64,000 nt of DNA, from the NCBI GenBank assembly GCA_963836235.1, contig CAWIIP010000004.1:448001-512000 (forward strand), given 5' to 3'. Under the pieces are notes generated by a model. The model did no database searches, was not told the origin of the DNA, and saw only the letters and a program-made list of their open reading frames with translations. Positions 1 through 64,000 of this stretch are shown in pieces. The DNA is from an uncultured Pseudomonadota bacterium. Its GTDB lineage: Bacteria; Oederibacteriota; Muellerivitia; Muellerivitales; Muellerivitaceae. Position 1 is the stretch's first letter, and every line of letters starts with the position of its first letter. The translations under genes were made by a program, and so were the position numbers.

Positions 1-2
1 AT

Positions 3-743
3 GCCGGTATTGGTTATCGCTATTACTTGGCCCACGATATGGCCCTGGACGGAGGCGTCCAATACGATTTTTACTCCCCCATCAACGCACCCTCTAACGG
101 CGTCGGGGCCAAAGTCGGGATCACTTTCCTCTTTGGACGGGAAAGATGGCCCTTGCCCAGCACGGATTTCAATTCGGAAAACATCAATCACCAGCCGGAA
201 TATCCCGCGGGTTCTTTCTATACCTGGAAGCCGGGCGATACCCTCAAAACTATCGCCGCCAGGGTTTTGGGGGCGGAGGGCCTTTATCCCGCCCTCGTGG
301 ACGCCAATCCTGGGCTTTTTTCAAACCCCGCCAGGTTGAGGGTTGGCATGAAATTACGGGTTCCAGACGCGAATTTCTCCGATGATGAGCTGGAAAGCAT
401 CCATGCGAAGACCCTTGATTCTTCCTATAACCGCTTGGAGGAATATAGTACGAGACTTCCTTACGACACCCTCAAAGGCTGGAAAGGTCCCAAGCATTAT
501 GTCTGGAAGGAAGGCGACGACTTGAGGTCGGTGGCCAGCAAACTTTATAACGACGAGGATCTCTATCCCGTCCTGGTCGACGCCAACCAAAAGCGTCTGA
601 TCCATCCCGCCAACTTGGTGTTGGGTGTGGTATTGGATGTGCCCGCGCCACCGGCGGACGAGTGGGTGGAAACCATTCACGAGCGGGCTTGGCAGAAAGA
701 CTATTACATCTGGTGGAAAACGGTCAGCCAAGGAAATCACTAA
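3..743 (+). CDS. 5'-truncated protein: C-terminal strands of an outer-membrane beta-barrel followed by two LysM-like domains
   Basis: Frame is open from position 3 (AGIGYRYYLAHDMALDGGVQYDFY...GAKVGITFLFG). Two LysM-like repeats follow: YTWKPGDTLKTIAARVLG..LYPALVDANP..L.VG.KLRVP and YVWKEGDDLRSVASKLY..LYPVLVDANQ..L.LG.VLDVP. Confidence 0.75.
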   Translation, partial: AGIGYRYYLAHDMALDGGVQYDFYSPINAPSNGVGAKVGITFLFGRERWPLPSTDFNSENINHQPEYPAGSFYTWKPGDTLKTIAARVLGAEGLYPALVDANPGLFSNPARLRVGMKLRVPDANFSDDELESIHAKTLDSSYNRLEEYSTRLPYDTLKGWKGPKHYVWKEGDDLRSVASKLYNDEDLYPVLVDANQKRLIHPANLVLGVVLDVPAPPADEWVETIHERAWQKDYYIWWKTVSQGNH

Positions 744-818
744 CCGTTTTCCGATCCCTTTTCGTTTCGTCCGTTTTTCTGTTTCCTTCCCAGACTTCAC
801 CCGAATGGACTTTACCCG

Positions 819-1355
819 ATGAAAAAAATATTGGTGCTCGCTATTTTCCTCGCTATGTTTCCCCTGTTTGGCCAAGCCCAAGAGGAACAACAGCAATTCA
901 GCGTATGCCTGGACTTGGTGGGGGACGGAGCCTTCGCCAAGGGCGGTCCCGCCTTTTCACCGGGAGCCGGCGGGAGCCTGTTCGGGGATTGGCGTCCCTT
1001 GCCCTATCTTTCCATCGGCACGGGTTTTGATTTCACACTGCATTCGGATTTTGGTTCCTGGCAGACGGCTTCCTGGGATTTGGGCGGACGGATATTTCCC
1101 CTTGGGACAGGTAAGGGCGGGGAAGGGTACCTGCAAGGTACTCTCGGCTTAAACTTGGCCACCTATGGGCTTGAACATACTTGGCCCGGAAATTTTCACG
1201 GGACCCTCGGCCCCGGCTACCGGGTTTTCCTGGATCCGGGCAATGCCTTCGACTTGGGCGCCCAATATGATTTCTTTTCACCCCGAAGCAAACCTCTTCA
1301 AGCGGTTGGCGTTAAGGTGGGTTGGACTTGGCTCTTTGGTGCGGTTCCCAATTAA
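819..1355 (+). CDS. Small outer-membrane beta-barrel protein with signal peptide
   Basis: MKK-hydrophobic-AQA-type signal peptide, alternating Gly/aromatic strands, C-terminal VGWTWLFG; similar to the barrel part of the upstream gene. Confidence 0.65.
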   Translation: MKKILVLAIFLAMFPLFGQAQEEQQQFSVCLDLVGDGAFAKGGPAFSPGAGGSLFGDWRPLPYLSIGTGFDFTLHSDFGSWQTASWDLGGRIFPLGTGKGGEGYLQGTLGLNLATYGLEHTWPGNFHGTLGPGYRVFLDPGNAFDLGAQYDFFSPRSKPLQAVGVKVGWTWLFGAVPN

Positions 1356-1521
1356 GGAAAACCGTCCGACTCGAGACAGGGTCCCTTCAACTAAGAAGTA
1401 AATCTATCGATAAGACATTTTTAGGTTAAATTTTAAACAGAAGAGGCGCAAGCCCTGCCTTTTTCCACGTGTTTTCCGTTAAGATGAGGAAATTTCGCCG
1501 CAAAGGATATAAAATAACCTG

Positions 1522-2268
1522 ATGAAAAAAACGCTGAACGCCTATCCATACCTAATGCGTTACTTGGTCGGTTTGACGGCCTTCCTGTTCGCTTTTACCC
1601 CGGTCTTTCCCCTCTGTGCCGCAGAGGCGAAAAGTTCCGCTCCATCAGTTGATGGGGAAGACCCCTCTTATCCCAAACTGGTGATTGGCTCCGGGGACCT
1701 ATTGGTGATCCAGGTTTACGGTGAGAACGGCAGCGTGTCCACCTCCTCGATGAGCGCCAACAACCAACTGCCAACCACCTATCAGGTGGACTCGGACGGA
1801 GTTATCGTGTTTCCTTTCTTAGGCAGGGTAAAGCTCAAGGGTTTGACGGCGGCGCAAGCCAGCGAAAAAATCGCCGGGCTCCTTTCCAAGCCGCGAAAAG
1901 TGACGGTCTTGATCCAGGTTTCCAACACCTTTTGGGTTTCCATCATGGGGAACGTGGCGAAACCGGACCGTTACCAAATCGTGGGCCAGCCCACCCTGCT
2001 CTCGGCCCTGGCCGAGGCGGGGGGCCCCTTGCCCGGTACCGACATGGGAGGCGCCATCCTGGTCCATAACAACTTCAAGAAAAAGATCGACCTAAGTAAA
2101 TTCCTCCAGGGCGAGGGCCCCACCCAGCCCGATCCTTACCTCTATCCCGGCGACCTCCTGATGGTGCAGAAAAGCCCCTGGCCCGACCTGGGAACCATCG
2201 CGGTCATCGCTTCCATCCTGGCCAGCGGCGCGATCGCGGCGGTGGAAATCAGCAGTTTGAGGCATTGA
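1522..2268 (+). CDS. wza: Polysaccharide export (OPX) protein, Poly_export + SLBB, copy 1
   Basis: IGSGDLLVIQVYG, VDSDGVIVFPFLGRVKLKGLT, GNVAKP, TLLSALAEAGG, LYPGDLLMV; directly upstream of wzc. Confidence 0.9.
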   Translation: MKKTLNAYPYLMRYLVGLTAFLFAFTPVFPLCAAEAKSSAPSVDGEDPSYPKLVIGSGDLLVIQVYGENGSVSTSSMSANNQLPTTYQVDSDGVIVFPFLGRVKLKGLTAAQASEKIAGLLSKPRKVTVLIQVSNTFWVSIMGNVAKPDRYQIVGQPTLLSALAEAGGPLPGTDMGGAILVHNNFKKKIDLSKFLQGEGPTQPDPYLYPGDLLMVQKSPWPDLGTIAVIASILASGAIAAVEISSLRH

Positions 2269-2270
2269 TC

Positions 2271-3968
2271 ATGATAGAAACAAACGAACTTCAACCCAAC
2301 GGCGCCGAGTATAACAACGAGGGAGATTTGAGCCTTCAGGAAATCCTGCGCGTGGTTTTGTCCCATTTGCGGCTCATCGGAACCACAGTGGTAGTCTTCC
2401 TGGGCCTAGCCCTGCTCTACGCCTTTTTCTGGCCGCCGACCTATGAGGCGATCACTACCGTCAAAGTCCCTGACGCCTCCGGTTCGCCTACCGGCATGTT
2501 GAAGGAACTGGTTCCTTATTCCGGCAGCGGCGACCCCATCCAAACCTACGTTGAAATCTGCCATTCCGAAAATGTTGCCCAGCGGGTCATTGCCTCTCTT
2601 CAATTGTCCTCCCGTCCCGAGTACGAGGAAGAAACTTCCCAAGTATTGACCCAAAGCCTTTTGGGAAGGGTGACGGCCACCAACGTACTCAAGTCCAACC
2701 TTCTTTCCATTAAAGCCCGCGCCGGAAACGCCCAAGACGCCGCCGATTTGGCCAATGCCTGGGCCAAGGCCTTCATCGAAACCAACCTGGACTTGTCTCA
2801 TAAGGGCGCCGAGTCCAAGCGGATATTCCTGGAAGAACAGGTCAAGCAAATCAAACAGCACCTGGAGAACCCCGACCTGCGCCTGAACGACGAGTCCAAG
2901 GCCGACGAGGTCATGTATACCCAGCTCCTGGCCGACCTCCAACAGGCCCGCCTAGCCGAGACTGTGGACGACACGGGCATTGTGGTGGTGGACAGCGCCC
3001 AGAAGCCGCTCGCGCCCATCAGCCCGCGCAAGACCCGAAGCCTTTTGTTGGCCCTGCTTTTGGCCCTCGCCGCCGGAATTCAAGCTGCCTTCCTTCTGGA
3101 AAAATTTCAGGACCGTGTGAAGAGTGAGGATGTTTTAAAAAGGGTCTCGGGCCTTCCCAACTACGCGGTGGTGCCGGATTTCCGGGATGATTATCCCGAA
3201 GGATTGAGCAAGCCCGACTATTCGCAAAGATTCAGCCCTAAGTTCCTCATTCATAATCCCGTCTTCGAGCATGCCTTCTACCGGGAAAGTTTCAAGGTTC
3301 TTCGCACCAACCTCACCTTCGCCCTGGCGGACAAACCCCTCCAGGTGATCGCCGTTCTTTCGCCCGGCCCGGAGGAGGGAAAGACGCTCGTCAATTCCAA
3401 CCTGGCTATTTCCCTGGCCCAAGGTGGCAAGAAGGTCCTGTTAGTGGATACGGATTTCCGAAAATCCTCCGTGCGCAAATCTTTTGGCCTGGAAAATGGA
3501 ATGGAAACAGGCCTGCCCCTGGCTTTGACCGGACAAAAGCCCTGGAAAGAACTGGTTCGGCCTTCCGGTGTGGAAAACCTGGACCTTTTGCCCAACACGG
3601 TCACTCCTCCCAATCCGGCGGAACTTTTGGGAAGCGCCGCCCTAAAAAAACTCATTGGGGAAATGAAGACCCAATACGACTTCGTGGTTTTCGACGGCGC
3701 GCCGATCCTCGCGGTCACGGACTCGGTGGTGCTTTCCACCCACCTGGACGGGGTGGTACTGCTGGCTTGCTTCGACCAAACCCGTTCCTCGGCCATCGGA
3801 CACGCGCTGGAACATCTACACCGGGTCGGGGCCAACGTGGTTGGAACGGTACTCAATTATGTTCCCGTGAAAAAGGGCCTTTATGGTTATGGCTACGGTT
3901 ATGGATACAATTACGGCTACGGAAAATATCACGACGCCGAGCTGGCCGGGAAAAACTCCAAAAAGTGA
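2271..3968 (+). CDS. wzc: Polysaccharide co-polymerase / BY-kinase, copy 1
   Basis: Wzz-like N-terminus with two TM segments, Walker A SPGPEEGKT, VLLVDTDFRK, DFVVFDGAP, C-terminal Tyr cluster YGYGYGYGYNYGYGKY. Confidence 0.92.
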   Translation: MIETNELQPNGAEYNNEGDLSLQEILRVVLSHLRLIGTTVVVFLGLALLYAFFWPPTYEAITTVKVPDASGSPTGMLKELVPYSGSGDPIQTYVEICHSENVAQRVIASLQLSSRPEYEEETSQVLTQSLLGRVTATNVLKSNLLSIKARAGNAQDAADLANAWAKAFIETNLDLSHKGAESKRIFLEEQVKQIKQHLENPDLRLNDESKADEVMYTQLLADLQQARLAETVDDTGIVVVDSAQKPLAPISPRKTRSLLLALLLALAAGIQAAFLLEKFQDRVKSEDVLKRVSGLPNYAVVPDFRDDYPEGLSKPDYSQRFSPKFLIHNPVFEHAFYRESFKVLRTNLTFALADKPLQVIAVLSPGPEEGKTLVNSNLAISLAQGGKKVLLVDTDFRKSSVRKSFGLENGMETGLPLALTGQKPWKELVRPSGVENLDLLPNTVTPPNPAELLGSAALKKLIGEMKTQYDFVVFDGAPILAVTDSVVLSTHLDGVVLLACFDQTRSSAIGHALEHLHRVGANVVGTVLNYVPVKKGLYGYGYGYGYNYGYGKYHDAELAGKNSKK

Positions 3969-3981
3969 CGGGTCAAGAATC

Positions 3982-4317
3982 ATGACCGCCTTAACTGAAA
4001 AAAAAATCAATGAAATGACGGCCGTTCTTGTTCGGAAAGCCCATCCGGAAAAGATTATTCTTTTCGGTTCTCAGGCCCGACGCACGGCAGGCCCAACCTC
4101 GGATGTCGATTTTGTCGTCGTCGAGAAGAAACCCTTCGGCCCGGACCATAGCCGCCGGCAGGAAATGGTCCGGTTATGGAAGACCCTCTCCCGTTTTGAT
4201 TTTCCAACGGACATACTCGTCTATTCGCAGGAAGAATTTGAGTATTGGTCCGAGTCCATCAACCACGTGGTAGGACGGGCCGTCCGGGAAGGCCGGATTC
4301 TTTATGAGCGACGCTAG
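3982..4317 (+). CDS. Minimal nucleotidyltransferase (MNT) antitoxin
   Basis: ILFGSQAR...SDVDFVVV (GS-x10-DxD); start reassigned to ATG 3982; overlaps the HEPN gene by 14 nt. Confidence 0.85.
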   Translation: MTALTEKKINEMTAVLVRKAHPEKIILFGSQARRTAGPTSDVDFVVVEKKPFGPDHSRRQEMVRLWKTLSRFDFPTDILVYSQEEFEYWSESINHVVGRAVREGRILYERR

Positions 4318-4771
4318 AGCCGCCCGGGAGCTAATCGCGCGGGCCTTGGTGGATTTGGAGGCCTTAAGGGAGTTGGTTGAAAATCGCCGAATTGCCGATG
4401 AAATATTTGGTTTTCTCGCCCAACAGGCCGCCGAGAAAGCCCTGAAGGCTTGGCTGGCCCTTCTGGGGAAACAATATCCCATCACCCATAACCTGGACCA
4501 ACTTTTACGGGAGTTGAGGGGTTTGGGAATCAAAATTTCCGCCTATGGCGAACTCAGCGGGTTGAACCCTTATGCCGTCCAGTTCCGCTATGAAACCATG
4601 GATTCGTCCGAGCCCGATTTGGACCGTAAAAGCACCTTGAAAGTCATCGGCAACTTGGTGGAAAAGGTCGACGCGCTGATAAAGGACGAGCCTGAAAGGG
4701 GGACCGCCCTCCTTGAATCCCCAGCTTCCTATCGAATCCGCAAGCCCAAAAGTAAAAGAAAAAAAGTCTGA
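4304..4771 (+). CDS. HEPN-domain protein (partner of the MNT) with basic C-terminal tail
   Basis: FLAQQAAEKALKAWL, YPITHNL, LNPYAVQFRY are typical HEPN motifs. Confidence 0.85.
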   Translation: MSDARAARELIARALVDLEALRELVENRRIADEIFGFLAQQAAEKALKAWLALLGKQYPITHNLDQLLRELRGLGIKISAYGELSGLNPYAVQFRYETMDSSEPDLDRKSTLKVIGNLVEKVDALIKDEPERGTALLESPASYRIRKPKSKRKKV

Positions 4772-4982
4772 AAAATTTACGATGAAGCATTTCCATCAAA
4801 ACTTTCCGGGTAAAGTTTCCTATATGAGTAAAGATTACCCGCTTCACATCTTCCGGTCTTGCGGTTTTCCCACATTTACCGTCCGTTAGGTATGATGGGA
4901 TTGGCATAACTGTTGCTTTTATACTTATACTCAACCCGTCGGCTGAACCAGACGGGGTTTTGTTTGCCTAAGGATTTGTTAA

Positions 4983-6608
4983 ATGGATTTTCAACCTTAT
5001 CTTTTTTTCTTCCTGAGCGGCCTAACGGCCTGCCTTTTTCTGACCCCCCTCTTTATCCGCATCGCCCCCCGCCTGGGTCTCTTGGACCATCCGGCCCACC
5101 GTAAAACCCACGCCAAGGCCATTCCGAAATCCGGAGGATTGGCCCTGGTGGCTTCCGTCCTCCTGGCCTCGGCCTTTAGCATCAAACTCTTCGGACGCTC
5201 GATGGGTTACGACGAAATCAGCACCATCAAGAGCGCCTTTATCCTGGGCATCACCTTCGCGGCCGCTTCCATCGGCCTGATGGATGACCTTTTCGAAATG
5301 AAGCCCCTTCAAAAGCTTCTTCTCCAGGCCCTCGTGATGGGTTGTTTCGTCTTCCTGGGGTTCCGCTTTGAAATCCTCCACCTGCCGGGCCTCAAGCCTT
5401 TTGGCCTTTCCTTCCTGGACGTTTCCCTCACGATCTTTTGGATGTTGGCCGTCCTCAACGGATTCAATTTCATGGACGGCATCGACGGACTGGCGGGTTC
5501 GGTGACGGCGGTGATCCTGCTGGGAATCGGCGGGGCCGAATTTCTGTCCACCGGCCACGGGCCGGGGGGTATCTGGCTGACCACTTTGGGCGCCACTACC
5601 GCCTTTCTCTTTTACAACCGGCAACCCGCCAAAATTTTCCTGGGGGACACCGGGTCGATCGCCCTGGGCACTTTCATCACCGCCACCCTGGTGGCCCTGG
5701 GCAGTTCCCGGCCGGGCTTTCTGGACTTCCGGCTTTTCAGCCACAATGCCCAGGCCGAGCCCATCCATTACCAATTGCTCACGGTGACCCTCCTGGTCGG
5801 GTACCCCGCGCTGGAAGCCGCCCTCTCCACCTTCCGCCGGGCCTTCAAGCGCTATTCGATGGGAAGGTCCATGGGATCCGCCGAGAGGGAGCATATCCAC
5901 CACGTCCTGCTGAAGGCCGGATGGTCGGTGAACCAAATCTGCCTGACCGCCGCCGCCATCCAATTGACGCTGAGCGGGGCCGGGCTGTTGGTCATGGCCC
6001 ACAAGAACGGTTTGGTGCTTTGGCTTCTCGTGCCTCTTTTCATCCTGGCGGCCTTCTTCGGCCCCAAACTCGGTTTCTTCAATTTCCTCCAGATGTCTTC
6101 CCGGCAAAGGCCCAATTTCCGGGTGGCCAACTATTTCATTTCCATGCAGAAGGTGAAACTGGAACTAGCCAACAGCCGGGAGGATGTCCTGGCCCTCGTC
6201 AGCCAGACCTCCCAGGAATTCGGGGTCAAAAGCTGCCGGCTGATCATCAAGCCCGACGAGAATGGCCTGGGCGGCACCGATTATTTCCACGAATGGGACA
6301 TGGCCAAGCCCTCGGAGTTTTTGGGATTCATCCACGAGGCCAAGGGACCTGCGAAATCTTTTTCCGACCACTACAAGCTTTCGGGAGGGAAGGGAGGGGC
6401 CCATTGGGTCTTTGAACCCCAGGCCCAGGAGGAAGATCTGGACGTGGAGTACCACGTGCTGGTCAGCGATTTCATGAGGCAGGCCCTGGAAACCGCCCTG
6501 CGTCTGGGGTCCCATCAGGCCACTTTAGAGATTCCCCATGTCGCCCCCGCGGCCCATGAAACGGTCAGTAGCCATATCCTTCGGCGGGCCCCCAAGTCCC
6601 TTAGTTGA
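4983..6608 (+). CDS. wecA: Polyprenyl-phosphate N-acetylhexosamine-1-P transferase (WecA/MraY family) with C-terminal extra domain, copy 1
   Basis: RKTH..IPKSGG, GLMDD, NGFNFMDGIDGLA, FLGDTGS, HIHH; many TM segments. Confidence 0.88.
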   Translation: MDFQPYLFFFLSGLTACLFLTPLFIRIAPRLGLLDHPAHRKTHAKAIPKSGGLALVASVLLASAFSIKLFGRSMGYDEISTIKSAFILGITFAAASIGLMDDLFEMKPLQKLLLQALVMGCFVFLGFRFEILHLPGLKPFGLSFLDVSLTIFWMLAVLNGFNFMDGIDGLAGSVTAVILLGIGGAEFLSTGHGPGGIWLTTLGATTAFLFYNRQPAKIFLGDTGSIALGTFITATLVALGSSRPGFLDFRLFSHNAQAEPIHYQLLTVTLLVGYPALEAALSTFRRAFKRYSMGRSMGSAEREHIHHVLLKAGWSVNQICLTAAAIQLTLSGAGLLVMAHKNGLVLWLLVPLFILAAFFGPKLGFFNFLQMSSRQRPNFRVANYFISMQKVKLELANSREDVLALVSQTSQEFGVKSCRLIIKPDENGLGGTDYFHEWDMAKPSEFLGFIHEAKGPAKSFSDHYKLSGGKGGAHWVFEPQAQEEDLDVEYHVLVSDFMRQALETALRLGSHQATLEIPHVAPAAHETVSSHILRRAPKSLS

Positions 6609-6753
6609 GACCGGAAGCAGACCCGGCCAAAAGTTTCATTTACCTCCCTTTTGCCCACGGCTTATCCCCTTGGGCTGCGAGGGTGAACCGTTGGCTTCAG
6701 GTATCCCCTGACGGAATCCCATCGAGGCAACTCTTATCCCACTTCAGCCTTCG

Positions 6754-6782
6754 TTGATTCGCCCAAAACGTCCTGTTAAACT
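6754..6782 (+). promoter_or_regulatory. Sigma70-like promoter for mntA-hepT
   Basis: TTGATT (6754-6759), 17 bp spacer, TAAACT (6777-6782) with extended TG; AAGGAG Shine-Dalgarno downstream. Confidence 0.6.
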
Positions 6783-6806
6783 ATCTCCGGATAAGGAGAT
6801 GGTACC

Positions 6807-7118
6807 GTGGGACTCAATTCCAAAATCCGGGTTCAACCGGAAAAGATCGAAGACTTTTGCAGGCGCTATCACGTCCGCAAACTATCCTTCTTCGGATCGG
6901 TCCTCGGCAAAAATTTCCGTCCGGACAGCGATATCGACACGCTCATCGAGTTTGAAACAGGCAAGGGTGCGGGTTTCCTCGGACTAGCCCATATGGAAGG
7001 CGAATTGTCCGGGATTATGGGAGGACGCCGGGTGGACCTCCGAACACCCGGGGAATTGAGCCCTTATTTCAGGGACGAAGTGCTTTCCTCCGCCGTCGTT
7101 CAATATGCGAAATCCTGA
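6807..7118 (+). CDS. mntA: MntA-type nucleotidyltransferase antitoxin
   Basis: LSFFGSVLGKNFRPDSDIDTLIEF, GRRVDL, LSPYFRDEV. Confidence 0.88.
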   Translation: MGLNSKIRVQPEKIEDFCRRYHVRKLSFFGSVLGKNFRPDSDIDTLIEFETGKGAGFLGLAHMEGELSGIMGGRRVDLRTPGELSPYFRDEVLSSAVVQYAKS

Positions 7119-7536
7119 CTTCGTCCGCATCCGGCATATGCTGGATGCCTGCCGTGAAGCCCTTGGGTTCGCCAGGGGAAAGTCGCGGTCCGATTTGGAC
7201 AAGGATCGAATGCTTGTTCTTTCGCTGGTGAAAGAAGTGGAGATCATCGGTGAAGCGGCCTCTAAAGTTTCCCCTGAAATAAAATCTATTTATCCTGGAA
7301 TACCCTGGTCCGATATGGCCTTCATGCGGAACCGCCTGATTCATGCTTACTTTGACGTGGATTTAGATGTGGTTTGGGAAACTCTCCAAAAGGATTTGCC
7401 AGATTTAATGCGAAAGCTCGAGGATATCAATCCTTCCAGCCTCCAAGAAACCCCCGCCCCTTACGGCGCCCAGAAGACGAAGGCGAAAACCTCCCGAGTC
7501 AAGGGCTTGAAGACCCGGCGGAAAAAAGGGAAGTGA
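7105..7536 (+). CDS. hepT: HepT (DUF86) HEPN RNase toxin with basic C-terminal tail
   Basis: EIIGEAA, IPWSDM, RNRLIHAYF (R-x4-H-x-Y), VDLDVVWET. Confidence 0.88.
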   Translation: MRNPDFVRIRHMLDACREALGFARGKSRSDLDKDRMLVLSLVKEVEIIGEAASKVSPEIKSIYPGIPWSDMAFMRNRLIHAYFDVDLDVVWETLQKDLPDLMRKLEDINPSSLQETPAPYGAQKTKAKTSRVKGLKTRRKKGK

Positions 7537-7550
7537 CCGGCCGTATCCGT

Positions 7551-7585
7551 AACTCCTAACTTCTCACTCCTCATTCCTAACTTAC
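7551..7585. repeat. Degenerate 7-bp tandem repeat, 5 units
   Basis: aactcct aacttct cactcct cattcct aacttac. Confidence 0.7.
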
Positions 7586-7860
7586 TGATGTGAGGCATTG
7601 ATGGCCGAAAGATATTCCAAGAGAATGCGGGGGTCAATTTAAAAGCGACACAAAAAAGGATTTTGCTTTAACCATGAGAAACCATAGCCTAAAAAATAGC
7701 CGGTCTGATGGTTTTGAGGATTGGATTGGCTTAAAAGGGAAGTGAGTTAGAAACTCTTTATTTTAAAACTCAAAACAGAAATGTTTGAGAATGGCTTGCC
7801 TGAGTAAAATCGAGATCAAATAGGCGAAAGGTCAAATAGTGAATAAGGGTCAACAAGTAA

Positions 7861-9189
7861 ATGGTTAATGGCCGTTCAACCCCCCTAACAGAAAAAATTA
7901 AATCTGAACGTTTTCGCCGTCTTTCAAAAGAGGGTTTCTGGATTGTTTTAGGTCAAGCCATGGCCGCTGTCGGTTCGTTAGTAGGCGTGCGGATACTGAC
8001 GGGATTTCTGAATCCCGCGGCGTATGGCCAACTTGCTCTGGGGATGACTATAGCCACACTTATTAGTCAAACAATTCTCGGACCCTTGGCAAATGGTGTA
8101 ACACGGTTCTATGCACCTGCGGTGGAAAGGGGAGATCTCGGCGGTTATTTAAAAGCGGCTCGACGGCTTTTGATTTGGGCTATAGGTGTCATCATTTTCA
8201 TAATTCCGTTTGCAATCGTAGGACTGTTGTTAGCGGGTCAGGCCAAATGGATTAATATTGTAATCGGTGCATTCTTCTTCTCTGTTTTGAGTGGGTCGAA
8301 TTCAATCTTTACTGGTATTCAGAATGCGGCTCGCCAACGATCTATTGTAGCCTTTCATCAGGGTTTGCAACCTTGGATGCAATATCTGGTTGCGGCTGGC
8401 TTGTTAGTTTGGTTAGGTTCCACTAGCACCATCGCAATGATTGGCTATGCCCTAGCCATTCTTCTTATGAATGGCTCTCAATATTTATTCTTTCGCAAGG
8501 TTATCTCTTCTCGTGTAATTGGGGAAATTAAAGAAAAAGAATGGCACGAAAAAATTTTAAATTATTCCTGGCCATTTGCGACCTGGGGTGTTTTTACCTG
8601 GGCCCAACTTGCTTCTGACCGTTGGGCCTTGGGATGGTTTTCAACGATGCAAGAGTTGGGTTTGTACGCAGTTCTTTATCAGATGGGATACTATCCGATC
8701 TCTATGGCCACTGGGATGGCCGTTCAACTCTTGGCACCTATTTATTACCAGCGGGCGGGGGATGCTAGCGACAGCCGACGCAATGCCAACGTGAGTAGTT
8801 TTAGTTGGCGTCTAACAGTATTGTTCCTGGGAGTAACTAGCATAGCTTTCTTGGCAGCGCTTTTATTTCATGAACAGATATATGAAGTTTTTGTAGCCAA
8901 GCAGTTTAGAACCGTATCGTTTTTATTGCCGTGGATGATGTTAGCAAGTGGAGTATTCGCCGCAGGACAAACTATTGCTCTTAATTTAATGAGCCAAATG
9001 AAAACGCATAAAATGATGGTCTCAAAAATCACTACGTCACTTTTGGGTGTTGCGTTCAACGTCGCAGGTGCTTACAGGTATGGTATTAAGGGTGTCGTTT
9101 TTGCAAATATATTATTTTCCTTAGTTTATTTTCTTTGGATGGTTGTTCTGTCTAAGAAAGACCATTTAAATATTGGGCGAGAAAAATAA
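7861..9189 (+). CDS. wzx: Oligosaccharide flippase (MOP family), cassette 1
   Basis: About 12 TM segments, LNPAAYG, SDRW.L..F...ELGLYAV; polysaccharide-locus context. Confidence 0.8.
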   Translation: MVNGRSTPLTEKIKSERFRRLSKEGFWIVLGQAMAAVGSLVGVRILTGFLNPAAYGQLALGMTIATLISQTILGPLANGVTRFYAPAVERGDLGGYLKAARRLLIWAIGVIIFIIPFAIVGLLLAGQAKWINIVIGAFFFSVLSGSNSIFTGIQNAARQRSIVAFHQGLQPWMQYLVAAGLLVWLGSTSTIAMIGYALAILLMNGSQYLFFRKVISSRVIGEIKEKEWHEKILNYSWPFATWGVFTWAQLASDRWALGWFSTMQELGLYAVLYQMGYYPISMATGMAVQLLAPIYYQRAGDASDSRRNANVSSFSWRLTVLFLGVTSIAFLAALLFHEQIYEVFVAKQFRTVSFLLPWMMLASGVFAAGQTIALNLMSQMKTHKMMVSKITTSLLGVAFNVAGAYRYGIKGVVFANILFSLVYFLWMVVLSKKDHLNIGREK

Positions 9190-9203
9190 AAAAGGTGTAA
9201 ACA

Positions 9204-9983
9204 ATGAAACGAATCTTAAAAAAAATCTATTGGGTTCTCAGTGCACAATTTGGAATTGATCCGAGGAAAATGTTCAGTTTTCTGAGAGGCATTCCAAGGT
9301 ATATGTTTGATTTGTTCCGTTTTAACGCCAAATATAATGGAAGACTTGATTTAGTTCCTTGCCTTAATGATTGGTACGAAGAAGGAGGAACTACAAAGGA
9401 CGAATATTTCTTGCAAGATTTGTTGATTGCCAAAAAAATATTTGAGTCTAAACCGAAAAAACATGTTGATGTTGGTTCTCGGGTGGACGGCTTTGTTGCC
9501 CATGTCGCCAGTTTTCGGGATATTGAGGTTTTTGACGTTAGGCCAGTTACAACGCAGATACCAGGTATAACATTTAAACAAGCCGATCTTATGAAGCCGA
9601 TAGAAGGGCTTGTTGGTTATTGTGACTCACTTTCCTGCCTACATGCGTTGGAACACTTTGGATTAGGGCGCTATGGTGATCCAATTGATCCTAAAGGGTA
9701 TGAATGCGGATTTGCTAATATGGCAAATTTATTGAGGAAAGGTGGCGTCTTCTACCTATCCGTTCCTATCGGCATTGGCCGAGTCGAATTCAACGCAAAT
9801 CGTGTTTTGGATCCTAGGGAAGTTATCAATTTAGCCATAAAAAATAACCTTCGCTTATCAGGTTTTACGGTAATAAGGCAAGGAGGCAAGGTGGAATTGT
9901 TTGATCTTGAAGATTTACAACTCGATCTTCTTGCAGGCAAAAACTATGCCCTAGGAATTTTTACTTTTGAAAGAATTTCGTAG
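9204..9983 (+). CDS. DUF268-like methyltransferase-fold protein
   Basis: HVDVGSRVDGFVAHVAS, SLSCLHALEHFGLGRYGDPID, FNANRV. Confidence 0.75.
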   Translation: MKRILKKIYWVLSAQFGIDPRKMFSFLRGIPRYMFDLFRFNAKYNGRLDLVPCLNDWYEEGGTTKDEYFLQDLLIAKKIFESKPKKHVDVGSRVDGFVAHVASFRDIEVFDVRPVTTQIPGITFKQADLMKPIEGLVGYCDSLSCLHALEHFGLGRYGDPIDPKGYECGFANMANLLRKGGVFYLSVPIGIGRVEFNANRVLDPREVINLAIKNNLRLSGFTVIRQGGKVELFDLEDLQLDLLAGKNYALGIFTFERIS

Positions 9984-10004
9984 TTCAAAAAGGTTATGCA
10001 ATAA

Positions 10005-10712
10005 ATGTTTTACAGAAATATTAATGAAGAAAACCGTCAAATATGGCTGAAGAAAACTCTTTCATTGATTCCCCAAGGTTCCCGCATTCTTGATGCCGGG
10101 GCTGGAGAATTACGTAATAAATCTTTATGTAACCATCTTACTTATATTTCCCAAGATTTTTGCCAATATGACGGAAGCGGCGACGGTAAAGGGTTGCAAA
10201 CAACCAATTGGGACACTAGCCGGATCGATTTAGTTTGTGACATCACTGCTATTCCGGAAACAGACGGTTCTTTTGATTTCATCCTTTGTAGTGAAGTTCT
10301 AGAACACGTTCCCGAACCAACAAAGGCACTGGCCGAATTTGCACGATTATTAAAACCTGGAGGGAAATTAATTTTAACTGCGCCTTTTTCCTCACTGGTG
10401 CATTTTGCTCCTTACCACTATTGCACCGGGTTCAGCCGGTACTGGTATGAATATCACCTTACCAAGTATTGTTTCAGGATAGAGGAGATGACTTCTAATG
10501 GGGATTGGTTTTCCTATTGCCATCAGGAATTGATGCGTTTGGGTAATATGGCGCGACAATATGGTGATTGGAGTTGGCCGATGGCCTATCTGCTTGAAAT
10601 TATTGGTGCTTTATATTTTAAAATTCGGAACAGGTCTATAAAAGCTGATGACCTGGCATGTTTTGGATGGCAGTGCGTGGCTGTGAAAAATCTGATAGAG
10701 CCTAAAGCATAA
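10005..10712 (+). CDS. Class I SAM-dependent methyltransferase
   Basis: ILDAGAG, FDFILCSEVLEHV, LLKPGGKLILTAP. Confidence 0.88.
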   Translation: MFYRNINEENRQIWLKKTLSLIPQGSRILDAGAGELRNKSLCNHLTYISQDFCQYDGSGDGKGLQTTNWDTSRIDLVCDITAIPETDGSFDFILCSEVLEHVPEPTKALAEFARLLKPGGKLILTAPFSSLVHFAPYHYCTGFSRYWYEYHLTKYCFRIEEMTSNGDWFSYCHQELMRLGNMARQYGDWSWPMAYLLEIIGALYFKIRNRSIKADDLACFGWQCVAVKNLIEPKA

Positions 10713-10730
10713 GGGAAAATTCGGAGAAAA

Positions 10731-11627
10731 ATGATAACAGTTAAACTTATGGGTGGACTTGGGAATCAAATGTTCCAATATGCCTTAGCAAAAAACATAG
10801 CCATTAGAAACAAAACTAATTTAGTGTTCGATCTAACATTTTTAAATCTTAGACAGGCAAAGGCCAATTATGTGTATAGGAATTATGACCTCGATGTTTT
10901 TAACATAGAGGAAAATTCAACTTTTTTATCAAGAAACCCAAAGGTTTTTCAAAATTCGACCTATTTATTTCAGACTTTAATCAATAAGTTAAACAAAAAA
11001 ATAAATAAAAAAAATTTCATAGAGGAACTAAAGCCGTATGAATATGACTTCGAGGTTCTGAATTCCCCGAATGGGAGCTACCTAGTCGGATATTGGCAAA
11101 ATGAAAAATATTTTTACGATATAAAAGAAATTATTAAAGATGAATTCTCGTCCTTTCGATATCCGCTATCGGAAAAAGCCGAGGAACTGTCTCGGGTAAT
11201 TAACGGGGAAAATTCCATATGTTTAAATTTTAGAAGGACCGACTATATAACAAGCCAGGAAGCTAAAAAATTTCATGGGAGTATTGAAAATGATTTTTAT
11301 GATTTGGCCTTGGAAATTATAAGGAAAAAAATCAATGATCCCCGTCTTTTTGTATTCTCCGATGATATAGATTGGTGCAAGAATAATTTCAAAAGTTCTT
11401 TGCCCACAACCTTTGTTGATGGGGTTTATGTTGGCAAAAAATACTCTGATTATTTTAGGCTCATGCGTGCCTGTAAACATTATGTGATTCCAAACAGTAC
11501 TTTCGCGTGGTGGGCAGCCTGGCTTAACTCGTCTAAAGATAAAATAGTAATTGCTCCCAAAAGATGGGTGGCAAGCGAAAAAATAAATTCTGATGATTTT
11601 GTTCCAAAGAACTGGATTAGGGTTTGA
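10731..11627 (+). CDS. GT11 alpha-1,2-fucosyltransferase-like
   Basis: GGLGNQMFQYA, GYWQNEKYF, RRTDY, FVFSDDIDWC, NSTFAWWAAWL. Confidence 0.9.
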   Translation: MITVKLMGGLGNQMFQYALAKNIAIRNKTNLVFDLTFLNLRQAKANYVYRNYDLDVFNIEENSTFLSRNPKVFQNSTYLFQTLINKLNKKINKKNFIEELKPYEYDFEVLNSPNGSYLVGYWQNEKYFYDIKEIIKDEFSSFRYPLSEKAEELSRVINGENSICLNFRRTDYITSQEAKKFHGSIENDFYDLALEIIRKKINDPRLFVFSDDIDWCKNNFKSSLPTTFVDGVYVGKKYSDYFRLMRACKHYVIPNSTFAWWAAWLNSSKDKIVIAPKRWVASEKINSDDFVPKNWIRV

Positions 11628-11671
11628 AAAAATGACGTCTTAAACCAAATGAATTAATGGGGATTTAAAAA

Positions 11672-13606
11672 ATGAGCCAGCCTCGAGTTACTGTCCTTAT
11701 GTCCTGCTATAACGCGGAGAAATGGTTGCGGGATGCAATTGAAAGTGTATTATTCCAAACCTTTACTGATTTCGAGTTTGTTATAGTAAATGACGGGTCA
11801 CGGGATAGCACACTAAAAATCATTCGGTCTTATGCCTCTAAGGATTCTCGAATTGTTGTGGTGAACAAAAAAAATACCGGTTTAGCGGACTCACTCAACC
11901 GTGGGATTCACATTGCGAGAGGTCAATGGATTGCTAGGCTTGACGCAGATGACTTGTGTGAACCGGGACGTTTAGAAAAGCAATTTAATTATGTTTTAGA
12001 GAATCCTGCCATAAATTTGTTGGGCACTGGTTCTCGGGAAATCGATGCCGCTGGCCTACCCATCAAAATTCATCATTATCCAAAGACACATGAAAGACTT
12101 GTAAAGCGATTAGAAAGGCACGGCGCGTTTTTTCCGCATTCATCCGCCTTTTATTCAGCGAAACTTGCCCGAAGTATTGGTGGTTATCGTAGTTGCATCA
12201 CGCGAGCTGAAGATAAAGACTTTTTTTTGCGCCTTTCGGAGCGCGGGGAACTGACTTGCCTTCCAGATCAATTAGTCCGAATTCGAAAACACCAGTCGCA
12301 AATTTCCAATGATGATGGGGGACGGCGACAATTAATTGATTCGTGGGCTGCGTCTATAAGCTACTTTCTTCGACGTTATGGTGTCACGGATCCCACAAGT
12401 GTTGGTGAAAAAAATAACCTTGATCAATATTTCAATTGGATAGAAAAGCGATTAAATATGATAGGAGCTTTCGAACGCCGAAAATTTTGGAAAGATGCCC
12501 GAACTGCTTACCTGGCGCAACCAAATTTGCTTTTGGGTATATTACAATTTGGAGCCCGGGTATCTCGATCCGGGTTTATTTATCAACTTTTAGCCGAAAG
12601 GTTGACTGGTTCCAGTTTGCCTAGGAAATTAGCCGTAGAATGGGCTAAAAGGTCGAATCCTTATTTCTTGCCGCCGAAAAATGGAACACACAAGATTACG
12701 ATAAAACCGAACTTTTTCATTGTCGGCGCACCAAAATCCGGTACGACTTCATTGAGTGAATATTTAAAGGAAAATTCCCATATTTACTTCAGCCCCGTAA
12801 AAGAGCCACATTATTTTGATTTTGACGCTTCTGTTAAAATCAGAACCAATTTCGAAACCTATTTATCTCTGTTTTATAAAGCCGACCCGAAAATACACAA
12901 AGCCATCGGCGAAGGTTCGACTGGTTATTTATTTTCGAAATGCGCCATTCCTGAAATCCTAAAATTTAATCCGGATGCCAAATTCATTGTTATGTTGCGA
13001 AATCCGGTTGATTTAGTCCAAGCCTGGCACGGTGAGATGTTTTATGAGGGATTAGAGAACATTTCAGACTTTGAAAAAGCTTGGTTGGCTCAAGAACAAA
13101 GAAAAAAAGGAGAAAATATCCCCGCTTCTTGCTGGGATGTGAGCAAACTGATGTATTCCGAATGGGGAATGTTAGGGGATCAGGTTGAAAAATTATTTTC
13201 GTTTGTTAAAAAAAATAAAATAAAAATTATTATTTTTGATGACTTTGTTTCGGACACGAAAAAGGTTTATGAAGAAGTTTTGAAGTTCCTCGAGGTTCCC
13301 ACTGATAACCGAAAAGACTTTCCGATTATTAATGAAAGAAAAAAGCTTATATTGCCTTGGTTACAGCCGGAATTAGCTTTTTTGGCAAATGTCGTCAGAG
13401 GTGTTCGGGCGAAGCTTGGCATTAAAATTGGGTACGGTTGGGGATTTTTACCCAAAATATTTTCACTCAATACCGAACCAGGGATTCGAAGAATCGTTGG
13501 CGAGGATTTTAAATCTGAATTGAACTCTTTTTATCTTAAAAATGTTGTGAAACTATCAAAACTGTTAAAGCGTGATCTTACTTATTGGGTTGCAACCCGC
13601 CGGTAA
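11672..13606 (+). CDS. Fusion: GT2 glycosyltransferase + sulfotransferase
   Basis: N-terminal VLMSCYN, VNDGSRD, ARLDADD; C-terminal FFIVGAPKSGTTSL, KEPHYF, MLRNPVD (PAPS-binding motifs). Confidence 0.88.
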   Translation: MSQPRVTVLMSCYNAEKWLRDAIESVLFQTFTDFEFVIVNDGSRDSTLKIIRSYASKDSRIVVVNKKNTGLADSLNRGIHIARGQWIARLDADDLCEPGRLEKQFNYVLENPAINLLGTGSREIDAAGLPIKIHHYPKTHERLVKRLERHGAFFPHSSAFYSAKLARSIGGYRSCITRAEDKDFFLRLSERGELTCLPDQLVRIRKHQSQISNDDGGRRQLIDSWAASISYFLRRYGVTDPTSVGEKNNLDQYFNWIEKRLNMIGAFERRKFWKDARTAYLAQPNLLLGILQFGARVSRSGFIYQLLAERLTGSSLPRKLAVEWAKRSNPYFLPPKNGTHKITIKPNFFIVGAPKSGTTSLSEYLKENSHIYFSPVKEPHYFDFDASVKIRTNFETYLSLFYKADPKIHKAIGEGSTGYLFSKCAIPEILKFNPDAKFIVMLRNPVDLVQAWHGEMFYEGLENISDFEKAWLAQEQRKKGENIPASCWDVSKLMYSEWGMLGDQVEKLFSFVKKNKIKIIIFDDFVSDTKKVYEEVLKFLEVPTDNRKDFPIINERKKLILPWLQPELAFLANVVRGVRAKLGIKIGYGWGFLPKIFSLNTEPGIRRIVGEDFKSELNSFYLKNVVKLSKLLKRDLTYWVATRR

Positions 13607-13695
13607 TCTAATCAAACCGAAAATTAATGTTGTTGAAGCTCCAAATATGGGAGAATCGGACTTGGGGAATATTCAAAAGCTTTGAACGGTGTGAC

Positions 13696-14829
13696 ATGTT
13701 CGCTCATTTAATATCCAGTCTTTCTCGTATCGCCGGTGGCCTTTTTTATTCCGTTTCCGGTTTCGTAAAAAGCCAAAGAATTCTTGGGGCCGATGCCCAA
13801 GTTTGGGGGCTGGAAGATAAATACCTGAATCAGGATAGGCATCAATGGGGTGCAATCCCTTTGAACAACTTTCGAATTTTCGGGCCAAAGGCTATTGGTT
13901 ATGCCCCTGGTTTTTTTTCTTCGTTGGATAATGCCGAACCCAAATTGACCCATTTGCACGGTATTTGGATGTATCCCTCAAGGGTTACTGAACTCTGGCA
14001 GCGAAAAACAGGGCGGCCGACAATTATTTCTCCCCATGGGATGCTTAATCCAATTTCCCTTCATTCTTCTGCTTGGAAAAAATGGCTGGCTTTGCGTTTT
14101 TATGAAAAACACAACTTGGAAAGATGCGCCTGTTTCCATGCTTTATCACATTTCGAAGCGGAATCTATTAAAGCTTTCAACTTGAAGCAGCCCATCGCCG
14201 TAATACCTAATGGCGTTGACCTTCCGGATATTTCCGCGAACGAAAAGGTAATTCGTGACTCCCGGCCTCGAACTTTACTTTTCTTGGGTCGTTTTCATTC
14301 CATCAAAAACCTTGATTCACTTATTCAAGCTTGGAAATCTTTGCCAGTGAGCCGTACTTCCGAGTGGCGCTTAATCATGGCAGGTTGGGGTGACGCAACT
14401 TATCAAAAAAGATTAAATGACCTTGCCGGCAAATCCGTGACTTTTATCGGGTCCCTTTATGGAGATGAAAAAATTAAAGCTTTCCAAGAGGCCTCTGCTT
14501 TCGTACTTCCGTCATTCAGTGAGGCTTCACCCATGGCTGTCTTAGAGGCTTGGTCTTATGGCCTTCCAGTACTCATGAGCAGGGAATGCAGATTATCAGA
14601 GGGTTTTTCAAAGGGTGCGGCCATTGAGACGGGATTAACTCCTAGTGAAATCTCAACCGCTCTTGAATGTTTCTTTCACATGGATGATTTGGAACGAGAA
14701 AAAATGGGGCTAAACGGAAGAGAATTGGTTAAAGAAAGATTTGCATGGCCGATTGTGGCTTCGAAAATGCTTAAAATTTACGACTGGATTTTGGGAAAAG
14801 GCCAAAAACCGGAATTCGTCATTGATTAG
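13696..14829 (+). CDS. GT4 glycosyltransferase
   Basis: HLHGIW, ISPHGML, VIPNGV, FLGRFHSIKNL, VLPSFSEASPMAVLEA; start moved to ATG 13696. Confidence 0.88.
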   Translation: MFAHLISSLSRIAGGLFYSVSGFVKSQRILGADAQVWGLEDKYLNQDRHQWGAIPLNNFRIFGPKAIGYAPGFFSSLDNAEPKLTHLHGIWMYPSRVTELWQRKTGRPTIISPHGMLNPISLHSSAWKKWLALRFYEKHNLERCACFHALSHFEAESIKAFNLKQPIAVIPNGVDLPDISANEKVIRDSRPRTLLFLGRFHSIKNLDSLIQAWKSLPVSRTSEWRLIMAGWGDATYQKRLNDLAGKSVTFIGSLYGDEKIKAFQEASAFVLPSFSEASPMAVLEAWSYGLPVLMSRECRLSEGFSKGAAIETGLTPSEISTALECFFHMDDLEREKMGLNGRELVKERFAWPIVASKMLKIYDWILGKGQKPEFVID

Positions 14830-14913
14830 TCGAATTATAATATTCGTGAACCGTTTAAGTAACTTTAATATTAAGTATTACTATCCGTATTGTTTTGATT
14901 GGAAGAGGCTTGG

Positions 14914-15474
14914 ATGAAACGGGAAATTTCTGAAGTTTCGTATGTTGACAAGATGCCGTTGGTAAATCGGTTGTTTCGGTTGGTTTGGAACACCGTTTGG
15001 ATATTTTTATTTCGTCCCTCGCCCTCTTTTTTTTATTTTTGGCGGAATTTTCTTTTACGTCTTTTTGGCGCCCGAATTGGAAAAGGGGTTCATGTTTATC
15101 CTTCCGCAACAATTTGGGCGCCTTGGAATTTGGAAATGGCGGACGAAAGTTCCCTCGGCCCGCATGTAATTTGCTATTCCATGGATAAGATCACTATCGG
15201 ACATAATGTTACTGTCAGCCAATTTGCACACTTATGCACGGGTACCCACGACATTCGCCATCAGAGCTTTTTATTGCTTACTAAATCAATCAAAATCGGG
15301 GCAAATGCTTGGATAGCGACGGATGCCTTTGTGGGTCCGGGGATTGAAATTGGGGAAGGGGCAGTTGTGGGTGCCAGAGCGGTAGTCGTTAAGAATGTCA
15401 AACCTTGGATGATTGTCGGAGGGAATCCGGCGAAAATTATCGGAAAACGAAGTTTGGTAAAACAAAATGTCTGA
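14914..15474 (+). CDS. wcaF: WcaF-like hexapeptide-repeat O-acetyltransferase
   Basis: LLRLFGARIG, IWAPWNL, SQFAHLCTGTHD, VGGNPAK. Confidence 0.85.
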   Translation: MKREISEVSYVDKMPLVNRLFRLVWNTVWIFLFRPSPSFFYFWRNFLLRLFGARIGKGVHVYPSATIWAPWNLEMADESSLGPHVICYSMDKITIGHNVTVSQFAHLCTGTHDIRHQSFLLLTKSIKIGANAWIATDAFVGPGIEIGEGAVVGARAVVVKNVKPWMIVGGNPAKIIGKRSLVKQNV

Positions 15475-16099
15475 CAGCGTAACAAACAGGTTTAAATGGG
15501 GAAATGCTTCTCTCACGTGCGCCCATTCCTATTTAATGCCGAAAGTTATTTCAATTCTTCAATCGTTTCCCGATGAAATGGAAAAAAAGATTTTTGATTT
15601 GGGATGTGGGAATGGGAGTGTGGATTTTGAGCTTGATCGCCTGGGTTGGAGAACGACAGGGATTGATTCAAGTGAAGAGGGGATTGAGAAATCCCGTAAA
15701 GCATATCCTCATCTCGATTTACACCTTGGGTCTGTTTATGACAGCTTGACTGAGCAATACGGCGAATATCCTGTTTGCTTAAGCTTGGAAGTGGTTGAAC
15801 ACCTCTTCGACCCTAAGTTGTTCGCGAAGAACTTATTTCGTCTTGTGCGACCGGGAGGTACCGCCATCCTTTCAACACCTTTTCACGGGTATTTCAAAAA
15901 CTTGGCCATTTCTATAACAGGGAAATGGGATAAGCATTTCACGGCTTTATGGGATGGGGGGCATATAAAATTTTGGTCACCAAGCACCTTGAAATTGCTG
16001 TTAAAAGAAGTCGGTTTTAAAGATTTTAAATTCTATTACGTGGGGCGCATACCCGTCTTGGCAAAATCAATGATTGTTGTTGCAAAGCGTCCGATGTGA
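15467..16099 (+). CDS. Class I SAM-dependent methyltransferase
   Basis: IFDLGCGNG, LEVVEHL, PGGTAILSTPFHGY, GGHIKFWS. Confidence 0.88.
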   Translation: MSDSVTNRFKWGNASLTCAHSYLMPKVISILQSFPDEMEKKIFDLGCGNGSVDFELDRLGWRTTGIDSSEEGIEKSRKAYPHLDLHLGSVYDSLTEQYGEYPVCLSLEVVEHLFDPKLFAKNLFRLVRPGGTAILSTPFHGYFKNLAISITGKWDKHFTALWDGGHIKFWSPSTLKLLLKEVGFKDFKFYYVGRIPVLAKSMIVVAKRPM

Positions 16100-16908
16100 T
16101 TTCTGTACTTATCATTACTTTTAATGAAGAAGTGAATATTAACGATTGTCTCGATTCGGTGGCTTGGTCCGACGATGTACTTGTTTTTGACTCCGGAAGC
16201 ACTGACAAAACCATTGAGTTTGCAAAGTCGAAGGGCGCCAGGGTTTTAACCCGTCCATTTGATAACTATGGCTCACAACGTCAGGCGGCTTTAGAACAGG
16301 GCGCTTTCAAGTACCCCTGGCTTTTGGTTTTGGACGCGGATGAGAGGGTGGATCAGGAGTTGGTCGGAGAGTTAAAAGCCATTTCAATGGATTCAAATTG
16401 TGGTTTCGAGGGATTCTTAATCCGCAGAAAAGATCATTTTCTGGGTCGCTGGATTCCCCGATCAACCCGTTATCCCACCTGGTATCTTCATTTTTTTAAA
16501 GTTGCTAAAACTCGCTATGAAGTTCGCTCCGTGCACGAGCACCCCGTTGTGAAAGGAAGTGTTGGTAAGTTAAATGGGCATTTGCTTCACTTTTCATTCA
16601 ATAAAGGCCTTCCGGAATGGCTAGAAAAGCACCGCCGGTATGCCAAGTTGGAGGCCAAAGAAGCGACCGCCATGCTGAAGAAACCCATTGATTGGAGTGG
16701 TTTACGGAGCAACGAACCAGGCAGGATTCAGAGAACTTTGAAAGCTTTATCTTATCGCTTTCCTTTTCGTGGCGTGGCCCGCTTTTTGTACTTGATGTTA
16801 TTCTATTTTGCATTTTTGGACGGAATACCAGGTATCCGTTATAGCATTATGATCAGCCGGTACGAGAACTGGGTGCAAAAAGAGATGAGAGCTCTTCAGG
16901 AAAAATGA
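16096..16908 (+). CDS. GT2 glycosyltransferase
   Basis: IITFNEE, FDSGSTD, LVLDADE, VHEH, KHRRYA. Confidence 0.88.
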   Translation: MISVLIITFNEEVNINDCLDSVAWSDDVLVFDSGSTDKTIEFAKSKGARVLTRPFDNYGSQRQAALEQGAFKYPWLLVLDADERVDQELVGELKAISMDSNCGFEGFLIRRKDHFLGRWIPRSTRYPTWYLHFFKVAKTRYEVRSVHEHPVVKGSVGKLNGHLLHFSFNKGLPEWLEKHRRYAKLEAKEATAMLKKPIDWSGLRSNEPGRIQRTLKALSYRFPFRGVARFLYLMLFYFAFLDGIPGIRYSIMISRYENWVQKEMRALQEK

Positions 16909-16948
16909 TTGTGTAAGCATCATCCTTAACAGTTGACGAGGAAAACAT

Positions 16949-18112
16949 TTGAAAGAAACATCATTGCCTTTAACACAATGGACATTGCCCGGAACACTTA
17001 TCGTTTATGTTTTTTGTCGTTTTGAAAAGTCTTATTTTTTTTCTCACCAAATTTGGCAAGCGTTGTTCTACGGGGGGGTTTTATTTTCTTCGATGATTGT
17101 CTTTCAGTATTATTTTAAAAAGACAATCAGAATAAGAGAGGTAAACCTTAAGCCTCTCGGTTGGCTTTTTTATTTAATTTTTGTAAATATTGTTTGGCTT
17201 TTAAACGACGACAATATGGTTGGGTTTGCTGTTGGAAACATGCATTGTCTTTTATTGTTAATTACTTTGATTGGAACGTTTTCTTTTGGCAGTGATAATG
17301 GCATTTTAAATAAAAGACTTTATAAAATTACGCAAGTGGTGGTTTTGTTTCAGGTGTTTTTTCTTGTTACGAATGGATTATCTTTATCGAGTGGACTGCG
17401 TTTTTCCGGGGCGTTTTCTTCTTTGTGGGACGCTGTTAATCTAGAAATATTAAATGTTTTCTTGTTTTTTAATTCTGTTCGAGTTGGTATCCGTCCTAAA
17501 AAAATTGAAATAATAATATTAATTTGTTCCTTTTTTTTGATTTTCATCAGTGGGTCAAGGGCGGCTTTCGGAGTGGTCGTTTTATTGTCCTTGTTGAATT
17601 TGTATATTAAATTGAGTAGAAAAATAGGTTTAGTTTTAGCTTTCTTAACACTGGGAATCCTCGGCTTATTTATAGGATTTGAAAATCAATTTTCTTTGGC
17701 ATTGGGTAAATTTTTAAATCCCAGTGATGAAAGAAAGTTGAGCGAATCGAGAGACATTCCCTGGGCGATGGGGTGGGAGAAATTTAAAGAAAGTCCATGG
17801 ATTGGGCATGGTTTCTCATTTAAATATGGGGGTTATGGGTTAGAAGATAATCTTAAAATTGGCTACAGTTGGGAAAATGATCCACATAATTCTTATTTGG
17901 TAATGCTTGATGCAAGTGGAGCAATCGGTCTTTCATTATTTTGGTTATTAATGTTTACCATATGGAAATATCGTGGTGGTTGGAATGTAAATAAATCTGT
18001 CTTCGTTACCTGTCTTCTTTACGGATTATTTTGTAGTTACCTTGTATCGGCAGATATTTCGTTTTTTATCATGCTTAGTATGGTTTTTGTTCCTGGAAAA
18101 GTTCGCGGTTAG
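16949..18112 (+). CDS. wzy: Wzy polymerase / O-antigen-ligase-family membrane protein
   Basis: Multi-TM; SGSRAA, R..PW..G...F..SPWIGHG, PHNSYL (Wzy_C motifs); very AT-rich. Confidence 0.72.
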   Translation: MKETSLPLTQWTLPGTLIVYVFCRFEKSYFFSHQIWQALFYGGVLFSSMIVFQYYFKKTIRIREVNLKPLGWLFYLIFVNIVWLLNDDNMVGFAVGNMHCLLLLITLIGTFSFGSDNGILNKRLYKITQVVVLFQVFFLVTNGLSLSSGLRFSGAFSSLWDAVNLEILNVFLFFNSVRVGIRPKKIEIIILICSFFLIFISGSRAAFGVVVLLSLLNLYIKLSRKIGLVLAFLTLGILGLFIGFENQFSLALGKFLNPSDERKLSESRDIPWAMGWEKFKESPWIGHGFSFKYGGYGLEDNLKIGYSWENDPHNSYLVMLDASGAIGLSLFWLLMFTIWKYRGGWNVNKSVFVTCLLYGLFCSYLVSADISFFIMLSMVFVPGKVRG

Positions 18113-18157
18113 TTATCTGTTTTATGATTTATTATTTGCCCTTGAGTAATTAGAACC

Positions 18158-18760
18158 ATGAAATTAAATAAATTTTTTTTTCTTTTAAAAGTGGCCGGGT
18201 GCTTTCTTATTCTGGTTTTTGCTGGGTTCTTTGGTGAGATTCTTTATTGTTTCTTCATTTTTTCGGAGATTGAGGCTCAACCGAAGGAAGGTTACGACCT
18301 TGTCTTGATGTACACCGGAACCAGCGATCTTAAAAAAACTGTGAACCTAGCCTTGTCGGGCCGTACCCCTCTTTTTGTGTCAGGCGCGGGTGAATCCGAA
18401 TTGGCAATATCAAAGGCTCAAACTATTATGGGGAATTTTTCCGTCATCTATGATCCCCGTGCCCTCACCACCGACCAGAACGCCCGTTATACGGCCCCCT
18501 TTATCCGGAAGAAAGGCTGGCAACGTGTCCTGCTGGTGACCGGATGGGACCATTTGCCGCGCGCTCTCTTTCTGACCCGCTTTTACCTGATAGGGTCGGG
18601 TGTTACGGTGATCCCTTGCGCCAACGGCCCGGCGCCTAAAGACTGGTGGCGGTATCAACAGGCTTGGGTTCAGCTATTTAAATTTTGGGGAAGCTTGGGC
18701 CGAATCGTTTTGCATGAAGTTGGAATTGATAATTGGCCTCCTCCTGAATGGATGCCATAA
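18158..18760 (+). CDS. YdcF/DUF218 family protein, copy 1
   Basis: N-terminal TM, SGAGE, RALTTDQNA, LLVTGWDHLPRA. Confidence 0.75.
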   Translation: MKLNKFFFLLKVAGCFLILVFAGFFGEILYCFFIFSEIEAQPKEGYDLVLMYTGTSDLKKTVNLALSGRTPLFVSGAGESELAISKAQTIMGNFSVIYDPRALTTDQNARYTAPFIRKKGWQRVLLVTGWDHLPRALFLTRFYLIGSGVTVIPCANGPAPKDWWRYQQAWVQLFKFWGSLGRIVLHEVGIDNWPPPEWMP

Positions 18761-18894
18761 TAAATTTTTGGACGGGAGTGCCGGTTTTATTTATTGCGTT
18801 TTGCAGAGTATCTATGAATACATGATTCGGGTCAAAATGCGGGAATCGAGGCTTCGGAAGAAGGGGATTCCGGCTTGAAAATGAAAAGAAACCA

Positions 18895-19494
18895 ATGAAA
18901 TCCTTTAGGCTGACCGCTTATAAAGCGGTTGGAATGATCTTGGCCCTGGTTTTTGCCGCCTTTATGGCCGAGCTTCTTTATTTTTCGGGGGTCTATTCGG
19001 AACTGATGGTTCCACCGTCTAAAGATTATGACCTGGTCTTGTTGTATACCGGTACCAGCAACCGTAAAGAAGGTATTGACCTAGCATTGGCTGGCCACAC
19101 ACCCCTATTCGAATCTGGCGCGATTGAATTCGGACAAAATTTATTCGAAACCCAAAAAATAATGGGAACCCTGCCTTTCATTGACGACCCCCGCGCCCAA
19201 ACTACCGACCAGAACGCGCGGTACACGGCCCCTTTCATCCGGGAGAAAGGTTATCATCGTGTCCTGCTCTTAACCGGCTGGGACCACCTTCCCCGCGCGC
19301 TTTTTTTGACCCGCTTTTACTTGATGGGATCTGGCGTTACCGTGATCCCCTACGCCAACCACCCGCCCCCCAAAGACTGGTGGCGTCACTCACGGGCCTG
19401 GATTCAGCTTTTCAAATTCTGGGGAAGCCTGGGCCGGATCGTTCTGCATGAGGTTGGAATAGATAACTGGCCTCCTCCTGAATGGATGCCTTAA
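18895..19494 (+). CDS. YdcF/DUF218 family protein, copy 2 (tandem paralog)
   Basis: RAQTTDQNA, LLLTGWDHLPRA; C-terminus QLFKFWGSLGRIVLHEVGIDNWPPPEWMP identical to copy 1. Confidence 0.75.
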   Translation: MKSFRLTAYKAVGMILALVFAAFMAELLYFSGVYSELMVPPSKDYDLVLLYTGTSNRKEGIDLALAGHTPLFESGAIEFGQNLFETQKIMGTLPFIDDPRAQTTDQNARYTAPFIREKGYHRVLLLTGWDHLPRALFLTRFYLMGSGVTVIPYANHPPPKDWWRHSRAWIQLFKFWGSLGRIVLHEVGIDNWPPPEWMP

Positions 19495-19774
19495 CAAAAT
19501 TTTGGATGTTTTCAGAAATAGTTGGGGCAAGTATCCCGCATTTATTCTGATTGAATACAGCTTGATTCGCACGACTGTGTCATTTTTACCCAGATCATAA
19601 AAAAAATCGTCCTGATCGGTTTTATTTTTTGATCGGAATTCATACTGCCCATATAATTAGATATAATTTCAGGGTTGGAGTTTAATGATAAACTCCTGAA
19701 TAAATCCTCGATTGTCTAAGGAAGAACGGGCCTTTCCCGTTCCACGAATTTGTGGTGATCGATTTGGAGTCAGA

Positions 19775-20980
19775 ATGAAAACCCTCGTTCTCTACCAATA
19801 TTACGCCCCGGATGATGTGATCGGCGCCCAGCAGTTCACGGGTTTGGCCGAGGGTTTGGCGGCGCGGGGGTATGAAGTGGAAACCTGGCCCTGCAACCGC
19901 AGCCGACATCTTCAACAAGATTCCTACACGCTTAAGCCGACCGAAATCAACGGCGTCACCGTAAGGCGGGTATGGCGGCCTGATTTCAACCAGGGCCGTT
20001 TCTTGGGGCGGATTGTGAACGCCCTTTGGATGGAGGCGGCCTGGGCCCTTCGCGCCCTCTTCGCGCGAAAAGCCCCCGACACCGTCATCATTGGGGCCGA
20101 CCCGATTTTCGGGCTCTTGCTGGTTCCTTTTTTCAAGCTTCGCTGGCCCCGAACCAAGATCGCCCATTGGTGCTTCGACCTTTACCCTGAATATCCCATC
20201 GCGGAAGGGATGGTCAAGGAAAAGGGGTTCTTGGTGCGGGTTTTAAGAGTTCTCTTGAGGCCCGCTTACGCCAAATGCGACCTCATCGCCAATCTGGGTT
20301 CCTGCATGAAGGAAAAGTTATCCCTTTATCCCATCAGCCACTCGGCTACTTTGACCCCCTGGGCCCAGGAAGAACCGCCCCAGCCGCTTCCGTTCGACAC
20401 CCAAGAAAGGGTGGAGCTGTTCGGGGATTCGCCCTTGGGCATCCTCTACTCCGGCAACCTGAGCCATCCCCACCGTTTCGACCTCACCTTGGAGCTGGCC
20501 CGGAAAATGGGGAACTCCGCCGTTTTCGCCTTCAGCGTCCGGGGAAACCGGGTGAGCGATCTAAAGGCCGCCTTGAAACCGGGGGATACCAATATTCGTT
20601 TTACGGAATTTGCGTCCCAAGAAAAACTGGCGGTAAGGCTTTCAGCGCCGGATGTGCACCTAGTCTCTTTGAAATCCTCCTACATGGGCGTGGCGGTACC
20701 TTCCAAGTTTTTCGGGGCGCTGGCCGTCGGCAGGCCTATCCTCTTTGAGGGGGACGAGGATTCTTCCATCGCCCGATGGATCAGGGAATATGAGCTGGGT
20801 TGGGTTCTCAATTCGGGCAACCTCGAGGAAATGGTTTCGGAGTTGGAAAAATTTTCCAGCTGTCCCACGAGAAAAGCGGCGGTATTCAAGCATTGCCATC
20901 AGGTTTACCAGGAACGTTTCACCAAAAAGACAGTGGTGGATATTTGGGAAAGAGAATTAAACGGCCTGTTGGCGTCCTGA
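19775..20980 (+). CDS. GT4 glycosyltransferase (WcaI/WbuB-like), copy 1
   Basis: QYYAPD, WCFDLYPE, YSGNL, VPSKFFGALAVGRP; ATG 19775 has a GGAG Shine-Dalgarno. Confidence 0.85.
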   Translation: MKTLVLYQYYAPDDVIGAQQFTGLAEGLAARGYEVETWPCNRSRHLQQDSYTLKPTEINGVTVRRVWRPDFNQGRFLGRIVNALWMEAAWALRALFARKAPDTVIIGADPIFGLLLVPFFKLRWPRTKIAHWCFDLYPEYPIAEGMVKEKGFLVRVLRVLLRPAYAKCDLIANLGSCMKEKLSLYPISHSATLTPWAQEEPPQPLPFDTQERVELFGDSPLGILYSGNLSHPHRFDLTLELARKMGNSAVFAFSVRGNRVSDLKAALKPGDTNIRFTEFASQEKLAVRLSAPDVHLVSLKSSYMGVAVPSKFFGALAVGRPILFEGDEDSSIARWIREYELGWVLNSGNLEEMVSELEKFSSCPTRKAAVFKHCHQVYQERFTKKTVVDIWERELNGLLAS

Positions 20981-21110
20981 AATAATCCAATCATGATGGT
21001 TCATGCGTTTTGTTGTTTGTCCGGTATGGTTGATTCTCAAAAGACCCCTTAGAAAATCCGCTTTCCCCATTGGAATTTGGCAAAATGGGGTTTACCCATT
21101 CGGGGTCAAA

Positions 21111-21139
21111 TTGATTCGGGCATTCCTTCCTGCTAAACT
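21111..21139 (+). promoter_or_regulatory. Sigma70-like promoter for the ParE/RelE module
   Basis: TTGATT (21111-21116), 17 bp spacer, TAAACT (21134-21139); AAGGAG Shine-Dalgarno downstream. Confidence 0.6.
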
Positions 21140-21166
21140 AGTTTTCCAAAATCAAGGAGAGAACCT

Positions 21167-21355
21167 TTGTCCAAGGCTATGAAAAAAGAGGAAGCCCACA
21201 AACTCATCGATCAAATGCCGGCGAACGCCACATGGGATGATTTGATGCATGAGATTTACGTTCGCGAAGCCGTTGAACGGGGGTTGGCCGACAGCGAAGC
21301 CGGACTGACAAAGGACGTGGCGGAGGTTCGGGCGAAATACGGCCTTTCGGGATGA
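21167..21355 (+). CDS. Small antitoxin
   Basis: 62 aa, LIDQMP..ATWDDLM.EIYVRE.VERGLAD; ATGA overlap with the toxin gene. Confidence 0.72.
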   Translation: MSKAMKKEEAHKLIDQMPANATWDDLMHEIYVREAVERGLADSEAGLTKDVAEVRAKYGLSG

Positions 21356-21633
21356 ATGTCCGCTGGACGCGTACGGCCGAAGGCCATCTCGACGCTATTC
21401 ATGCCCATATTGCCCGCGATTCTAATGAGTATGCCCAAAGAATGGTCGACCGGCTTACCACCAAGTCACGCCAAATAGCTGAATTTCCCGCCTCGGGCCG
21501 TAAAGTTCCTGAATTTGCGGCCGATCAAATCCGTGAAGTCATTGAAGGGTCTTTTCGTATCATCTATCAGATCAAGACGGATCAGATAGACATTTTGGCG
21601 GTGGTTCATGGCGCTATGGATATCAACTTATGA
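21352..21633 (+). CDS. RelE/ParE-family toxin
   Basis: VRWTRTA..HL..I..HIA.DS, FPASGRKVPE, FRIIY, ILAVVHG. Confidence 0.85.
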   Translation: MNVRWTRTAEGHLDAIHAHIARDSNEYAQRMVDRLTTKSRQIAEFPASGRKVPEFAADQIREVIEGSFRIIYQIKTDQIDILAVVHGAMDINL

Positions 21634-21649
21634 AAGGCATTAAAATCAA

Positions 21650-22663
21650 ATGAGTAAATTAAGAAAGGCCTTTATCACCGGTGTTACCGGCCAGGACGGT
21701 TCTTGGTTGGCGGATTTTCTTCTGGAAAAGGGCTACGAAGTCCATGGGATGGTCCGCCGTTCCTCTTCCTTTAACACCGCCCGGGTGGACCATATTTACC
21801 AGGACCCCCATGAGAAGGGCCGCCGGTTTTTCCTCCATTATGGGGACTTGACCGATTCCTCAGGGCTTTTCAAGCTTCTGCATGAAATCAAACCCGACGA
21901 AATCTACAACCTGGGGGCGCAAAGCCACGTCCGGGTTTCCTTCGACCAGCCCGAATATACGGGAGAAGCCACCGGGGTCGGTACCATCAAACTGTTGGAA
22001 GCCATGCGCTCGGCCTGTCCCAAGGCCCGGTTTTACCAGGCCAGCAGTTCGGAGCTTTACGGCGGCTTGGATTGCCCCAAGAAAGGCTATAACGAAAACA
22101 GCCCCTTTTATCCCCGCAGTCCCTATGGGGTCGCCAAGATTTACTCTTTTTGGGCTGCCAAAAACTACCGGGAAGCCTATGGGCTTCACATTTCCAACGG
22201 CATCCTTTTCAATCATGAAAGCGAGCGCCGGGGCGAAACCTTCGTGACCCGCAAGGTCACCCGGGCGGTGGGTCGTATTAAGGTGGGTTTGCAAAAGGAC
22301 CTGTTTCTCGGGAACTTGGAGGCCAAGAGGGACTGGGGCGACGCCAAGGAATTCGTGCGGGCCATGTGGCTGATGCTGCAAAAACCCAAGGCCGATGATT
22401 ACGTGGTGGCCACGGGGGAGAGCCATTCGATCAAGGAACTATTGGAAGTGTCTTTCGATCGCGTGGGACTTTCCTGGAAGAAGTTCGTCAAATTCGATTC
22501 CCGCTATTTGCGCCCGACGGAAGTGGATTTCTTGAAAGGGGACTCCTCCAAGGCCCGGCGGGTTCTGGGTTGGAAAAACGAGACCTCCTTCGAGGGCTTG
22601 ATCCAGCGCATGGTGGACCACGACCTGGAATTGGCCCATCGGGAAAAGAAGCGGGATTCCTAA
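21650..22663 (+). CDS. gmd: GDP-mannose 4,6-dehydratase
   Basis: [55 protein letters not shown]. Confidence 0.97.
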
Positions 22664-22694
22664 TCCCGGCTTTTCCAAGGCGGGATTCTGTCGC

Positions 22695-22730
22695 TTGACC
22701 GGACGAACTCAAGAGGTCATCATAAGGTCA
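22695..22730 (+). promoter_or_regulatory. Probable leaderless promoter with TGACC/GGTCA operator half-sites
   Basis: TTGACC (22695-22700), 17 bp spacer, CATCAT (22718-22723), 6 nt, then ATG 22730; GGTCA at 22715 and 22726 are inverted relative to TGACC at 22696. Confidence 0.45.
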
Positions 22731-22999
22731 TGAAACACAGTAAGAAATCATCGGTTCAAATGGCGGACTTTAAGGCGCATTTGAGCCGCTATATGCGGGA
22801 TGTCCGGCATGGGCTCCGCCTTACCCTCCTTGACCGGCACATGCCGGTGGCGTTGGTGGTGCCCTATTCCGGGAACGCGGGCAAACTGACCGTGCGTCCG
22901 GCGCTTCGTTCTCCCGGCGAGGTCAAACTGCCGGCTCCGATGAAGAAAAAGGTGGATGTGGTCCGCTACGCCGCGGAAGAACGCCAGCGTTACCGTTGA
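22730..22999 (+). CDS. Phd/YefM-family antitoxin (no intact cognate toxin)
   Basis: V.MADFKAHLSRYMRDVRHG..LTLLDR..PVALVVP; C-terminal EER. Confidence 0.8.
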   Translation: MKHSKKSSVQMADFKAHLSRYMRDVRHGLRLTLLDRHMPVALVVPYSGNAGKLTVRPALRSPGEVKLPAPMKKKVDVVRYAAEERQRYR

Positions 23000-23062
23000 A
23001 CGCCTAGGGGTCGGCCTTCTCGTGGCGTAATAGTGTCCATGATTGAGTTTTCTCAAGGCCTA

Positions 23063-23091
23063 TTGCCCGGTGTCAGCGGGGAAGATATACT
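23063..23091 (+). promoter_or_regulatory. Probable leaderless sigma70 promoter
   Basis: TTGCCC (23063-23068), 17 bp spacer, TATACT (23086-23091), 6 nt, then ATG 23098; no Shine-Dalgarno. Confidence 0.55.
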
Positions 23092-23097
23092 AAAATC

Positions 23098-23280
23098 ATG
23101 ACACTAAAAGCCCTTGAAAAAGCCGTTCGGAAACTCAAACCCGAGCAACAACGTAAATTCCTGAGGGATCTTCCTGCCATCATCCGTCTGCCCCACGACG
23201 ACATGGCCCGCTTAAAGGCCGCCGAAAAATCATTCGCTTTTTGGGATAACCCCCAAGACGCTGTTTATGACCGCCTTTAA
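23098..23280 (+). CDS. Small antitoxin paired with PemK/MazF
   Basis: 60 aa ending [16 protein letters not shown]; overlaps the toxin by 14 nt. Confidence 0.72.
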   Translation: MTLKALEKAVRKLKPEQQRKFLRDLPAIIRLPHDDMARLKAAEKSFAFWDNPQDAVYDRL

Positions 23281-23614
23281 GCGCGGGGATATCGTCCTTG
23301 TGGCTTTCCCATTTACGGATTTGACTACAGCAAAAATGCGTCCAGCATTGGTGATTTCCGCTGATTCATTCCAGCGATCGGGTATGGATGTTGTTTTAAT
23401 TGGTATTACCTCCCAAATTCCGAAAAAAATCCCTTCAACCGATTATCCGTTATCTCCTGAGGACCAACGGCAAGGAGGGCTTCCTAAACCATCCCTTGTC
23501 CGGTTGGGAAAAATTGTTACTTTGGACCAAAGGCTGATACGGAAAAAACTCGGGCATGTTTCGGCGGAAACTTTGAACCGACTGATCCTGGATTTACACA
23601 AACTACTGAGCTGA
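23267..23614 (+). CDS. mazF: PemK/MazF-family endoribonuclease toxin
   Basis: [16 protein letters not shown]...[27 protein letters not shown]. Confidence 0.88.
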
Positions 23615-23652
23615 ATGTTCTGGATTTATCATCTCAAGGAGAATTTATTAAA

Positions 23653-24588
23653 ATGAAGATTTTCATCGCGGGGCATAGGGGCATGGTGGGGTCGGCCCTG
23701 GTGCGACGGTTCCAGGACGAAAAGGGTGTGGAGTTGCTTTTGCGGGACCGTTCACAACTGGACCTTCGCGACCCAAAGCAGGTCTTCGATTTTTACCAAA
23801 AGGAAAAACCCGATACCGTCATCGTGGCCGCCGCCAAGGTGGGCGGGATCATGGCCAATAACACTTATCCCGCCGAGTTCCTTTACCAAAACCTGGCCAT
23901 CGCGGTAAACAGCATCGAAGGGGCTTACCAGGCTGGGGTGAAGCGGCTTTTGTTTTTGGGGAGTTCCTGCATCTATCCCAAACTGGCGCCCCAGCCCATG
24001 CCGGAGGATTGCCTTTTAACCGGCCCCCTGGAACCCACCAATGAAGCCTACGCGGTGGCCAAGATCGCCGGCCTCAAGCTTTGCCAATATTACCGGAAGC
24101 AATATGGCGTCCTATTCCATTCGGCCATGCCCACCAATCTCTATGGCCCCGGGGACAATTACGACCTTAAAAACTCCCACGTTTTGCCGGCCCTGATCCG
24201 GCGGTTCCACGAGGCCTGGGAAACGAAGGCGCCCCTAGTGACTTTGTGGGGAACGGGGAGCCCGAAACGCGAATTCCTGCACGTGGACGACCTGGCGGAC
24301 GCCTGCGCCTTTCTCCTCAAGCTGGAAAATCCCCCGGATTGGGCCAATGTGGGGACGGGCGTGGACGCGACCATTCAATCCCTTGCGCACTTGATCGCTC
24401 AAATGTCGGATTATGAGGGAAAGGTCGAGTGGGACTCCTCCAAGCCCGATGGAACGCCCCGGAAACTGCTGGATGTTTCCCGGCTGGCCCAATTGGGATG
24501 GAAAGCCAAGATCAGCCTTGAAGATGGCATCAAGCAGACCTACCGGGATTACCTGGAAGAAAAAGCCACGGGCAAAATCCGGGAATGA
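23653..24588 (+). CDS. fcl: GDP-L-fucose synthase
   Basis: [62 protein letters not shown]. Confidence 0.97.
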
Positions 24589-25496
24589 TGCGGTTTAAAA
24601 TCGAAAATTTTTTCTATTCAAATAAAGTTAAGGTTCGATTTAGATATCTATCCCTGAAACCGGTTTTTCTTTGGGTTGTCCTTTTCTTTTTTTATTCATG
24701 GGGCGGTTTTGCGCCTCTTCCTGCTTTTGCCGATGAAAGTCCCTGGACCTTTTTACCCCTGGAGCCCCAATTCGCCCCATTGATCGGCGATTACCAGGAA
24801 CCCAATGTCAGTGTTATCCCCCATTTGAGCGAGCAGGCTTTTGAGGGGAATGTGGGCGGAACCGCCGAGCTCATCCGGTGGAAATCGGCGGAGGATATGC
24901 AATGGGGAGTGGGGGTTTTTGGCGGGGCTTTTTTTCTTTTTCAGGACGCGGGCCTTTCCACCTTACGAGTCGTTGATTGGACCAGCGGTTTTTATTTGAG
25001 CGAAAAAACCGGCCTCTTTTCTTTCCGCGCCGAGTTCCAGGATGAAAAGTCCGACCTGGGCGACGAGTATGAATATGTATCCACAAATGCCCTGCCTTCT
25101 TATGATTGGCATAACAACAATTTAACGGTGGCCTTTAATCCAACCGATCAATTTCGACTTTTCGCTGGCGGCGGGGCCAAGGTTTTTTGGGAAGTTTATG
25201 ATCCAACCGAGAGCCTGGCTTTCGTTTTTGGCGGGGCCGAAGCTTATTCCAACCCTTTCCCTTTTTTAAGCCCTTTCTGCCGAGCTTATGGAACCTACTA
25301 CCTCAAATACCAGGACCAAGACGGCGGTATCGTTGACCAAGAATTTCAATTGGGCCTGCAGTTTAAAGGCGACGCGGATCAGCGCCGGGCCTTGCGTTTG
25401 GCCGTCCTTTATTATCTAGGACATGCCGATTACGGGTTGTTTTCGGATCAACCCAATACCCACTATTTTGGTTTCGGGTTATTTATCGACCCGTGA
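24585..25496 (+). CDS. DUF1207-like putative outer-membrane protein, copy 1
   Basis: Signal peptide (..PAFA), [26 protein letters not shown]-terminal FGFGLFID; start uncertain. Confidence 0.55.
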
Positions 25497-26371
25497 AAGA
25501 AAAAACGATGGTTAAAATATTCCTGCTCCTCTTCACTTTCGGCTTTTACGCTGGCGCGTTTAGGTTTGCCATGGCCCAAGAAGGAAATTGGGCATTTTTG
25601 CCACCCTCTAATCTCTTCAAACCCTTGCTAGCCGATCCCCGCGAACCGAACAATAGCCTTGAGGTTTCGAGGGATACGACCCGGTATGACTTATCCTTGG
25701 GTGGCTCCATGGATCTCGTTCAATGGAATCTTGCCCAGGATAATCACTGGGGTGTGGGAATCATGGGGGCGGGTTATTTGTTGATCGCCCGGTATGATTG
25801 GGCGAGCTACCGTCTTGAGGACAGCGATTTGTGGTATGGCCTCTATATCTGCCAATCCTCCGGAAAGCTATCCAACCGATTCGAATACCAACATGGAAGC
25901 TCCCATTTGGGGGATTGGCTTTTTGGAACCGCCGGAACATCCTTTAGTATTTATGGGCAGACTTTTACGGAAGAACAAGCTTTCCCTTACGAGCGCGATT
26001 TAATTCAATGGACCGCTTCTTACCAGCCTTTTGATTTTTTGAGGGTTTGTGGCGGATTGGGTGATTGGCTTTACGCAACTCCCACGATTCAAGCCCTTTT
26101 CCCGCATTTAGAAGTTGAGGCTTTTTCAGGTTACAGTGAAATCATCGGAGTGTTTGTGCGTGCTTTTTTTGCCTATGACTTGAAAAGGGGAGACCTTATG
26201 AGCGGGATTACCGACCAAAACTTTAAATTGGGAATCCAAATGAAGCCATCAAAAGAAAGTCTTTCTGAACTTCATCTGGTCTTGGATTATTACAATGGGA
26301 ATAGCGAATACGGACAGTTTTATTTGCAAAGGGATAATCATTTTGGAATTGAAATTTCATTTTTGCCTTGA
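25493..26371 (+). CDS. DUF1207-like putative outer-membrane protein, copy 2
   Basis: Signal peptide (..FAMA), LFKPLLADPREP, YQHGSSHLGD, YYNGNSEYGQFY, C-terminal FGIEISF. Confidence 0.65.
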   Translation: MKEKTMVKIFLLLFTFGFYAGAFRFAMAQEGNWAFLPPSNLFKPLLADPREPNNSLEVSRDTTRYDLSLGGSMDLVQWNLAQDNHWGVGIMGAGYLLIARYDWASYRLEDSDLWYGLYICQSSGKLSNRFEYQHGSSHLGDWLFGTAGTSFSIYGQTFTEEQAFPYERDLIQWTASYQPFDFLRVCGGLGDWLYATPTIQALFPHLEVEAFSGYSEIIGVFVRAFFAYDLKRGDLMSGITDQNFKLGIQMKPSKESLSELHLVLDYYNGNSEYGQFYLQRDNHFGIEISFLP

Positions 26372-26589
26372 AATACATTGGGATATCATTGTCATGCCCG
26401 TGGCTTGGATCGTGAGCAGGTCCAGAGGAATTTATGAAGTGTGATATTAAAATTCAACTTAACTCGAAGAACGATATTCGTTCAAACGCAGATGGGTTCC
26501 CTTTTTTTTCCACGTTCTTTGCAGTAAATTAGTTTTGAGGTCGAACCACCCTTTCCCGCGCGAAAATATAGGGAAAAGGCCCTATTTCC

Positions 26590-26618
26590 TTGCTTAAAAG
26601 GGCTAAACACAGTAATAT
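26590..26618 (+). promoter_or_regulatory. Candidate sigma70 promoter of cassette 2
   Basis: TTGCTT (26590-26595), 17 bp spacer, TAATAT (26613-26618). Confidence 0.4.
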
Positions 26619-26665
26619 TCATTAACTTTTCAAGGTTTTTAAAACTCCAGGCTTAAAGCTGAAAA

Positions 26666-27433
26666 ATGAGAATGACCACACTACACCTTACACGTTTTCT
26701 GGCCCTTTTCTTGGCCTTTTCCATGGTTTTCACCCCTATCCTGCCCTTATGGGCCGCCGAGATGGATGATAGCCCGGCGAAGGCTAATCTTGATTACCCC
26801 CCCCTCCTCATTGGCCCGGGCGACATGCTTACCATTACGGTTGTAGGCTATCAAAACCATGGGGGAATGAGCGGGGCAACGGCTTTTACTAACAATAGCG
26901 TGGATCTCCCGACTGAATACTTGGTGGACAGCAACGGGGATATCCTTTTTCCCTTTATCGGGAAAGTGAGTCTTTTAGGGATTTCCCAAATCGATGCCAG
27001 CAATAAAATCATGAAAAAGTTATCCCAATTCCTTAAGTTTCCCCAGGTCACCGTCCTGATCAAGTCGACCAATAGTTATAACATCTCGGTTTTGGGCCAA
27101 GTTGCCCATCCTGGTGAATACTTGATCCGAGGGCAGGCTACTTTCCTTTCCTCCATCTCGGAGGCGGGGGGGCCGGTCGAAAACGCCGATTTGGGCGGTA
27201 CGATCCTCATCCACAAAGGGAAAAAAACAAAATTGGACTTGGGCAAATATCTCTTAGACAAAAATTTTAATGGAGTGGATCCCTACGTCTATCCGGGCGA
27301 TATCATTATGGTTCCCAAGAGCGGATGGCCTTCCGTCGCCGAATGGGCCGTGATCGCGGGCATCCTCTCCAGCGCTGTTATTGTTTTCACTTATGTTCAT
27401 CCGCTCAATAATTCCAATAACAGCGGAAATTAA
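26666..27433 (+). CDS. wza: Polysaccharide export (OPX) protein, copy 2
   Basis: IGPGDML.I.V.G, VDSNGDILFPFIG, GQVAHPG, SEAGG, YPGDII.VP; colinear with 1522..2268. Confidence 0.9.
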   Translation: MRMTTLHLTRFLALFLAFSMVFTPILPLWAAEMDDSPAKANLDYPPLLIGPGDMLTITVVGYQNHGGMSGATAFTNNSVDLPTEYLVDSNGDILFPFIGKVSLLGISQIDASNKIMKKLSQFLKFPQVTVLIKSTNSYNISVLGQVAHPGEYLIRGQATFLSSISEAGGPVENADLGGTILIHKGKKTKLDLGKYLLDKNFNGVDPYVYPGDIIMVPKSGWPSVAEWAVIAGILSSAVIVFTYVHPLNNSNNSGN

Positions 27434-27444
27434 GAGAGAAATTC

Positions 27445-29169
27445 ATGGCCTCGAATTCCCCTAACCCACAACCATCCCGAAGTCCCCGGGAAAACAAAAC
27501 GATAGAAAATTCCGGGGAAATTAATTTCAGGGAAATATTCCGTGTCTTGACTCACCACCAAAAACTCATCCTTGGGTGCACCCTATTTTGTTTTTTAGCT
27601 GGGGTGCTCTACGCTTTTTTATTCCCAAAAACCTATGAGGCCTTTACCACAGTCAAGGTGCCACAGTCCACTGAAGCCACCCAAAACGCCCTCCGTGAAA
27701 TGGCCGCCTTGTCACCCATGGGCGATGATTTAGAGACCTATCTACAATTGGCTCAGTCCAAGATCGTCGCGCAATATACCGTTGAAACCCTCGGCTTGAG
27801 ATCAAATCCCGAGTTTAAGGATGTGAATGACCAGGGTTTGATCTATATGCTTATGGGTGAGGTGCGTGTTTTCGACAACAAAGAATCCAATATCCTTACT
27901 ATTACGGCCGATACTCATGACCCCCAATCGGCTATGGATTTGGCCAATGCCTGGGCCCAAAATTTCATCCGGGTGAATTTGGAACTAAGCCGAAAAAGCG
28001 CCCAGACTAAGTACCAATTCATCGACGACCAACTCCAGGACATGAAGTCCAAATTGGAGGGGGATAAGGGCAATAAACAAAACTACCTGGACCCTTCCAA
28101 TGAGGCCGAATCGGACCAGCTGGTTTATAAGATGCTGCTTCAACAGGATCAAGCCGCGAAAATCGAAGCCAAGGGAGAGGATCCCGGCATCGTCGTGGTG
28201 GACCAAGCCACCCTTCCAGAAATGGCAATTAAACCCAGGAAGAAATTGGGATTGGTTTTAGGGCTGATCATTGGCCTGCTCCTGGGCGTTCAATCCGCAT
28301 TCCTGTTGGAAAAAATCCAAGACCGGGTCAAGTCCGAGGAGGACATCCAAAACGAAACGGGCTTGGTGCCTTTGGCACTTATTCCGAATTTTCGGATTAA
28401 AGAAGGAAAAACCCTTTTTTCGCCGGCCGAGAGGTTTTCGCCCAAGCATTTGATTGAAAACCGTGAATTCGACCATTCACCCTATCAGGAAAGCTTCAAC
28501 ATTTTTCGGACGAATTTGACTTTTTCCCAGGTCGATAAAAAACTTCAAGCGATTAGCGTTTTTTCGGCTAATCCAGAGGAAGGGAAGACCCTGGTCAATT
28601 CGGACTTGGCCTTGAGCCTTTCTCATACGGGTAAAAAAGTCCTCTTGATTGACGCGGACCTTCGGAAATCGTCTATCGGTATGATTTTCGGTATCAAGGT
28701 TCCATCAAATACGGGTTTGCCGATGTTGTTGGCGGGCAAAGGAAAAATCGCTGAAATGGCGGTGAAAAGCGAGTTTGAGAATCTTTGGCTGCTTCCTAAC
28801 AATGTCATTCCCCCTAACCCCTCCGAACTTTTGGGATCTGAAGCCATGAAGCATTTGATTCAGGAATTGAAAAAGCAATATGATTATATTATCATCGACG
28901 GCGCCCCCATTTTGCCCGTGACCGATTCGGTGGTGCTCTCCACGGCTCTGGATGGGATGGTCCTGATGGCCCGCTATAACCAAACCCGCCGAACTGAAGT
29001 CAATCGCGCTTTGCGGCTTCTGAGGGCCGTCAACGCGCCGCTTTTAGGAACGATATTAAATTGCGTGGATATGAAAAGCAGTCAATATGGATACTATGGA
29101 TATGGCTATGGATACGGAAGCGGTCCGACCAAAGGTGCTGACGACCCAACCGACACGAAGTTGGGTTGA
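27445..29169 (+). CDS. wzc: Polysaccharide co-polymerase / BY-kinase, copy 2
   Basis: SANPEEGKT, VLLIDADLRK, DYIIIDGAP, Tyr cluster YGYYGYGYGYG. Confidence 0.92.
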   Translation: MASNSPNPQPSRSPRENKTIENSGEINFREIFRVLTHHQKLILGCTLFCFLAGVLYAFLFPKTYEAFTTVKVPQSTEATQNALREMAALSPMGDDLETYLQLAQSKIVAQYTVETLGLRSNPEFKDVNDQGLIYMLMGEVRVFDNKESNILTITADTHDPQSAMDLANAWAQNFIRVNLELSRKSAQTKYQFIDDQLQDMKSKLEGDKGNKQNYLDPSNEAESDQLVYKMLLQQDQAAKIEAKGEDPGIVVVDQATLPEMAIKPRKKLGLVLGLIIGLLLGVQSAFLLEKIQDRVKSEEDIQNETGLVPLALIPNFRIKEGKTLFSPAERFSPKHLIENREFDHSPYQESFNIFRTNLTFSQVDKKLQAISVFSANPEEGKTLVNSDLALSLSHTGKKVLLIDADLRKSSIGMIFGIKVPSNTGLPMLLAGKGKIAEMAVKSEFENLWLLPNNVIPPNPSELLGSEAMKHLIQELKKQYDYIIIDGAPILPVTDSVVLSTALDGMVLMARYNQTRRTEVNRALRLLRAVNAPLLGTILNCVDMKSSQYGYYGYGYGYGSGPTKGADDPTDTKLG

Positions 29170-29183
29170 ACCGGAGGTAAGGA

Positions 29184-30803
29184 ATGGATAGTTTGAAATT
29201 ATCATTGCCTTTCCTATCGGCTTTGGTGGCGGGTTTTATCTTGACCCCGTTTTTCGCGAAGGCCGCGAAGAAATTCGGACTGATGGACAATCCGGGGCAC
29301 CGTAAGACCCACGCGAAACCCGTGGCTTACCTCGGCGGGGTGGCTGTTTTCGCGGCTTTGTCCTTCACTCTCGGACTCTTTTGGCTCTTCAGGGTTCACT
29401 CCTTTTACCTCTCCCCCGAAAATGAAAAAATCTTTTTAATCTTTTCCGCCAGCTTCGGAGTTTTCTTGGTGGGGCTTTGGGACGACGTCCTCCATATCCG
29501 GCCCCGAGACAAAGTCATCGGTCAATTGGTATTTGCCAGCCTTTTCGTCACATTTGGTTACAGATTCGAAACCCTCCAAGTTCCCGGGTTCCACCCGGTG
29601 GATCTAGGTATGGTTTCGATACCCTTTACGGTTTTTTGGATTCTATCCGTCATCAATGCTTTCAACATGATTGACGGTTTAGACGGCTTGGCGAGCACCG
29701 TCACGGCGGGCAGCCTTTTCCTACTCGGCGCGTCTTCGGCCATGATTGGAAATAGTGGAATCCTGATTTTGAGTTTGGCCGCGATGGGTTCGGTTCTGGG
29801 CTTTCTGCGATATAACTGGTCTCCGGCTAGTATTTATTTGGGGGACGCCGGCTCCAACGGCCTGGGCATGCTGTTAGCGGCTTCCCTGGTGGCGCTCGGC
29901 CAAAACAACTGTTGGTTTCCGGGGTCTTCTATTCCAGTCAAAGGGTTTGGGCAGCCTTTCCCTTATCAGGTTTTCGTTGTTACCCTTCTCGTCTCCTACC
30001 CCGCTTTGGAAATTCTACTTTCTGTTTTCCGGCGTCTTTTAAAGGGAAGGCCCATTTCCCGGGGAGACAAGGGACATATTCACCACCGTCTCCTCAATTT
30101 AGGCTGGGCCAAGCAGGGAGCTTGTTTGGCCGCCTTGGGCGTCACCTTCCTGATGGGTAGCGTGCCGGTGGCCCTATTGGCCCACCAATATGGAAAGGCG
30201 ACCTGGCTCTTGGCGGTTTCCAGCCTCTTCTTGGGGTTGGTTCTCTCCTTCCTTGGATTTTTAAATTTCTTGCTTCCCCACGTTGTGGCCCGCAATCGCC
30301 CCCATTTCCTGATCGCCAATAGCTTCATCGCGATGCAAAGAGGCAAGTTGGGTCTGGCGGGAAACCGGGAGGAAGTCCTGGCCCTTCTTAGCCAGACCTG
30401 CGCGGAGTTCGGGGTCCAGGGATTCAAAATCAACGTCAATTCCAACGGCCACGGCAACAGCCCCTGTCGTTACTCTTGGGAAAGGTCCCACGAGATGTCC
30501 CGGGAATATTTAAACTATCTTAAAACGGATATCGTGAAGGGGAATTTTGAGCATTTTAAGGAACAGCTGAGCTTGGAAGGGGGCAATTGCGACGCTTTTT
30601 GGATTTTCGAGCCCCACACCGAGGAAAGGGACCTTGATGTCGAATACCGGGTTCTAGTCAGCGAGTTTATGAAGGAAGCTATGGACCGTCTTTATGTTCT
30701 GAAAGGCAATAAAAGCGACAATCCCGTTGTCCAACTGAACGGACTTGCCCATGGTAAAGTCAGGTCGAGTCTTTTGAGCCGAAGGCACGCTAGGAAAAAT
30801 TGA
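29184..30803 (+). CDS. wecA: WecA/MraY-family initiating transferase with C-terminal extra domain, copy 2
   Basis: RKTH, GLWDD, NAFNMIDGLDGLA, YLGDAGS, HIHH; GGAGG Shine-Dalgarno. Confidence 0.88.
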   Translation: MDSLKLSLPFLSALVAGFILTPFFAKAAKKFGLMDNPGHRKTHAKPVAYLGGVAVFAALSFTLGLFWLFRVHSFYLSPENEKIFLIFSASFGVFLVGLWDDVLHIRPRDKVIGQLVFASLFVTFGYRFETLQVPGFHPVDLGMVSIPFTVFWILSVINAFNMIDGLDGLASTVTAGSLFLLGASSAMIGNSGILILSLAAMGSVLGFLRYNWSPASIYLGDAGSNGLGMLLAASLVALGQNNCWFPGSSIPVKGFGQPFPYQVFVVTLLVSYPALEILLSVFRRLLKGRPISRGDKGHIHHRLLNLGWAKQGACLAALGVTFLMGSVPVALLAHQYGKATWLLAVSSLFLGLVLSFLGFLNFLLPHVVARNRPHFLIANSFIAMQRGKLGLAGNREEVLALLSQTCAEFGVQGFKINVNSNGHGNSPCRYSWERSHEMSREYLNYLKTDIVKGNFEHFKEQLSLEGGNCDAFWIFEPHTEERDLDVEYRVLVSEFMKEAMDRLYVLKGNKSDNPVVQLNGLAHGKVRSSLLSRRHARKN

Positions 30804-31174
30804 GGTTTTAAACCTTTGGATTCGCTCTTTACTCCGAATTTCCCTGAAATGAACTATGGAAATTAATTAAGTGTAACTGTCGTTGGATTATCCCTTTCCA
30901 CTTCACGGCTAACCTTTTTTCACTTTTTCAGCGATTTCATTTTATACTTCGAAAGGGTTCGGCGATTTAAGGTTTTAGCCGCTTTGTGAAAAAGTGAAGA
31001 CTGAAACAAATCTCGCGGGGATTATAAAACCCCTGAGTTGGATTGGCGGAACTTTTCGAAAGCCCGATGGATGACCAGACCATCAGATGCCATAAAACTC
31101 TGCCGCTGTTGGAAAAATATTTTGTTTGAAATCTATTCGAGTGAAAAAAACGTCCGAGAACGAGAAACGAATAT

Positions 31175-31867
31175 ATGCCTAATCGGTTTAAATCCAATGA
31201 TTCCCCCGTGAAAGCGATAAACGAAACGCAAGCATTGGAATATTTCAGCCAAACCAGGCCTGAAATGTTGCCCTTTGTGCCAAGTGACGCGAAGAAAATA
31301 ATCGATATTGGGTGCAGCGAAGGCAAGTTTGGGAGAACGGTCAGGGAAAGAAATAAAGCTGTTGTTTGGGGCGTGGAAATGAATCCCAGGGCCGCGATGG
31401 AGGCTCGAAAAAATCTTAGCAAGGTGTTTGTGGGGGATATTCAAATCGCCTTAAAAAAAATTCCGAAAGCTAATTTTGATTGCGCTATTTTTAACGATGT
31501 CCTGGAACATCTGCCTTACCCTGAAAAGGTATTGGAACAAATAAAGGACAAGTTAATCCCGGGCGGTTGGATCGTCTGCTCCATTCCCAACATATTGCAT
31601 GTTTCGATTCTCAAGGGAATGCTCATTGATAGGGATTGGAAATATGCCCCATCCGGAATTCTTGACCGAACTCATCTGAGGTTTTTTACCCATAAATCAC
31701 TTCGAAGAATGTTCGGCAATTTGGGATATTCGATCGAACAAATAAAGGGCATTAATCCGAGCCGTTCAAAGAAGTTCGTTCTTTTCAATCTCTTAACACT
31801 TGGGCTTTTTCAAGAAACGCAATACCAGCAATATGCCTGTGTCGTTAGAACCCCGCTCTTGAAATAG
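31175..31867 (+). CDS. Class I SAM-dependent methyltransferase
   Basis: IIDIGCSEG, FNDVLEHL, SIPN, GILDRTHLRFFT. Confidence 0.88.
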   Translation: MPNRFKSNDSPVKAINETQALEYFSQTRPEMLPFVPSDAKKIIDIGCSEGKFGRTVRERNKAVVWGVEMNPRAAMEARKNLSKVFVGDIQIALKKIPKANFDCAIFNDVLEHLPYPEKVLEQIKDKLIPGGWIVCSIPNILHVSILKGMLIDRDWKYAPSGILDRTHLRFFTHKSLRRMFGNLGYSIEQIKGINPSRSKKFVLFNLLTLGLFQETQYQQYACVVRTPLLK

Positions 31868-31947
31868 CGCGAAGATTGAAGGTCTGCTCCGAGTCTTTCG
31901 GCAAAAAGGCTTTAATATCGCAATTGGAATGGTTAAATCGAAAATTC

Positions 31948-33492
31948 ATGAAAAATAAATTCAATGCCAACTTGGAAAGCACTTTGAACGAAAACAACTT
32001 GACGGGTCGTTTTCTCATGGGGAATGTTTTTTGGAATCTTTTCGGGCAGTTAATTCCGGCCATTTTTATGCTGCTTTTGACCCCATTGCTTATAAGAGGC
32101 ATGGGTGAAGACCGTTTCGGGATATTAGCTTTAGCCTGGGCAACGGTCGGCTATTTTAGCTTTTTTGATTTGGGGTTGGGGTCTGCTGTCACCCAATTAG
32201 TGGCGGACGGAATCGCCCGAAAGGAAGAAGTTAAGGCTTATAAGTATGTTTGGAACGCTTTTTGGGTACTTACTTTTTCGGGCGTGGTCGCGGGCGTGTT
32301 GCTTTTCCTTTCAAGCCCTTTGATCGTAAGTCATTTATTAAAGGTGGACACGGGCTTTCAAAATGAAGGCTTAAGAGCTTTTCGGGTTATGGCCTTTGGG
32401 CTTCCGCTGGTGATGATGTCCAATGTTCTCAATGGGGTATTAACCGCCCACCATTGGTTTAAAGCCATCAATCTGGTGGCTATTCCGCAGGGAATTTTGA
32501 ACCTTCTGGGGCCTCTTCTTGTTTTAACTTATACGAAAGACCTGGGTTGGATTGTTTTTTCACTTGTCCTTGTGAGGTTTATAGGCATGCTTTGTTACGG
32601 GTATTTTTGTTTTGCTTGGATTCCCGGGTTGAAAAGCCCCGTTTTTGCCGATAGAAACACCCTTAAACGTCTGTTGGGTTTTGGCGGGTGGATGACTATT
32701 GAAAACATCATAGGGCCCACCATGGTCACATTTGATCGATACGTGATAGCTTCCATGGTTTCCATCGCCGCGGTCACTTACTATGTTGTTCCGTACCAAG
32801 TTATTACTAAACTTTGGCTTTTATCGGCTGCCGTTATGAAGGTGCTTTTTCCCGCCTTTTCCGCGAGCCACCAAGCTGACCCCACAAAGGCCCAAAATCT
32901 TTATAAAACCAGTATTAAATATTTGTTTTTAATCATTTTTATTCCCGCTTTTTTCGCGGTCGTTTGGGCGCCTAATCTTTTAAACCTTTGGCTGGGCAAG
33001 GATTTTTCGAATCATAGCTACATGGTCATGCAGATCCTTGGTGTTGGTATTTTCGTTAATGTCCCGGCCCAAGTCATTTTCGCTTATTTGCAGGGCATGG
33101 GAAGGCCGGATCTGATTGTAAAAAGGCTATTGTTTGAAATGCTGGCCTATTATCTTCTTTTAGTCATCTTGCTTAATTGGCTGGGAATAGTGGGCGCGGC
33201 TTGGGCTTGGGCGGGGAGAATTTTGCTTGATGATTTGTTGCTTTTTGGGATTTTGGAAAAACAAATAAAGCCACTCAAGATTTTTCACCGGCAGCTATGG
33301 ATGTGGTTGATTTTCGTGGTTGTCGTTTCAACCGTTTCCGCTTTGGTCCCCGGTTTTTTATTACGGACCGCGGTAGGAGTTTTTTGTTTGACGGTTACCA
33401 GCGCCTTAATCTGGTTTAAGTTGTATGAGGCGAGAGACCGGACGGCCCTTATTCAAAATATGACGAACATTTTGAAGGAATTTAAAACTTAA
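31948..33492 (+). CDS. wzx: Oligosaccharide flippase, cassette 2
   Basis: MGEDRFGIL, FDLGLG.AVT, FGGWM, DRYVI, LFPAFS; about 14 TM; start moved to ATG 31948. Confidence 0.85.
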   Translation: MKNKFNANLESTLNENNLTGRFLMGNVFWNLFGQLIPAIFMLLLTPLLIRGMGEDRFGILALAWATVGYFSFFDLGLGSAVTQLVADGIARKEEVKAYKYVWNAFWVLTFSGVVAGVLLFLSSPLIVSHLLKVDTGFQNEGLRAFRVMAFGLPLVMMSNVLNGVLTAHHWFKAINLVAIPQGILNLLGPLLVLTYTKDLGWIVFSLVLVRFIGMLCYGYFCFAWIPGLKSPVFADRNTLKRLLGFGGWMTIENIIGPTMVTFDRYVIASMVSIAAVTYYVVPYQVITKLWLLSAAVMKVLFPAFSASHQADPTKAQNLYKTSIKYLFLIIFIPAFFAVVWAPNLLNLWLGKDFSNHSYMVMQILGVGIFVNVPAQVIFAYLQGMGRPDLIVKRLLFEMLAYYLLLVILLNWLGIVGAAWAWAGRILLDDLLLFGILEKQIKPLKIFHRQLWMWLIFVVVVSTVSALVPGFLLRTAVGVFCLTVTSALIWFKLYEARDRTALIQNMTNILKEFKT

Positions 33493-33570
33493 GGCTTTCT
33501 CTTAAAAGATCCAATACTAAGAAAAGAAAGCCTGGGCTTATTCAAGAAAGGCTATAAATTGGGGCGCGCC

Positions 33571-34365
33571 ATGCCGAAAGAGACCTGTTTAATATTGACT
33601 GCCACCATTGATCCCGATGGTATGGATCAGTTGGTCATAACAAATCCCGAAATACGACTTCGGCAATACAGAGAGGCATTTCGTCTATTTCTCCTTGATG
33701 AGGCGGTAAATCGGATTGTTTTTTGCGAGAACAGCGGGCATGACCTAAAGGAATTGCGGCAAGCGGCTTCATCGCATAGCCGGCCCGGGTTGGAAATTGA
33801 ATTTCTGAGTTTTAAAAGCCCGAAATTTCCCCGCCGATTAGGCAAAGGCTACGGAGAGATGTTGATACTTACCACGGCTTTCAAACGGTCGCGGCTGATT
33901 CGATCCTCCGAATGGTTCGTCAAATGCACCGGCCGGCTTCATGTCCGGAATTTTGAGCGGTTTGTACAATTCTTCGCGAAACAGGATAGGCCGGATGTTT
34001 CCTCTGATTTGTCCGCCAATTTGGCTTTCGCGGACTCAAGGTTTTTCTTTTTTAAAAGGCCCTTTTTCCAAAAACTAAGTGGATATCAAAATTGGCTTGA
34101 TGACAGCCGGGGCCAATTTTTTGAGCATGCCCTCGCCCGGACGGTCCATCAAGAGATCGCCACGGGAGGGCGATGGGAACCCTTGCCCTGGTTACCCCGT
34201 ATAAAGGGTTTTTCCGCCACGAAGGGAGGCGTTTATAAATCTAATGCCTTTTCTTATTGGCCACGGGAAATGCGTTATCAGATCAAGCGTTGGGCCTATG
34301 GGATTTCCCCCTATGGAAAATCCTATTCTTTTTGGCCTGAAAATCCGGAAAAACTAACTAAATAG
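33571..34365 (+). CDS. Conserved polysaccharide-locus protein, possibly GT-A fold
   Basis: LILTATI.P, RL.QY, IVFCENSG, GKGYGE, VKCTGR, ADSRFF, FEH.LA. Confidence 0.55.
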   Translation: MPKETCLILTATIDPDGMDQLVITNPEIRLRQYREAFRLFLLDEAVNRIVFCENSGHDLKELRQAASSHSRPGLEIEFLSFKSPKFPRRLGKGYGEMLILTTAFKRSRLIRSSEWFVKCTGRLHVRNFERFVQFFAKQDRPDVSSDLSANLAFADSRFFFFKRPFFQKLSGYQNWLDDSRGQFFEHALARTVHQEIATGGRWEPLPWLPRIKGFSATKGGVYKSNAFSYWPREMRYQIKRWAYGISPYGKSYSFWPENPEKLTK

Positions 34366-34560
34366 TAGAACCCAGGATTAGAGAATTTATAATGCCTTTC
34401 GTTAATCCCTAGGATTCTTTGGCGAACCTTAGATTCAAAGAAAAAATAATAAAGGTGTTGTGGCTGTGGAGATTTTGGGCGAATGTAGGAGCCTCTTCTT
34501 TAAACTTCCGCAAGGTTTAGTTTGATAGCTACTGGTACAAACATTTTCACTGGATAATAA

Positions 34561-35718
34561 ATGGCCTTATACCTCCTATTCTTGCTGCCCGCTTTTTTGA
34601 CCTTGTTTTTGAGTTCGCGGATGGATTCGTTTCGTCTTTTCTGGATTTGGTCATTCATGTCCGTCCTACTTTGCTTATTGGCCCCGAATGGCAGCCAGGA
34701 TTTTAAAAATTACGTTATCGATTACGATTTCGTGAAAAACTTCACCCTGGATAAGGTGGTGACCAAAGACCCGTTGTTCTCTTTGACTACCTATTTTTTT
34801 TCCAGTTCCGGCGTACCGGCGAGTTTTTTTTTATTGAGCCTGGCATGCCTTGCCTTGGGATTGAAATTGGGAGTGGTATCCCAATTGAGCCGCCACTCAC
34901 CTTACGCGATCATTTTTTATGTTTCGTCCTATTTTTTTCTCCATGAATTCACCGAAATAAGAGTCGCTATCGCGATTGGATTCTGGATGTTGGGCTTGCC
35001 TTATTTGATCTCGAACAAGCGAATTTATTATGGGATGGTCTTTTTGGCCATGTTGATTCACTTGCAGGTCGCTGTCGCCGTTCTGATTCCTTTGATGCAG
35101 TATTTATTTTCCACCAAAAGAGGAAGGGTTATCCTTCTGTTTTTGGCCCTTGGGATGATTTTACTGTCACCGACCATGATTTTTGATAGTTTTGGTAAAA
35201 CCCTTCTGGGGCATATTCCAGACGCCCGCGCGGGTGTCTATTTAAAAATGAGCAATCAAGGAATTTGGGTCCGCCCCAACCCTTTTAGCGTCGTATCCCT
35301 TCTGGCGATTGTAACCGCGGGGTTCATTTTCCGAAAACATTGGGAAGAAAGTGCTGGGTTTTGGCGTAATAACTTCGAAATTACCTGTGCGATCAGCCTT
35401 TTGACCGGTGTTTTGTGCCTGGCGTTATTTTCCTCGGTTTCCGTCGCGGCCCTTCGATTAAGCGAATTCTTTTTTTCCTTGCTTCCCATCGCCCTATCCT
35501 TCGCGTTGAACGACCTCAAAAATAAGTTTATCCGGTTAGAGGTTGTCCTGTTATTAACGGCTGTTTTTTCTTTTATTTTCATTTATCACTCGCCTCTTTT
35601 GATCGAACCGGATGGTGTGGGGAATAGCCCGGGGGTATTCTTCTTATGGTTTGTTTTTCTACTTTTGACCCTTGTCCCTTATCCCTCCATCTTCCGTCAG
35701 CAAAAAAAAACGGTTTGA
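34561..35718 (+). CDS. wzy: EpsG/Wzy-family polymerase
   Basis: Multi-TM; DF.NY...Y, DPLF, HEFTEIRVAIAI, IH, RLSEFF. Confidence 0.72.
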   Translation: MALYLLFLLPAFLTLFLSSRMDSFRLFWIWSFMSVLLCLLAPNGSQDFKNYVIDYDFVKNFTLDKVVTKDPLFSLTTYFFSSSGVPASFFLLSLACLALGLKLGVVSQLSRHSPYAIIFYVSSYFFLHEFTEIRVAIAIGFWMLGLPYLISNKRIYYGMVFLAMLIHLQVAVAVLIPLMQYLFSTKRGRVILLFLALGMILLSPTMIFDSFGKTLLGHIPDARAGVYLKMSNQGIWVRPNPFSVVSLLAIVTAGFIFRKHWEESAGFWRNNFEITCAISLLTGVLCLALFSSVSVAALRLSEFFFSLLPIALSFALNDLKNKFIRLEVVLLLTAVFSFIFIYHSPLLIEPDGVGNSPGVFFLWFVFLLLTLVPYPSIFRQQKKTV

Positions 35719-35811
35719 TGGCTATGTGTTTTGGCGTCGCTTAGTATTTAAAGTTAATTTGGAATTTGAGGAAGTTGGCGCTTGTCCGGGAAAAACGCGT
35801 TAAAGGAAGAC

Positions 35812-36564
35812 ATGAAACGTTCCAGCGGGCCGATCTTATCCTTTGTTCTTGCCATCAAAGATCCCATCGAAGCCCAATTCGATGCCTGCGTTTGTTCCAT
35901 GGCGGCATTAAAAAACTCGTCCCGTTTTGATTTAATCGTCGTATCGGCCGGAACAACCCCCAAAATCAACCCGACGGTTAAGAAAAGATTGCATAAGGTA
36001 ACGGTAATTCGGCAAAGGCCTGAGGGTGTTTACTCCGCCTACAACAAAGGGCTGGATTACGTCAAAACCGATTATGTCATGGTCATTGGGTGTGACGATC
36101 TCCTATTGCCCGGACTTGACGATGTGATTGACGCGATCCCACAGGATAGAAAGCCTCACCTGATAGCCGCCTGTTCCTTGATGCAAAACGTCGGAATTTC
36201 AAGGCCCAGCCGCTTTAGGTGGGGGTTGGTATTCCGGAATTGGTGCCAGCAAGGATTGCTCTACCGGTCCGATGTTTTTAAACATAAACGTTTCGATCCA
36301 AAGTATAAAATACAATCCGACCATAAATTCAACATGGAACTGGTGTCGGATGCCCGGACGGAGATTCTCCGGCGGCCTGAAATTGTCGTCCATTTTTCCC
36401 ACCAGGGTTTATCTTCCTCCATTGATTGGGCTTTCATGAAAGACATGCCATCCATCGTGCGTTCCTGCTATGGGAATTTTTTCTGGATGGCCGCCTTGAT
36501 GAAAAGGACGCTTGGCAATCTCGTCAAAGGGCGGTCCATGCCTAACATGAAGTCTTCCGCTTAA
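35812..36564 (+). CDS. GT2 glycosyltransferase
   Basis: GVYSAYNKGL, VIGCDD, CQQGLLY, FDPKYKIQSD; start moved to ATG 35812. Confidence 0.8.
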   Translation: MKRSSGPILSFVLAIKDPIEAQFDACVCSMAALKNSSRFDLIVVSAGTTPKINPTVKKRLHKVTVIRQRPEGVYSAYNKGLDYVKTDYVMVIGCDDLLLPGLDDVIDAIPQDRKPHLIAACSLMQNVGISRPSRFRWGLVFRNWCQQGLLYRSDVFKHKRFDPKYKIQSDHKFNMELVSDARTEILRRPEIVVHFSHQGLSSSIDWAFMKDMPSIVRSCYGNFFWMAALMKRTLGNLVKGRSMPNMKSSA

Positions 36565-36660
36565 AACCCTTTTTAGAATGGGGCGGTTTATCGAAAAGAA
36601 TATGGCCTTTATTGGCGGGCTAAAACGCAGGGCAGCTCGCCATCGAAAAGTGAAAACTCA

Positions 36661-37395
36661 ATGAAAACAAGCGTTTGCATGGCGGTTTATAACGGTTCCG
36701 AGTTCTTGAAAGAACAGTTGACCTCCATTTTAAGACAGATTAAAAAATCGGATGAAGTCGTCATCGTGAACGACGCGTCCCGGGATCATTCCTGGCAGGT
36801 TATCGAAAAGATAGGGGATAAAAGAATAAGATTGTTCCATAATCCCGTAAATTTGGGGCTCATTCGAAGTTTTGAACGGGCCATAGCCCTTGCGGACGGC
36901 GATATCTTGTTTTTATCGGATCAGGATGATGTATGGCTTAAGGGAAAAGTTTCCAAAACACTCGAGGTCTTTAAGCGCTTTAAGCCCCTTGTGGTAGTAT
37001 CGGATGCCGTTCTGGTGGACGCCCAAAAAAAAGTGATCGAAAAATCCTTTTTTTCCATGAGAAATAGTGGCCCCGGAGTTTTCAAAAATATTTATAAAAA
37101 TACCTATATCGGCGCTTGCATGGCTTTTGATTCTAAGGTGAAAGAGTGGATATTGCCCTTCCCTAAAACCATTACGATGCACGATGAGTGGGTGGGAGTT
37201 ACTTGTAATTTTGTGGGCAAGGTTTTCTTTTTTAAAGAACCTCTGATTTATTACCGCCGGCATTTAGGGACTGTGACCAAGGAAAGACGGCTTAAAATGA
37301 ATAAAGTTGTCTTGAATCGAATCAAGTTCTTGATGGCTTTTTTCCAAAGATCGTTGAAACTATTAAAGTGGCGTTGGAAAACTCATCAAGCTTGA
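36661..37395 (+). CDS. GT2 glycosyltransferase (rhamnosyltransferase-like)
   Basis: SVCMAVYNG, DDAS-like VNDASRD, FLSDQDDVW, GACMAF, HDEW, YRRH. Confidence 0.88.
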   Translation: MKTSVCMAVYNGSEFLKEQLTSILRQIKKSDEVVIVNDASRDHSWQVIEKIGDKRIRLFHNPVNLGLIRSFERAIALADGDILFLSDQDDVWLKGKVSKTLEVFKRFKPLVVVSDAVLVDAQKKVIEKSFFSMRNSGPGVFKNIYKNTYIGACMAFDSKVKEWILPFPKTITMHDEWVGVTCNFVGKVFFFKEPLIYYRRHLGTVTKERRLKMNKVVLNRIKFLMAFFQRSLKLLKWRWKTHQA

Positions 37396-37409
37396 AATGT
37401 TTTTAAACA

Positions 37410-38252
37410 ATGCCTCAAAAACAAGTAAATGGATTCACTTCTATGGACGCACTGGTCGATGTAGGGATTATCTTTACCTATGAACGGAATTTCCTAGTTC
37501 CGCTTTTAAAAAGCCTTCCTGGGGCTTGCGGAAGCACACCGTCGCGCCTGATTCTCGTCGACAACAACTCGGGCGCGGATTTGTCCGAGTATGTGACGAT
37601 GGCGCATCCGATTCCGGTTAAAGTTGTTAAAAATCCAGCCCGCCTCAATTATTCCAAAAACCTCAACGTGATCCTCAATAACTCTGACGCTCCATATGTC
37701 TTACTCATGAACACGGACATGCTGTTCGTGGAAGGGGACCCCTGCTTGGACAAAATGGTCCGCTTTATGGAATCCCACCCGGATTGTGGCCTTTCCTGCT
37801 GCCGCCTCATCGGAAAAGAAGGCCAGTTTATGTGGCCCGCCAGGAGATACCAAACACTGGGCACGGTTTTGTCTCGAAGGCTTCCTTTCTTTTTTAACAG
37901 CGAAAAGAGAGTGACCGAATATCTTTACCAACATATGGACCAAAAGGATAGTTTCGATTGTGACTGGGTTTCGGGCTGTTTCATGATGGTGCGGAGAAAG
38001 GCCTTCGAGCAAATCGGACCGGTCGACGAAAAATTCCAGAAATACTTTGAGGACGTGGATTATTGCGCCCGAATGTGGGCCGCGGGCTGGAAAGTGGCCT
38101 ATCACGGGGAAACCACCTGTGTTCATTTGGAGCAAAGGGCCAGTAAGAACCTGTTTTCCAAGGACGCTTTCCACCATCTCAGGAGCTATTTCTATTTCCT
38201 GCTCAAGTGGGGTTTTCGAAAGTTAAAAGGGTCCGAAAATGAAAGATCCTAG
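37410..38252 (+). CDS. GT2 glycosyltransferase (WbbL-like)
   Basis: LVDNNS, LLMNTD, DWVSGCFMMVRR, YFEDVDYC.R. Confidence 0.88.
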   Translation: MPQKQVNGFTSMDALVDVGIIFTYERNFLVPLLKSLPGACGSTPSRLILVDNNSGADLSEYVTMAHPIPVKVVKNPARLNYSKNLNVILNNSDAPYVLLMNTDMLFVEGDPCLDKMVRFMESHPDCGLSCCRLIGKEGQFMWPARRYQTLGTVLSRRLPFFFNSEKRVTEYLYQHMDQKDSFDCDWVSGCFMMVRRKAFEQIGPVDEKFQKYFEDVDYCARMWAAGWKVAYHGETTCVHLEQRASKNLFSKDAFHHLRSYFYFLLKWGFRKLKGSENERS

Positions 38253-38319
38253 ACATTGGCGGGGACACCATGGATTTTGATTTCTTTCGGCTTTTCTTAA
38301 AGTTGAAGGAAAAATCGGA

Positions 38320-38913
38320 GTGAGCCTGTTCAAAAAAATAGGCGCGCTGGCGTTTTTTTTCCTGACAGTGTTGTTGGTTCAATGGGGTTATTTCGTGTCG
38401 GTTTATTCTTCTGTGGTCCAAAATTCTTCTTCCGTCGAACTCATGGTGGTTTACAGCGGCTATACGACTCTCTTTCAAGTATGGGATAAAGCCAATGAAT
38501 TTAAACCGGCCAAACTCCTGATTTCAGGAGTCGATTGGCCCATGAATGAAATCACGGCAACCCGGCCCAAGGAGTGGATCTCTCCCAAACTTTTGGTGGA
38601 GGGCCGAGCCCGAACCACGGATCAGAATGCCAGGTATTCGGCTCCTCTCATTCGAACTTCGGGAGTGAATTCGATAGTATTGTTACGTCCCTGGTTTCAC
38701 CTGCCCCGGGCCCTTTTTTTGACGAGGCTTTACCTCCGGGGAAGCGGCATTCAAGTGACGCCAGTTTTTCTCGGCGGTCTACCGGCCGATTGGTGGCTTC
38801 GGAAAGAATTTTGGTTTGAGATGATCAAGTTTTGGGGAAGCCTGTTCAGGGTTGGTTTAGCCGGGCTTGGAATCGAAGAATGGCCGCAACATTTGGGGAA
38901 ATGGAGTTTTTAA
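38320..38913 (+). CDS. YdcF/DUF218 family protein, copy 3
   Basis: RARTTDQNARYSAP, FHLPRALFLTRLYL.GSG, KFWGSL. Confidence 0.75.
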   Translation: MSLFKKIGALAFFFLTVLLVQWGYFVSVYSSVVQNSSSVELMVVYSGYTTLFQVWDKANEFKPAKLLISGVDWPMNEITATRPKEWISPKLLVEGRARTTDQNARYSAPLIRTSGVNSIVLLRPWFHLPRALFLTRLYLRGSGIQVTPVFLGGLPADWWLRKEFWFEMIKFWGSLFRVGLAGLGIEEWPQHLGKWSF

Positions 38914-39018
38914 ATAACCCGCCGTGCCGAACCGAAACCAGCGCGGAAGGGTGATTGGAAAGAGGCGAGTGTCATATGATGCTTCTGGAAACAAATAAGC
39001 GGATGGGAACAAAAGGCA

Positions 39019-40254
39019 ATGCCTAAAATTTTGGTTTTATGTGAATACTATCATCCGGACGATGTCGCGGCGGCCAAGTTTTACACGGACTTTTGTGAGG
39101 GCCTCACGGATAAAGGCTGGGAAGTGGAAGTTTGGCCCGCGAACCGCAGCTGCCACCATTATCAAGACCAATATCCTCTTCAAAAGGAAGACCGCAATGG
39201 CGTCGTCGTCAGGCGGATCTGGCGTCCCGCCTGGCGCCAACATTCCTTTTGGGGCCGCATCCTTAATTCCCTTTGGACCCAAAAATATTGGTGGTGGCGG
39301 CTCGCCTTTTCGTTCGGCGTCAGGCCGGACGTGATTCTCACCGGAACGGCCCCTCTTTTCGGCATCCTGCTTTCCCCTTTCTTGAGGTTTCTCAGGCCGA
39401 AAGCCCGGATCGTTCATTGGTGTTTCGACCTCTATCCCGAAATCGCGATCGGCGACGGCCTGATTGCCGAAAAGGGAATCATCGCCAAAGTGATCCGGTT
39501 CTTCCTAAAAAGGGCCTACCGCTCCTGTGATCTCGTCGCGGATTTGGGCCCCTGCATGGGGCGGCTTTTAAACCGATATTCCACTAAGCCAAGCGTGACC
39601 CTGAATCTCTGGTCCACGCTGGAACCTCCCGAGCGCTTGGCTTATGAGAGTTCCGAGAGAAGGGAAATCTTCGGGGAAAGCTCCTTAGGCCTCTTTTATT
39701 CCGGAAGTTTTGGAAGGGGACATGATTTTTATTTGACTTTAAAGTTGGCCCGTCTGATGCGTGGCTCCGCCATTTTCACTTATAGCGACCGGGGAAGCCG
39801 CCTGAATGACTTGAAAGGGGCGGTCAACCCGGAGGACACCAACATCCGTTTCGCCCCCTTCGCGCCACCCGACCGCCTTTTAGCGCGGTTATCCGCGCCT
39901 GATGTCCAGATTGTTTCATTAAGGCCCGAATGGTCCGGGATGATGGTGCCGTCCAAGTTTTTTGGCGCCCTGGCCGTGGGCAGGCCCGTTTTGTTTGAGG
40001 GCAGCGAGGATTCCGACATCGCCTTGTGGATCAAGGAATATGGGTTGGGCTGGGTTTTAAAGGCGGATAACCTGGATTTCGTTGCGGAAGAACTTCTTCG
40101 TTTTTCGAAAAATCAAGACCGAAAAAACGACATGTTCAAACATTGCCATGAAATCTACCAAGCCCATTTCACCAAAAAAGCCGTCATGGACAAGTGGGAT
40201 TATGAGTTGAGAGCCCTCCTTTCCCCAACGCCACTCACCAACCAAGAAAAATGA
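39019..40254 (+). CDS. GT4 glycosyltransferase (WcaI/WbuB-like), copy 2
   Basis: Colinear paralog of 19775..20980: YYHPDD, WCFDLYPE, VPSKFFGALAVGRP. Confidence 0.85.
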   Translation: MPKILVLCEYYHPDDVAAAKFYTDFCEGLTDKGWEVEVWPANRSCHHYQDQYPLQKEDRNGVVVRRIWRPAWRQHSFWGRILNSLWTQKYWWWRLAFSFGVRPDVILTGTAPLFGILLSPFLRFLRPKARIVHWCFDLYPEIAIGDGLIAEKGIIAKVIRFFLKRAYRSCDLVADLGPCMGRLLNRYSTKPSVTLNLWSTLEPPERLAYESSERREIFGESSLGLFYSGSFGRGHDFYLTLKLARLMRGSAIFTYSDRGSRLNDLKGAVNPEDTNIRFAPFAPPDRLLARLSAPDVQIVSLRPEWSGMMVPSKFFGALAVGRPVLFEGSEDSDIALWIKEYGLGWVLKADNLDFVAEELLRFSKNQDRKNDMFKHCHEIYQAHFTKKAVMDKWDYELRALLSPTPLTNQEK

Positions 40255-40570
40255 GACATCAAAAGATGAAGGATCCATTGCCCGAATGTGATGAAAGCCG
40301 GGGACGCCGGACTTTTAGGTCCGTCACGGCTAGTTTTTGGTGAGGTGCTCCTTTTCGTTGATAACCCCCCGCCAGCTTCGCGCCTTTTGGGTAACCGCCA
40401 ACCATTAAAAAACGGACAATTTATGGGCTATGAACCGCTTGGGTTAAAGCGAAAACCTTTTTTTCCTAAAATTTTATTTGACGAAAAACATTTTTTGGAA
40501 ATATCCTCCCCGCCATCAAGCTTCTTTAAAAATTTCATGGGCTTGAAATTTATTTTCTGGAGGAACGTTT

Positions 40571-41992
40571 ATGGAACCGATTTTGCTTCAAATCCCTGTC
40601 GCCAGGATAAGACCCAACCCCAACAACTCCCGCCCAGTGATTACCCACGAAATGATCGAGATCAAGAAAGCCTCACTCGAGGCCGACGGCCAGTTGGACC
40701 CCATCAAGGTTCGACCCCTCACCCAGGAGGAAAAGGCTTCCGACCCGGAGCATGACTATGAGCTCATCGGGGGCCATATCCGGCTGGAGGCCGCCAAAAG
40801 CCTGGGCTGGGAAACCTTGAGGGCTTTGGTCTTTGCCTATACCCCCGCCGAAGCCGTCCTGCCTGGCATCATGGACAACAAGGGCCAGGAAAGGCATTGG
40901 TTCTGTAAGTACCTGGATATCGAAGTCTTGTTGAAGGTATACCCGGACCTCTCCCAAAGACAGCTGGCCAACCGGCTGGAAATGAGCAAAACCGTCATAA
41001 ACGAAGGTTTAAAACTATTAAAGTTCCTTAATCCATCCGCAAGGGAGTTGGTTGTCCGCACTGCGAACATAACAGAGCCTGCTACGACCTCAAGTGTCCG
41101 CAGTGCGGACACTACGGAACCTTCAAAAGCCTCAGATGTCCGCACTGCGGACACCATGGAGACGCCAGAAGACCCATGGGAGCTGGCGGAAGCCCCCGTC
41201 TATTGCCTCATGGACCTGGCGAACCCTCAAATGTCCTTGGAAGATATCCAGGACCTCATCTTAAAAGCCTTAAAAGTGGTCATTGACCGTCAAATGAGCG
41301 AATCCCAGGTGGAAAAACTGGTCGTTTGGATTGAAAAGGGCAACAGCCCCGAAAGTTTTGAGGATAAGGCTGAGCAGGTTCCTAACGAGGACCCCAACGA
41401 CCCCCATTCCTCTTATTGGACGGCCCTCCCCCCAAACGTCAAGGTAACCCGGACCAAAAAGGGATATGAAGTGCACGCCTCCCTGGCCCATAACGAGGGA
41501 GTACCGGTGGTTTATGGGATGTTGTCGAACCTCGAACACCTCAAACTGTTGTCGAAGGAACCCCATGACCCGCAATTCCGAAGCAAGCTGGAAGGGGTGA
41601 TGGAAGAGGGGAGAAAAGCCCGGATCACCGCGAGGGAAGAGGTGGCCAAACAGGAAGCGGAACGCCAGGCGGCCCTTCAAGCGAAGGCCCAAGCCAAGGC
41701 CCGAAAGGTGGAAGCGAAAGCCCAGAAAGCTGCCGCACGGAAACAGGGTAGGCAAACAACAGCCGATTCGGCCAAGCCCACTTTGACAAATGGGGAAGGG
41801 GAGGGATTTGTGGAAAAAACATCCCGGGTAAGCCTATGGGTTCGAATCGCGGAAATACTGAAGCAAAAGACCGGCATGGATGGGGGTGATGTGGTGGATG
41901 CCGTCGAGGGCAACCTTTGGAAAGACCTTAAGTCAGCGATTAATACCGTCATTAAGCAAATCATACGACGGTTTTTGAAACGAGCGTTTTAA
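40571..41992 (+). CDS. Orphan ParB/Srx-domain DNA-binding protein with internal repeat and long C-terminal region
   Basis: IPVARIRPNPNNSR, SL..DGQLDPIKVR, YELIGGHIRLEAAKSLGWETL, HTH LSQRQLANRLEMSKTVINE; GGAGG Shine-Dalgarno; no parA nearby. Confidence 0.82.
   Translation: MEPILLQIPVARIRPNPNNSRPVITHEMIEIKKASLEADGQLDPIKVRPLTQEEKASDPEHDYELIGGHIRLEAAKSLGWETLRALVFAYTPAEAVLPGIMDNKGQERHWFCKYLDIEVLLKVYPDLSQRQLANRLEMSKTVINEGLKLLKFLNPSARELVVRTANITEPATTSSVRSADTTEPSKASDVRTADTMETPEDPWELAEAPVYCLMDLANPQMSLEDIQDLILKALKVVIDRQMSESQVEKLVVWIEKGNSPESFEDKAEQVPNEDPNDPHSSYWTALPPNVKVTRTKKGYEVHASLAHNEGVPVVYGMLSNLEHLKLLSKEPHDPQFRSKLEGVMEEGRKARITAREEVAKQEAERQAALQAKAQAKARKVEAKAQKAAARKQGRQTTADSAKPTLTNGEGEGFVEKTSRVSLWVRIAEILKQKTGMDGGDVVDAVEGNLWKDLKSAINTVIKQIIRRFLKRAF
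41053..41153. repeat. Three 17-bp palindromes at 42-bp period inside the ParB-like gene
   Basis: TGTCCGCA-C-TGCGAACA (41053-41069), TGTCCGCA-G-TGCGGACA (41095-41111), TGTCCGCA-C-TGCGGACA (41137-41153). Confidence 0.95.
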
Positions 41993-42043
41993 GGAAATGG
42001 TTTTTGACCAGACCACTTCAATTTTGGTTAAAGGACTCGTTTG

Positions 42044-42079
42044 GGACGCGAACCCCCGCTGAAGGGGTTCGCTCCTTTT
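42044..42079 (+). terminator. Probable intrinsic terminator after the ParB-like gene
   Basis: Stem GCGAACCCC (42048-42056) / GGGGTTCGC (42064-42072), extendable by GGA/TCC, followed by TTTT. Confidence 0.55.
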
Positions 42080-42543
42080 AACCCATTGGTCCGGGTAGAA
42101 AGGATTCGCCAGGCCGGACACCGATTTTCAGAGTAGTTATAATCTTCGGAACATTCGGAAACTTCTGCTAATCAACAACCTGACGAGAAGCTTAACGAAT
42201 CAAGACGTGGCTGTCTTCGGCACTTGCATTGCGGCCTCAAAAGCGGTATCAAGATTTAATGTGGGGATAGCTTATATGCCCGGGGTGGCCTCCGGGTTTA
42301 TGGCCGCTTTGGGGGAATAAAGGGGCGTACTTGGGGTGATGGGCGGAAAGAGTAGTTGGTGTATGGTTCACGGATTGTTATCATCCCATGAGACGTTTTT
42401 CTGCCAAGCGGGACTGAACGGGTATAAATTTTTGACCTTAATGGAAAATCGAAGCGACCCATGAAAAGCGGGCGGAAAATCGCAGTACTTATTTCAGGAC
42501 CAATTTTCAAAACTGATTACCGCAGTATGAACCGGAGTTTGTC

Positions 42544-43889
42544 ATGTTAAAAAACGAACAGACATACACTATTATTGATCATTCGAAATTAAAATTTTAC
42601 GTGTTTGTTCTTTTCTGTTTTATGTTCAGTTTACGATTACTCATCATTTTATGGCAGCCAATGAGTGACAAATACTACAGCGATAAAAGTTATGACATCA
42701 GTGAGTTTTTTCACGGAGGACAGTTAATCAACCATGGTATTAATCCATATAATTGGAATGATAATCCCCAGGAAAGATATAAGCTTCATATGGAATCTTT
42801 TCCAAACGATCCAATGATTCCAACTTCGCAAGAACAGTGGAATTTTCAAACGAGTGCCAATTTACCGTTGACACTCATTTTTGATGCAGCATTAGATAAA
42901 TTATTTCCCAATAACCCATTCATATTTCGCATAGCCTTTGCAATAGCCGATTCCCTGGCTGGTGTATTTATTTTTCTTTATATCATTAGGTATTGGGAAA
43001 TTGTTCCAAATTTTAAAAATAAATTATTTATCCTGGGGCTTTGTTGTCCGCTGATATTTCTTTATGAGGGAACCGTGTGGGGCGAGGATAAAGGTGTTCA
43101 AATCCTTTTAATGTTGATGGCAATTTATTACAGCCGCTCCTCGAATAAAATGATCAGGTTATATCTAAGCCCAATCTTTCTCGGTATGAGCGTCGCTTTC
43201 AAAGCAATAGGCATTTTTATCGCGCCAATATGTTTGTATTATGTCTTTATTGAAAAAAATAATGCGAAAACGAAGAATGTTTTAAACTATTTAATGATTA
43301 GCCTTTCCATTGTGCTTATAAGTTTAACCCCCTTTTTCCCAGATGAATTTACGATGATAAAAGTACGCTTGTCAAAGGGTCTTTCCTGTTCTGAGGGCCC
43401 ATTTTCCGCTTCCATGTGGAGGATATTTTGCGAATTAACGCCAACCCTATGGCTTCAAATAAAATTATTTTTTTCATTATTTTTTATGGGGTTGATCTTA
43501 TATGGCTTTGTGCGTCGGATTTTTTCCTTGGAAATAATAACAGCGTCTTTACTTTTGTTGTTCGTGGTGGTTCTTCTTATTGATGGAGGCATGGACCGTT
43601 ACAATATGGCGGTATTAACGTCTTTGGTTATCATGGGCCATAAAAATTTAACCTATGTTTTTTGGCTTGGATGGTATTACATCCTTGGCGGAGCATTTTT
43701 GTTTTTTACTTAGCATTAATAAAAATGCATAAAGTTTTCCCTTTATTCCCTACATTAAGCTTTTTAGGTCAAGATTATTTGGAAAGCTTGCTTTTGCTCG
43801 GATTTATTTTTTTATTTGTAATTCAAATGATTTCATTTTGTTTAAACTCAAATAAAATCAATGCTGAACAATATTCCTTTTCGAAGTAA
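42544..43889 (+). pseudogene. Multi-TM GT-C-like membrane protein, apparently frameshifted near the 3' end
   Basis: ORF 42544..43713 (G.NPY, LPL, GMSVAFK) stops just after a T6 run (43702-43707). One extra T joins it to the hydrophobic frame ending at 43889. Confidence 0.55.
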
Positions 43890-43901
43890 ACATTTGTCGT
43901 C

Positions 43902-43927
43902 AATGGCGACCCATTCGGGTCGCCATT
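43902..43927. terminator. Perfect 11-bp hairpin between convergent genes
   Basis: AATGGCGACCC-attc-GGGTCGCCATT, 12 nt after the stop at 43889. Confidence 0.55.
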
Positions 43928-44104
43928 TGGGCGAGTCTCTAAACCCCACGGTGTTGCGAGGTGGGGCCCCTGTCCTCCTGTTAATTTTTATCCAGTTTTT
44001 TGATGATATGCCCAATAATTAGGGATTCATACTGGCCACCCAGCGGCAATGGTCCCCCTCGGGGTGATACACTCCGCCGCTTCGTCCACGCAAACGACTA
44101 AACT

Positions 44105-44188
44105 GCGGCTATCCACAGCATTACCCACAATGTTTTCCACGAATGATTTCAAACGCTTTTAAACTCCACAAGGTTTTTGATGATGGCC
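44105..44188. repeat. 84-bp direct repeat, copy A
   Basis: Ungapped match to 45524-45607, 70/84 identical by manual count. Confidence 0.85.
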
Positions 44189-44241
44189 CGGCGGAAAATC
44201 ATTAAAAGGATTGTATGGTTAATCAAACGCTTAATTCCGTT

Positions 44242-45474
44242 TTAAAATTTCCACGGCCGGGCGATAGGATTAACTTCCATCGTCCGGACGACCATAACTA
44301 AACAACAAAAAGTGGTTAAAAACCAGGTTCCCGCCACCACCCAGTCATAGGTGTGAAAAACGGCGTCGTGCTGTCCCCCAACCATGGCTAAACGAAACCG
44401 ATCGGGGCACCATGTTAAGAATATGCCGAGAATCAGCAAAATTTTAAACCATTGATCCTTAAAGAAGGACTTAAACAGGAGCAAGGTCGGAAAAATCAAA
44501 AACACATAATTCGTAATTTCATTGTATACAACGGTCATCGCCACAAAAGAAAGCATGCTCAAGATTAGTAGATCGTCCGTCGTTCTATTCAAGAAACAAA
44601 TCCAGGCCGCGGCAGAAAGCAGAATTACGGATAGTAAGAAAGGTAAATACGAAGGGACATGAAGACCGCTGGATGCAAAAAAGGCAAAAAAATCAAGATA
44701 GCCTCCACTTAACATGTCTGAATCGAGTTTTAAAACTTCCGCGATCAGAGTAAATGGATTGACGTTGATCCAAAAGGAAACGAACAAGTGCAAGCCCAAG
44801 TGAACCGCTAAGGCGATCAGCAAAGGGCGGAATTGCCTTTTGTAAAGGAAATAAAGAGAGAAAGGAATCATGACTTGCGGTTTAATGAATGATAGGGCCA
44901 GGAAAAACCCGGAAAGGTTCGGTTTGGTGTCGAGATACCTCAACGCGTAAGAGAAAAAGCAAAGACAAAATATTGATTGTTGACCGAAACCGACAACGGT
45001 TCTCCAGGGGGAACCTATCAAGAACAAACAACAAATAGATAAATAAACCTGGAGCGGTCTTTTCCCTAAAAAGGTCTTGAAAACATTAAAAAGGGATAAA
45101 AAGGTGAACAAAAGATTGGACGCCAACCATAAATATTTCGCCGCAGTCCAGGGGAAGGCCGCGTAGGGCCATAAAAGCATATAGCCGGATGGAAAATAGT
45201 GTGGATCCTGAAAATGCGGATCTTGATAAGTTGGATCATGAAATCCCTTGCGTTTCGTGGTTTCCGAGATTTGATGCGAGATGCAGATTTGATACGGATC
45301 GTTTCTATCCAATAAAATTCGGGCCTTGTCCCATTCAAAATCCATGCTATCAATAGGTTTCGAAGTTGCGTCGTGGATTCCTTTTGTGCCGGCCATCGTT
45401 GCCAGAAAAATTAAAATGACCGGAATGATGAATTTGTATTTTAAAATAATTGCATCAACTTTCTCAGGCATCAT
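44242..45474 (-). CDS. GT87/DUF2029-like membrane glycosyltransferase, copy 1
   Basis: DF.W..A..LL...DPY, PHYFPS...LLWPYA..PW..AK.LW...N, GQQS, LALSFIKP. Confidence 0.72.
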   Translation of the reverse strand: MMPEKVDAIILKYKFIIPVILIFLATMAGTKGIHDATSKPIDSMDFEWDKARILLDRNDPYQICISHQISETTKRKGFHDPTYQDPHFQDPHYFPSGYMLLWPYAAFPWTAAKYLWLASNLLFTFLSLFNVFKTFLGKRPLQVYLSICCLFLIGSPWRTVVGFGQQSIFCLCFFSYALRYLDTKPNLSGFFLALSFIKPQVMIPFSLYFLYKRQFRPLLIALAVHLGLHLFVSFWINVNPFTLIAEVLKLDSDMLSGGYLDFFAFFASSGLHVPSYLPFLLSVILLSAAAWICFLNRTTDDLLILSMLSFVAMTVVYNEITNYVFLIFPTLLLFKSFFKDQWFKILLILGIFLTWCPDRFRLAMVGGQHDAVFHTYDWVVAGTWFLTTFCCLVMVVRTMEVNPIARPWKF

Positions 45475-45523
45475 TCAGTTGTTTTCCATTCCTATGACCG
45501 TCAATCTGAAAACTTCCAGCAAA

Positions 45524-45607
45524 GCGGTTATCCAAGGCATCACCCAGAATGTTTTCCACTGATGATTTCAACCTATTTTTATCTCCACGAGATTTTTGAT
45601 GATGGCC
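45524..45607. repeat. 84-bp direct repeat, copy B
   Basis: Ungapped match to 44105-44188. Confidence 0.85.
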
Positions 45608-45721
45608 ACCGGTAAAACCTTAACAGGATAATACCATCATCCCCTTGAGAATAGTTTTCTAACGGTCAAATTACATCATCCGCCCAGTCAGGGCGGTGTT
45701 GGCTTCATCTTATTGATCGTT

Positions 45722-46633
45722 TTAATCAGATCGGCTTCGCTGGGATAAAATTCTAAAGAAGGCTTTGGCGATTGAAATGATTTCGTTGGGCCATAGAAAT
45801 GGAATGAGCCGAAAGCGTTTTTTGAGAAGGGCCATTACCTCGGCTGATTTTCGCTCATGAATTGCCTCCACGAGTAAGTTGGTATAACGCCTGCCTTTGA
45901 AATAAACGGCCGCGCGCCATCCGAGTTCCTCACGAATCCGGTCATAATGGCGCAGATAATTTTCTAAAGCCTTTGTCTTATATTCATAGGCGTTTTTGTT
46001 CAAAGAAGTATCGAGGTGGACTAGGGCCAGAACTTCAGGGATCACGGCCAGTTGAAAATCAAAAAATATCCTTTGGAGGAATTCATCATCCTCGCTGTCA
46101 CGAAATTCGGCTACCAAACCGGCTTTCATCAGGCAAATTCGCCGGAATAATACGATCGGAGTCAAAAATCCGATCTTATCCAGGACGAATTGACGAAGCG
46201 TATCCCGCTCCCAAGCTTTTCGGGGGCTGTAAAAGGCCGGATGATGGGTATCCCCGTTTTTGATGATTTTGGCCCCACAGAAGCAAACCCCTATCTCCGG
46301 CGGTTCCTTCTCCATTCTTTCCACCTGCTTGGCCAATTTGTCGGGCAGCCACTCATCGTCGCTGTCAAGAAACGCGATATAGTCACCTTGAGCCGCTTTC
46401 AACCCAAGGTTGCGGGCGGCTCCCGGCCCCTGGTTTTTCGGGTTAATAAGCCATTTGATTCGGGTGTCTTTTTCAAGGTAAGGTTTGACGACTTGTCCCG
46501 TTTTATCGGTCGAGGCATCATCGCAGATGAATATTTCGATGTCTTTTAAGGTTTGATTTTGAGCGCTTAGTAAAGCCCGTTCAATCATCGAGGCGCGGTT
46601 ATAAGTTGGAATGATCACCGACACTTTTGGCAT
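45722..46633 (-). CDS. GT2 glycosyltransferase
   Basis: VSVIIPTYNR, DDASTD, GPGAARNLG, AFLDSDDEW. Confidence 0.9.
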   Translation of the reverse strand: MPKVSVIIPTYNRASMIERALLSAQNQTLKDIEIFICDDASTDKTGQVVKPYLEKDTRIKWLINPKNQGPGAARNLGLKAAQGDYIAFLDSDDEWLPDKLAKQVERMEKEPPEIGVCFCGAKIIKNGDTHHPAFYSPRKAWERDTLRQFVLDKIGFLTPIVLFRRICLMKAGLVAEFRDSEDDEFLQRIFFDFQLAVIPEVLALVHLDTSLNKNAYEYKTKALENYLRHYDRIREELGWRAAVYFKGRRYTNLLVEAIHERKSAEVMALLKKRFRLIPFLWPNEIISIAKAFFRILSQRSRSD

Positions 46634-46985
46634 TTAAAAGGTTCCGCCCGCAAGTTGATGGACTAATTCTAGCCCGGCCATTATCCTTCGGAATTTCATC
46701 TTCGGAAGAACGAAAAATATTTATTCTTGTTTTCCGCCGCCGCACCGCATTCGGTTGCGGGAAATCCTGAATCGATAAGGGCTATTCCGGAAAAAACCGC
46801 AAATTTTGCAAAGGCCTCCAGGATCAAATCGCAAGGAATTGCTTTCAGAAAAACCCGATTCAGGGAAACCGTGCCGGATTTGATATAATTAAAGAATGCG
46901 AATGGGACTATCCGGGAAAAACCTTGCTTTTTTCAACTTTCTCCGGGAATATTGACGAAGATTCAACCACAACGCCTTCATTTGA

Positions 46986-47987
46986 ATGAGCGAAATCAGG
47001 AGAAAACCAGTGGATTCACCCAAAAATATCATAAAGAAATTGTCCGATAAATTGGGTTATGAGATTTCACGAAGACCCAAGAATTATTATAAATCAACAA
47101 TAAACCCATCCGATAAATCCGACCTAAAAAAGAATGATAATATCAATATCATTCAAATAGAAACTATTAGTACCTGCAACGCGACTTGTTCTTATTGTCC
47201 GCGCGGTGTATTTCCGAAATTAATGAATAAGAGGTTTTTAACGTATGAAATATTAAACCGCGCTTTGGAATTGGCTAAACAAGGTAACGCAAAAGTTATG
47301 GTGCTTCACCATGCCGGCGAACCTTTTTTGCATCCTGAATTAGCGGGGATGGTAAAGGTTGTCCGAGAAGCGGGTTTTTTCGCGCATTTATCCTCTAACT
47401 TAATTAGCTTTAACCCGGTGAAAATAGCCGATGTCTTAAAGGCGGGTTTAAACGAGTTTGTAATCCACTTAAGCGCGGGGCTTACAAAGATTGATCTGGA
47501 GGAAATGCTCAAGAGAATACACGAGGTGAGACGGTTAAATTGGGAGCTTAGGAACAATGGTTGTAAAATTGTCGTTACTTTCGTGATGAATGAGGACAGC
47601 CCAGCGGCGAACTATTCGGAGTTCTTAAAAAGCAACTATTTTGATGACTCTTTGCCTATTAACTACATACAAGCCCATGATTGGCCGGAACTCATTTCAC
47701 TTAAGAATAAGGGAATCGATCCCAAGAAATGTAATTGGTATAAAACGCGTTCCGCTTCTATTTTGGCGAACGGAGATTTAGTTATTTGCTGTCTCGATCA
47801 GTTCGGGGCCTCGAAAAAAGTCAATATTATGGATATAGACAAACTTTCTTGGGAATATTTAAGTAATCGGAATTTATGCAAAGGTTGTACGCAATATAAA
47901 TCGATGGATAATTGGATCGAGAATGAATGTTTATCAGTTCCTGATTGGCTATCCGCCCGACAAAAGTACGATTCTTGGAAAATGTAG
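46986..47987 (+). CDS. Radical SAM / SPASM(twitch) protein
   Basis: IETISTCNATCSYCPR (CxxxCxxC), GEPFLHP, C...ANGDLVICCLD...CKGC. Confidence 0.85.
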   Translation: MSEIRRKPVDSPKNIIKKLSDKLGYEISRRPKNYYKSTINPSDKSDLKKNDNINIIQIETISTCNATCSYCPRGVFPKLMNKRFLTYEILNRALELAKQGNAKVMVLHHAGEPFLHPELAGMVKVVREAGFFAHLSSNLISFNPVKIADVLKAGLNEFVIHLSAGLTKIDLEEMLKRIHEVRRLNWELRNNGCKIVVTFVMNEDSPAANYSEFLKSNYFDDSLPINYIQAHDWPELISLKNKGIDPKKCNWYKTRSASILANGDLVICCLDQFGASKKVNIMDIDKLSWEYLSNRNLCKGCTQYKSMDNWIENECLSVPDWLSARQKYDSWKM

Positions 47988-48067
47988 CCACTGTAAAAAT
48001 ATTGACCGGCCTCCGTTATGCTTTTCTCATCTCACACCATAAGATTTAATCAATCCGGCCCCTGCCA

Positions 48068-49600
48068 CTATCCTTCATAATTTTGTCTCCGGAAGTATGA
48101 AAAACATTTATTCTTGATTTTCGCCGCCTCGGTTCTGCCTTCCTTTGTGGCTAGTCCCGAAACGATGAGGGTTATTCCGGACCAAGCCGCCAATCTTACA
48201 ATGACCCCCAGTTTCGAATCGCAATGGATGGGAAAGAAACCCATTAGAATGCCCATGGCACCTAAAGCCGACGCAACCGGCAATAGGTCATGAAGCATCC
48301 AGGTTTTGTGGAGGCCCGGCAAAAAATGATGATGAACCAGGGGTACCCAAGCTAATAAATATAGGAGGTTGACCAACATCCAAGCAAAGGAGGCCCCCCG
48401 CATGCCGTATTGGGATACCGCCCAAGTCATGGCGGGAACCAGGACCAAGAGGAAAAAAAAGGATCCCCGCATGAGAAAGCGTAGATCCCCGCGGGCCACT
48501 TGCAAGACATATTGCATGTCCGAAATCGCCAAGAAAGCGTAACCCAACCCGGAGAACGCCAGTACCGGGGCCGCCGAGACTGAAAGGTCCATGTCGCCCG
48601 TCCAGACCCAAAGGATACTCTGGGGATATGCCGCCAAAATCACCGCGGCCGAACCCGCGAGGACGGCGACCATCCGCGTGGTTTTTCCGTAAAGGAACAA
48701 AAAACCCGAATCGTCCTTTTTCGACGCTAAAAGAGTCAAGCGGGGAATAACCGCCTGGGTGATCGCCCCCATCATCATATGAACCCCGGAGGCCGCCAAT
48801 GCCGCCACGGAGTAGTAGGCGTATTTCGACAGGGGCAACAGCCGGGTTAATATCAGCTTGTCCGTTTGGGACGTGGCCAACCAAATCAAGGATAAAGCGG
48901 ATGAGCTTAAGGCGAAACCCCGGAGATCCAAAATGGGCGCCAGGGACCAAGACCGTTTTTCTCCCTGGGGCCAGCCCGGAAGAAGCCGATGAGTGACCGA
49001 TCTCAAAAAAAGCAATTCAATGGCCGCCATGAGCGCCTGGAACAGGAAAAAGTTCCTTGGCGTGGCCCCAATAAACATGAAAACCGGGAGAACGCCAATG
49101 AAACGCAAGGTTGCCATGATGACATTGATGATATTCAGCCAAACCTGTCTCTCGAAACCCGCCAGGATGCTTCGGTAAATTTCAGCGGGCCAGCGCAACG
49201 CGAAAACAAGGCCCATGAGTACGATCGCGGTTCTTACCTCCTCCCATGAGAGGGCCTCAATCTTCAGCCAATGGCTCGTGATGAACCCTGATAAAGCGGC
49301 CACGGCAAGAACGACGGCCAAACCGGTTCCGGAAAACAAGAGAAGAATCAGCCTTAAAAGCGACCGGAATTCGCCGGGCTTCACGGCCCCCCCACGGTAA
49401 CGGGCGGCCACCCAGGCGAAGGCTGGCGTCAAACCTAAATCCAGCAAGGCCAACCAACCGCTCAGTACGGCATAAAAACCGACAAGGCCATAGGCTTCCT
49501 TGCCCAAGTAACGTAAAAAAACCGGTACCATGACCATACCGATGATGGCCGTATAAACTTTGCCAATATAGTTCGCCACCACATTATGTTTGAGAGACAT
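48068..49600 (-). CDS. wzx: Oligosaccharide flippase, third
   Basis: NVVANYIG, LGKEAYGLVGF, LLDLGL.P, TDKLIL..LLPL..Y.YY. Confidence 0.85.
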   Translation of the reverse strand: MSLKHNVVANYIGKVYTAIIGMVMVPVFLRYLGKEAYGLVGFYAVLSGWLALLDLGLTPAFAWVAARYRGGAVKPGEFRSLLRLILLLFSGTGLAVVLAVAALSGFITSHWLKIEALSWEEVRTAIVLMGLVFALRWPAEIYRSILAGFERQVWLNIINVIMATLRFIGVLPVFMFIGATPRNFFLFQALMAAIELLFLRSVTHRLLPGWPQGEKRSWSLAPILDLRGFALSSSALSLIWLATSQTDKLILTRLLPLSKYAYYSVAALAASGVHMMMGAITQAVIPRLTLLASKKDDSGFLFLYGKTTRMVAVLAGSAAVILAAYPQSILWVWTGDMDLSVSAAPVLAFSGLGYAFLAISDMQYVLQVARGDLRFLMRGSFFFLLVLVPAMTWAVSQYGMRGASFAWMLVNLLYLLAWVPLVHHHFLPGLHKTWMLHDLLPVASALGAMGILMGFFPIHCDSKLGVIVRLAAWSGITLIVSGLATKEGRTEAAKIKNKCFSYFRRQNYEG

Positions 49601-49662
49601 ATGATCCTATTCGGAGCCGGTTCAATAGCAGTGGCACATTGAAAGAATAGAAGAGTTCATTT

Positions 49663-51288
49663 CTATTTTTCGCAGAAATAAATTTCACCCGTTTCAGGGG
49701 TTAATAAGCCCATTCTAACGGCGTCATCTCTCCCGATAAAATCATCCACTTTGGTGACGGTTACTTTAAAATCCGCTTCACGAAGCCTTTCTGCGTAATC
49801 GGGGCCATAAACCCGGACCGAATCGGCCTCGCTATAGGCTTTAAGCCGGTCTGCGGGTTTCTGGAGAAGGGGATCTTCATGGGTCTTTTTCGCGTAAACC
49901 GGCGCCAATAAGATGGCCCAGCCATCCTTTTTGAGGACCCGGTAAAATTCCCTTAGGGCCATCCGATCATCCTTCACTTCCTGCAATACGTGGTTGCAAA
50001 AGATCACGTCGAAAGTTTGATCAGGGTATTGGATGTCCGTGACATCCATTTTGACCCTGACGTTGGGATTATGTAAATCGGCGGTTACGTAATCCTCTTC
50101 GAAAGTTATCGAGAGAGAGGGTTCAAAGCAGCTTTCCGGCGCTATGTGCAGTATCTTCTTGGGTTTTCCATCCCAAAGATTGGTCTTTTGGTTGAGGTAT
50201 AACCACAAAAGGCGATGACGGCCATGGGAAAAACAAAAAGCACATTCCACAGCCTCAAAGGGGACGAAACCGTCGGTGTAAGCTCGAAAACAGCGGGACG
50301 TTTTTCCACAGACCGGGCAGAATCTTTGATTTCCAGAATAATAAGCCTGATTCCATAGGTTTTGAATTCTTCTGATGGATTTTTTTATAAATCTTGGCAA
50401 AAGTTTCGAAATTTTCCTTCTCGTTTTAAACGAGAAGGTTTTTAAGTCCGCCGAGAAAGAGGATGGTGTCCCCACTTCCTCAAAACCCGAGGTGGGGCAC
50501 GAAGAAATAGAAATCAATTGAATAGCCCGCATTTCGATCCACCCCCGGACCTCGGGATCCGTCACCAGCGACTGATCAATCACCCGGTAAGTACGGGCCC
50601 AATGGAAATCCCGATGGGAAGGACCGCACATTTTATCGAGGGCGTGGTCATCCATCGCGCAGTGGCATTGCCACAAGTGGTGACCCGGGCCCAGGGAGTC
50701 GATCCAGGACTTTAGCTTTTTCTTTACGACTTCCCGGTCCAGTGATACCCCGCTGGACTCGAAAGCTGAAACCCAATCTGTCCGGGGAATGTGATGTTTC
50801 TTAGCATATTCCCTGTTTCGGGAAGGGGTCTTTTTTCGCCTGAGAAACTGGGCGAGAAGGCCGGCCAGTTTTCCCCAGCGGTCCATATGCATGTGCTCGC
50901 AGGCATGGGTAATGCTCAAGCCTTCGGCTTCAATGCGGTTCCATTGGGCCTCAAGCTCCGTCTCGGCCTCACGCATGTCAGCCTTTTTCCAGGCTTCCTT
51001 GACGGTAAAGGGGAAGGTTCCATCCGGTAGTGTCATGGACTTCAAAGGGGTCAAGGGTTTCCAGCGCAGGACATCCCATTCGGCAGTGAAGGTCACGTGG
51101 ATTCCAACGGGGATTTTATGAGTTTTGGCCAACTGAACCGCAGCCGGAAACGCAGGCGCGGGGGCCATGAGGTTGGTATCAGTCAGGAGGCCTTTCGTAA
51201 AGGCTTGGACAATGCCCTCGTTGACCGCGTCGCACATTCCAAAATCGTCGCTCATGACCGACAAGTAAATCTTAGTGTCCTCCGGCAT
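49663..51288 (-). CDS. Fusion: ChbG/YdjC-family carbohydrate deacetylase + SAM-dependent methyltransferase
   Basis: N-terminal SDDFGM...VNEGI, VGIHVTF, THACEHMH; C-terminal CPVCG..CAFC..RHRLLWLYL, ILHIAPE, FDVIFCNHVL, RVLKKDGWAIL. Confidence 0.8.
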   Translation of the reverse strand: MPEDTKIYLSVMSDDFGMCDAVNEGIVQAFTKGLLTDTNLMAPAPAFPAAVQLAKTHKIPVGIHVTFTAEWDVLRWKPLTPLKSMTLPDGTFPFTVKEAWKKADMREAETELEAQWNRIEAEGLSITHACEHMHMDRWGKLAGLLAQFLRRKKTPSRNREYAKKHHIPRTDWVSAFESSGVSLDREVVKKKLKSWIDSLGPGHHLWQCHCAMDDHALDKMCGPSHRDFHWARTYRVIDQSLVTDPEVRGWIEMRAIQLISISSCPTSGFEEVGTPSSFSADLKTFSFKTRRKISKLLPRFIKKSIRRIQNLWNQAYYSGNQRFCPVCGKTSRCFRAYTDGFVPFEAVECAFCFSHGRHRLLWLYLNQKTNLWDGKPKKILHIAPESCFEPSLSITFEEDYVTADLHNPNVRVKMDVTDIQYPDQTFDVIFCNHVLQEVKDDRMALREFYRVLKKDGWAILLAPVYAKKTHEDPLLQKPADRLKAYSEADSVRVYGPDYAERLREADFKVTVTKVDDFIGRDDAVRMGLLTPETGEIYFCEK

Positions 51289-51414
51289 ATATTCTCCCTA
51301 ATTTCAGTTTCCGCCAGGGTCTGGACCCTTCATCATCTCATCACCCGCTGAATTCACGCCATGAATTTTATCGGGTTCTAAAAGCGTTTTATGATTTTCG
51401 AGAATATCGCCTAT

Positions 51415-52419
51415 TCAAGAGGGGATAAGGCGCCTGAACCTTTTGCGTTTTGGACGATAAGTGATGTAAGTGCTGCTAACGAATACCAGCAGGGAATGAA
51501 TAATTTTTTTGAAAACTAGTAATAAACCATCGCTGAGATTAAAAACCTGGTTGTTTTGGGCAATTCCATAACCACTATTATGCCGATGTAATTCGTCTAA
51601 ATAGGGAACGAAGATCCATTTTTTCAGTAATTCATTCAATCTCACTCCCCAGGCGCCCAAGCTTGTGTCATAGAGGCCGGGCTTCAGTTCGCGAAAACCG
51701 TGAAAGTGAAAAAAAATGAGGGGCTGGTTGTTCACCATTAAATTTTTATTTTCGACGGATAAAGCACGGCCGCCAAGGTTCCAAGGTCCCAGGTTCGCGC
51801 CGGGATGGCCGATGATCCGCACTCCCTTGAAGCGGTCAGGCCATTCATCCAAATACTTTTGGTCGGCGTAACGCGGCCCATCGATGTAGGTGTGGCACCA
51901 TTCGATACAACGCTCCTTCCACCATTTCAGGCAAGCCAAACCGTTTTTGTCCCGGCGGAAAGTCACCCAACCCACGTTGTAAATTCCGTTCTTTTTTCGA
52001 TATTGGAATCGCGGGGCGAAATCATGGGGGATGATGCCAACGGAGGCTTTAGATATTTCCTTGAAGATCGGCGCGGGATTCGAGAAGAAATACAAGTCGG
52101 CGTCCAGGTAAGTCAAAAGGTCAATATTTTTATTGAGCTTGAATACCATTTCCAGCAAAGCCGGACCGCAAGTAAAATAATATTCTACCCTTGTCCTTCC
52201 CGATTGAACTTCCTTTAATCTTGGCTCAAATTTCTCTACTTGTTTGGGTGTTACAATTATGACGCCGTCCAACTTGGAGCTTTTCAAGGCCGTGACCGTT
52301 TCCTCGTCCCAACAAAGGACATAAAGACGGAAGGGTCCGGCATGTGTCTTGAGAGAAGCGTATAATGACAAAGCTCTGGCCAAATAGTTCCGGTCGAAAT
52401 AGGAACAAAAATATCTCAA
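51415..52419 (-). CDS. Putative GT-A-fold glycosyltransferase
   Basis: FCSYFDRNYL.RAL.LY.SL, TYLDADLYFF, G.YNVGW, DQKYLDEWP, FFHFHG. Confidence 0.7.
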   Translation of the reverse strand: MRYFCSYFDRNYLARALSLYASLKTHAGPFRLYVLCWDEETVTALKSSKLDGVIIVTPKQVEKFEPRLKEVQSGRTRVEYYFTCGPALLEMVFKLNKNIDLLTYLDADLYFFSNPAPIFKEISKASVGIIPHDFAPRFQYRKKNGIYNVGWVTFRRDKNGLACLKWWKERCIEWCHTYIDGPRYADQKYLDEWPDRFKGVRIIGHPGANLGPWNLGGRALSVENKNLMVNNQPLIFFHFHGFRELKPGLYDTSLGAWGVRLNELLKKWIFVPYLDELHRHNSGYGIAQNNQVFNLSDGLLLVFKKIIHSLLVFVSSTYITYRPKRKRFRRLIPS

Positions 52420-52429
52420 TGGGGTTCAC

Positions 52430-53290
52430 TCATTCGAGCCTGCCTGATCTTTCTTTTTTTGTTGAGAAGAGAAACGCTCGGAATTGGCTTGGCTCGGTTG
52501 CTTTATGGATATAGGGGCCATCCCCCAAAATATATTCTTGAACCAATTCAAGTCCATTGATTTTTGCTTTGTTCAGAAATTCGTGACGGTTCAAAATCCA
52601 ACAACGATATTCGGTTAAATAACCGTATTTGGCGGGCCTTTGAAGCGCCACGAAACCGGGGCCTTTTTCGATTATCAATTGCCGAGCAACCATTAAATAA
52701 GGGGAAGCGCAAGAGGCCAATTGGCCCAATAAATTCGTCCAGTTATCGTCATACCAAAGAGAACTTCCCGCGAAAATGAAATCGTATTTTTTTAATAATG
52801 TTTTTTCTTTGTTGGAAAAATAACTGCCTTTTGGGTTCAACTGATTTCCGGCCTCGCAAAATGCCGGTAAATCAAAACAAGTGTAATCTTGGGTCAATTT
52901 CGGAAAAAGTGCTTTGGCATAAAGATAATACTGGCCCAAACCGCCACCATAATCCAACCAAGATACCCGCGACCGGCCCGACGAGGCCAAAGCCAAAGCG
53001 TGACCGAAGCATAGAATCTGGTGTTGAAAAAAAACATCATCTCCCCATCCGCTTTGGGGTGCCTCATGATTGATGGACAATGCGACTGGATCTGATTCAA
53101 GGGCATGTTTGAGGGCGGGCCATTTTCTCTTTTGCGTGCTGACAATACTTTCGTGAGACCAAGCTATATCCTGGGAACCAAGCGACGTTAACTTGGGTAA
53201 AGCCAGCCATTCCGCTTGTCCCATGATTCCTTTTAAAAAACCATAGGTATTTCGTAAGAGCTTTATTTTTTTGTTCACGGACCGTTCCAA
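52430..53290 (-). CDS. Putative methyltransferase
   Basis: WLDYGGGLGQYY, YDFIFAGSSL.Y, Y.CWILN. Confidence 0.72.
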   Translation of the reverse strand: MERSVNKKIKLLRNTYGFLKGIMGQAEWLALPKLTSLGSQDIAWSHESIVSTQKRKWPALKHALESDPVALSINHEAPQSGWGDDVFFQHQILCFGHALALASSGRSRVSWLDYGGGLGQYYLYAKALFPKLTQDYTCFDLPAFCEAGNQLNPKGSYFSNKEKTLLKKYDFIFAGSSLWYDDNWTNLLGQLASCASPYLMVARQLIIEKGPGFVALQRPAKYGYLTEYRCWILNRHEFLNKAKINGLELVQEYILGDGPYIHKATEPSQFRAFLFSTKKERSGRLE

Positions 53291-53379
53291 CCATTATTTG
53301 GGTTAATCTTAAATACCCTGAATTTGTCGTCATACTTACAAAATATGCCTCGGGTATTTATATGTCCTTCGCGCCTTCT

Positions 53380-54591
53380 TTAGCTCATTAAATTTATTTC
53401 ATCATTGCTGGACTTCCGAAAGACCAAAATCAAAGAACAAACCGTTGTTAACCAAAAGAGGGCTGGTAAAACACAGTTATAAATATTTAAAAAAAATAAA
53501 AAATACTTCGAATGGAGGACTGAAATTAAGTAATTTATCATTCCTTCGTGGTCAAGATACCACGTTAATAAAACGATTAGAAAAACCAAAGTTTTAAATC
53601 GTAAATCCAATACTGGAAATTTAAAATAAAGCAAAATCGGGAAGATTAAAATTATGTAATCGTAGCGTCCGTGATAAACAACGGCCAAAGAAATAAAACT
53701 GAGCATATTCAAAATAAACAAATCATCGATATTTGGTTTAAGCCAACATACATAAATAGCGGCCATAAGCAAAAATAAGGATAATAAAACAGGGTAAATC
53801 ATCGGAATGCTTGGGACAATTTTTCTAAAAACGTCAACAAAATCCAAATACCCAACCCCTATACAAAGTGTGTCTACTTTTAAAGTTTCCGTGATAAGAG
53901 TGATGGGATTTATTTTTATCCAAAAAGAAATAAATATGTGCAAGCCCAAATGAATAAAGGACGCGATAAGTAACGGAAGATATTTTCTTTTGTAGAGGAA
54001 ATAAAGAGAAAGCGGAATCGTGAGTGGATACTTTAAAAAAGAAAGCGCCAGAAAGAGGCCGGAAAGAAGGGGCCTTTTGTTTACGTACCTTAACGCAAAT
54101 GAGAAAAAGCAAAGGGCAAAAAGTGTTTGTTCTCCCGTATAAATTAAATATCTCCATTGAAATCCAAGCAATAACAAAGAAATGATTAATAAATACGTTT
54201 GGTAAGGTCGATTGGGTAAAAAAAGGTTAAAAATATTGTAAAGAAATAAAAACGTAAATAAGATATTGGAAATGATCCATAAATATTCAGCCAGTGGCCA
54301 CTGAATCAACGCATAGGGCCATAAAAGCATTAAACAAGAAGGGAAGTAAGGGGATCCGGCAAAAGTTTTGAATTTCTCTGTTTCCGGGATTGTATGTGAT
54401 AAAGTCATTTTGTAGGGATCCAGACCATTCAACAAAATTTTTGCCGAATCCCATTGAAAAGTAAGGCATCCATCATAAACAATCGTTTGATGTATCGCGT
54501 GAATCACTGATGCGGTAGAGAGAATTAATAAAACAGAAGAAGTGATCTTATTATTAAAATTAAATTTTTCTAATTTTGAAAAAAGCACCAA
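53380..54591 (-). CDS. GT87/DUF2029-like membrane glycosyltransferase, copy 2
   Basis: FQWDSAKILL.G.DPY, PYFPSC.MLLWPYA, GEQT, LALSFLKY, H..YDY. Start set to TTG 54591 with GGAGG 6 nt upstream; the longer ORF call runs into the IS end. Confidence 0.72.
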   Translation of the reverse strand: MVLFSKLEKFNFNNKITSSVLLILSTASVIHAIHQTIVYDGCLTFQWDSAKILLNGLDPYKMTLSHTIPETEKFKTFAGSPYFPSCLMLLWPYALIQWPLAEYLWIISNILFTFLFLYNIFNLFLPNRPYQTYLLIISLLLLGFQWRYLIYTGEQTLFALCFFSFALRYVNKRPLLSGLFLALSFLKYPLTIPLSLYFLYKRKYLPLLIASFIHLGLHIFISFWIKINPITLITETLKVDTLCIGVGYLDFVDVFRKIVPSIPMIYPVLLSLFLLMAAIYVCWLKPNIDDLFILNMLSFISLAVVYHGRYDYIILIFPILLYFKFPVLDLRFKTLVFLIVLLTWYLDHEGMINYLISVLHSKYFLFFLNIYNCVLPALFWLTTVCSLILVFRKSSNDEINLMS

Positions 54592-54602
54592 AATATTCCT
54601 CC

Positions 54603-55655
54603 CCGAGTTCCATAAGTAAGTGCAACACTTAGTGCCTGAAGAAGGCCGCATCAATAGGATATGCGGCCATGAAAAAGAACTACAAGCATTTAAGTGTTGA
54701 GGAAAGAGATCATTTATCCGTCTTGAAGGGAAAGGGCCTCAGCCTTCGGGCCATTTCCCGTGCCTTGAAGAGGTCTCCTTCCACCCTCTCCAGGGAACTC
54801 AAGCGCAACGCTCCCCCCATCCGTTCGGGTTACTATCTGTCCCATCGGGCCCATCAACGGTATGTGACCCGCAACCAACAACGGGCTTGTCGTTTACGCC
54901 TGAAAACAAAACGAATTCGTGCCTACGTCCGTCGCCAATTGAAACGAGGCTGGTCTCCCGAACTCATTTCAGGCCGTTTAGGCCACCTGCGGCCTAAGCA
55001 AACCATTGGCCCCGAAGCCATCTACCAGTGGATTTACGCTGAGGCCACTGATCTGATTCCTTGCCTCGTCCGTCACCACCGGCGGCGGCTCACCTTCGGT
55101 CACAGCCACAGGCACGCCAAAAACCATATCCCAGGCCGAGTTTCCATCGACAAAAGGCCCAAGGTCGTCAACCAACGCAAGCAGTTCGGCCACTGGGAAA
55201 CGGACACGATGGTTTCTCGTCAAAGTAAAGTTGCTCTCCGGGCACTTGTCGAGCGTCAAAGCCGTTTTTCCAAATTGGGAAAGCTGAAACGAAAAACCGC
55301 TTCCCACATGAGTCACAGCCTCAACCGCTCTTTATGCCGCTTTCCTCAAGAGGCTCGTTTGAGCCTGACCTACGACAACGGAACCGAAAACACCAACCAC
55401 CTGGAAACCAACCATGTGCTTGGTACAAAATCCTTTTTCTGCGTTCCTTTCCACAGTTGGGAAAAAGGCACAGTGGAAAATACTATCGGTCTTGTCCGCC
55501 GCCATTTGCCTAAAAAGACCGACCTTGCTAAAGTGTCTCTCAAAGAGCTCAAAGCCATTGAAAGATGGCTTAATAACAGGCCCAAAAAATGTTTGGGCTT
55601 TCAAACTCCGGCGGAAGTCTTCCGGCGAAGTGTTGCACTTACTCCGTGAATTCGG
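54603..55655 (+). mobile_element. IS30-family insertion sequence A
   Basis: 28-bp imperfect terminal IRs (54603-54630 / 55628-55655; core AGTAAGTGCAACACTT); CCTC on both flanks is a candidate target duplication. Confidence 0.88.
54669..55649 (+). CDS. IS30-family transposase
   Basis: YKHLS.EER, STLSRELKRN, WSPE.I, GHWETDT, TYDNG.E, SWEKGTVEN.IG, LNNRPKKCLGFQTP; stop lies in the right IR. Confidence 0.95.
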   Translation: MKKNYKHLSVEERDHLSVLKGKGLSLRAISRALKRSPSTLSRELKRNAPPIRSGYYLSHRAHQRYVTRNQQRACRLRLKTKRIRAYVRRQLKRGWSPELISGRLGHLRPKQTIGPEAIYQWIYAEATDLIPCLVRHHRRRLTFGHSHRHAKNHIPGRVSIDKRPKVVNQRKQFGHWETDTMVSRQSKVALRALVERQSRFSKLGKLKRKTASHMSHSLNRSLCRFPQEARLSLTYDNGTENTNHLETNHVLGTKSFFCVPFHSWEKGTVENTIGLVRRHLPKKTDLAKVSLKELKAIERWLNNRPKKCLGFQTPAEVFRRSVALTP

Positions 55656-55697
55656 CCTCTGTATTATTAGGTTTTGATCCAAACAAAAATTTCATTC

Positions 55698-56747
55698 CCC
55701 AGTTCAATAGCGAAGTGCAACACTTAGCCCCGGCAGAATCCGGGGGTTATCCTAAGTTTTATGAAACAATCCTACAAGCACCTGTCGTTGGCCGAACGTG
55801 AAGAAATCGCAGTTTGGAAGGCAGAAGGCCTCTCCATACGAGAAATCGCCCGACGCCTCGAACGTGATGTGTCCAGTGTTTCCCGAGAGTTGAAGCGTAA
55901 CGCACCACCTTTACGTCCTGGCCGTTATCTACCAGCTCGGGCTCACCTGCGATCTACCCAGCGTAACCAACTCTCTCGGACCCATCTGCGTCTCAAAAAA
56001 CCAGGGATCCGACAACATGTTTTGCGTAAGCTTCATCAGGGGTTTTCTCCCGAACAAATTGCTGGTCAGCTTCGCCTTGAGAACTCCAAACTATTCATTT
56101 CCCACGAGGCCGTCTACCAGTTCATTTATTCCGAAGCCCGAAACCTCATCCCTCTCTTGGCTCGTTCCCATCGAAAGCGGCTTCGCCGATGGCATTCGCA
56201 CAAACATCGAAAAAGCCATATTCCAGAACGAACTCCGATCACTCAACGACCCGCCATCGTGCAGACGCGGCGTCAATTTGGTCACTGGGAAGCGGACACC
56301 ATCATCTCCAGAAAAAGTAAAGCCTCCCTTTTGGTGATGGTCGAACGAAAAAGCCGCCTCGTGAAACTCGCCTGGTTGCCTCAAAAGTCCGCTTCGAAAA
56401 CACGAGCAGCTATCAATCGACGGCTCACCCTCTTTCCGAAGGGGTTACGCCGGACCATTACTTACGACAACGGCTCTGAAAACATCGAGCATCTTCAAGT
56501 TAACAATCTCTTAGGAACCCGTTCCTTTTTCTGTCTTCCTTTCCACAGTTGGGAAAAGGGAACCGTCGAAAACACTAATGGTTTGGTGCGGCGCTTCTAT
56601 CCAAAGAAAACCGATTTTGCTACCATAACTCCAGCGAACGTGCGACGTGTGGAGCGGGCTCTCAACAGCCGTCCACGCAAGTGCCTTCGCTTCAAAACGC
56701 CGGAGCAGGTCTTTCGTCTAGGTGTTGCACTTACTGGTTGAATTCAG
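55698..56747 (+). mobile_element. IS30-family insertion sequence B
   Basis: Imperfect IRs (55698-55725 / 56720-56747; core AAGTGCAACAC); CATTC on both flanks (55693-55697, 56748-56752). Confidence 0.88.
55761..56741 (+). CDS. IS30-family transposase
   Basis: YKHLS..ER, SVSRELKRN, FSPEQI, GHWEADT, TYDNG.E, SWEKGTVENTNG, LNSRPRKCL. Confidence 0.95.
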   Translation: MKQSYKHLSLAEREEIAVWKAEGLSIREIARRLERDVSSVSRELKRNAPPLRPGRYLPARAHLRSTQRNQLSRTHLRLKKPGIRQHVLRKLHQGFSPEQIAGQLRLENSKLFISHEAVYQFIYSEARNLIPLLARSHRKRLRRWHSHKHRKSHIPERTPITQRPAIVQTRRQFGHWEADTIISRKSKASLLVMVERKSRLVKLAWLPQKSASKTRAAINRRLTLFPKGLRRTITYDNGSENIEHLQVNNLLGTRSFFCLPFHSWEKGTVENTNGLVRRFYPKKTDFATITPANVRRVERALNSRPRKCLRFKTPEQVFRLGVALTG

Positions 56748-56962
56748 CATTCCTTTTTCGTGGCCCAATATCAAGCGCTATAGGCGTGGAAAATTAGGCC
56801 TAAATAAATGAATTCTGTTTCAAGTGTTGTGGAAGGTTCATTCAAATAATTCCCAAGATAAGGTACTATAAGTTTTTGCTTAAGGCTTAAAGACAAAAAG
56901 GTTCAAAAACAGAGGTTGGATTTGAGACACAGTGCAATGATACCAAATTATGGATTTTATCC

Positions 56963-58087
56963 ATGCTTTTAAAAAAATCGCCTTCTTATGTTTATATACG
57001 GGATTTTATCCTCTCCTTTCGGATGCTCCGATTTGTGGCCTATTCCGTTCGAAATCTTTTTTTTCCTTCCAAATATATGCTTCCGTCGTTTTTCCACGTG
57101 GGTCCCGAGCCGTTTTTTAATATTGAAGTCTCAAGCGTGTGTAACGCGAAATGCGTCTTTTGTCCCTACAAATCCGGGTTCCGCACAATGACTGTCGCCA
57201 CGCTGGAATGGTTTGAACCCGTCGCCAAATCAGGCATCCAACTTGGCTTCAAGCACCTCAATTTGACACCCCTGACGGGCGAGTTTTTCACCAACAATAA
57301 AGCAGTGGAGATCATTCAATCCGCAAAAAAGGCGGGGTACATTTCCATTTTCACGTATACCAACGGAATTCAGATGCACAAATTTAATTTGGAGGCCCTG
57401 TTGAATTCAGGGTTAACCCATCTTTATATTTCAACCCCCGGGTTTTCCGATGAATTATATGAAACGGTTTTTGGCGTTCGGACTTATCCCGATTTTAAAA
57501 AATCAATCATTCAACTACTAGAAACCCACCGGCGTTTAAAATCCGCTGTGGAAATATATTTTGAGCCACGAAGCTATCTAACCTTAAAAGAGTTGAAACG
57601 AAGTGAATTTTATACTGGCTTCATCTCCGATTTCATTGGTGAGCACGTCCATTTATCCCAAGCGAAAAAGTTCTTCGGGAATTGGGGAGGAGGGATTTCG
57701 AAAAGTGATATGGTTGGGAAGATGGAAATTGATGTCATTCCCCTGAAATCCCTCGCCCCGTTTAAAAAGGTTCATCCTTGTGAAATGCTTTATACGGTGG
57801 CGGTTTTAGCGAACGGCGACGTGCGGTTATGCCCCTGCGCTTACGACTCAACCATTGAAACTGAAAAGGATTCTTTTTGGATCGATTCCCTTAAAAATTA
57901 TCCCAATCTTGAAACGCTCCTTGAAAGAAATTCGGCGAAAATTAATCAGCTGAGGGAAAATTTTGTTAACGGAATACTTCCTGATTTGTGCAAGAATTGC
58001 TCGGTATATGTTCCTGTTCAATTCCAACCGGTAAAATCTGAAGGACAAAGTAAAGATGTTCTTGAGATTATTCGTTCAAATCCGTGA
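56963..58087 (+). CDS. Radical SAM / SPASM(twitch) protein
   Basis: IEVSSVCNAKCVFCP, GEFF, YTNG, NWGG, PC...VLANGDVRLCPC...CKNC. Confidence 0.85.
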   Translation: MLLKKSPSYVYIRDFILSFRMLRFVAYSVRNLFFPSKYMLPSFFHVGPEPFFNIEVSSVCNAKCVFCPYKSGFRTMTVATLEWFEPVAKSGIQLGFKHLNLTPLTGEFFTNNKAVEIIQSAKKAGYISIFTYTNGIQMHKFNLEALLNSGLTHLYISTPGFSDELYETVFGVRTYPDFKKSIIQLLETHRRLKSAVEIYFEPRSYLTLKELKRSEFYTGFISDFIGEHVHLSQAKKFFGNWGGGISKSDMVGKMEIDVIPLKSLAPFKKVHPCEMLYTVAVLANGDVRLCPCAYDSTIETEKDSFWIDSLKNYPNLETLLERNSAKINQLRENFVNGILPDLCKNCSVYVPVQFQPVKSEGQSKDVLEIIRSNP

Positions 58088-58188
58088 CATTCTTTTGCGA
58101 CTTTTATTGCACTTTAAACAAAACCATTACAGTTGTTGTGCGTGAATATGCGGGGGGACGGAACTTTATATCTGTGATATGAATTCAA

Positions 58189-59508
58189 TTGAAGCTTAGG
58201 GAAGAAAGACCTTCGGTTATGAAACCCAGATGGAAGTTATTCGCTTTTATTTATTCATTTGCTTTGTTCATTAGATTTGCGGCGGTTTTTTTAACTAGGT
58301 TTCAAATCCAAGACGTGGGTTACCTTGGTTTCGCCCAAAATTTAATAAATCATGGAAAGTTTTTTGAAGTTATCCAAACTCATGGCGTGGGTCAAGCCTG
58401 GAATGGGGCCTATTGGGCGAATTGTCCGCCCCTATATCCTTTTTTTATAGCTTTGTTTTCGAACCATATTTTTTTGTTGTCAATTTGGCAATCACTCATT
58501 TATTCGTTCCTGCCCCTTGTGGTTTACCACATAGCCGAAAATCTTTTTTTCGATAAAAAAACAGCTATGGTTTCCGCCTTGATCTGTTGTGCTTATCCTT
58601 ATTTTGTATATTCTTCCAATCAGTTGGTTGATACGGGTTTGGCCTGTTTAACCTTTGGATTGATCCTATTGTTTAATTTGATTTACGCCCAAGAAAATAG
58701 CACAAAACATCTCTTTGTTGTTGGGGCCGTCAACGCAATGGGGTTGCTGACGAGGCAGAACTTCTTATCTGTTATCCTGGTTTTCCCCCTTTTTTATCTT
58801 TTTATTTTCCAAGATAAAATACAAGGATTGGTCTTTAGAAAATACCTGCTTTTATTTTCGGTTACTTTTTTATTTATTTCTCCGTGGTTGGCGCGTAATT
58901 ACCTGATATTAAAAGAACCGGTCATTACCTCTTACTACGGACCCTATACACTGTGGTTAGGGAATAACAAATTAACCAATAAATATTTATCCATGGGAGT
59001 TGTAGCTCACATTGAGGATTATGTTTATTTCGAGAAAGTGGAGGAAAAGGATTTGGGGTATTTTGAGAATTTGAATGAAGTTGAAAAAGGGAAGTGGCTT
59101 ACGCGGAGAGCAATCAATTTTATCGAAAGTAATCCCATCGTGTTTCTGGAAAATGCTTACCTGAAATTTATCCGATTGTGGGCCGTAGAAAAGGAATATT
59201 CCCCCTTGGATCAAAATCCGGGTGAAAGTCCTGAGGAGAGCAAACTAAAAAATCTTACTTATTTCGCGATTACTTTTCCTTTGTTTCTTTTGAGCTCTTT
59301 AGGTCTAGTGATTCTTTTTAAACAAAAAAAAAGGCTGGGGATATTTTTCTTAATCCTTTTCGCGGCTTATAGCATTCCATTTATGGTTTATATCAGCGCA
59401 ATAAGGATGAGAATTCCGTTTGATATTTTGCTCATCATTTTATTGTCTTTTTTTATTATTTGGATGATGGACTTAGCAGCTACTTTTTTTAGGCTAAAGA
59501 GTAGCTAA
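58189..59508 (+). CDS. ArnT/PMT-like (GT39/GT83) membrane glycosyltransferase
   Basis: D..Y...AQNL...G.F, PPLYPFFIA, L.R, SPWLARNY, LWLGNN, R.RIP. Confidence 0.72.
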   Translation: MKLREERPSVMKPRWKLFAFIYSFALFIRFAAVFLTRFQIQDVGYLGFAQNLINHGKFFEVIQTHGVGQAWNGAYWANCPPLYPFFIALFSNHIFLLSIWQSLIYSFLPLVVYHIAENLFFDKKTAMVSALICCAYPYFVYSSNQLVDTGLACLTFGLILLFNLIYAQENSTKHLFVVGAVNAMGLLTRQNFLSVILVFPLFYLFIFQDKIQGLVFRKYLLLFSVTFLFISPWLARNYLILKEPVITSYYGPYTLWLGNNKLTNKYLSMGVVAHIEDYVYFEKVEEKDLGYFENLNEVEKGKWLTRRAINFIESNPIVFLENAYLKFIRLWAVEKEYSPLDQNPGESPEESKLKNLTYFAITFPLFLLSSLGLVILFKQKKRLGIFFLILFAAYSIPFMVYISAIRMRIPFDILLIILLSFFIIWMMDLAATFFRLKSS

Positions 59509-59679
59509 GTATTAAAAATTGTATTTTGAATGGGAGTTAGTAATGGTTCGCCCGTGAAAGATCATTTTTTAATCCTGCCGGTTTGAATTCCAGGTGCTTA
59601 ACCTTGACCTGCCCTAATATTCGACCCCAATTTAAGCTAGTTAATACCAACCGTCTCTATAGTATATTTTTGAGGCTCC

Positions 59680-60987
59680 CTAAAATTTTTTGAGAAAAAT
59701 ATCTGTACGTTGATCATTGCTTAAAGGGGCTTCGCTTTTTTGGCGGATCAACTGGTAGCTTAATATGCTTATGGAAAAATACCAAAAGAGCGAATAAGTG
59801 ATTTCGACAACGGTATGCATGTCACTGTGAAAAACGAAAGAATTTAAAGTGGACATGAGATTGGTTTTTGCCATTACTTGATGAGGATTGATTTTCCAGA
59901 CGGGGGGAAAATAATTACGTAGATAACCGGTTAAAAAAACGCCGATCGAAAAAAGAATAATTGAAAGGTTTAAGTTTTTCCTTGTTAGAATCCACGCAAC
60001 GGGAAGAAGAACAATGACGTAATCCGACTCGCTATGATAAGTCAAAATGGTGGAAACCATCGAACTTAAAACGAAGACAGCAAAATCATCTTGTGGCTGT
60101 TCTTTTTTTTTATATAAAGCGAATAAATAAATCAGAAAAACAATTCCAACACAAAAATAGGGCATCCAATATAGTTTTGGATTGATTGAGAACCAAAAAT
60201 GAAAAAGATCAAATCGGCCTACTTGAATAATGCCGTTACCACACCACTTAAGGGTGGCCATAAACAGATAGAAGATCGATTTGTGCAAATACAAGGAAAA
60301 AACACAATGGACCAGAAAATGTATTCCAAGAGCAAGAATGACGTTTTTCCAAACTCGTTTATAAATAAGGAAATAAAGGCAAAGAGGTAAGGTTAAGCTA
60401 TATTTCAATAAAGCCAGAGACAAAGTTATCCCTGAAAAAAATATTTTGTTTTGTTCCTGGAATCTAAGAGATAAAAGAAAAAAACCAAAACTCCAAATAG
60501 CAGTTTGGCCAAAACAAATATTTACTCTCCATGGTTGGGAAAGAATCAACGCCGCTAAGAGAAATAAATAATGCTTTCCTGAACAAAATAAATTTGAGGT
60601 TTCTTTTGCTAATACGTGAGTCAACCATAAATTTATCAATAGCCAAAATGCCTTTGCCGCCGGCCAATTTAGCAAGGCGAAAGGAGCCAATAAGGCGTAA
60701 CAACTGGGGAAATAGTGGGGAGCCATATCAAAGGAGTCGACTCCATATTGGGCGCTGGCCATCGTTGAAACTTGCTTATAAATTGAATCATCATAAATAT
60801 CCGAACCGTTTAAAAGATTCTTGGCATTGATCCAACTTAAGCACAAATCAGTGGAACTGTCCCCAAAAAAGACAAAATAAACACAAATAGAGAAAACATA
60901 GGCGGTGGCTATCGCGATCAGCCATTTGAGGTAAAGGGAAATGCCTTGAAAGGGCCGATATGTCGATTGAAAAATGAAATCTTTCAC
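59680..60987 (-). CDS. GT87/DUF2029-like membrane glycosyltransferase, copy 3
   Basis: DL..SW..AK.LL.G.D.Y, PHYFPSC..LL.PFALL.W..AK..W...N, GQT, LALLKY, YH...DY. Confidence 0.72.
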   Translation of the reverse strand: MKDFIFQSTYRPFQGISLYLKWLIAIATAYVFSICVYFVFFGDSSTDLCLSWINAKNLLNGSDIYDDSIYKQVSTMASAQYGVDSFDMAPHYFPSCYALLAPFALLNWPAAKAFWLLINLWLTHVLAKETSNLFCSGKHYLFLLAALILSQPWRVNICFGQTAIWSFGFFLLSLRFQEQNKIFFSGITLSLALLKYSLTLPLCLYFLIYKRVWKNVILALGIHFLVHCVFSLYLHKSIFYLFMATLKWCGNGIIQVGRFDLFHFWFSINPKLYWMPYFCVGIVFLIYLFALYKKKEQPQDDFAVFVLSSMVSTILTYHSESDYVIVLLPVAWILTRKNLNLSIILFSIGVFLTGYLRNYFPPVWKINPHQVMAKTNLMSTLNSFVFHSDMHTVVEITYSLFWYFSISILSYQLIRQKSEAPLSNDQRTDIFLKKF

Positions 60988-61090
60988 GAAAGATTGATTC
61001 CCATTTTATTTCCTGTTTAGAAGTTTCGAGGCCTTCGATTAGATAGACTACAAATTATTTCTCTAATACGAAAGCGGATTTATGCAATTT

Positions 61091-62266
61091 TTAATTAGCG
61101 GTACGTTTCCGAAGCCAATTTGTGACAAGAGATGTTCGCTGCATAATGGGACGTTCGACGAGGCGAAATGTCATGAAACATACCGTGATCAGAATTGGAG
61201 AAATTACACTAATCACGGTCCAATGCATAGGCAAAGAAAATAATTTCGCCCTATTCACACCAATTATAAATTTAAAAGTGACGTAAAGAATGATCCCGTG
61301 AAGTAAATAAACGCTGTAAGTCATTTCGCCCAATGTTCGTGAAATAGGATGGATCAAGAGGCCAAACATAGTATTTCCGCAGGCGATAAGAACAAATGCC
61401 AATGACAAGAGGAGTAACGGAATTAGTCCCCATGCGGAAGGGAATTTCATCACCGCTGCAGAAATAAAACATAGGATGAGAAGAGACGAGTATTTCCTTT
61501 CGGAAAATTTTCGGATGACCTCAAGGCGAACGAGGTAAGCGGCGATGATTCCACCCCAAAAGGATAATAACGGGTATATGTCGGGGTGGAATATCATTAA
61601 AAATGTCAAAGTGGCTAGGCTGAGGAAGAGATAAGGTAACGGAGGAAAAACTCCGACTGCTAAAGCGAAAAAAGGAAGCGATAGATAAAAAAACCATTCG
61701 TAAGGCAATGTCCATGTAACCCCCGCATCAATGGTTGCAGTGTTTTCGATTCCATTCAAGTCCGGCGCACCATGAACTGAGAATGCAAGCCAATGCGTCA
61801 CCGCCCTAGCTAGGCTTATCGGGGGAACCTTTAAAGCACCGTTAGATAGGATGAAAACAATAATAAAAATAATGAGAACCGAAAACCAATAAATCGGAGC
61901 GAGCCGTAAAATCCTCGAGACGTAGAGTTTTTTCCAATCGATTCCGTTTTTTCTTCCGCTAATAAGTTTAGAAAAGAACAAAAATGCGGTGATCATGAAA
62001 AAAAACGCCACGGAACTTGATCCCATATGGTCATAAAGAAGGGATGGGGGACTGCCCTCCCAAATGCCGGTTCGTAAATAAAAATACCAAATTCTAGAGT
62101 GGCTGATAAAAACAAAAAAAGCGAGAAAGCCCCTTAAACCATCAATTGTTGCAAATCTTTCCTGAATCAGAGATTCTCCAAAAAAATTAGTTAATAAAAA
62201 AATGGTAACGAATGCGATGAATAAAGTGACGATGATTGGCAATATACTTGCAAGAAACGCACTCAA
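61091..62266 (-). CDS. Acyltransferase-3 (OafA-like) membrane O-acyltransferase
   Basis: IDGLRG.LA..V...H, V.FFFMITAF, RILRL.P.Y, WTL.YEW.FY, LGEMTYSVYLLH, F..VERP. Confidence 0.88.
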   Translation of the reverse strand: MSAFLASILPIIVTLFIAFVTIFLLTNFFGESLIQERFATIDGLRGFLAFFVFISHSRIWYFYLRTGIWEGSPPSLLYDHMGSSSVAFFFMITAFLFFSKLISGRKNGIDWKKLYVSRILRLAPIYWFSVLIIFIIVFILSNGALKVPPISLARAVTHWLAFSVHGAPDLNGIENTATIDAGVTWTLPYEWFFYLSLPFFALAVGVFPPLPYLFLSLATLTFLMIFHPDIYPLLSFWGGIIAAYLVRLEVIRKFSERKYSSLLILCFISAAVMKFPSAWGLIPLLLLSLAFVLIACGNTMFGLLIHPISRTLGEMTYSVYLLHGIILYVTFKFIIGVNRAKLFSLPMHWTVISVISPILITVCFMTFRLVERPIMQRTSLVTNWLRKRTAN

Positions 62267-62616
62267 AGAGAAAACCTCGAAATGAATAGTTTGAATAAAT
62301 TAAAGTAAATCACGAGTAACCAATAAAAGGTACTGGCGATAGAACCAAAATCCTGATTTAATCCATAATTTTAACGGGTTTGGTTTTATGGCACACAGAC
62401 AATATCGCTTCTGTTTTAAAATAAGCTAATTTGGTCGCCGGGTTTTCGTAATTAGAGGCGTTTTGTAATCACCAATTTACCTGAATCCTAGACTTGTTGT
62501 TTACGTTGATTGTCTTTATTCTCTATTAGCTAATATAAACAAAAGCTTTTTTAGAAATATGGTTTTTTTTAAAAAATCTTTAAACTCGAAATATTACTGA
62601 GGTTTGAAAGGTTTTT

Positions 62617-63087
62617 GTGGAAACGAAAGATTCAAAGTCGGTCAACCTCGAAACCACCCCTGACGGATGGGCGGATATGGGCGTGGGGAATTGCCGTCTT
62701 TACCTGTTGCCGAAGGTTCAAAATCCAAAGGGCAACTTAGCCATTGTTGAATTTGAAAAGTTTTTGCCGTTGCCGGTCAAAAGAAGTTTTTGGGTTTTCA
62801 ATGTTCCGGCCACTGAAATTCGCGGTGCCCACGCCCATAAGGCCTGTCATTTATTCCTGACATGTTTGGTAGGGCAAGTAAGCGTTCTTTTGGATGACGG
62901 GGTCAACCGGACGAACGTGAAACTCGATAATCCTTTCTGCGGATTGCACCTTCAGGCTGGGGTCTGGGGAAGCCAGTTCGACTTTTCCAAAGACGCCATG
63001 CTCCTCGTTTTCGCGTCCCACCTGTACGACGATTCCGACTTCATTCTTAATTACGATGAATATTTAAAATACTCGAAAAAGCCTTGA
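62617..63087 (+). CDS. fdtA: dTDP-4-keto-6-deoxyhexose 3,4-ketoisomerase (FdtA/QdtA cupin)
   Basis: GNLAIVE, VKR.FWVFNVP, RGAHAHK, LLVFASH.YD..DFI..Y. Confidence 0.82.
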
Positions 63088-64000
63088 CTCCTTTTTTGGA
63101 TCTCCACGCGTCCTATGCCGAGCTTCGCGAAGAAATGGACGAAGCTTATCATCGGGTCATGAAATCGGGCTGGTATATCCTTGGCCAAGAAGTAAGCGCC
63201 TTTGAAACTGAATTCGCCGCATATTGCGAGGTCAAGCACTGCGTTGGGGTCGGAAACGGACTGGAAGCCCTTCACTTGATTCTTCGGGCCTACCAAATTG
63301 GTCCGGGTGATGAAGTGATTGTTCCTTCCAATACCTGCATCGCGACTTGGATGGCGGTTTCCGCCAGCGGCGCGAAACCCGTGCCGGTTGAGCCGGATAT
63401 TCAAACTTATAATATTGATCCTTCCCGGATTGAAGCGGCCATCACCCCCAAAACCAAAGCCATTATTCCCGTTCATCTTTATGGCCAACCGGCGGACATG
63501 GATCCTATTTTGGATTTGGCGAAAAAACATGGCCTGAAAGTGATCGAGGATTCCGCCCAGGCCCATGGGGCCCAATATAAAGGGCGCAAGACAGGGTCCC
63601 TCGGGGACGCGGCCGGGTTCAGTTTCTATCCCACCAAAAACCTGGGGGCGCAAGGGGACGGGGGAGCGGTAACGACCTATGATGACGCTTTGGCCAATAG
63701 CATCAAACGACTTCGCAATTATGGTTCGGTCAAAAAAGATGATAACGAGGTTCAAGGTTTCAACTCCCGGCTGGATGAACTTCAAGCGGCCTTTTTGCGG
63801 GTGAAGTTGAAGAGGCTGGATGAATGGAATCGACAAAGAGCCAACTTAGCCGCTTTGTACCTCGAAGGTTTGGAAAAGGTTTCGGATTTGGTCTTGCCGC
63901 AGGTGCCGAAATGGGCTGAACCTGTTTGGCATCTTTTTGTAGTTCGGAGCGAACATCGTGAATCTTTGCGAAAAAGCTTGGAAGCGGAGGGGATCGGCAG
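63084..64000 (+). CDS. fdtB: DegT/DnrJ-family sugar aminotransferase (FdtB-like), 3'-truncated by the window edge
   Basis: Not in the ORF track; translated by hand from TTG 63084: MTPFLDL...[62 protein letters not shown]. Confidence 0.88.

Follow-up and report, generated by a model that had tools for sequence, protein, structure and literature searches.

An in-frame, 42-bp-phased array of palindromes in a ParB-fold gene: candidate docking sites for its own product

The ParB/Noc/KorB-fold gene P0001 (40571..41992, plus strand, 473 aa; positions refer to the window, the 64-kb stretch of DNA that was analysed) carries three palindromes, TGTCCGCA(C/G)TGCGGACA, within its reading frame, centred at 41061, 41103 and 41145 and thus spaced exactly 42 bp apart. 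Judging from sequence comparison, these palindromes are probably parS-like docking sites for the protein encoded by the same gene. The earlier note had suggested that the protein's own loading site is written into its open reading frame (ORF) and, as a putative site, this is supported by 56/69 homologs, by covariation and by a footprint in 139 metagenomic representatives.

The array is real and non-random. A pattern scan of the window reproduced the three palindromes described in the earlier note, with their 42-bp spacing, the mismatch in site 1 and the 10-bp arms of site 2. Site 1 (TGTCCGCACTGCGAACA, 41053..41069) has 1 mismatch and is centred at +11 relative to the lattice anchor, base 41050; its right half is a variant half-site that is present at two intergenic places of the genome. 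Site 2 (AGTGTCCGCAGTGCGGACACT, 41093..41113, core TGTCCGCAGTGCGGACA at 41095–41111) is a perfect 10+1+10 palindrome centred at anchor +53, and site 3 (TGTCCGCACTGCGGACA, 41137..41153) is a perfect 8+1+8 palindrome centred at anchor +95, with none of the sites assigned to a strand. Even with up to 3 mismatches allowed, the pattern matches nowhere else in the window; 0.15 matches are expected, and at least 3 occurred in 0/100 shuffles. The palindromes were also claimed to be better kept than the spacers, and this holds: unit against unit, the palindromes share 15/17, 16/17 and 16/17 positions and the spacers 14/25, 10/25 and 14/25 (one-sided Fisher p of 0.027, 0.0003 and 0.007). All five third-codon positions within the palindromes are identical across the three copies, and the sequence contains two non-synonymous differences. 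The reading frame through the array encodes VVRTANITEPATTS / SVRSADTTEPSKAS / DVRTADTMETPEDP in three 14-codon units (41051–41176). The 42-bp array went unreported by Tandem Repeats Finder; its units are too diverged.

The gene lies among polysaccharide genes. Its predicted protein has a ParB_N domain and an HTH domain, then the palindrome-coded loop, a middle domain made of helices, one long helix and a C-terminal helix that is basic. ParB_N (Srx/CTPase-type, aa 6–103, 40586..40879, plus strand) matches PF02195 at 33.9 bits against a cut-off of 26.3. Following the definitions in the available text of PMC12409273, we looked for the two motifs of the CTP pocket, GxxR and ENxxR. GxxR is G68..R71 in P0001 and is invariant in the family. 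The ENxxR position reads D102-N103-K-G-Q and lacks the arginine, and D-N-x-x-R stands at this position in several relatives. The family-invariant residues are G68, R71, N103 and W110. The HTH segment and the next helix, ending LNPSAREL (aa 153–160), occupy 40922..41050 on the plus strand, the last base being the lattice anchor. The Pfam HTH_11 match at aa 118–153 is weak (E of 0.042), with the array directly downstream. In the AlphaFold model, helices 140–152 and 155–166 directly precede the palindrome-coded segment. This segment falls in a low-confidence loop (aa 167–206, 41069..41188, plus strand) between the post-HTH helix and the next helix of the DNA-binding domain, and the three 14-codon units overlap the codons of this loop. 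The pLDDT block means for residues 171–200 are 48, 52 and 58, compared with 84–98 in the flanking segments.

We compared the predicted model to known structures using Foldseek. Approximately 250 columns, including the loop-bearing domain, align to Noc, CTP/CDP-bound ParB, Spo0J and KorB (E of about 1e-10 for CTP/CDP-bound ParB and Noc), with Noc and KorB being the best or close structural matches. The P0001 sequence scores below cut-off with both TIGR00180 (NCBIfam parB_part, 47.5 bits, cut-off 58.45) and TIGR04285 (Noc, about 47 bits (47.3), cut-off 315); the structural resemblance to Noc is nonetheless real.

Palindromes at this position extend across the gene family. This genome contains 10 non-canonical ParB-like loci, 8 of which have a perfect palindrome after the anchor (arms of 8–12, 1-nt centre), in 7 distinct sequences because two copies are near-identical. 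For comparison, the whole genome (3.97 Mb) has just 101 palindromes with arms of at least 10. We then widened the sample to 14 related genomes which, together with this genome, provided 69 non-canonical anchors. The earlier note had proposed looking in homologs for an intragenic palindrome at the same position, and a perfect palindrome (arm of at least 7, loop of up to 5, −12 to +190 nt) follows the HTH in 56/69, with differing sequences. Arms of at least 8, 9 and 10 occur at 48, 37 and 23 anchors, respectively, whereas the rest of the same loci predicts 0.17, 0.10, 0.06 and 0.04 palindromes per interval of this size for arms of at least 7, 8, 9 and 10. These counts are not independent, since the members are related, and some of them form pairs with nearly the same sequence, namely the two copies of this genome, L025/L026, L010/L013 and L036/L037. 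Among the 13/69 anchors that have no perfect palindrome, 7 belong to "CHEG"-type modules, 4 of those being second modules of two-module ORFs.

The palindrome centres cluster at +11 (32), +53 (11) and +95 (6) nt past the conserved helix. The first centre is the second base of the fourth codon past the helix ending LNxxxRxL, and further centres follow every 14 codons. Consecutive lattice sites are always 42 or 84 bp apart (P0001, L009, L025/L026, L051, L059 and L060), and the centre is 1 nt in 48/77 palindromes. Nearly half of the family, which numbers about 900 members, also has a hydrophobic, membrane-type segment.

We analysed covariation in 17 sequences of one subfamily with a 23-bp site. 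Overall, 98.9% of cells are paired and 9/11 pairs have changed on both sides, a level reached in 0/500 shuffles and compared with 15–44% in slid controls. The peptide follows the DNA, for example I-P-I-R-N versus I-R-I-P-N. The sites of paralogs differ, yet dyad symmetry is kept by paired substitutions, which means that selection acts on the DNA and that the peptide is dragged along. The earlier note had favoured selection on the DNA rather than on the peptide, and the compensatory changes bear this out. The contrary pattern, homologs that retain the repeated peptide but encode it without palindromes, did not appear. The peptide itself is wholly unconserved, and alignments break at approximately residues 163–200.

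A footprint was also sought at the protein level only, in distant metagenomic representatives, 139/149 of which were anchorable. In 37/139, a reverse-complement palindrome can encode the whole heptapeptide that follows the anchor, and the heptapeptide satisfies at least 3/4 criteria in 93/139. A second peak lies at +14 residues (17/137 full, 44/137 at 3/4 criteria or more), its shoulder amounting to 7 at +13 and 4 at +15. Offset +28 gives 4, while the remaining 71 of 76 offsets give 0–3.

The earlier note further expected the site to covary with the HTH recognition residues. Site distance does correlate with recognition-helix distance (r of 0.38), but this does not exceed the correlation with the rest of the HTH block (0.50) or is about equal to that with the N-terminal domain (0.37), and thus gives no demonstration of specific co-evolution. 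In Mantel and partial Mantel tests, reader–site co-evolution gave a positive but unspecific signal. In the L056 chimera the HTH and the site move together; adjacency alone predicts the same.

Copies of the palindromes were found outside the genes. The 17-mer of the P0001 sites is present in the genome only in the two gene copies and as two symmetric variants, one of them intergenic at C4:953172; on this count we rejected a genome-wide REP/MITE-like repeat. A 19-bp identical copy of the palindrome of paralog C1:140993 is intergenic at C2:2047126, and the L009 palindrome has two perfect intergenic copies in genome G016. Some extragenic copies lie within longer terminator-like hairpins and could mean something else. 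The term "self-contained" parB/parS unit, used in the earlier note, is too strong in view of these intergenic palindromes, whether identical or symmetric variants. The strict canonical parS pattern TGTTNCACGTGNAACA, modelled on the consensus in the available text of PMC12409273, is absent from this genome, to which we attach no conclusion.

Could the palindromes act in the mRNA instead, as elements of transcript stability, ribosome pausing or processing that tune the amount of protein, with DNA symmetry as a by-product? Compensatory changes preserve RNA stems as well as DNA dyads, and the array folds at −51.5 kcal/mol (z of −4.2, 0/200 shuffles as good), with strong pairing of sites 2 and 3. 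There is also a precedent in the stem-loop in the coding region at the 5′ end of Caulobacter parB, which sets the ParB level according to the available text of bioRxiv 10.64898/2026.07.07.737113. We nevertheless regard an mRNA role as unlikely. G-T mismatches account for 7/49 non-Watson-Crick positions, where 8 are expected if all mismatch types are equally frequent, and G-U-type pairs for 4/187 cells of the covariation set. Hairpin energies range from −17.5 to −3.0 kcal/mol at a GC content of 4–74%, with 9/46 weaker than −6, and the usual 1-nt centre is too short for a hairpin loop. Identical palindromes exist elsewhere in intergenic DNA, there is no evident reason at the RNA level for a phasing of exactly 42 bp, and an Rfam search returned no family match and a sole sub-threshold miRNA match.

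It is similarly improbable that the palindromes serve something other than simple docking of the encoded protein, be it nicking or recombination by which the gene is copied or moved (nucleases are among the proteins with the ParB_N fold), or recognition by a different protein of the host or a partner. In favour of this reading, the gene forms a discrete indel relative to a congener, as an approximately 1.7-kb single-gene cassette of promoter, gene and terminator (40406..42140, plus strand; boundaries approximate, extended by eye from the junction sequences). In the same-genus genome G001 the cassette is absent between conserved flanks, which match window 37000–40365 at 85% (80% over 40000–40365) and 42144–42240 at 74% and are separated by merely ~50 bp. 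The number of matches per genome varies from 1 (canonical ParB only) to 20, a two-module form has the palindrome in one module only, and a second copy of P0001 shares 99.1% identity over 1275 bp but has a 3′ end of its own. However, the identity break between these two copies is at window 41716, 560 bp from the array. A recombinase or transposase was not found in the cassette, no target duplication or terminal repeat was seen by eye at the junctions, and PADLOC gave no match. Since the sites of paralogs differ within one genome, exchange among paralogs is not mediated by the sites. Moreover, the readers must be as diverse as the sites, which points to the protein encoded in cis.

Least credible by far is that a low-complexity linker was simply triplicated in tandem and in frame and that its palindromes are incidental, the array being possibly a zinc-ribbon remnant (C-P-H-C-E-H ... 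C-P-Q-C-G-H ... C-P-H-C-G-H in another frame): the +3 frame does give three CPxC(G/E)H knuckles 14 residues apart, a real CPQCGH-coding stretch at C2:930725 nearly matches the pattern and the spacers are recognisably homologous (14/25), as for an old duplication, but a stop codon lies directly upstream in the +3 frame, which has no ORF of at least 60 aa there, the unrelated palindromes of relatives at the same codon position encode no CxxC, the palindromes are far better kept than the spacers, including every synonymous position, and the family-wide lattice and covariation cannot be incidental. Both alternative frames, the zinc-ribbon-like CPxCGH x3 frame and a minus-strand 106-aa ORF (40837–41157), were rejected because of the upstream stop and the relatives with unrelated palindromes.

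Returning to docking by the encoded protein, we note that the putative sites occupy codons for a disordered loop in the DNA-binding domain, immediately past the HTH. A dimer would bind each palindrome through its HTH, and the 42-bp spacing, about four helical turns, would place neighbouring dimers on one face of the DNA, allowing cooperative nucleation. With the site at most ~100 bp from the recognition-helix codons, protein and site may form an inseparable module that can be duplicated and transferred. Such a module would account for the many mutually distinct copies per genome and for a single-gene cassette that comes and goes. After docking, the options would be CTP-gated clamp loading and sliding, roadblock autoregulation or tethering of the locus to the membrane.

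The P0001 system is not ParA-driven partition. A search of the genome with the PF13614 and PF01656 profiles found no ParA gene adjoining any of the 10 non-canonical paralogs. Matches lie beside the canonical ParB (C5:296108–296788) and in eight other places, and the match closest to any non-canonical paralog (C4:476561–476956) is ~12 kb from the P0001 gene within a 582-aa open frame.

The closest known case in principle is ParT of SCP2 (Streptomyces coelicolor), which binds and loads at an 18-bp inverted repeat within its own coding sequence, as demonstrated by ChIP-seq, BLI and a synonymously recoded allele in the available text of Sukhoverkov et al. (PNAS 2025, PMC12260392), a paper whose datasets comprise about 100 ParT homologs. 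We located this repeat in SCP2.04c at nt 428–445 (aa 143–149), just past the presumed recognition helix as for the P0001 sites, with placement relative to the fold judged by eye. Both are ParB-fold proteins with a palindromic site in their own ORF, that of P0001 being predicted in silico. ParT is without a ParB_N/CTPase domain, has ParA adjacent and uses one even-length site, whereas P0001 has a full ParB_N, no ParA and three odd-length sites 42 bp apart. No sequence similarity between them was detectable (best BLASTP E of 0.41; hhalign probability of 0.9% with family alignment A1).

Similarly, parS-359 lies within B. subtilis parB (PMC4442127), and parS sites in coding sequence are common, 9/10 in P. 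aeruginosa (PMC4368675), according to the accessible parts of these papers. B. subtilis ParB/Spo0J is, like P0001, a ParB_N and HTH protein with a palindromic parS in its own gene. However, parS-359 is one of several identical origin-proximal sites in ParA/SMC-linked segregation, while in the P0001 family each paralog has its own site sequence, the position is fixed beside the HTH and ParA is absent. The bisS sites of BisD are 11+1+11 palindromes inside genes (PMC12409273, available text), a format that they share with the 23-bp sites of subfamily A in the present family. BisD–bisS (ICEclc), KorB–OB (RK2) and Noc–NBS resemble P0001 in having a ParB fold without ParA-driven segregation but, unlike P0001, their sites lie in other genes or promoters, outside the protein's own ORF. 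The F-plasmid SopB–sopC system, which works with SopA, has an array of 12 units, 43-bp repeats each with a short inverted repeat, and sopC is non-coding and downstream of sopB. The P0001 array shares with sopC the tandem, helically phased palindromic ParB-type sites (putative in P0001) near the gene of the binding protein, and differs in having three 42-bp units, in frame and inside the ORF.

Thus, the principle of a site within the gene of its own reader is already published, for ParT of SCP2 and B. subtilis parS-359, as the available texts describe them. What is new is a ParB_N-bearing family without a ParA partner and with up to ~20 matches per genome, the phased arrays on a fixed 42-bp lattice and the 1.7-kb single-gene cassette, which a congener lacks. 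The family extends ParT, a single experimental case, to CTPase-domain proteins without ParA, to a site position that is codon-fixed across a family and to a site number that grows in 14-codon steps with helical phase kept. The available text of the ParT paper (PMC12260392) describes no family-wide, codon-fixed site or arrays, and full-text searches turned up neither a codon-fixed intragenic site shared by a whole family nor 42-bp arrays within genes.

It is possible, although we consider it doubtful, that a general, single-gene "self-addressed" architecture underlies these observations. ParB-fold proteins would encode their own docking palindrome in a DNA-binding-domain loop beside the DNA-contacting helix, so that site and reader are indivisible, duplicate together, diverge into orthogonal pairs (up to ~20 per genome) and travel in cassettes of 1.7 kb. 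Independently of ParA, they would mark or tether loci, in keeping with the membrane-type segment of nearly half of the family, with 42-bp phasing leading to cooperative nucleation, and the palindrome-coded peptide may itself touch the palindrome. Such a contact, if true, would physically connect a DNA site directly to the residues encoded there. Nature also offers, in this family, dozens of ParB-fold proteins that each come with a presumptive site on one 1.5-kb fragment, providing material for decoding the DNA specificity of ParB/Noc-type domains and for orthogonal DNA-labelling or tethering tools. It raises the question of what use a bacterium has for ten or twenty independent self-marking proteins, many with membrane-type segments.

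Finally, we note two pattern matches that flank P0001 and the relatives of the gene in mobile DNA. A sigma-70-like promoter match (TTGACG-18-TATCCT, 40478..40507, plus strand) lies upstream of the start codon, as a consensus match only, with 2 found versus 1.2 expected. A terminator-like hairpin followed by a T-rich tail (42048..42072, plus strand) lies 56 bp past the stop codon, also as a pattern match only, with 3 found versus 4.5 expected. In the plasmid and phage collections no match covers 80% of the P0001 query, and 55 plasmid and 2 phage records give N-terminal matches of ~30% to generic ParB.

We read the ParB-like ORF (40571–41992, + strand) in the window as encoding a 473-residue protein with a ParB_N domain (Pfam, residues 6–103, 33.9 bits, cut-off 26.3); Pfam also gives a weak HTH match after it, at residues 118–153. 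The three palindromes described in the earlier note were all found at their positions. Site 1 (41053–41069) has one mismatch, site 2 (41095–41111) extends to perfect 10-bp arms at 41093–41113, and site 3 occupies 41137–41153, with a centre-to-centre distance of exactly 42 bp. The 64-kb window holds no further match to the pattern at up to three mismatches besides these sites, and none of 100 shuffled sequences held three matches. As that note also held, the spacers have diverged and the palindromes been kept: between array units the spacers are alike at 10–14 of 25 bases and the palindromes at 15–16 of 17, which suggests that the units are old. Site 1 is a hybrid of two half-site versions, that of the array and a variant. 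Third-codon positions within the palindromes are identical across the three copies (5/5), and the copies differ by two amino-acid changes, T/S at the free centre base and D/N in site 1. Thus, the constraint on the copies is not exerted through the encoded peptide, in agreement with the proposal that selection acts on the DNA.

Next, we compared relatives of the gene. When 40 related genomes were searched at the protein level, 29 gave matches (30 of 41 including G000, the genome holding the window), ranging from one match per genome, in those with canonical ParB only, to 20. We fetched 59 loci (L006–L064) and anchored each family module by tblastn at the final base coding for the LNxxxRxL helix (41050 in the gene under study), giving 75 anchors, 69 from non-canonical members and 6 from canonical ParB controls. 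L006 was left out because its alignment ended more than 12 residues short of the anchor; it has a 10+1+10 palindrome about 50 nt beyond its match. We scanned from −12 to +190 nt around the anchor for perfect palindromes with a loop of at most 5, taking the expectation from the remainder of the same loci. Arms of at least 7 were present in 56 of the 69 members (0.17 expected per scanned window), at least 8 in 48 (0.10), at least 9 in 37 (0.06) and at least 10 in 23 (0.04), these members being related, near-identical pairs included, and the counts not independent events. With a stricter loop limit of 3, arms of at least 7, 8 and 10 occurred in 51, 46 and 23 of 69. Two of the six controls have an unrelated GC-rich palindrome. 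The informative element of this set is the diversity of site sequences. The homolog check put forward in the earlier note, for an intragenic palindrome at the same position, therefore came out positive (56/69 anchors, arms of at least 7) and supports its reading of the palindromes as candidate loading sites of the protein itself.

The palindrome centres cluster at +11 (32), +53 (11) and +95 (6) nt after the anchor, the array positions of the gene under study, with +11 being the middle base of the fourth codon. Consecutive lattice sites are always spaced by 42 or 84 bp (gene under study, L009, L025/L026, L051, L059, L060); the centres of L025 and L026 lie at 56/98/140, a one-codon shift. A single-base centre is found in 48 of 77 palindromes. 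Seven of the 13 anchors without a perfect palindrome are 'CHEG'-type modules, four of them the second module of two-module ORFs. Six ORFs are of this two-module kind, reading through two ParB_N+HTH units in a single frame: L035, L041, L052, L054, L038 and L011. The first four have a 23-bp palindrome in the first module and none in the second ('...CHEG...' type), the second module of L038 is of another type with a palindrome at +89, and L011 has none in either module.

Within G000, tblastn identified ten non-canonical ParB-like loci plus the canonical ParB. A perfect palindrome lies just after the LNxxxRxL helix in eight of the ten, with seven distinct sequences since two copies are near-identical; examples are ATTTATAAAACTTTTATAAAT, AGTGTTTCCTCAGGAAACACT, AATTATTCCGATTCGGAATAATT and TAATTATTCGGATTCCGAATAATTA. 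Between the last two, CC and GG are exchanged in mirror fashion in the two arms, which changes the peptide from IPIRN to IRIPN. Arms of at least 10 are found in only 101 palindromes across the entire genome. The second gene copy (C2:814036–815310) shares 99.1% identity along 1275 bp (window 40442–41716) and has the same array, with zero differences across 40927–41532, array included, and a different 3' end. Comparing C2:814036–815628 with window 40442–41995, the 99.1% identity begins 129 bp ahead of the start and lasts to codon ~382, after which the copies are unalignable and then 82% identical over the final 154 bp. From this alignment the second copy looks like the product of a recent duplication or gene conversion in which the C-terminal region was exchanged.

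Covariation was assessed in 17 sequences of one subfamily, gapless over the 23-bp site AATTG-6-N-6-CAATT. Watson-Crick or G-T pairing holds in 98.9% of 187 cells, and 9 of 11 pairs have changes on both sides (41 cells). None of 500 shuffles reached any of four covariation measures, and sliding the partner by 1–3 columns reduces pairing to 15–44%. Codon complementarity visibly dictates the peptides, which have residue pairs V/N, A/C, W/P, G/S, S/A and D/I flanking an N, I or T at the centre. An RNA role might be considered, as the array folds strongly as RNA; this follows from the mutual complementarity of sites 2 and 3, and a 1-nt centre is impossible as a hairpin loop. Across the family, the hairpins span energies of −17.5 to −3.0 kcal/mol and GC contents of 4–74%, G-T mismatches are no commoner than others (7/49), and no Rfam family matched.

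The same note's check that sites co-vary with recognition residues was borne out as a correlation and failed on specificity: recognition-helix distance tracks site distance (r 0.38), but distances in the remaining HTH block (0.50) and in the N-terminal domain (0.37) do so equally, and partial correlations are positive yet unspecific. A natural chimera, L056 (G009 C56), has an N-terminal domain 52–56% identical to one subfamily ('SGQRR') and an HTH block 71–72% identical to another ('LTPASRxLIY'), with the palindrome likewise of the latter. This shows the HTH-plus-site block to be the unit of exchange in L056, which adjacency alone also predicts.

We then looked for the lattice at the protein level. 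Scanned in full with HMMER, a set of 1.84 billion representatives gave 899 matches at E ≤1e-3, 202 at 1e-10 and 65 at 1e-30, whose alignments mostly break at about residues 163–200. The anchor was mapped in 139 of 149 listed proteins, and the next seven residues were scored for encodability as a perfect 21-nt palindrome, comprising three reverse-complement codon pairs and a self-complementary centre codon. Among the matches listed, 37/139 are fully encodable at offset 0 (93/139 on at least 3 of the 4 criteria) and 17/137 at +14 (44/137), compared to 7 at +13, 4 at +15, 4 at +28 and 0–3 at each of the other 71 of 76 offsets. The peaks at 0 and +14 show that the 14-codon lattice belongs to the whole family.

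An AlphaFold2 model, run with a 67-sequence alignment, was confident (mean pLDDT 85.3), with block means of 48–58 for residues 171–200, between helices 155–166 and 207–216; the array is thus predicted to code for a loop that the model cannot place. Foldseek aligned ~250 model columns to Noc, CTP/CDP-bound ParB, Spo0J and KorB (E 1e-10 to 1e-7), which would put this loop inside the DNA-binding domain. Aligned to the G000 canonical ParB, LNPSAREL is the helix after the recognition helix, and the segment after the loop, ELAEAPVYCLMDL, matches a helix with G-H-A-R residues. The corresponding helix of Caulobacter ParB, alpha6 (G201, R204), contacts parS (PMC7383237), and by analogy we infer that the loop may adjoin the expected DNA interface. 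Considering the motifs defined in PMC12409273, GxxR is invariant (G68, R71) and the ENxxR position reads DNKGQ in the gene product and DNxxR in several relatives. The protein falls below the TIGR00180 and Noc model cut-offs. It has no strongly hydrophobic 19-residue segment, a feature of 69/149 listed representatives and 4/10 local paralogs, and its C-terminal end is a basic helix (residues 450–472). The C-terminal halves of paralogs C1:140993, C1:368806 and C5:41360 share a peptide motif, AQPxxGP(Q/R)xxASAQ, whose DNA is not a genome-wide repeat in G000. Among the local paralogs, three end in -LGF and one in -FGF, and GF is the commonest ending among the 149 listed representatives (11).

The principle of a site inside its own gene is already published. 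ParT of plasmid SCP2, which is ParB-like and lacks a CTPase domain, is reported to load at an inverted repeat of 18 bp within the gene that encodes it, on evidence from ChIP-seq, BLI and an allele recoded with synonymous codons (Sukhoverkov et al. 2025, PMC12260392); we located the repeat at nt 428–445 of SCP2.04c. Sequence similarity between ParT and our gene product was not detectable; unlike ParT, our product has ParB_N, and the ParT system has a ParA whereas our gene has none nearby. Other reported cases are B. subtilis parS-359 inside parB (PMC4442127), nine of ten P. aeruginosa parS sites in coding sequence (PMC4368675) and the BisD bisS sites, 11+1+11 palindromes within two genes (PMC12409273). 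Our full-text literature search, with the possibly relevant PMC12260392 datasets outside its scope, gave no account of in-frame phased arrays or of a site fixed to one codon throughout a family. New here are the ParB_N-bearing, ParA-less, multi-copy family, the palindrome lattice fixed to a codon, array growth in 42-bp steps and cassette-like mobility of the gene.

No ParA-type gene was found near any of the ten G000 paralogs, the only ParA adjoining a ParB being that of the canonical pair on contig C5. The gene under study stands alone within a polysaccharide-synthesis cluster, with its own promoter-like and terminator-like sites (pattern matches). In a same-genus genome (G001, 80% complete) both flanks are present with ~50 bp between them, window ~40406–42140 is missing, and canonical ParB is the only match in a protein search. 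The cluster (34561–51288) includes EpsG, several GT2/GT4 glycosyltransferases, GT87, a flippase-type Polysacc_synt protein and a YdjC-methyltransferase fusion.

Finally, we located extragenic copies of the palindromes. Three are intergenic in G000: a 19-bp identical copy of the paralog C1:140993 site (C2:2047126–2047146), a 21-bp perfect palindrome one mirrored change from site 2 (C4:953172–953192) and 17 bp of the same variant (C2:1300117–1300133). The L009 site has two perfect 19-bp copies elsewhere in its genome (G016) and the L025 site a mirrored variant outside the gene in G014; no extragenic copy of the L007 site was found in G013. Some copies are embedded in longer, terminator-like hairpins. 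The copy at C2:2047126 is part of a longer, GC-rich hairpin with a T-run behind it, and an IS200/RAYT-like ORF lies ~550 bp downstream; that at C2:1300117 is preceded by three repeats of ATTGCGACATAA. The L009-site copies (L162, C42:71913; L163, C47:66190) have ~45 bp of flank in common, including a second palindrome, TTCAGA-T-TCTGAA, and form part of a small repeated element. In the +3 frame of 41053–41153 the palindrome reads Cys-Pro-His/Gln-Cys-Gly-His, so that the codons of a CPxCGH zinc knuckle can form a self-complementary string; at G000 C2:930725 a stretch that does code for CPQCGH matches the palindrome pattern with 2 mismatches.
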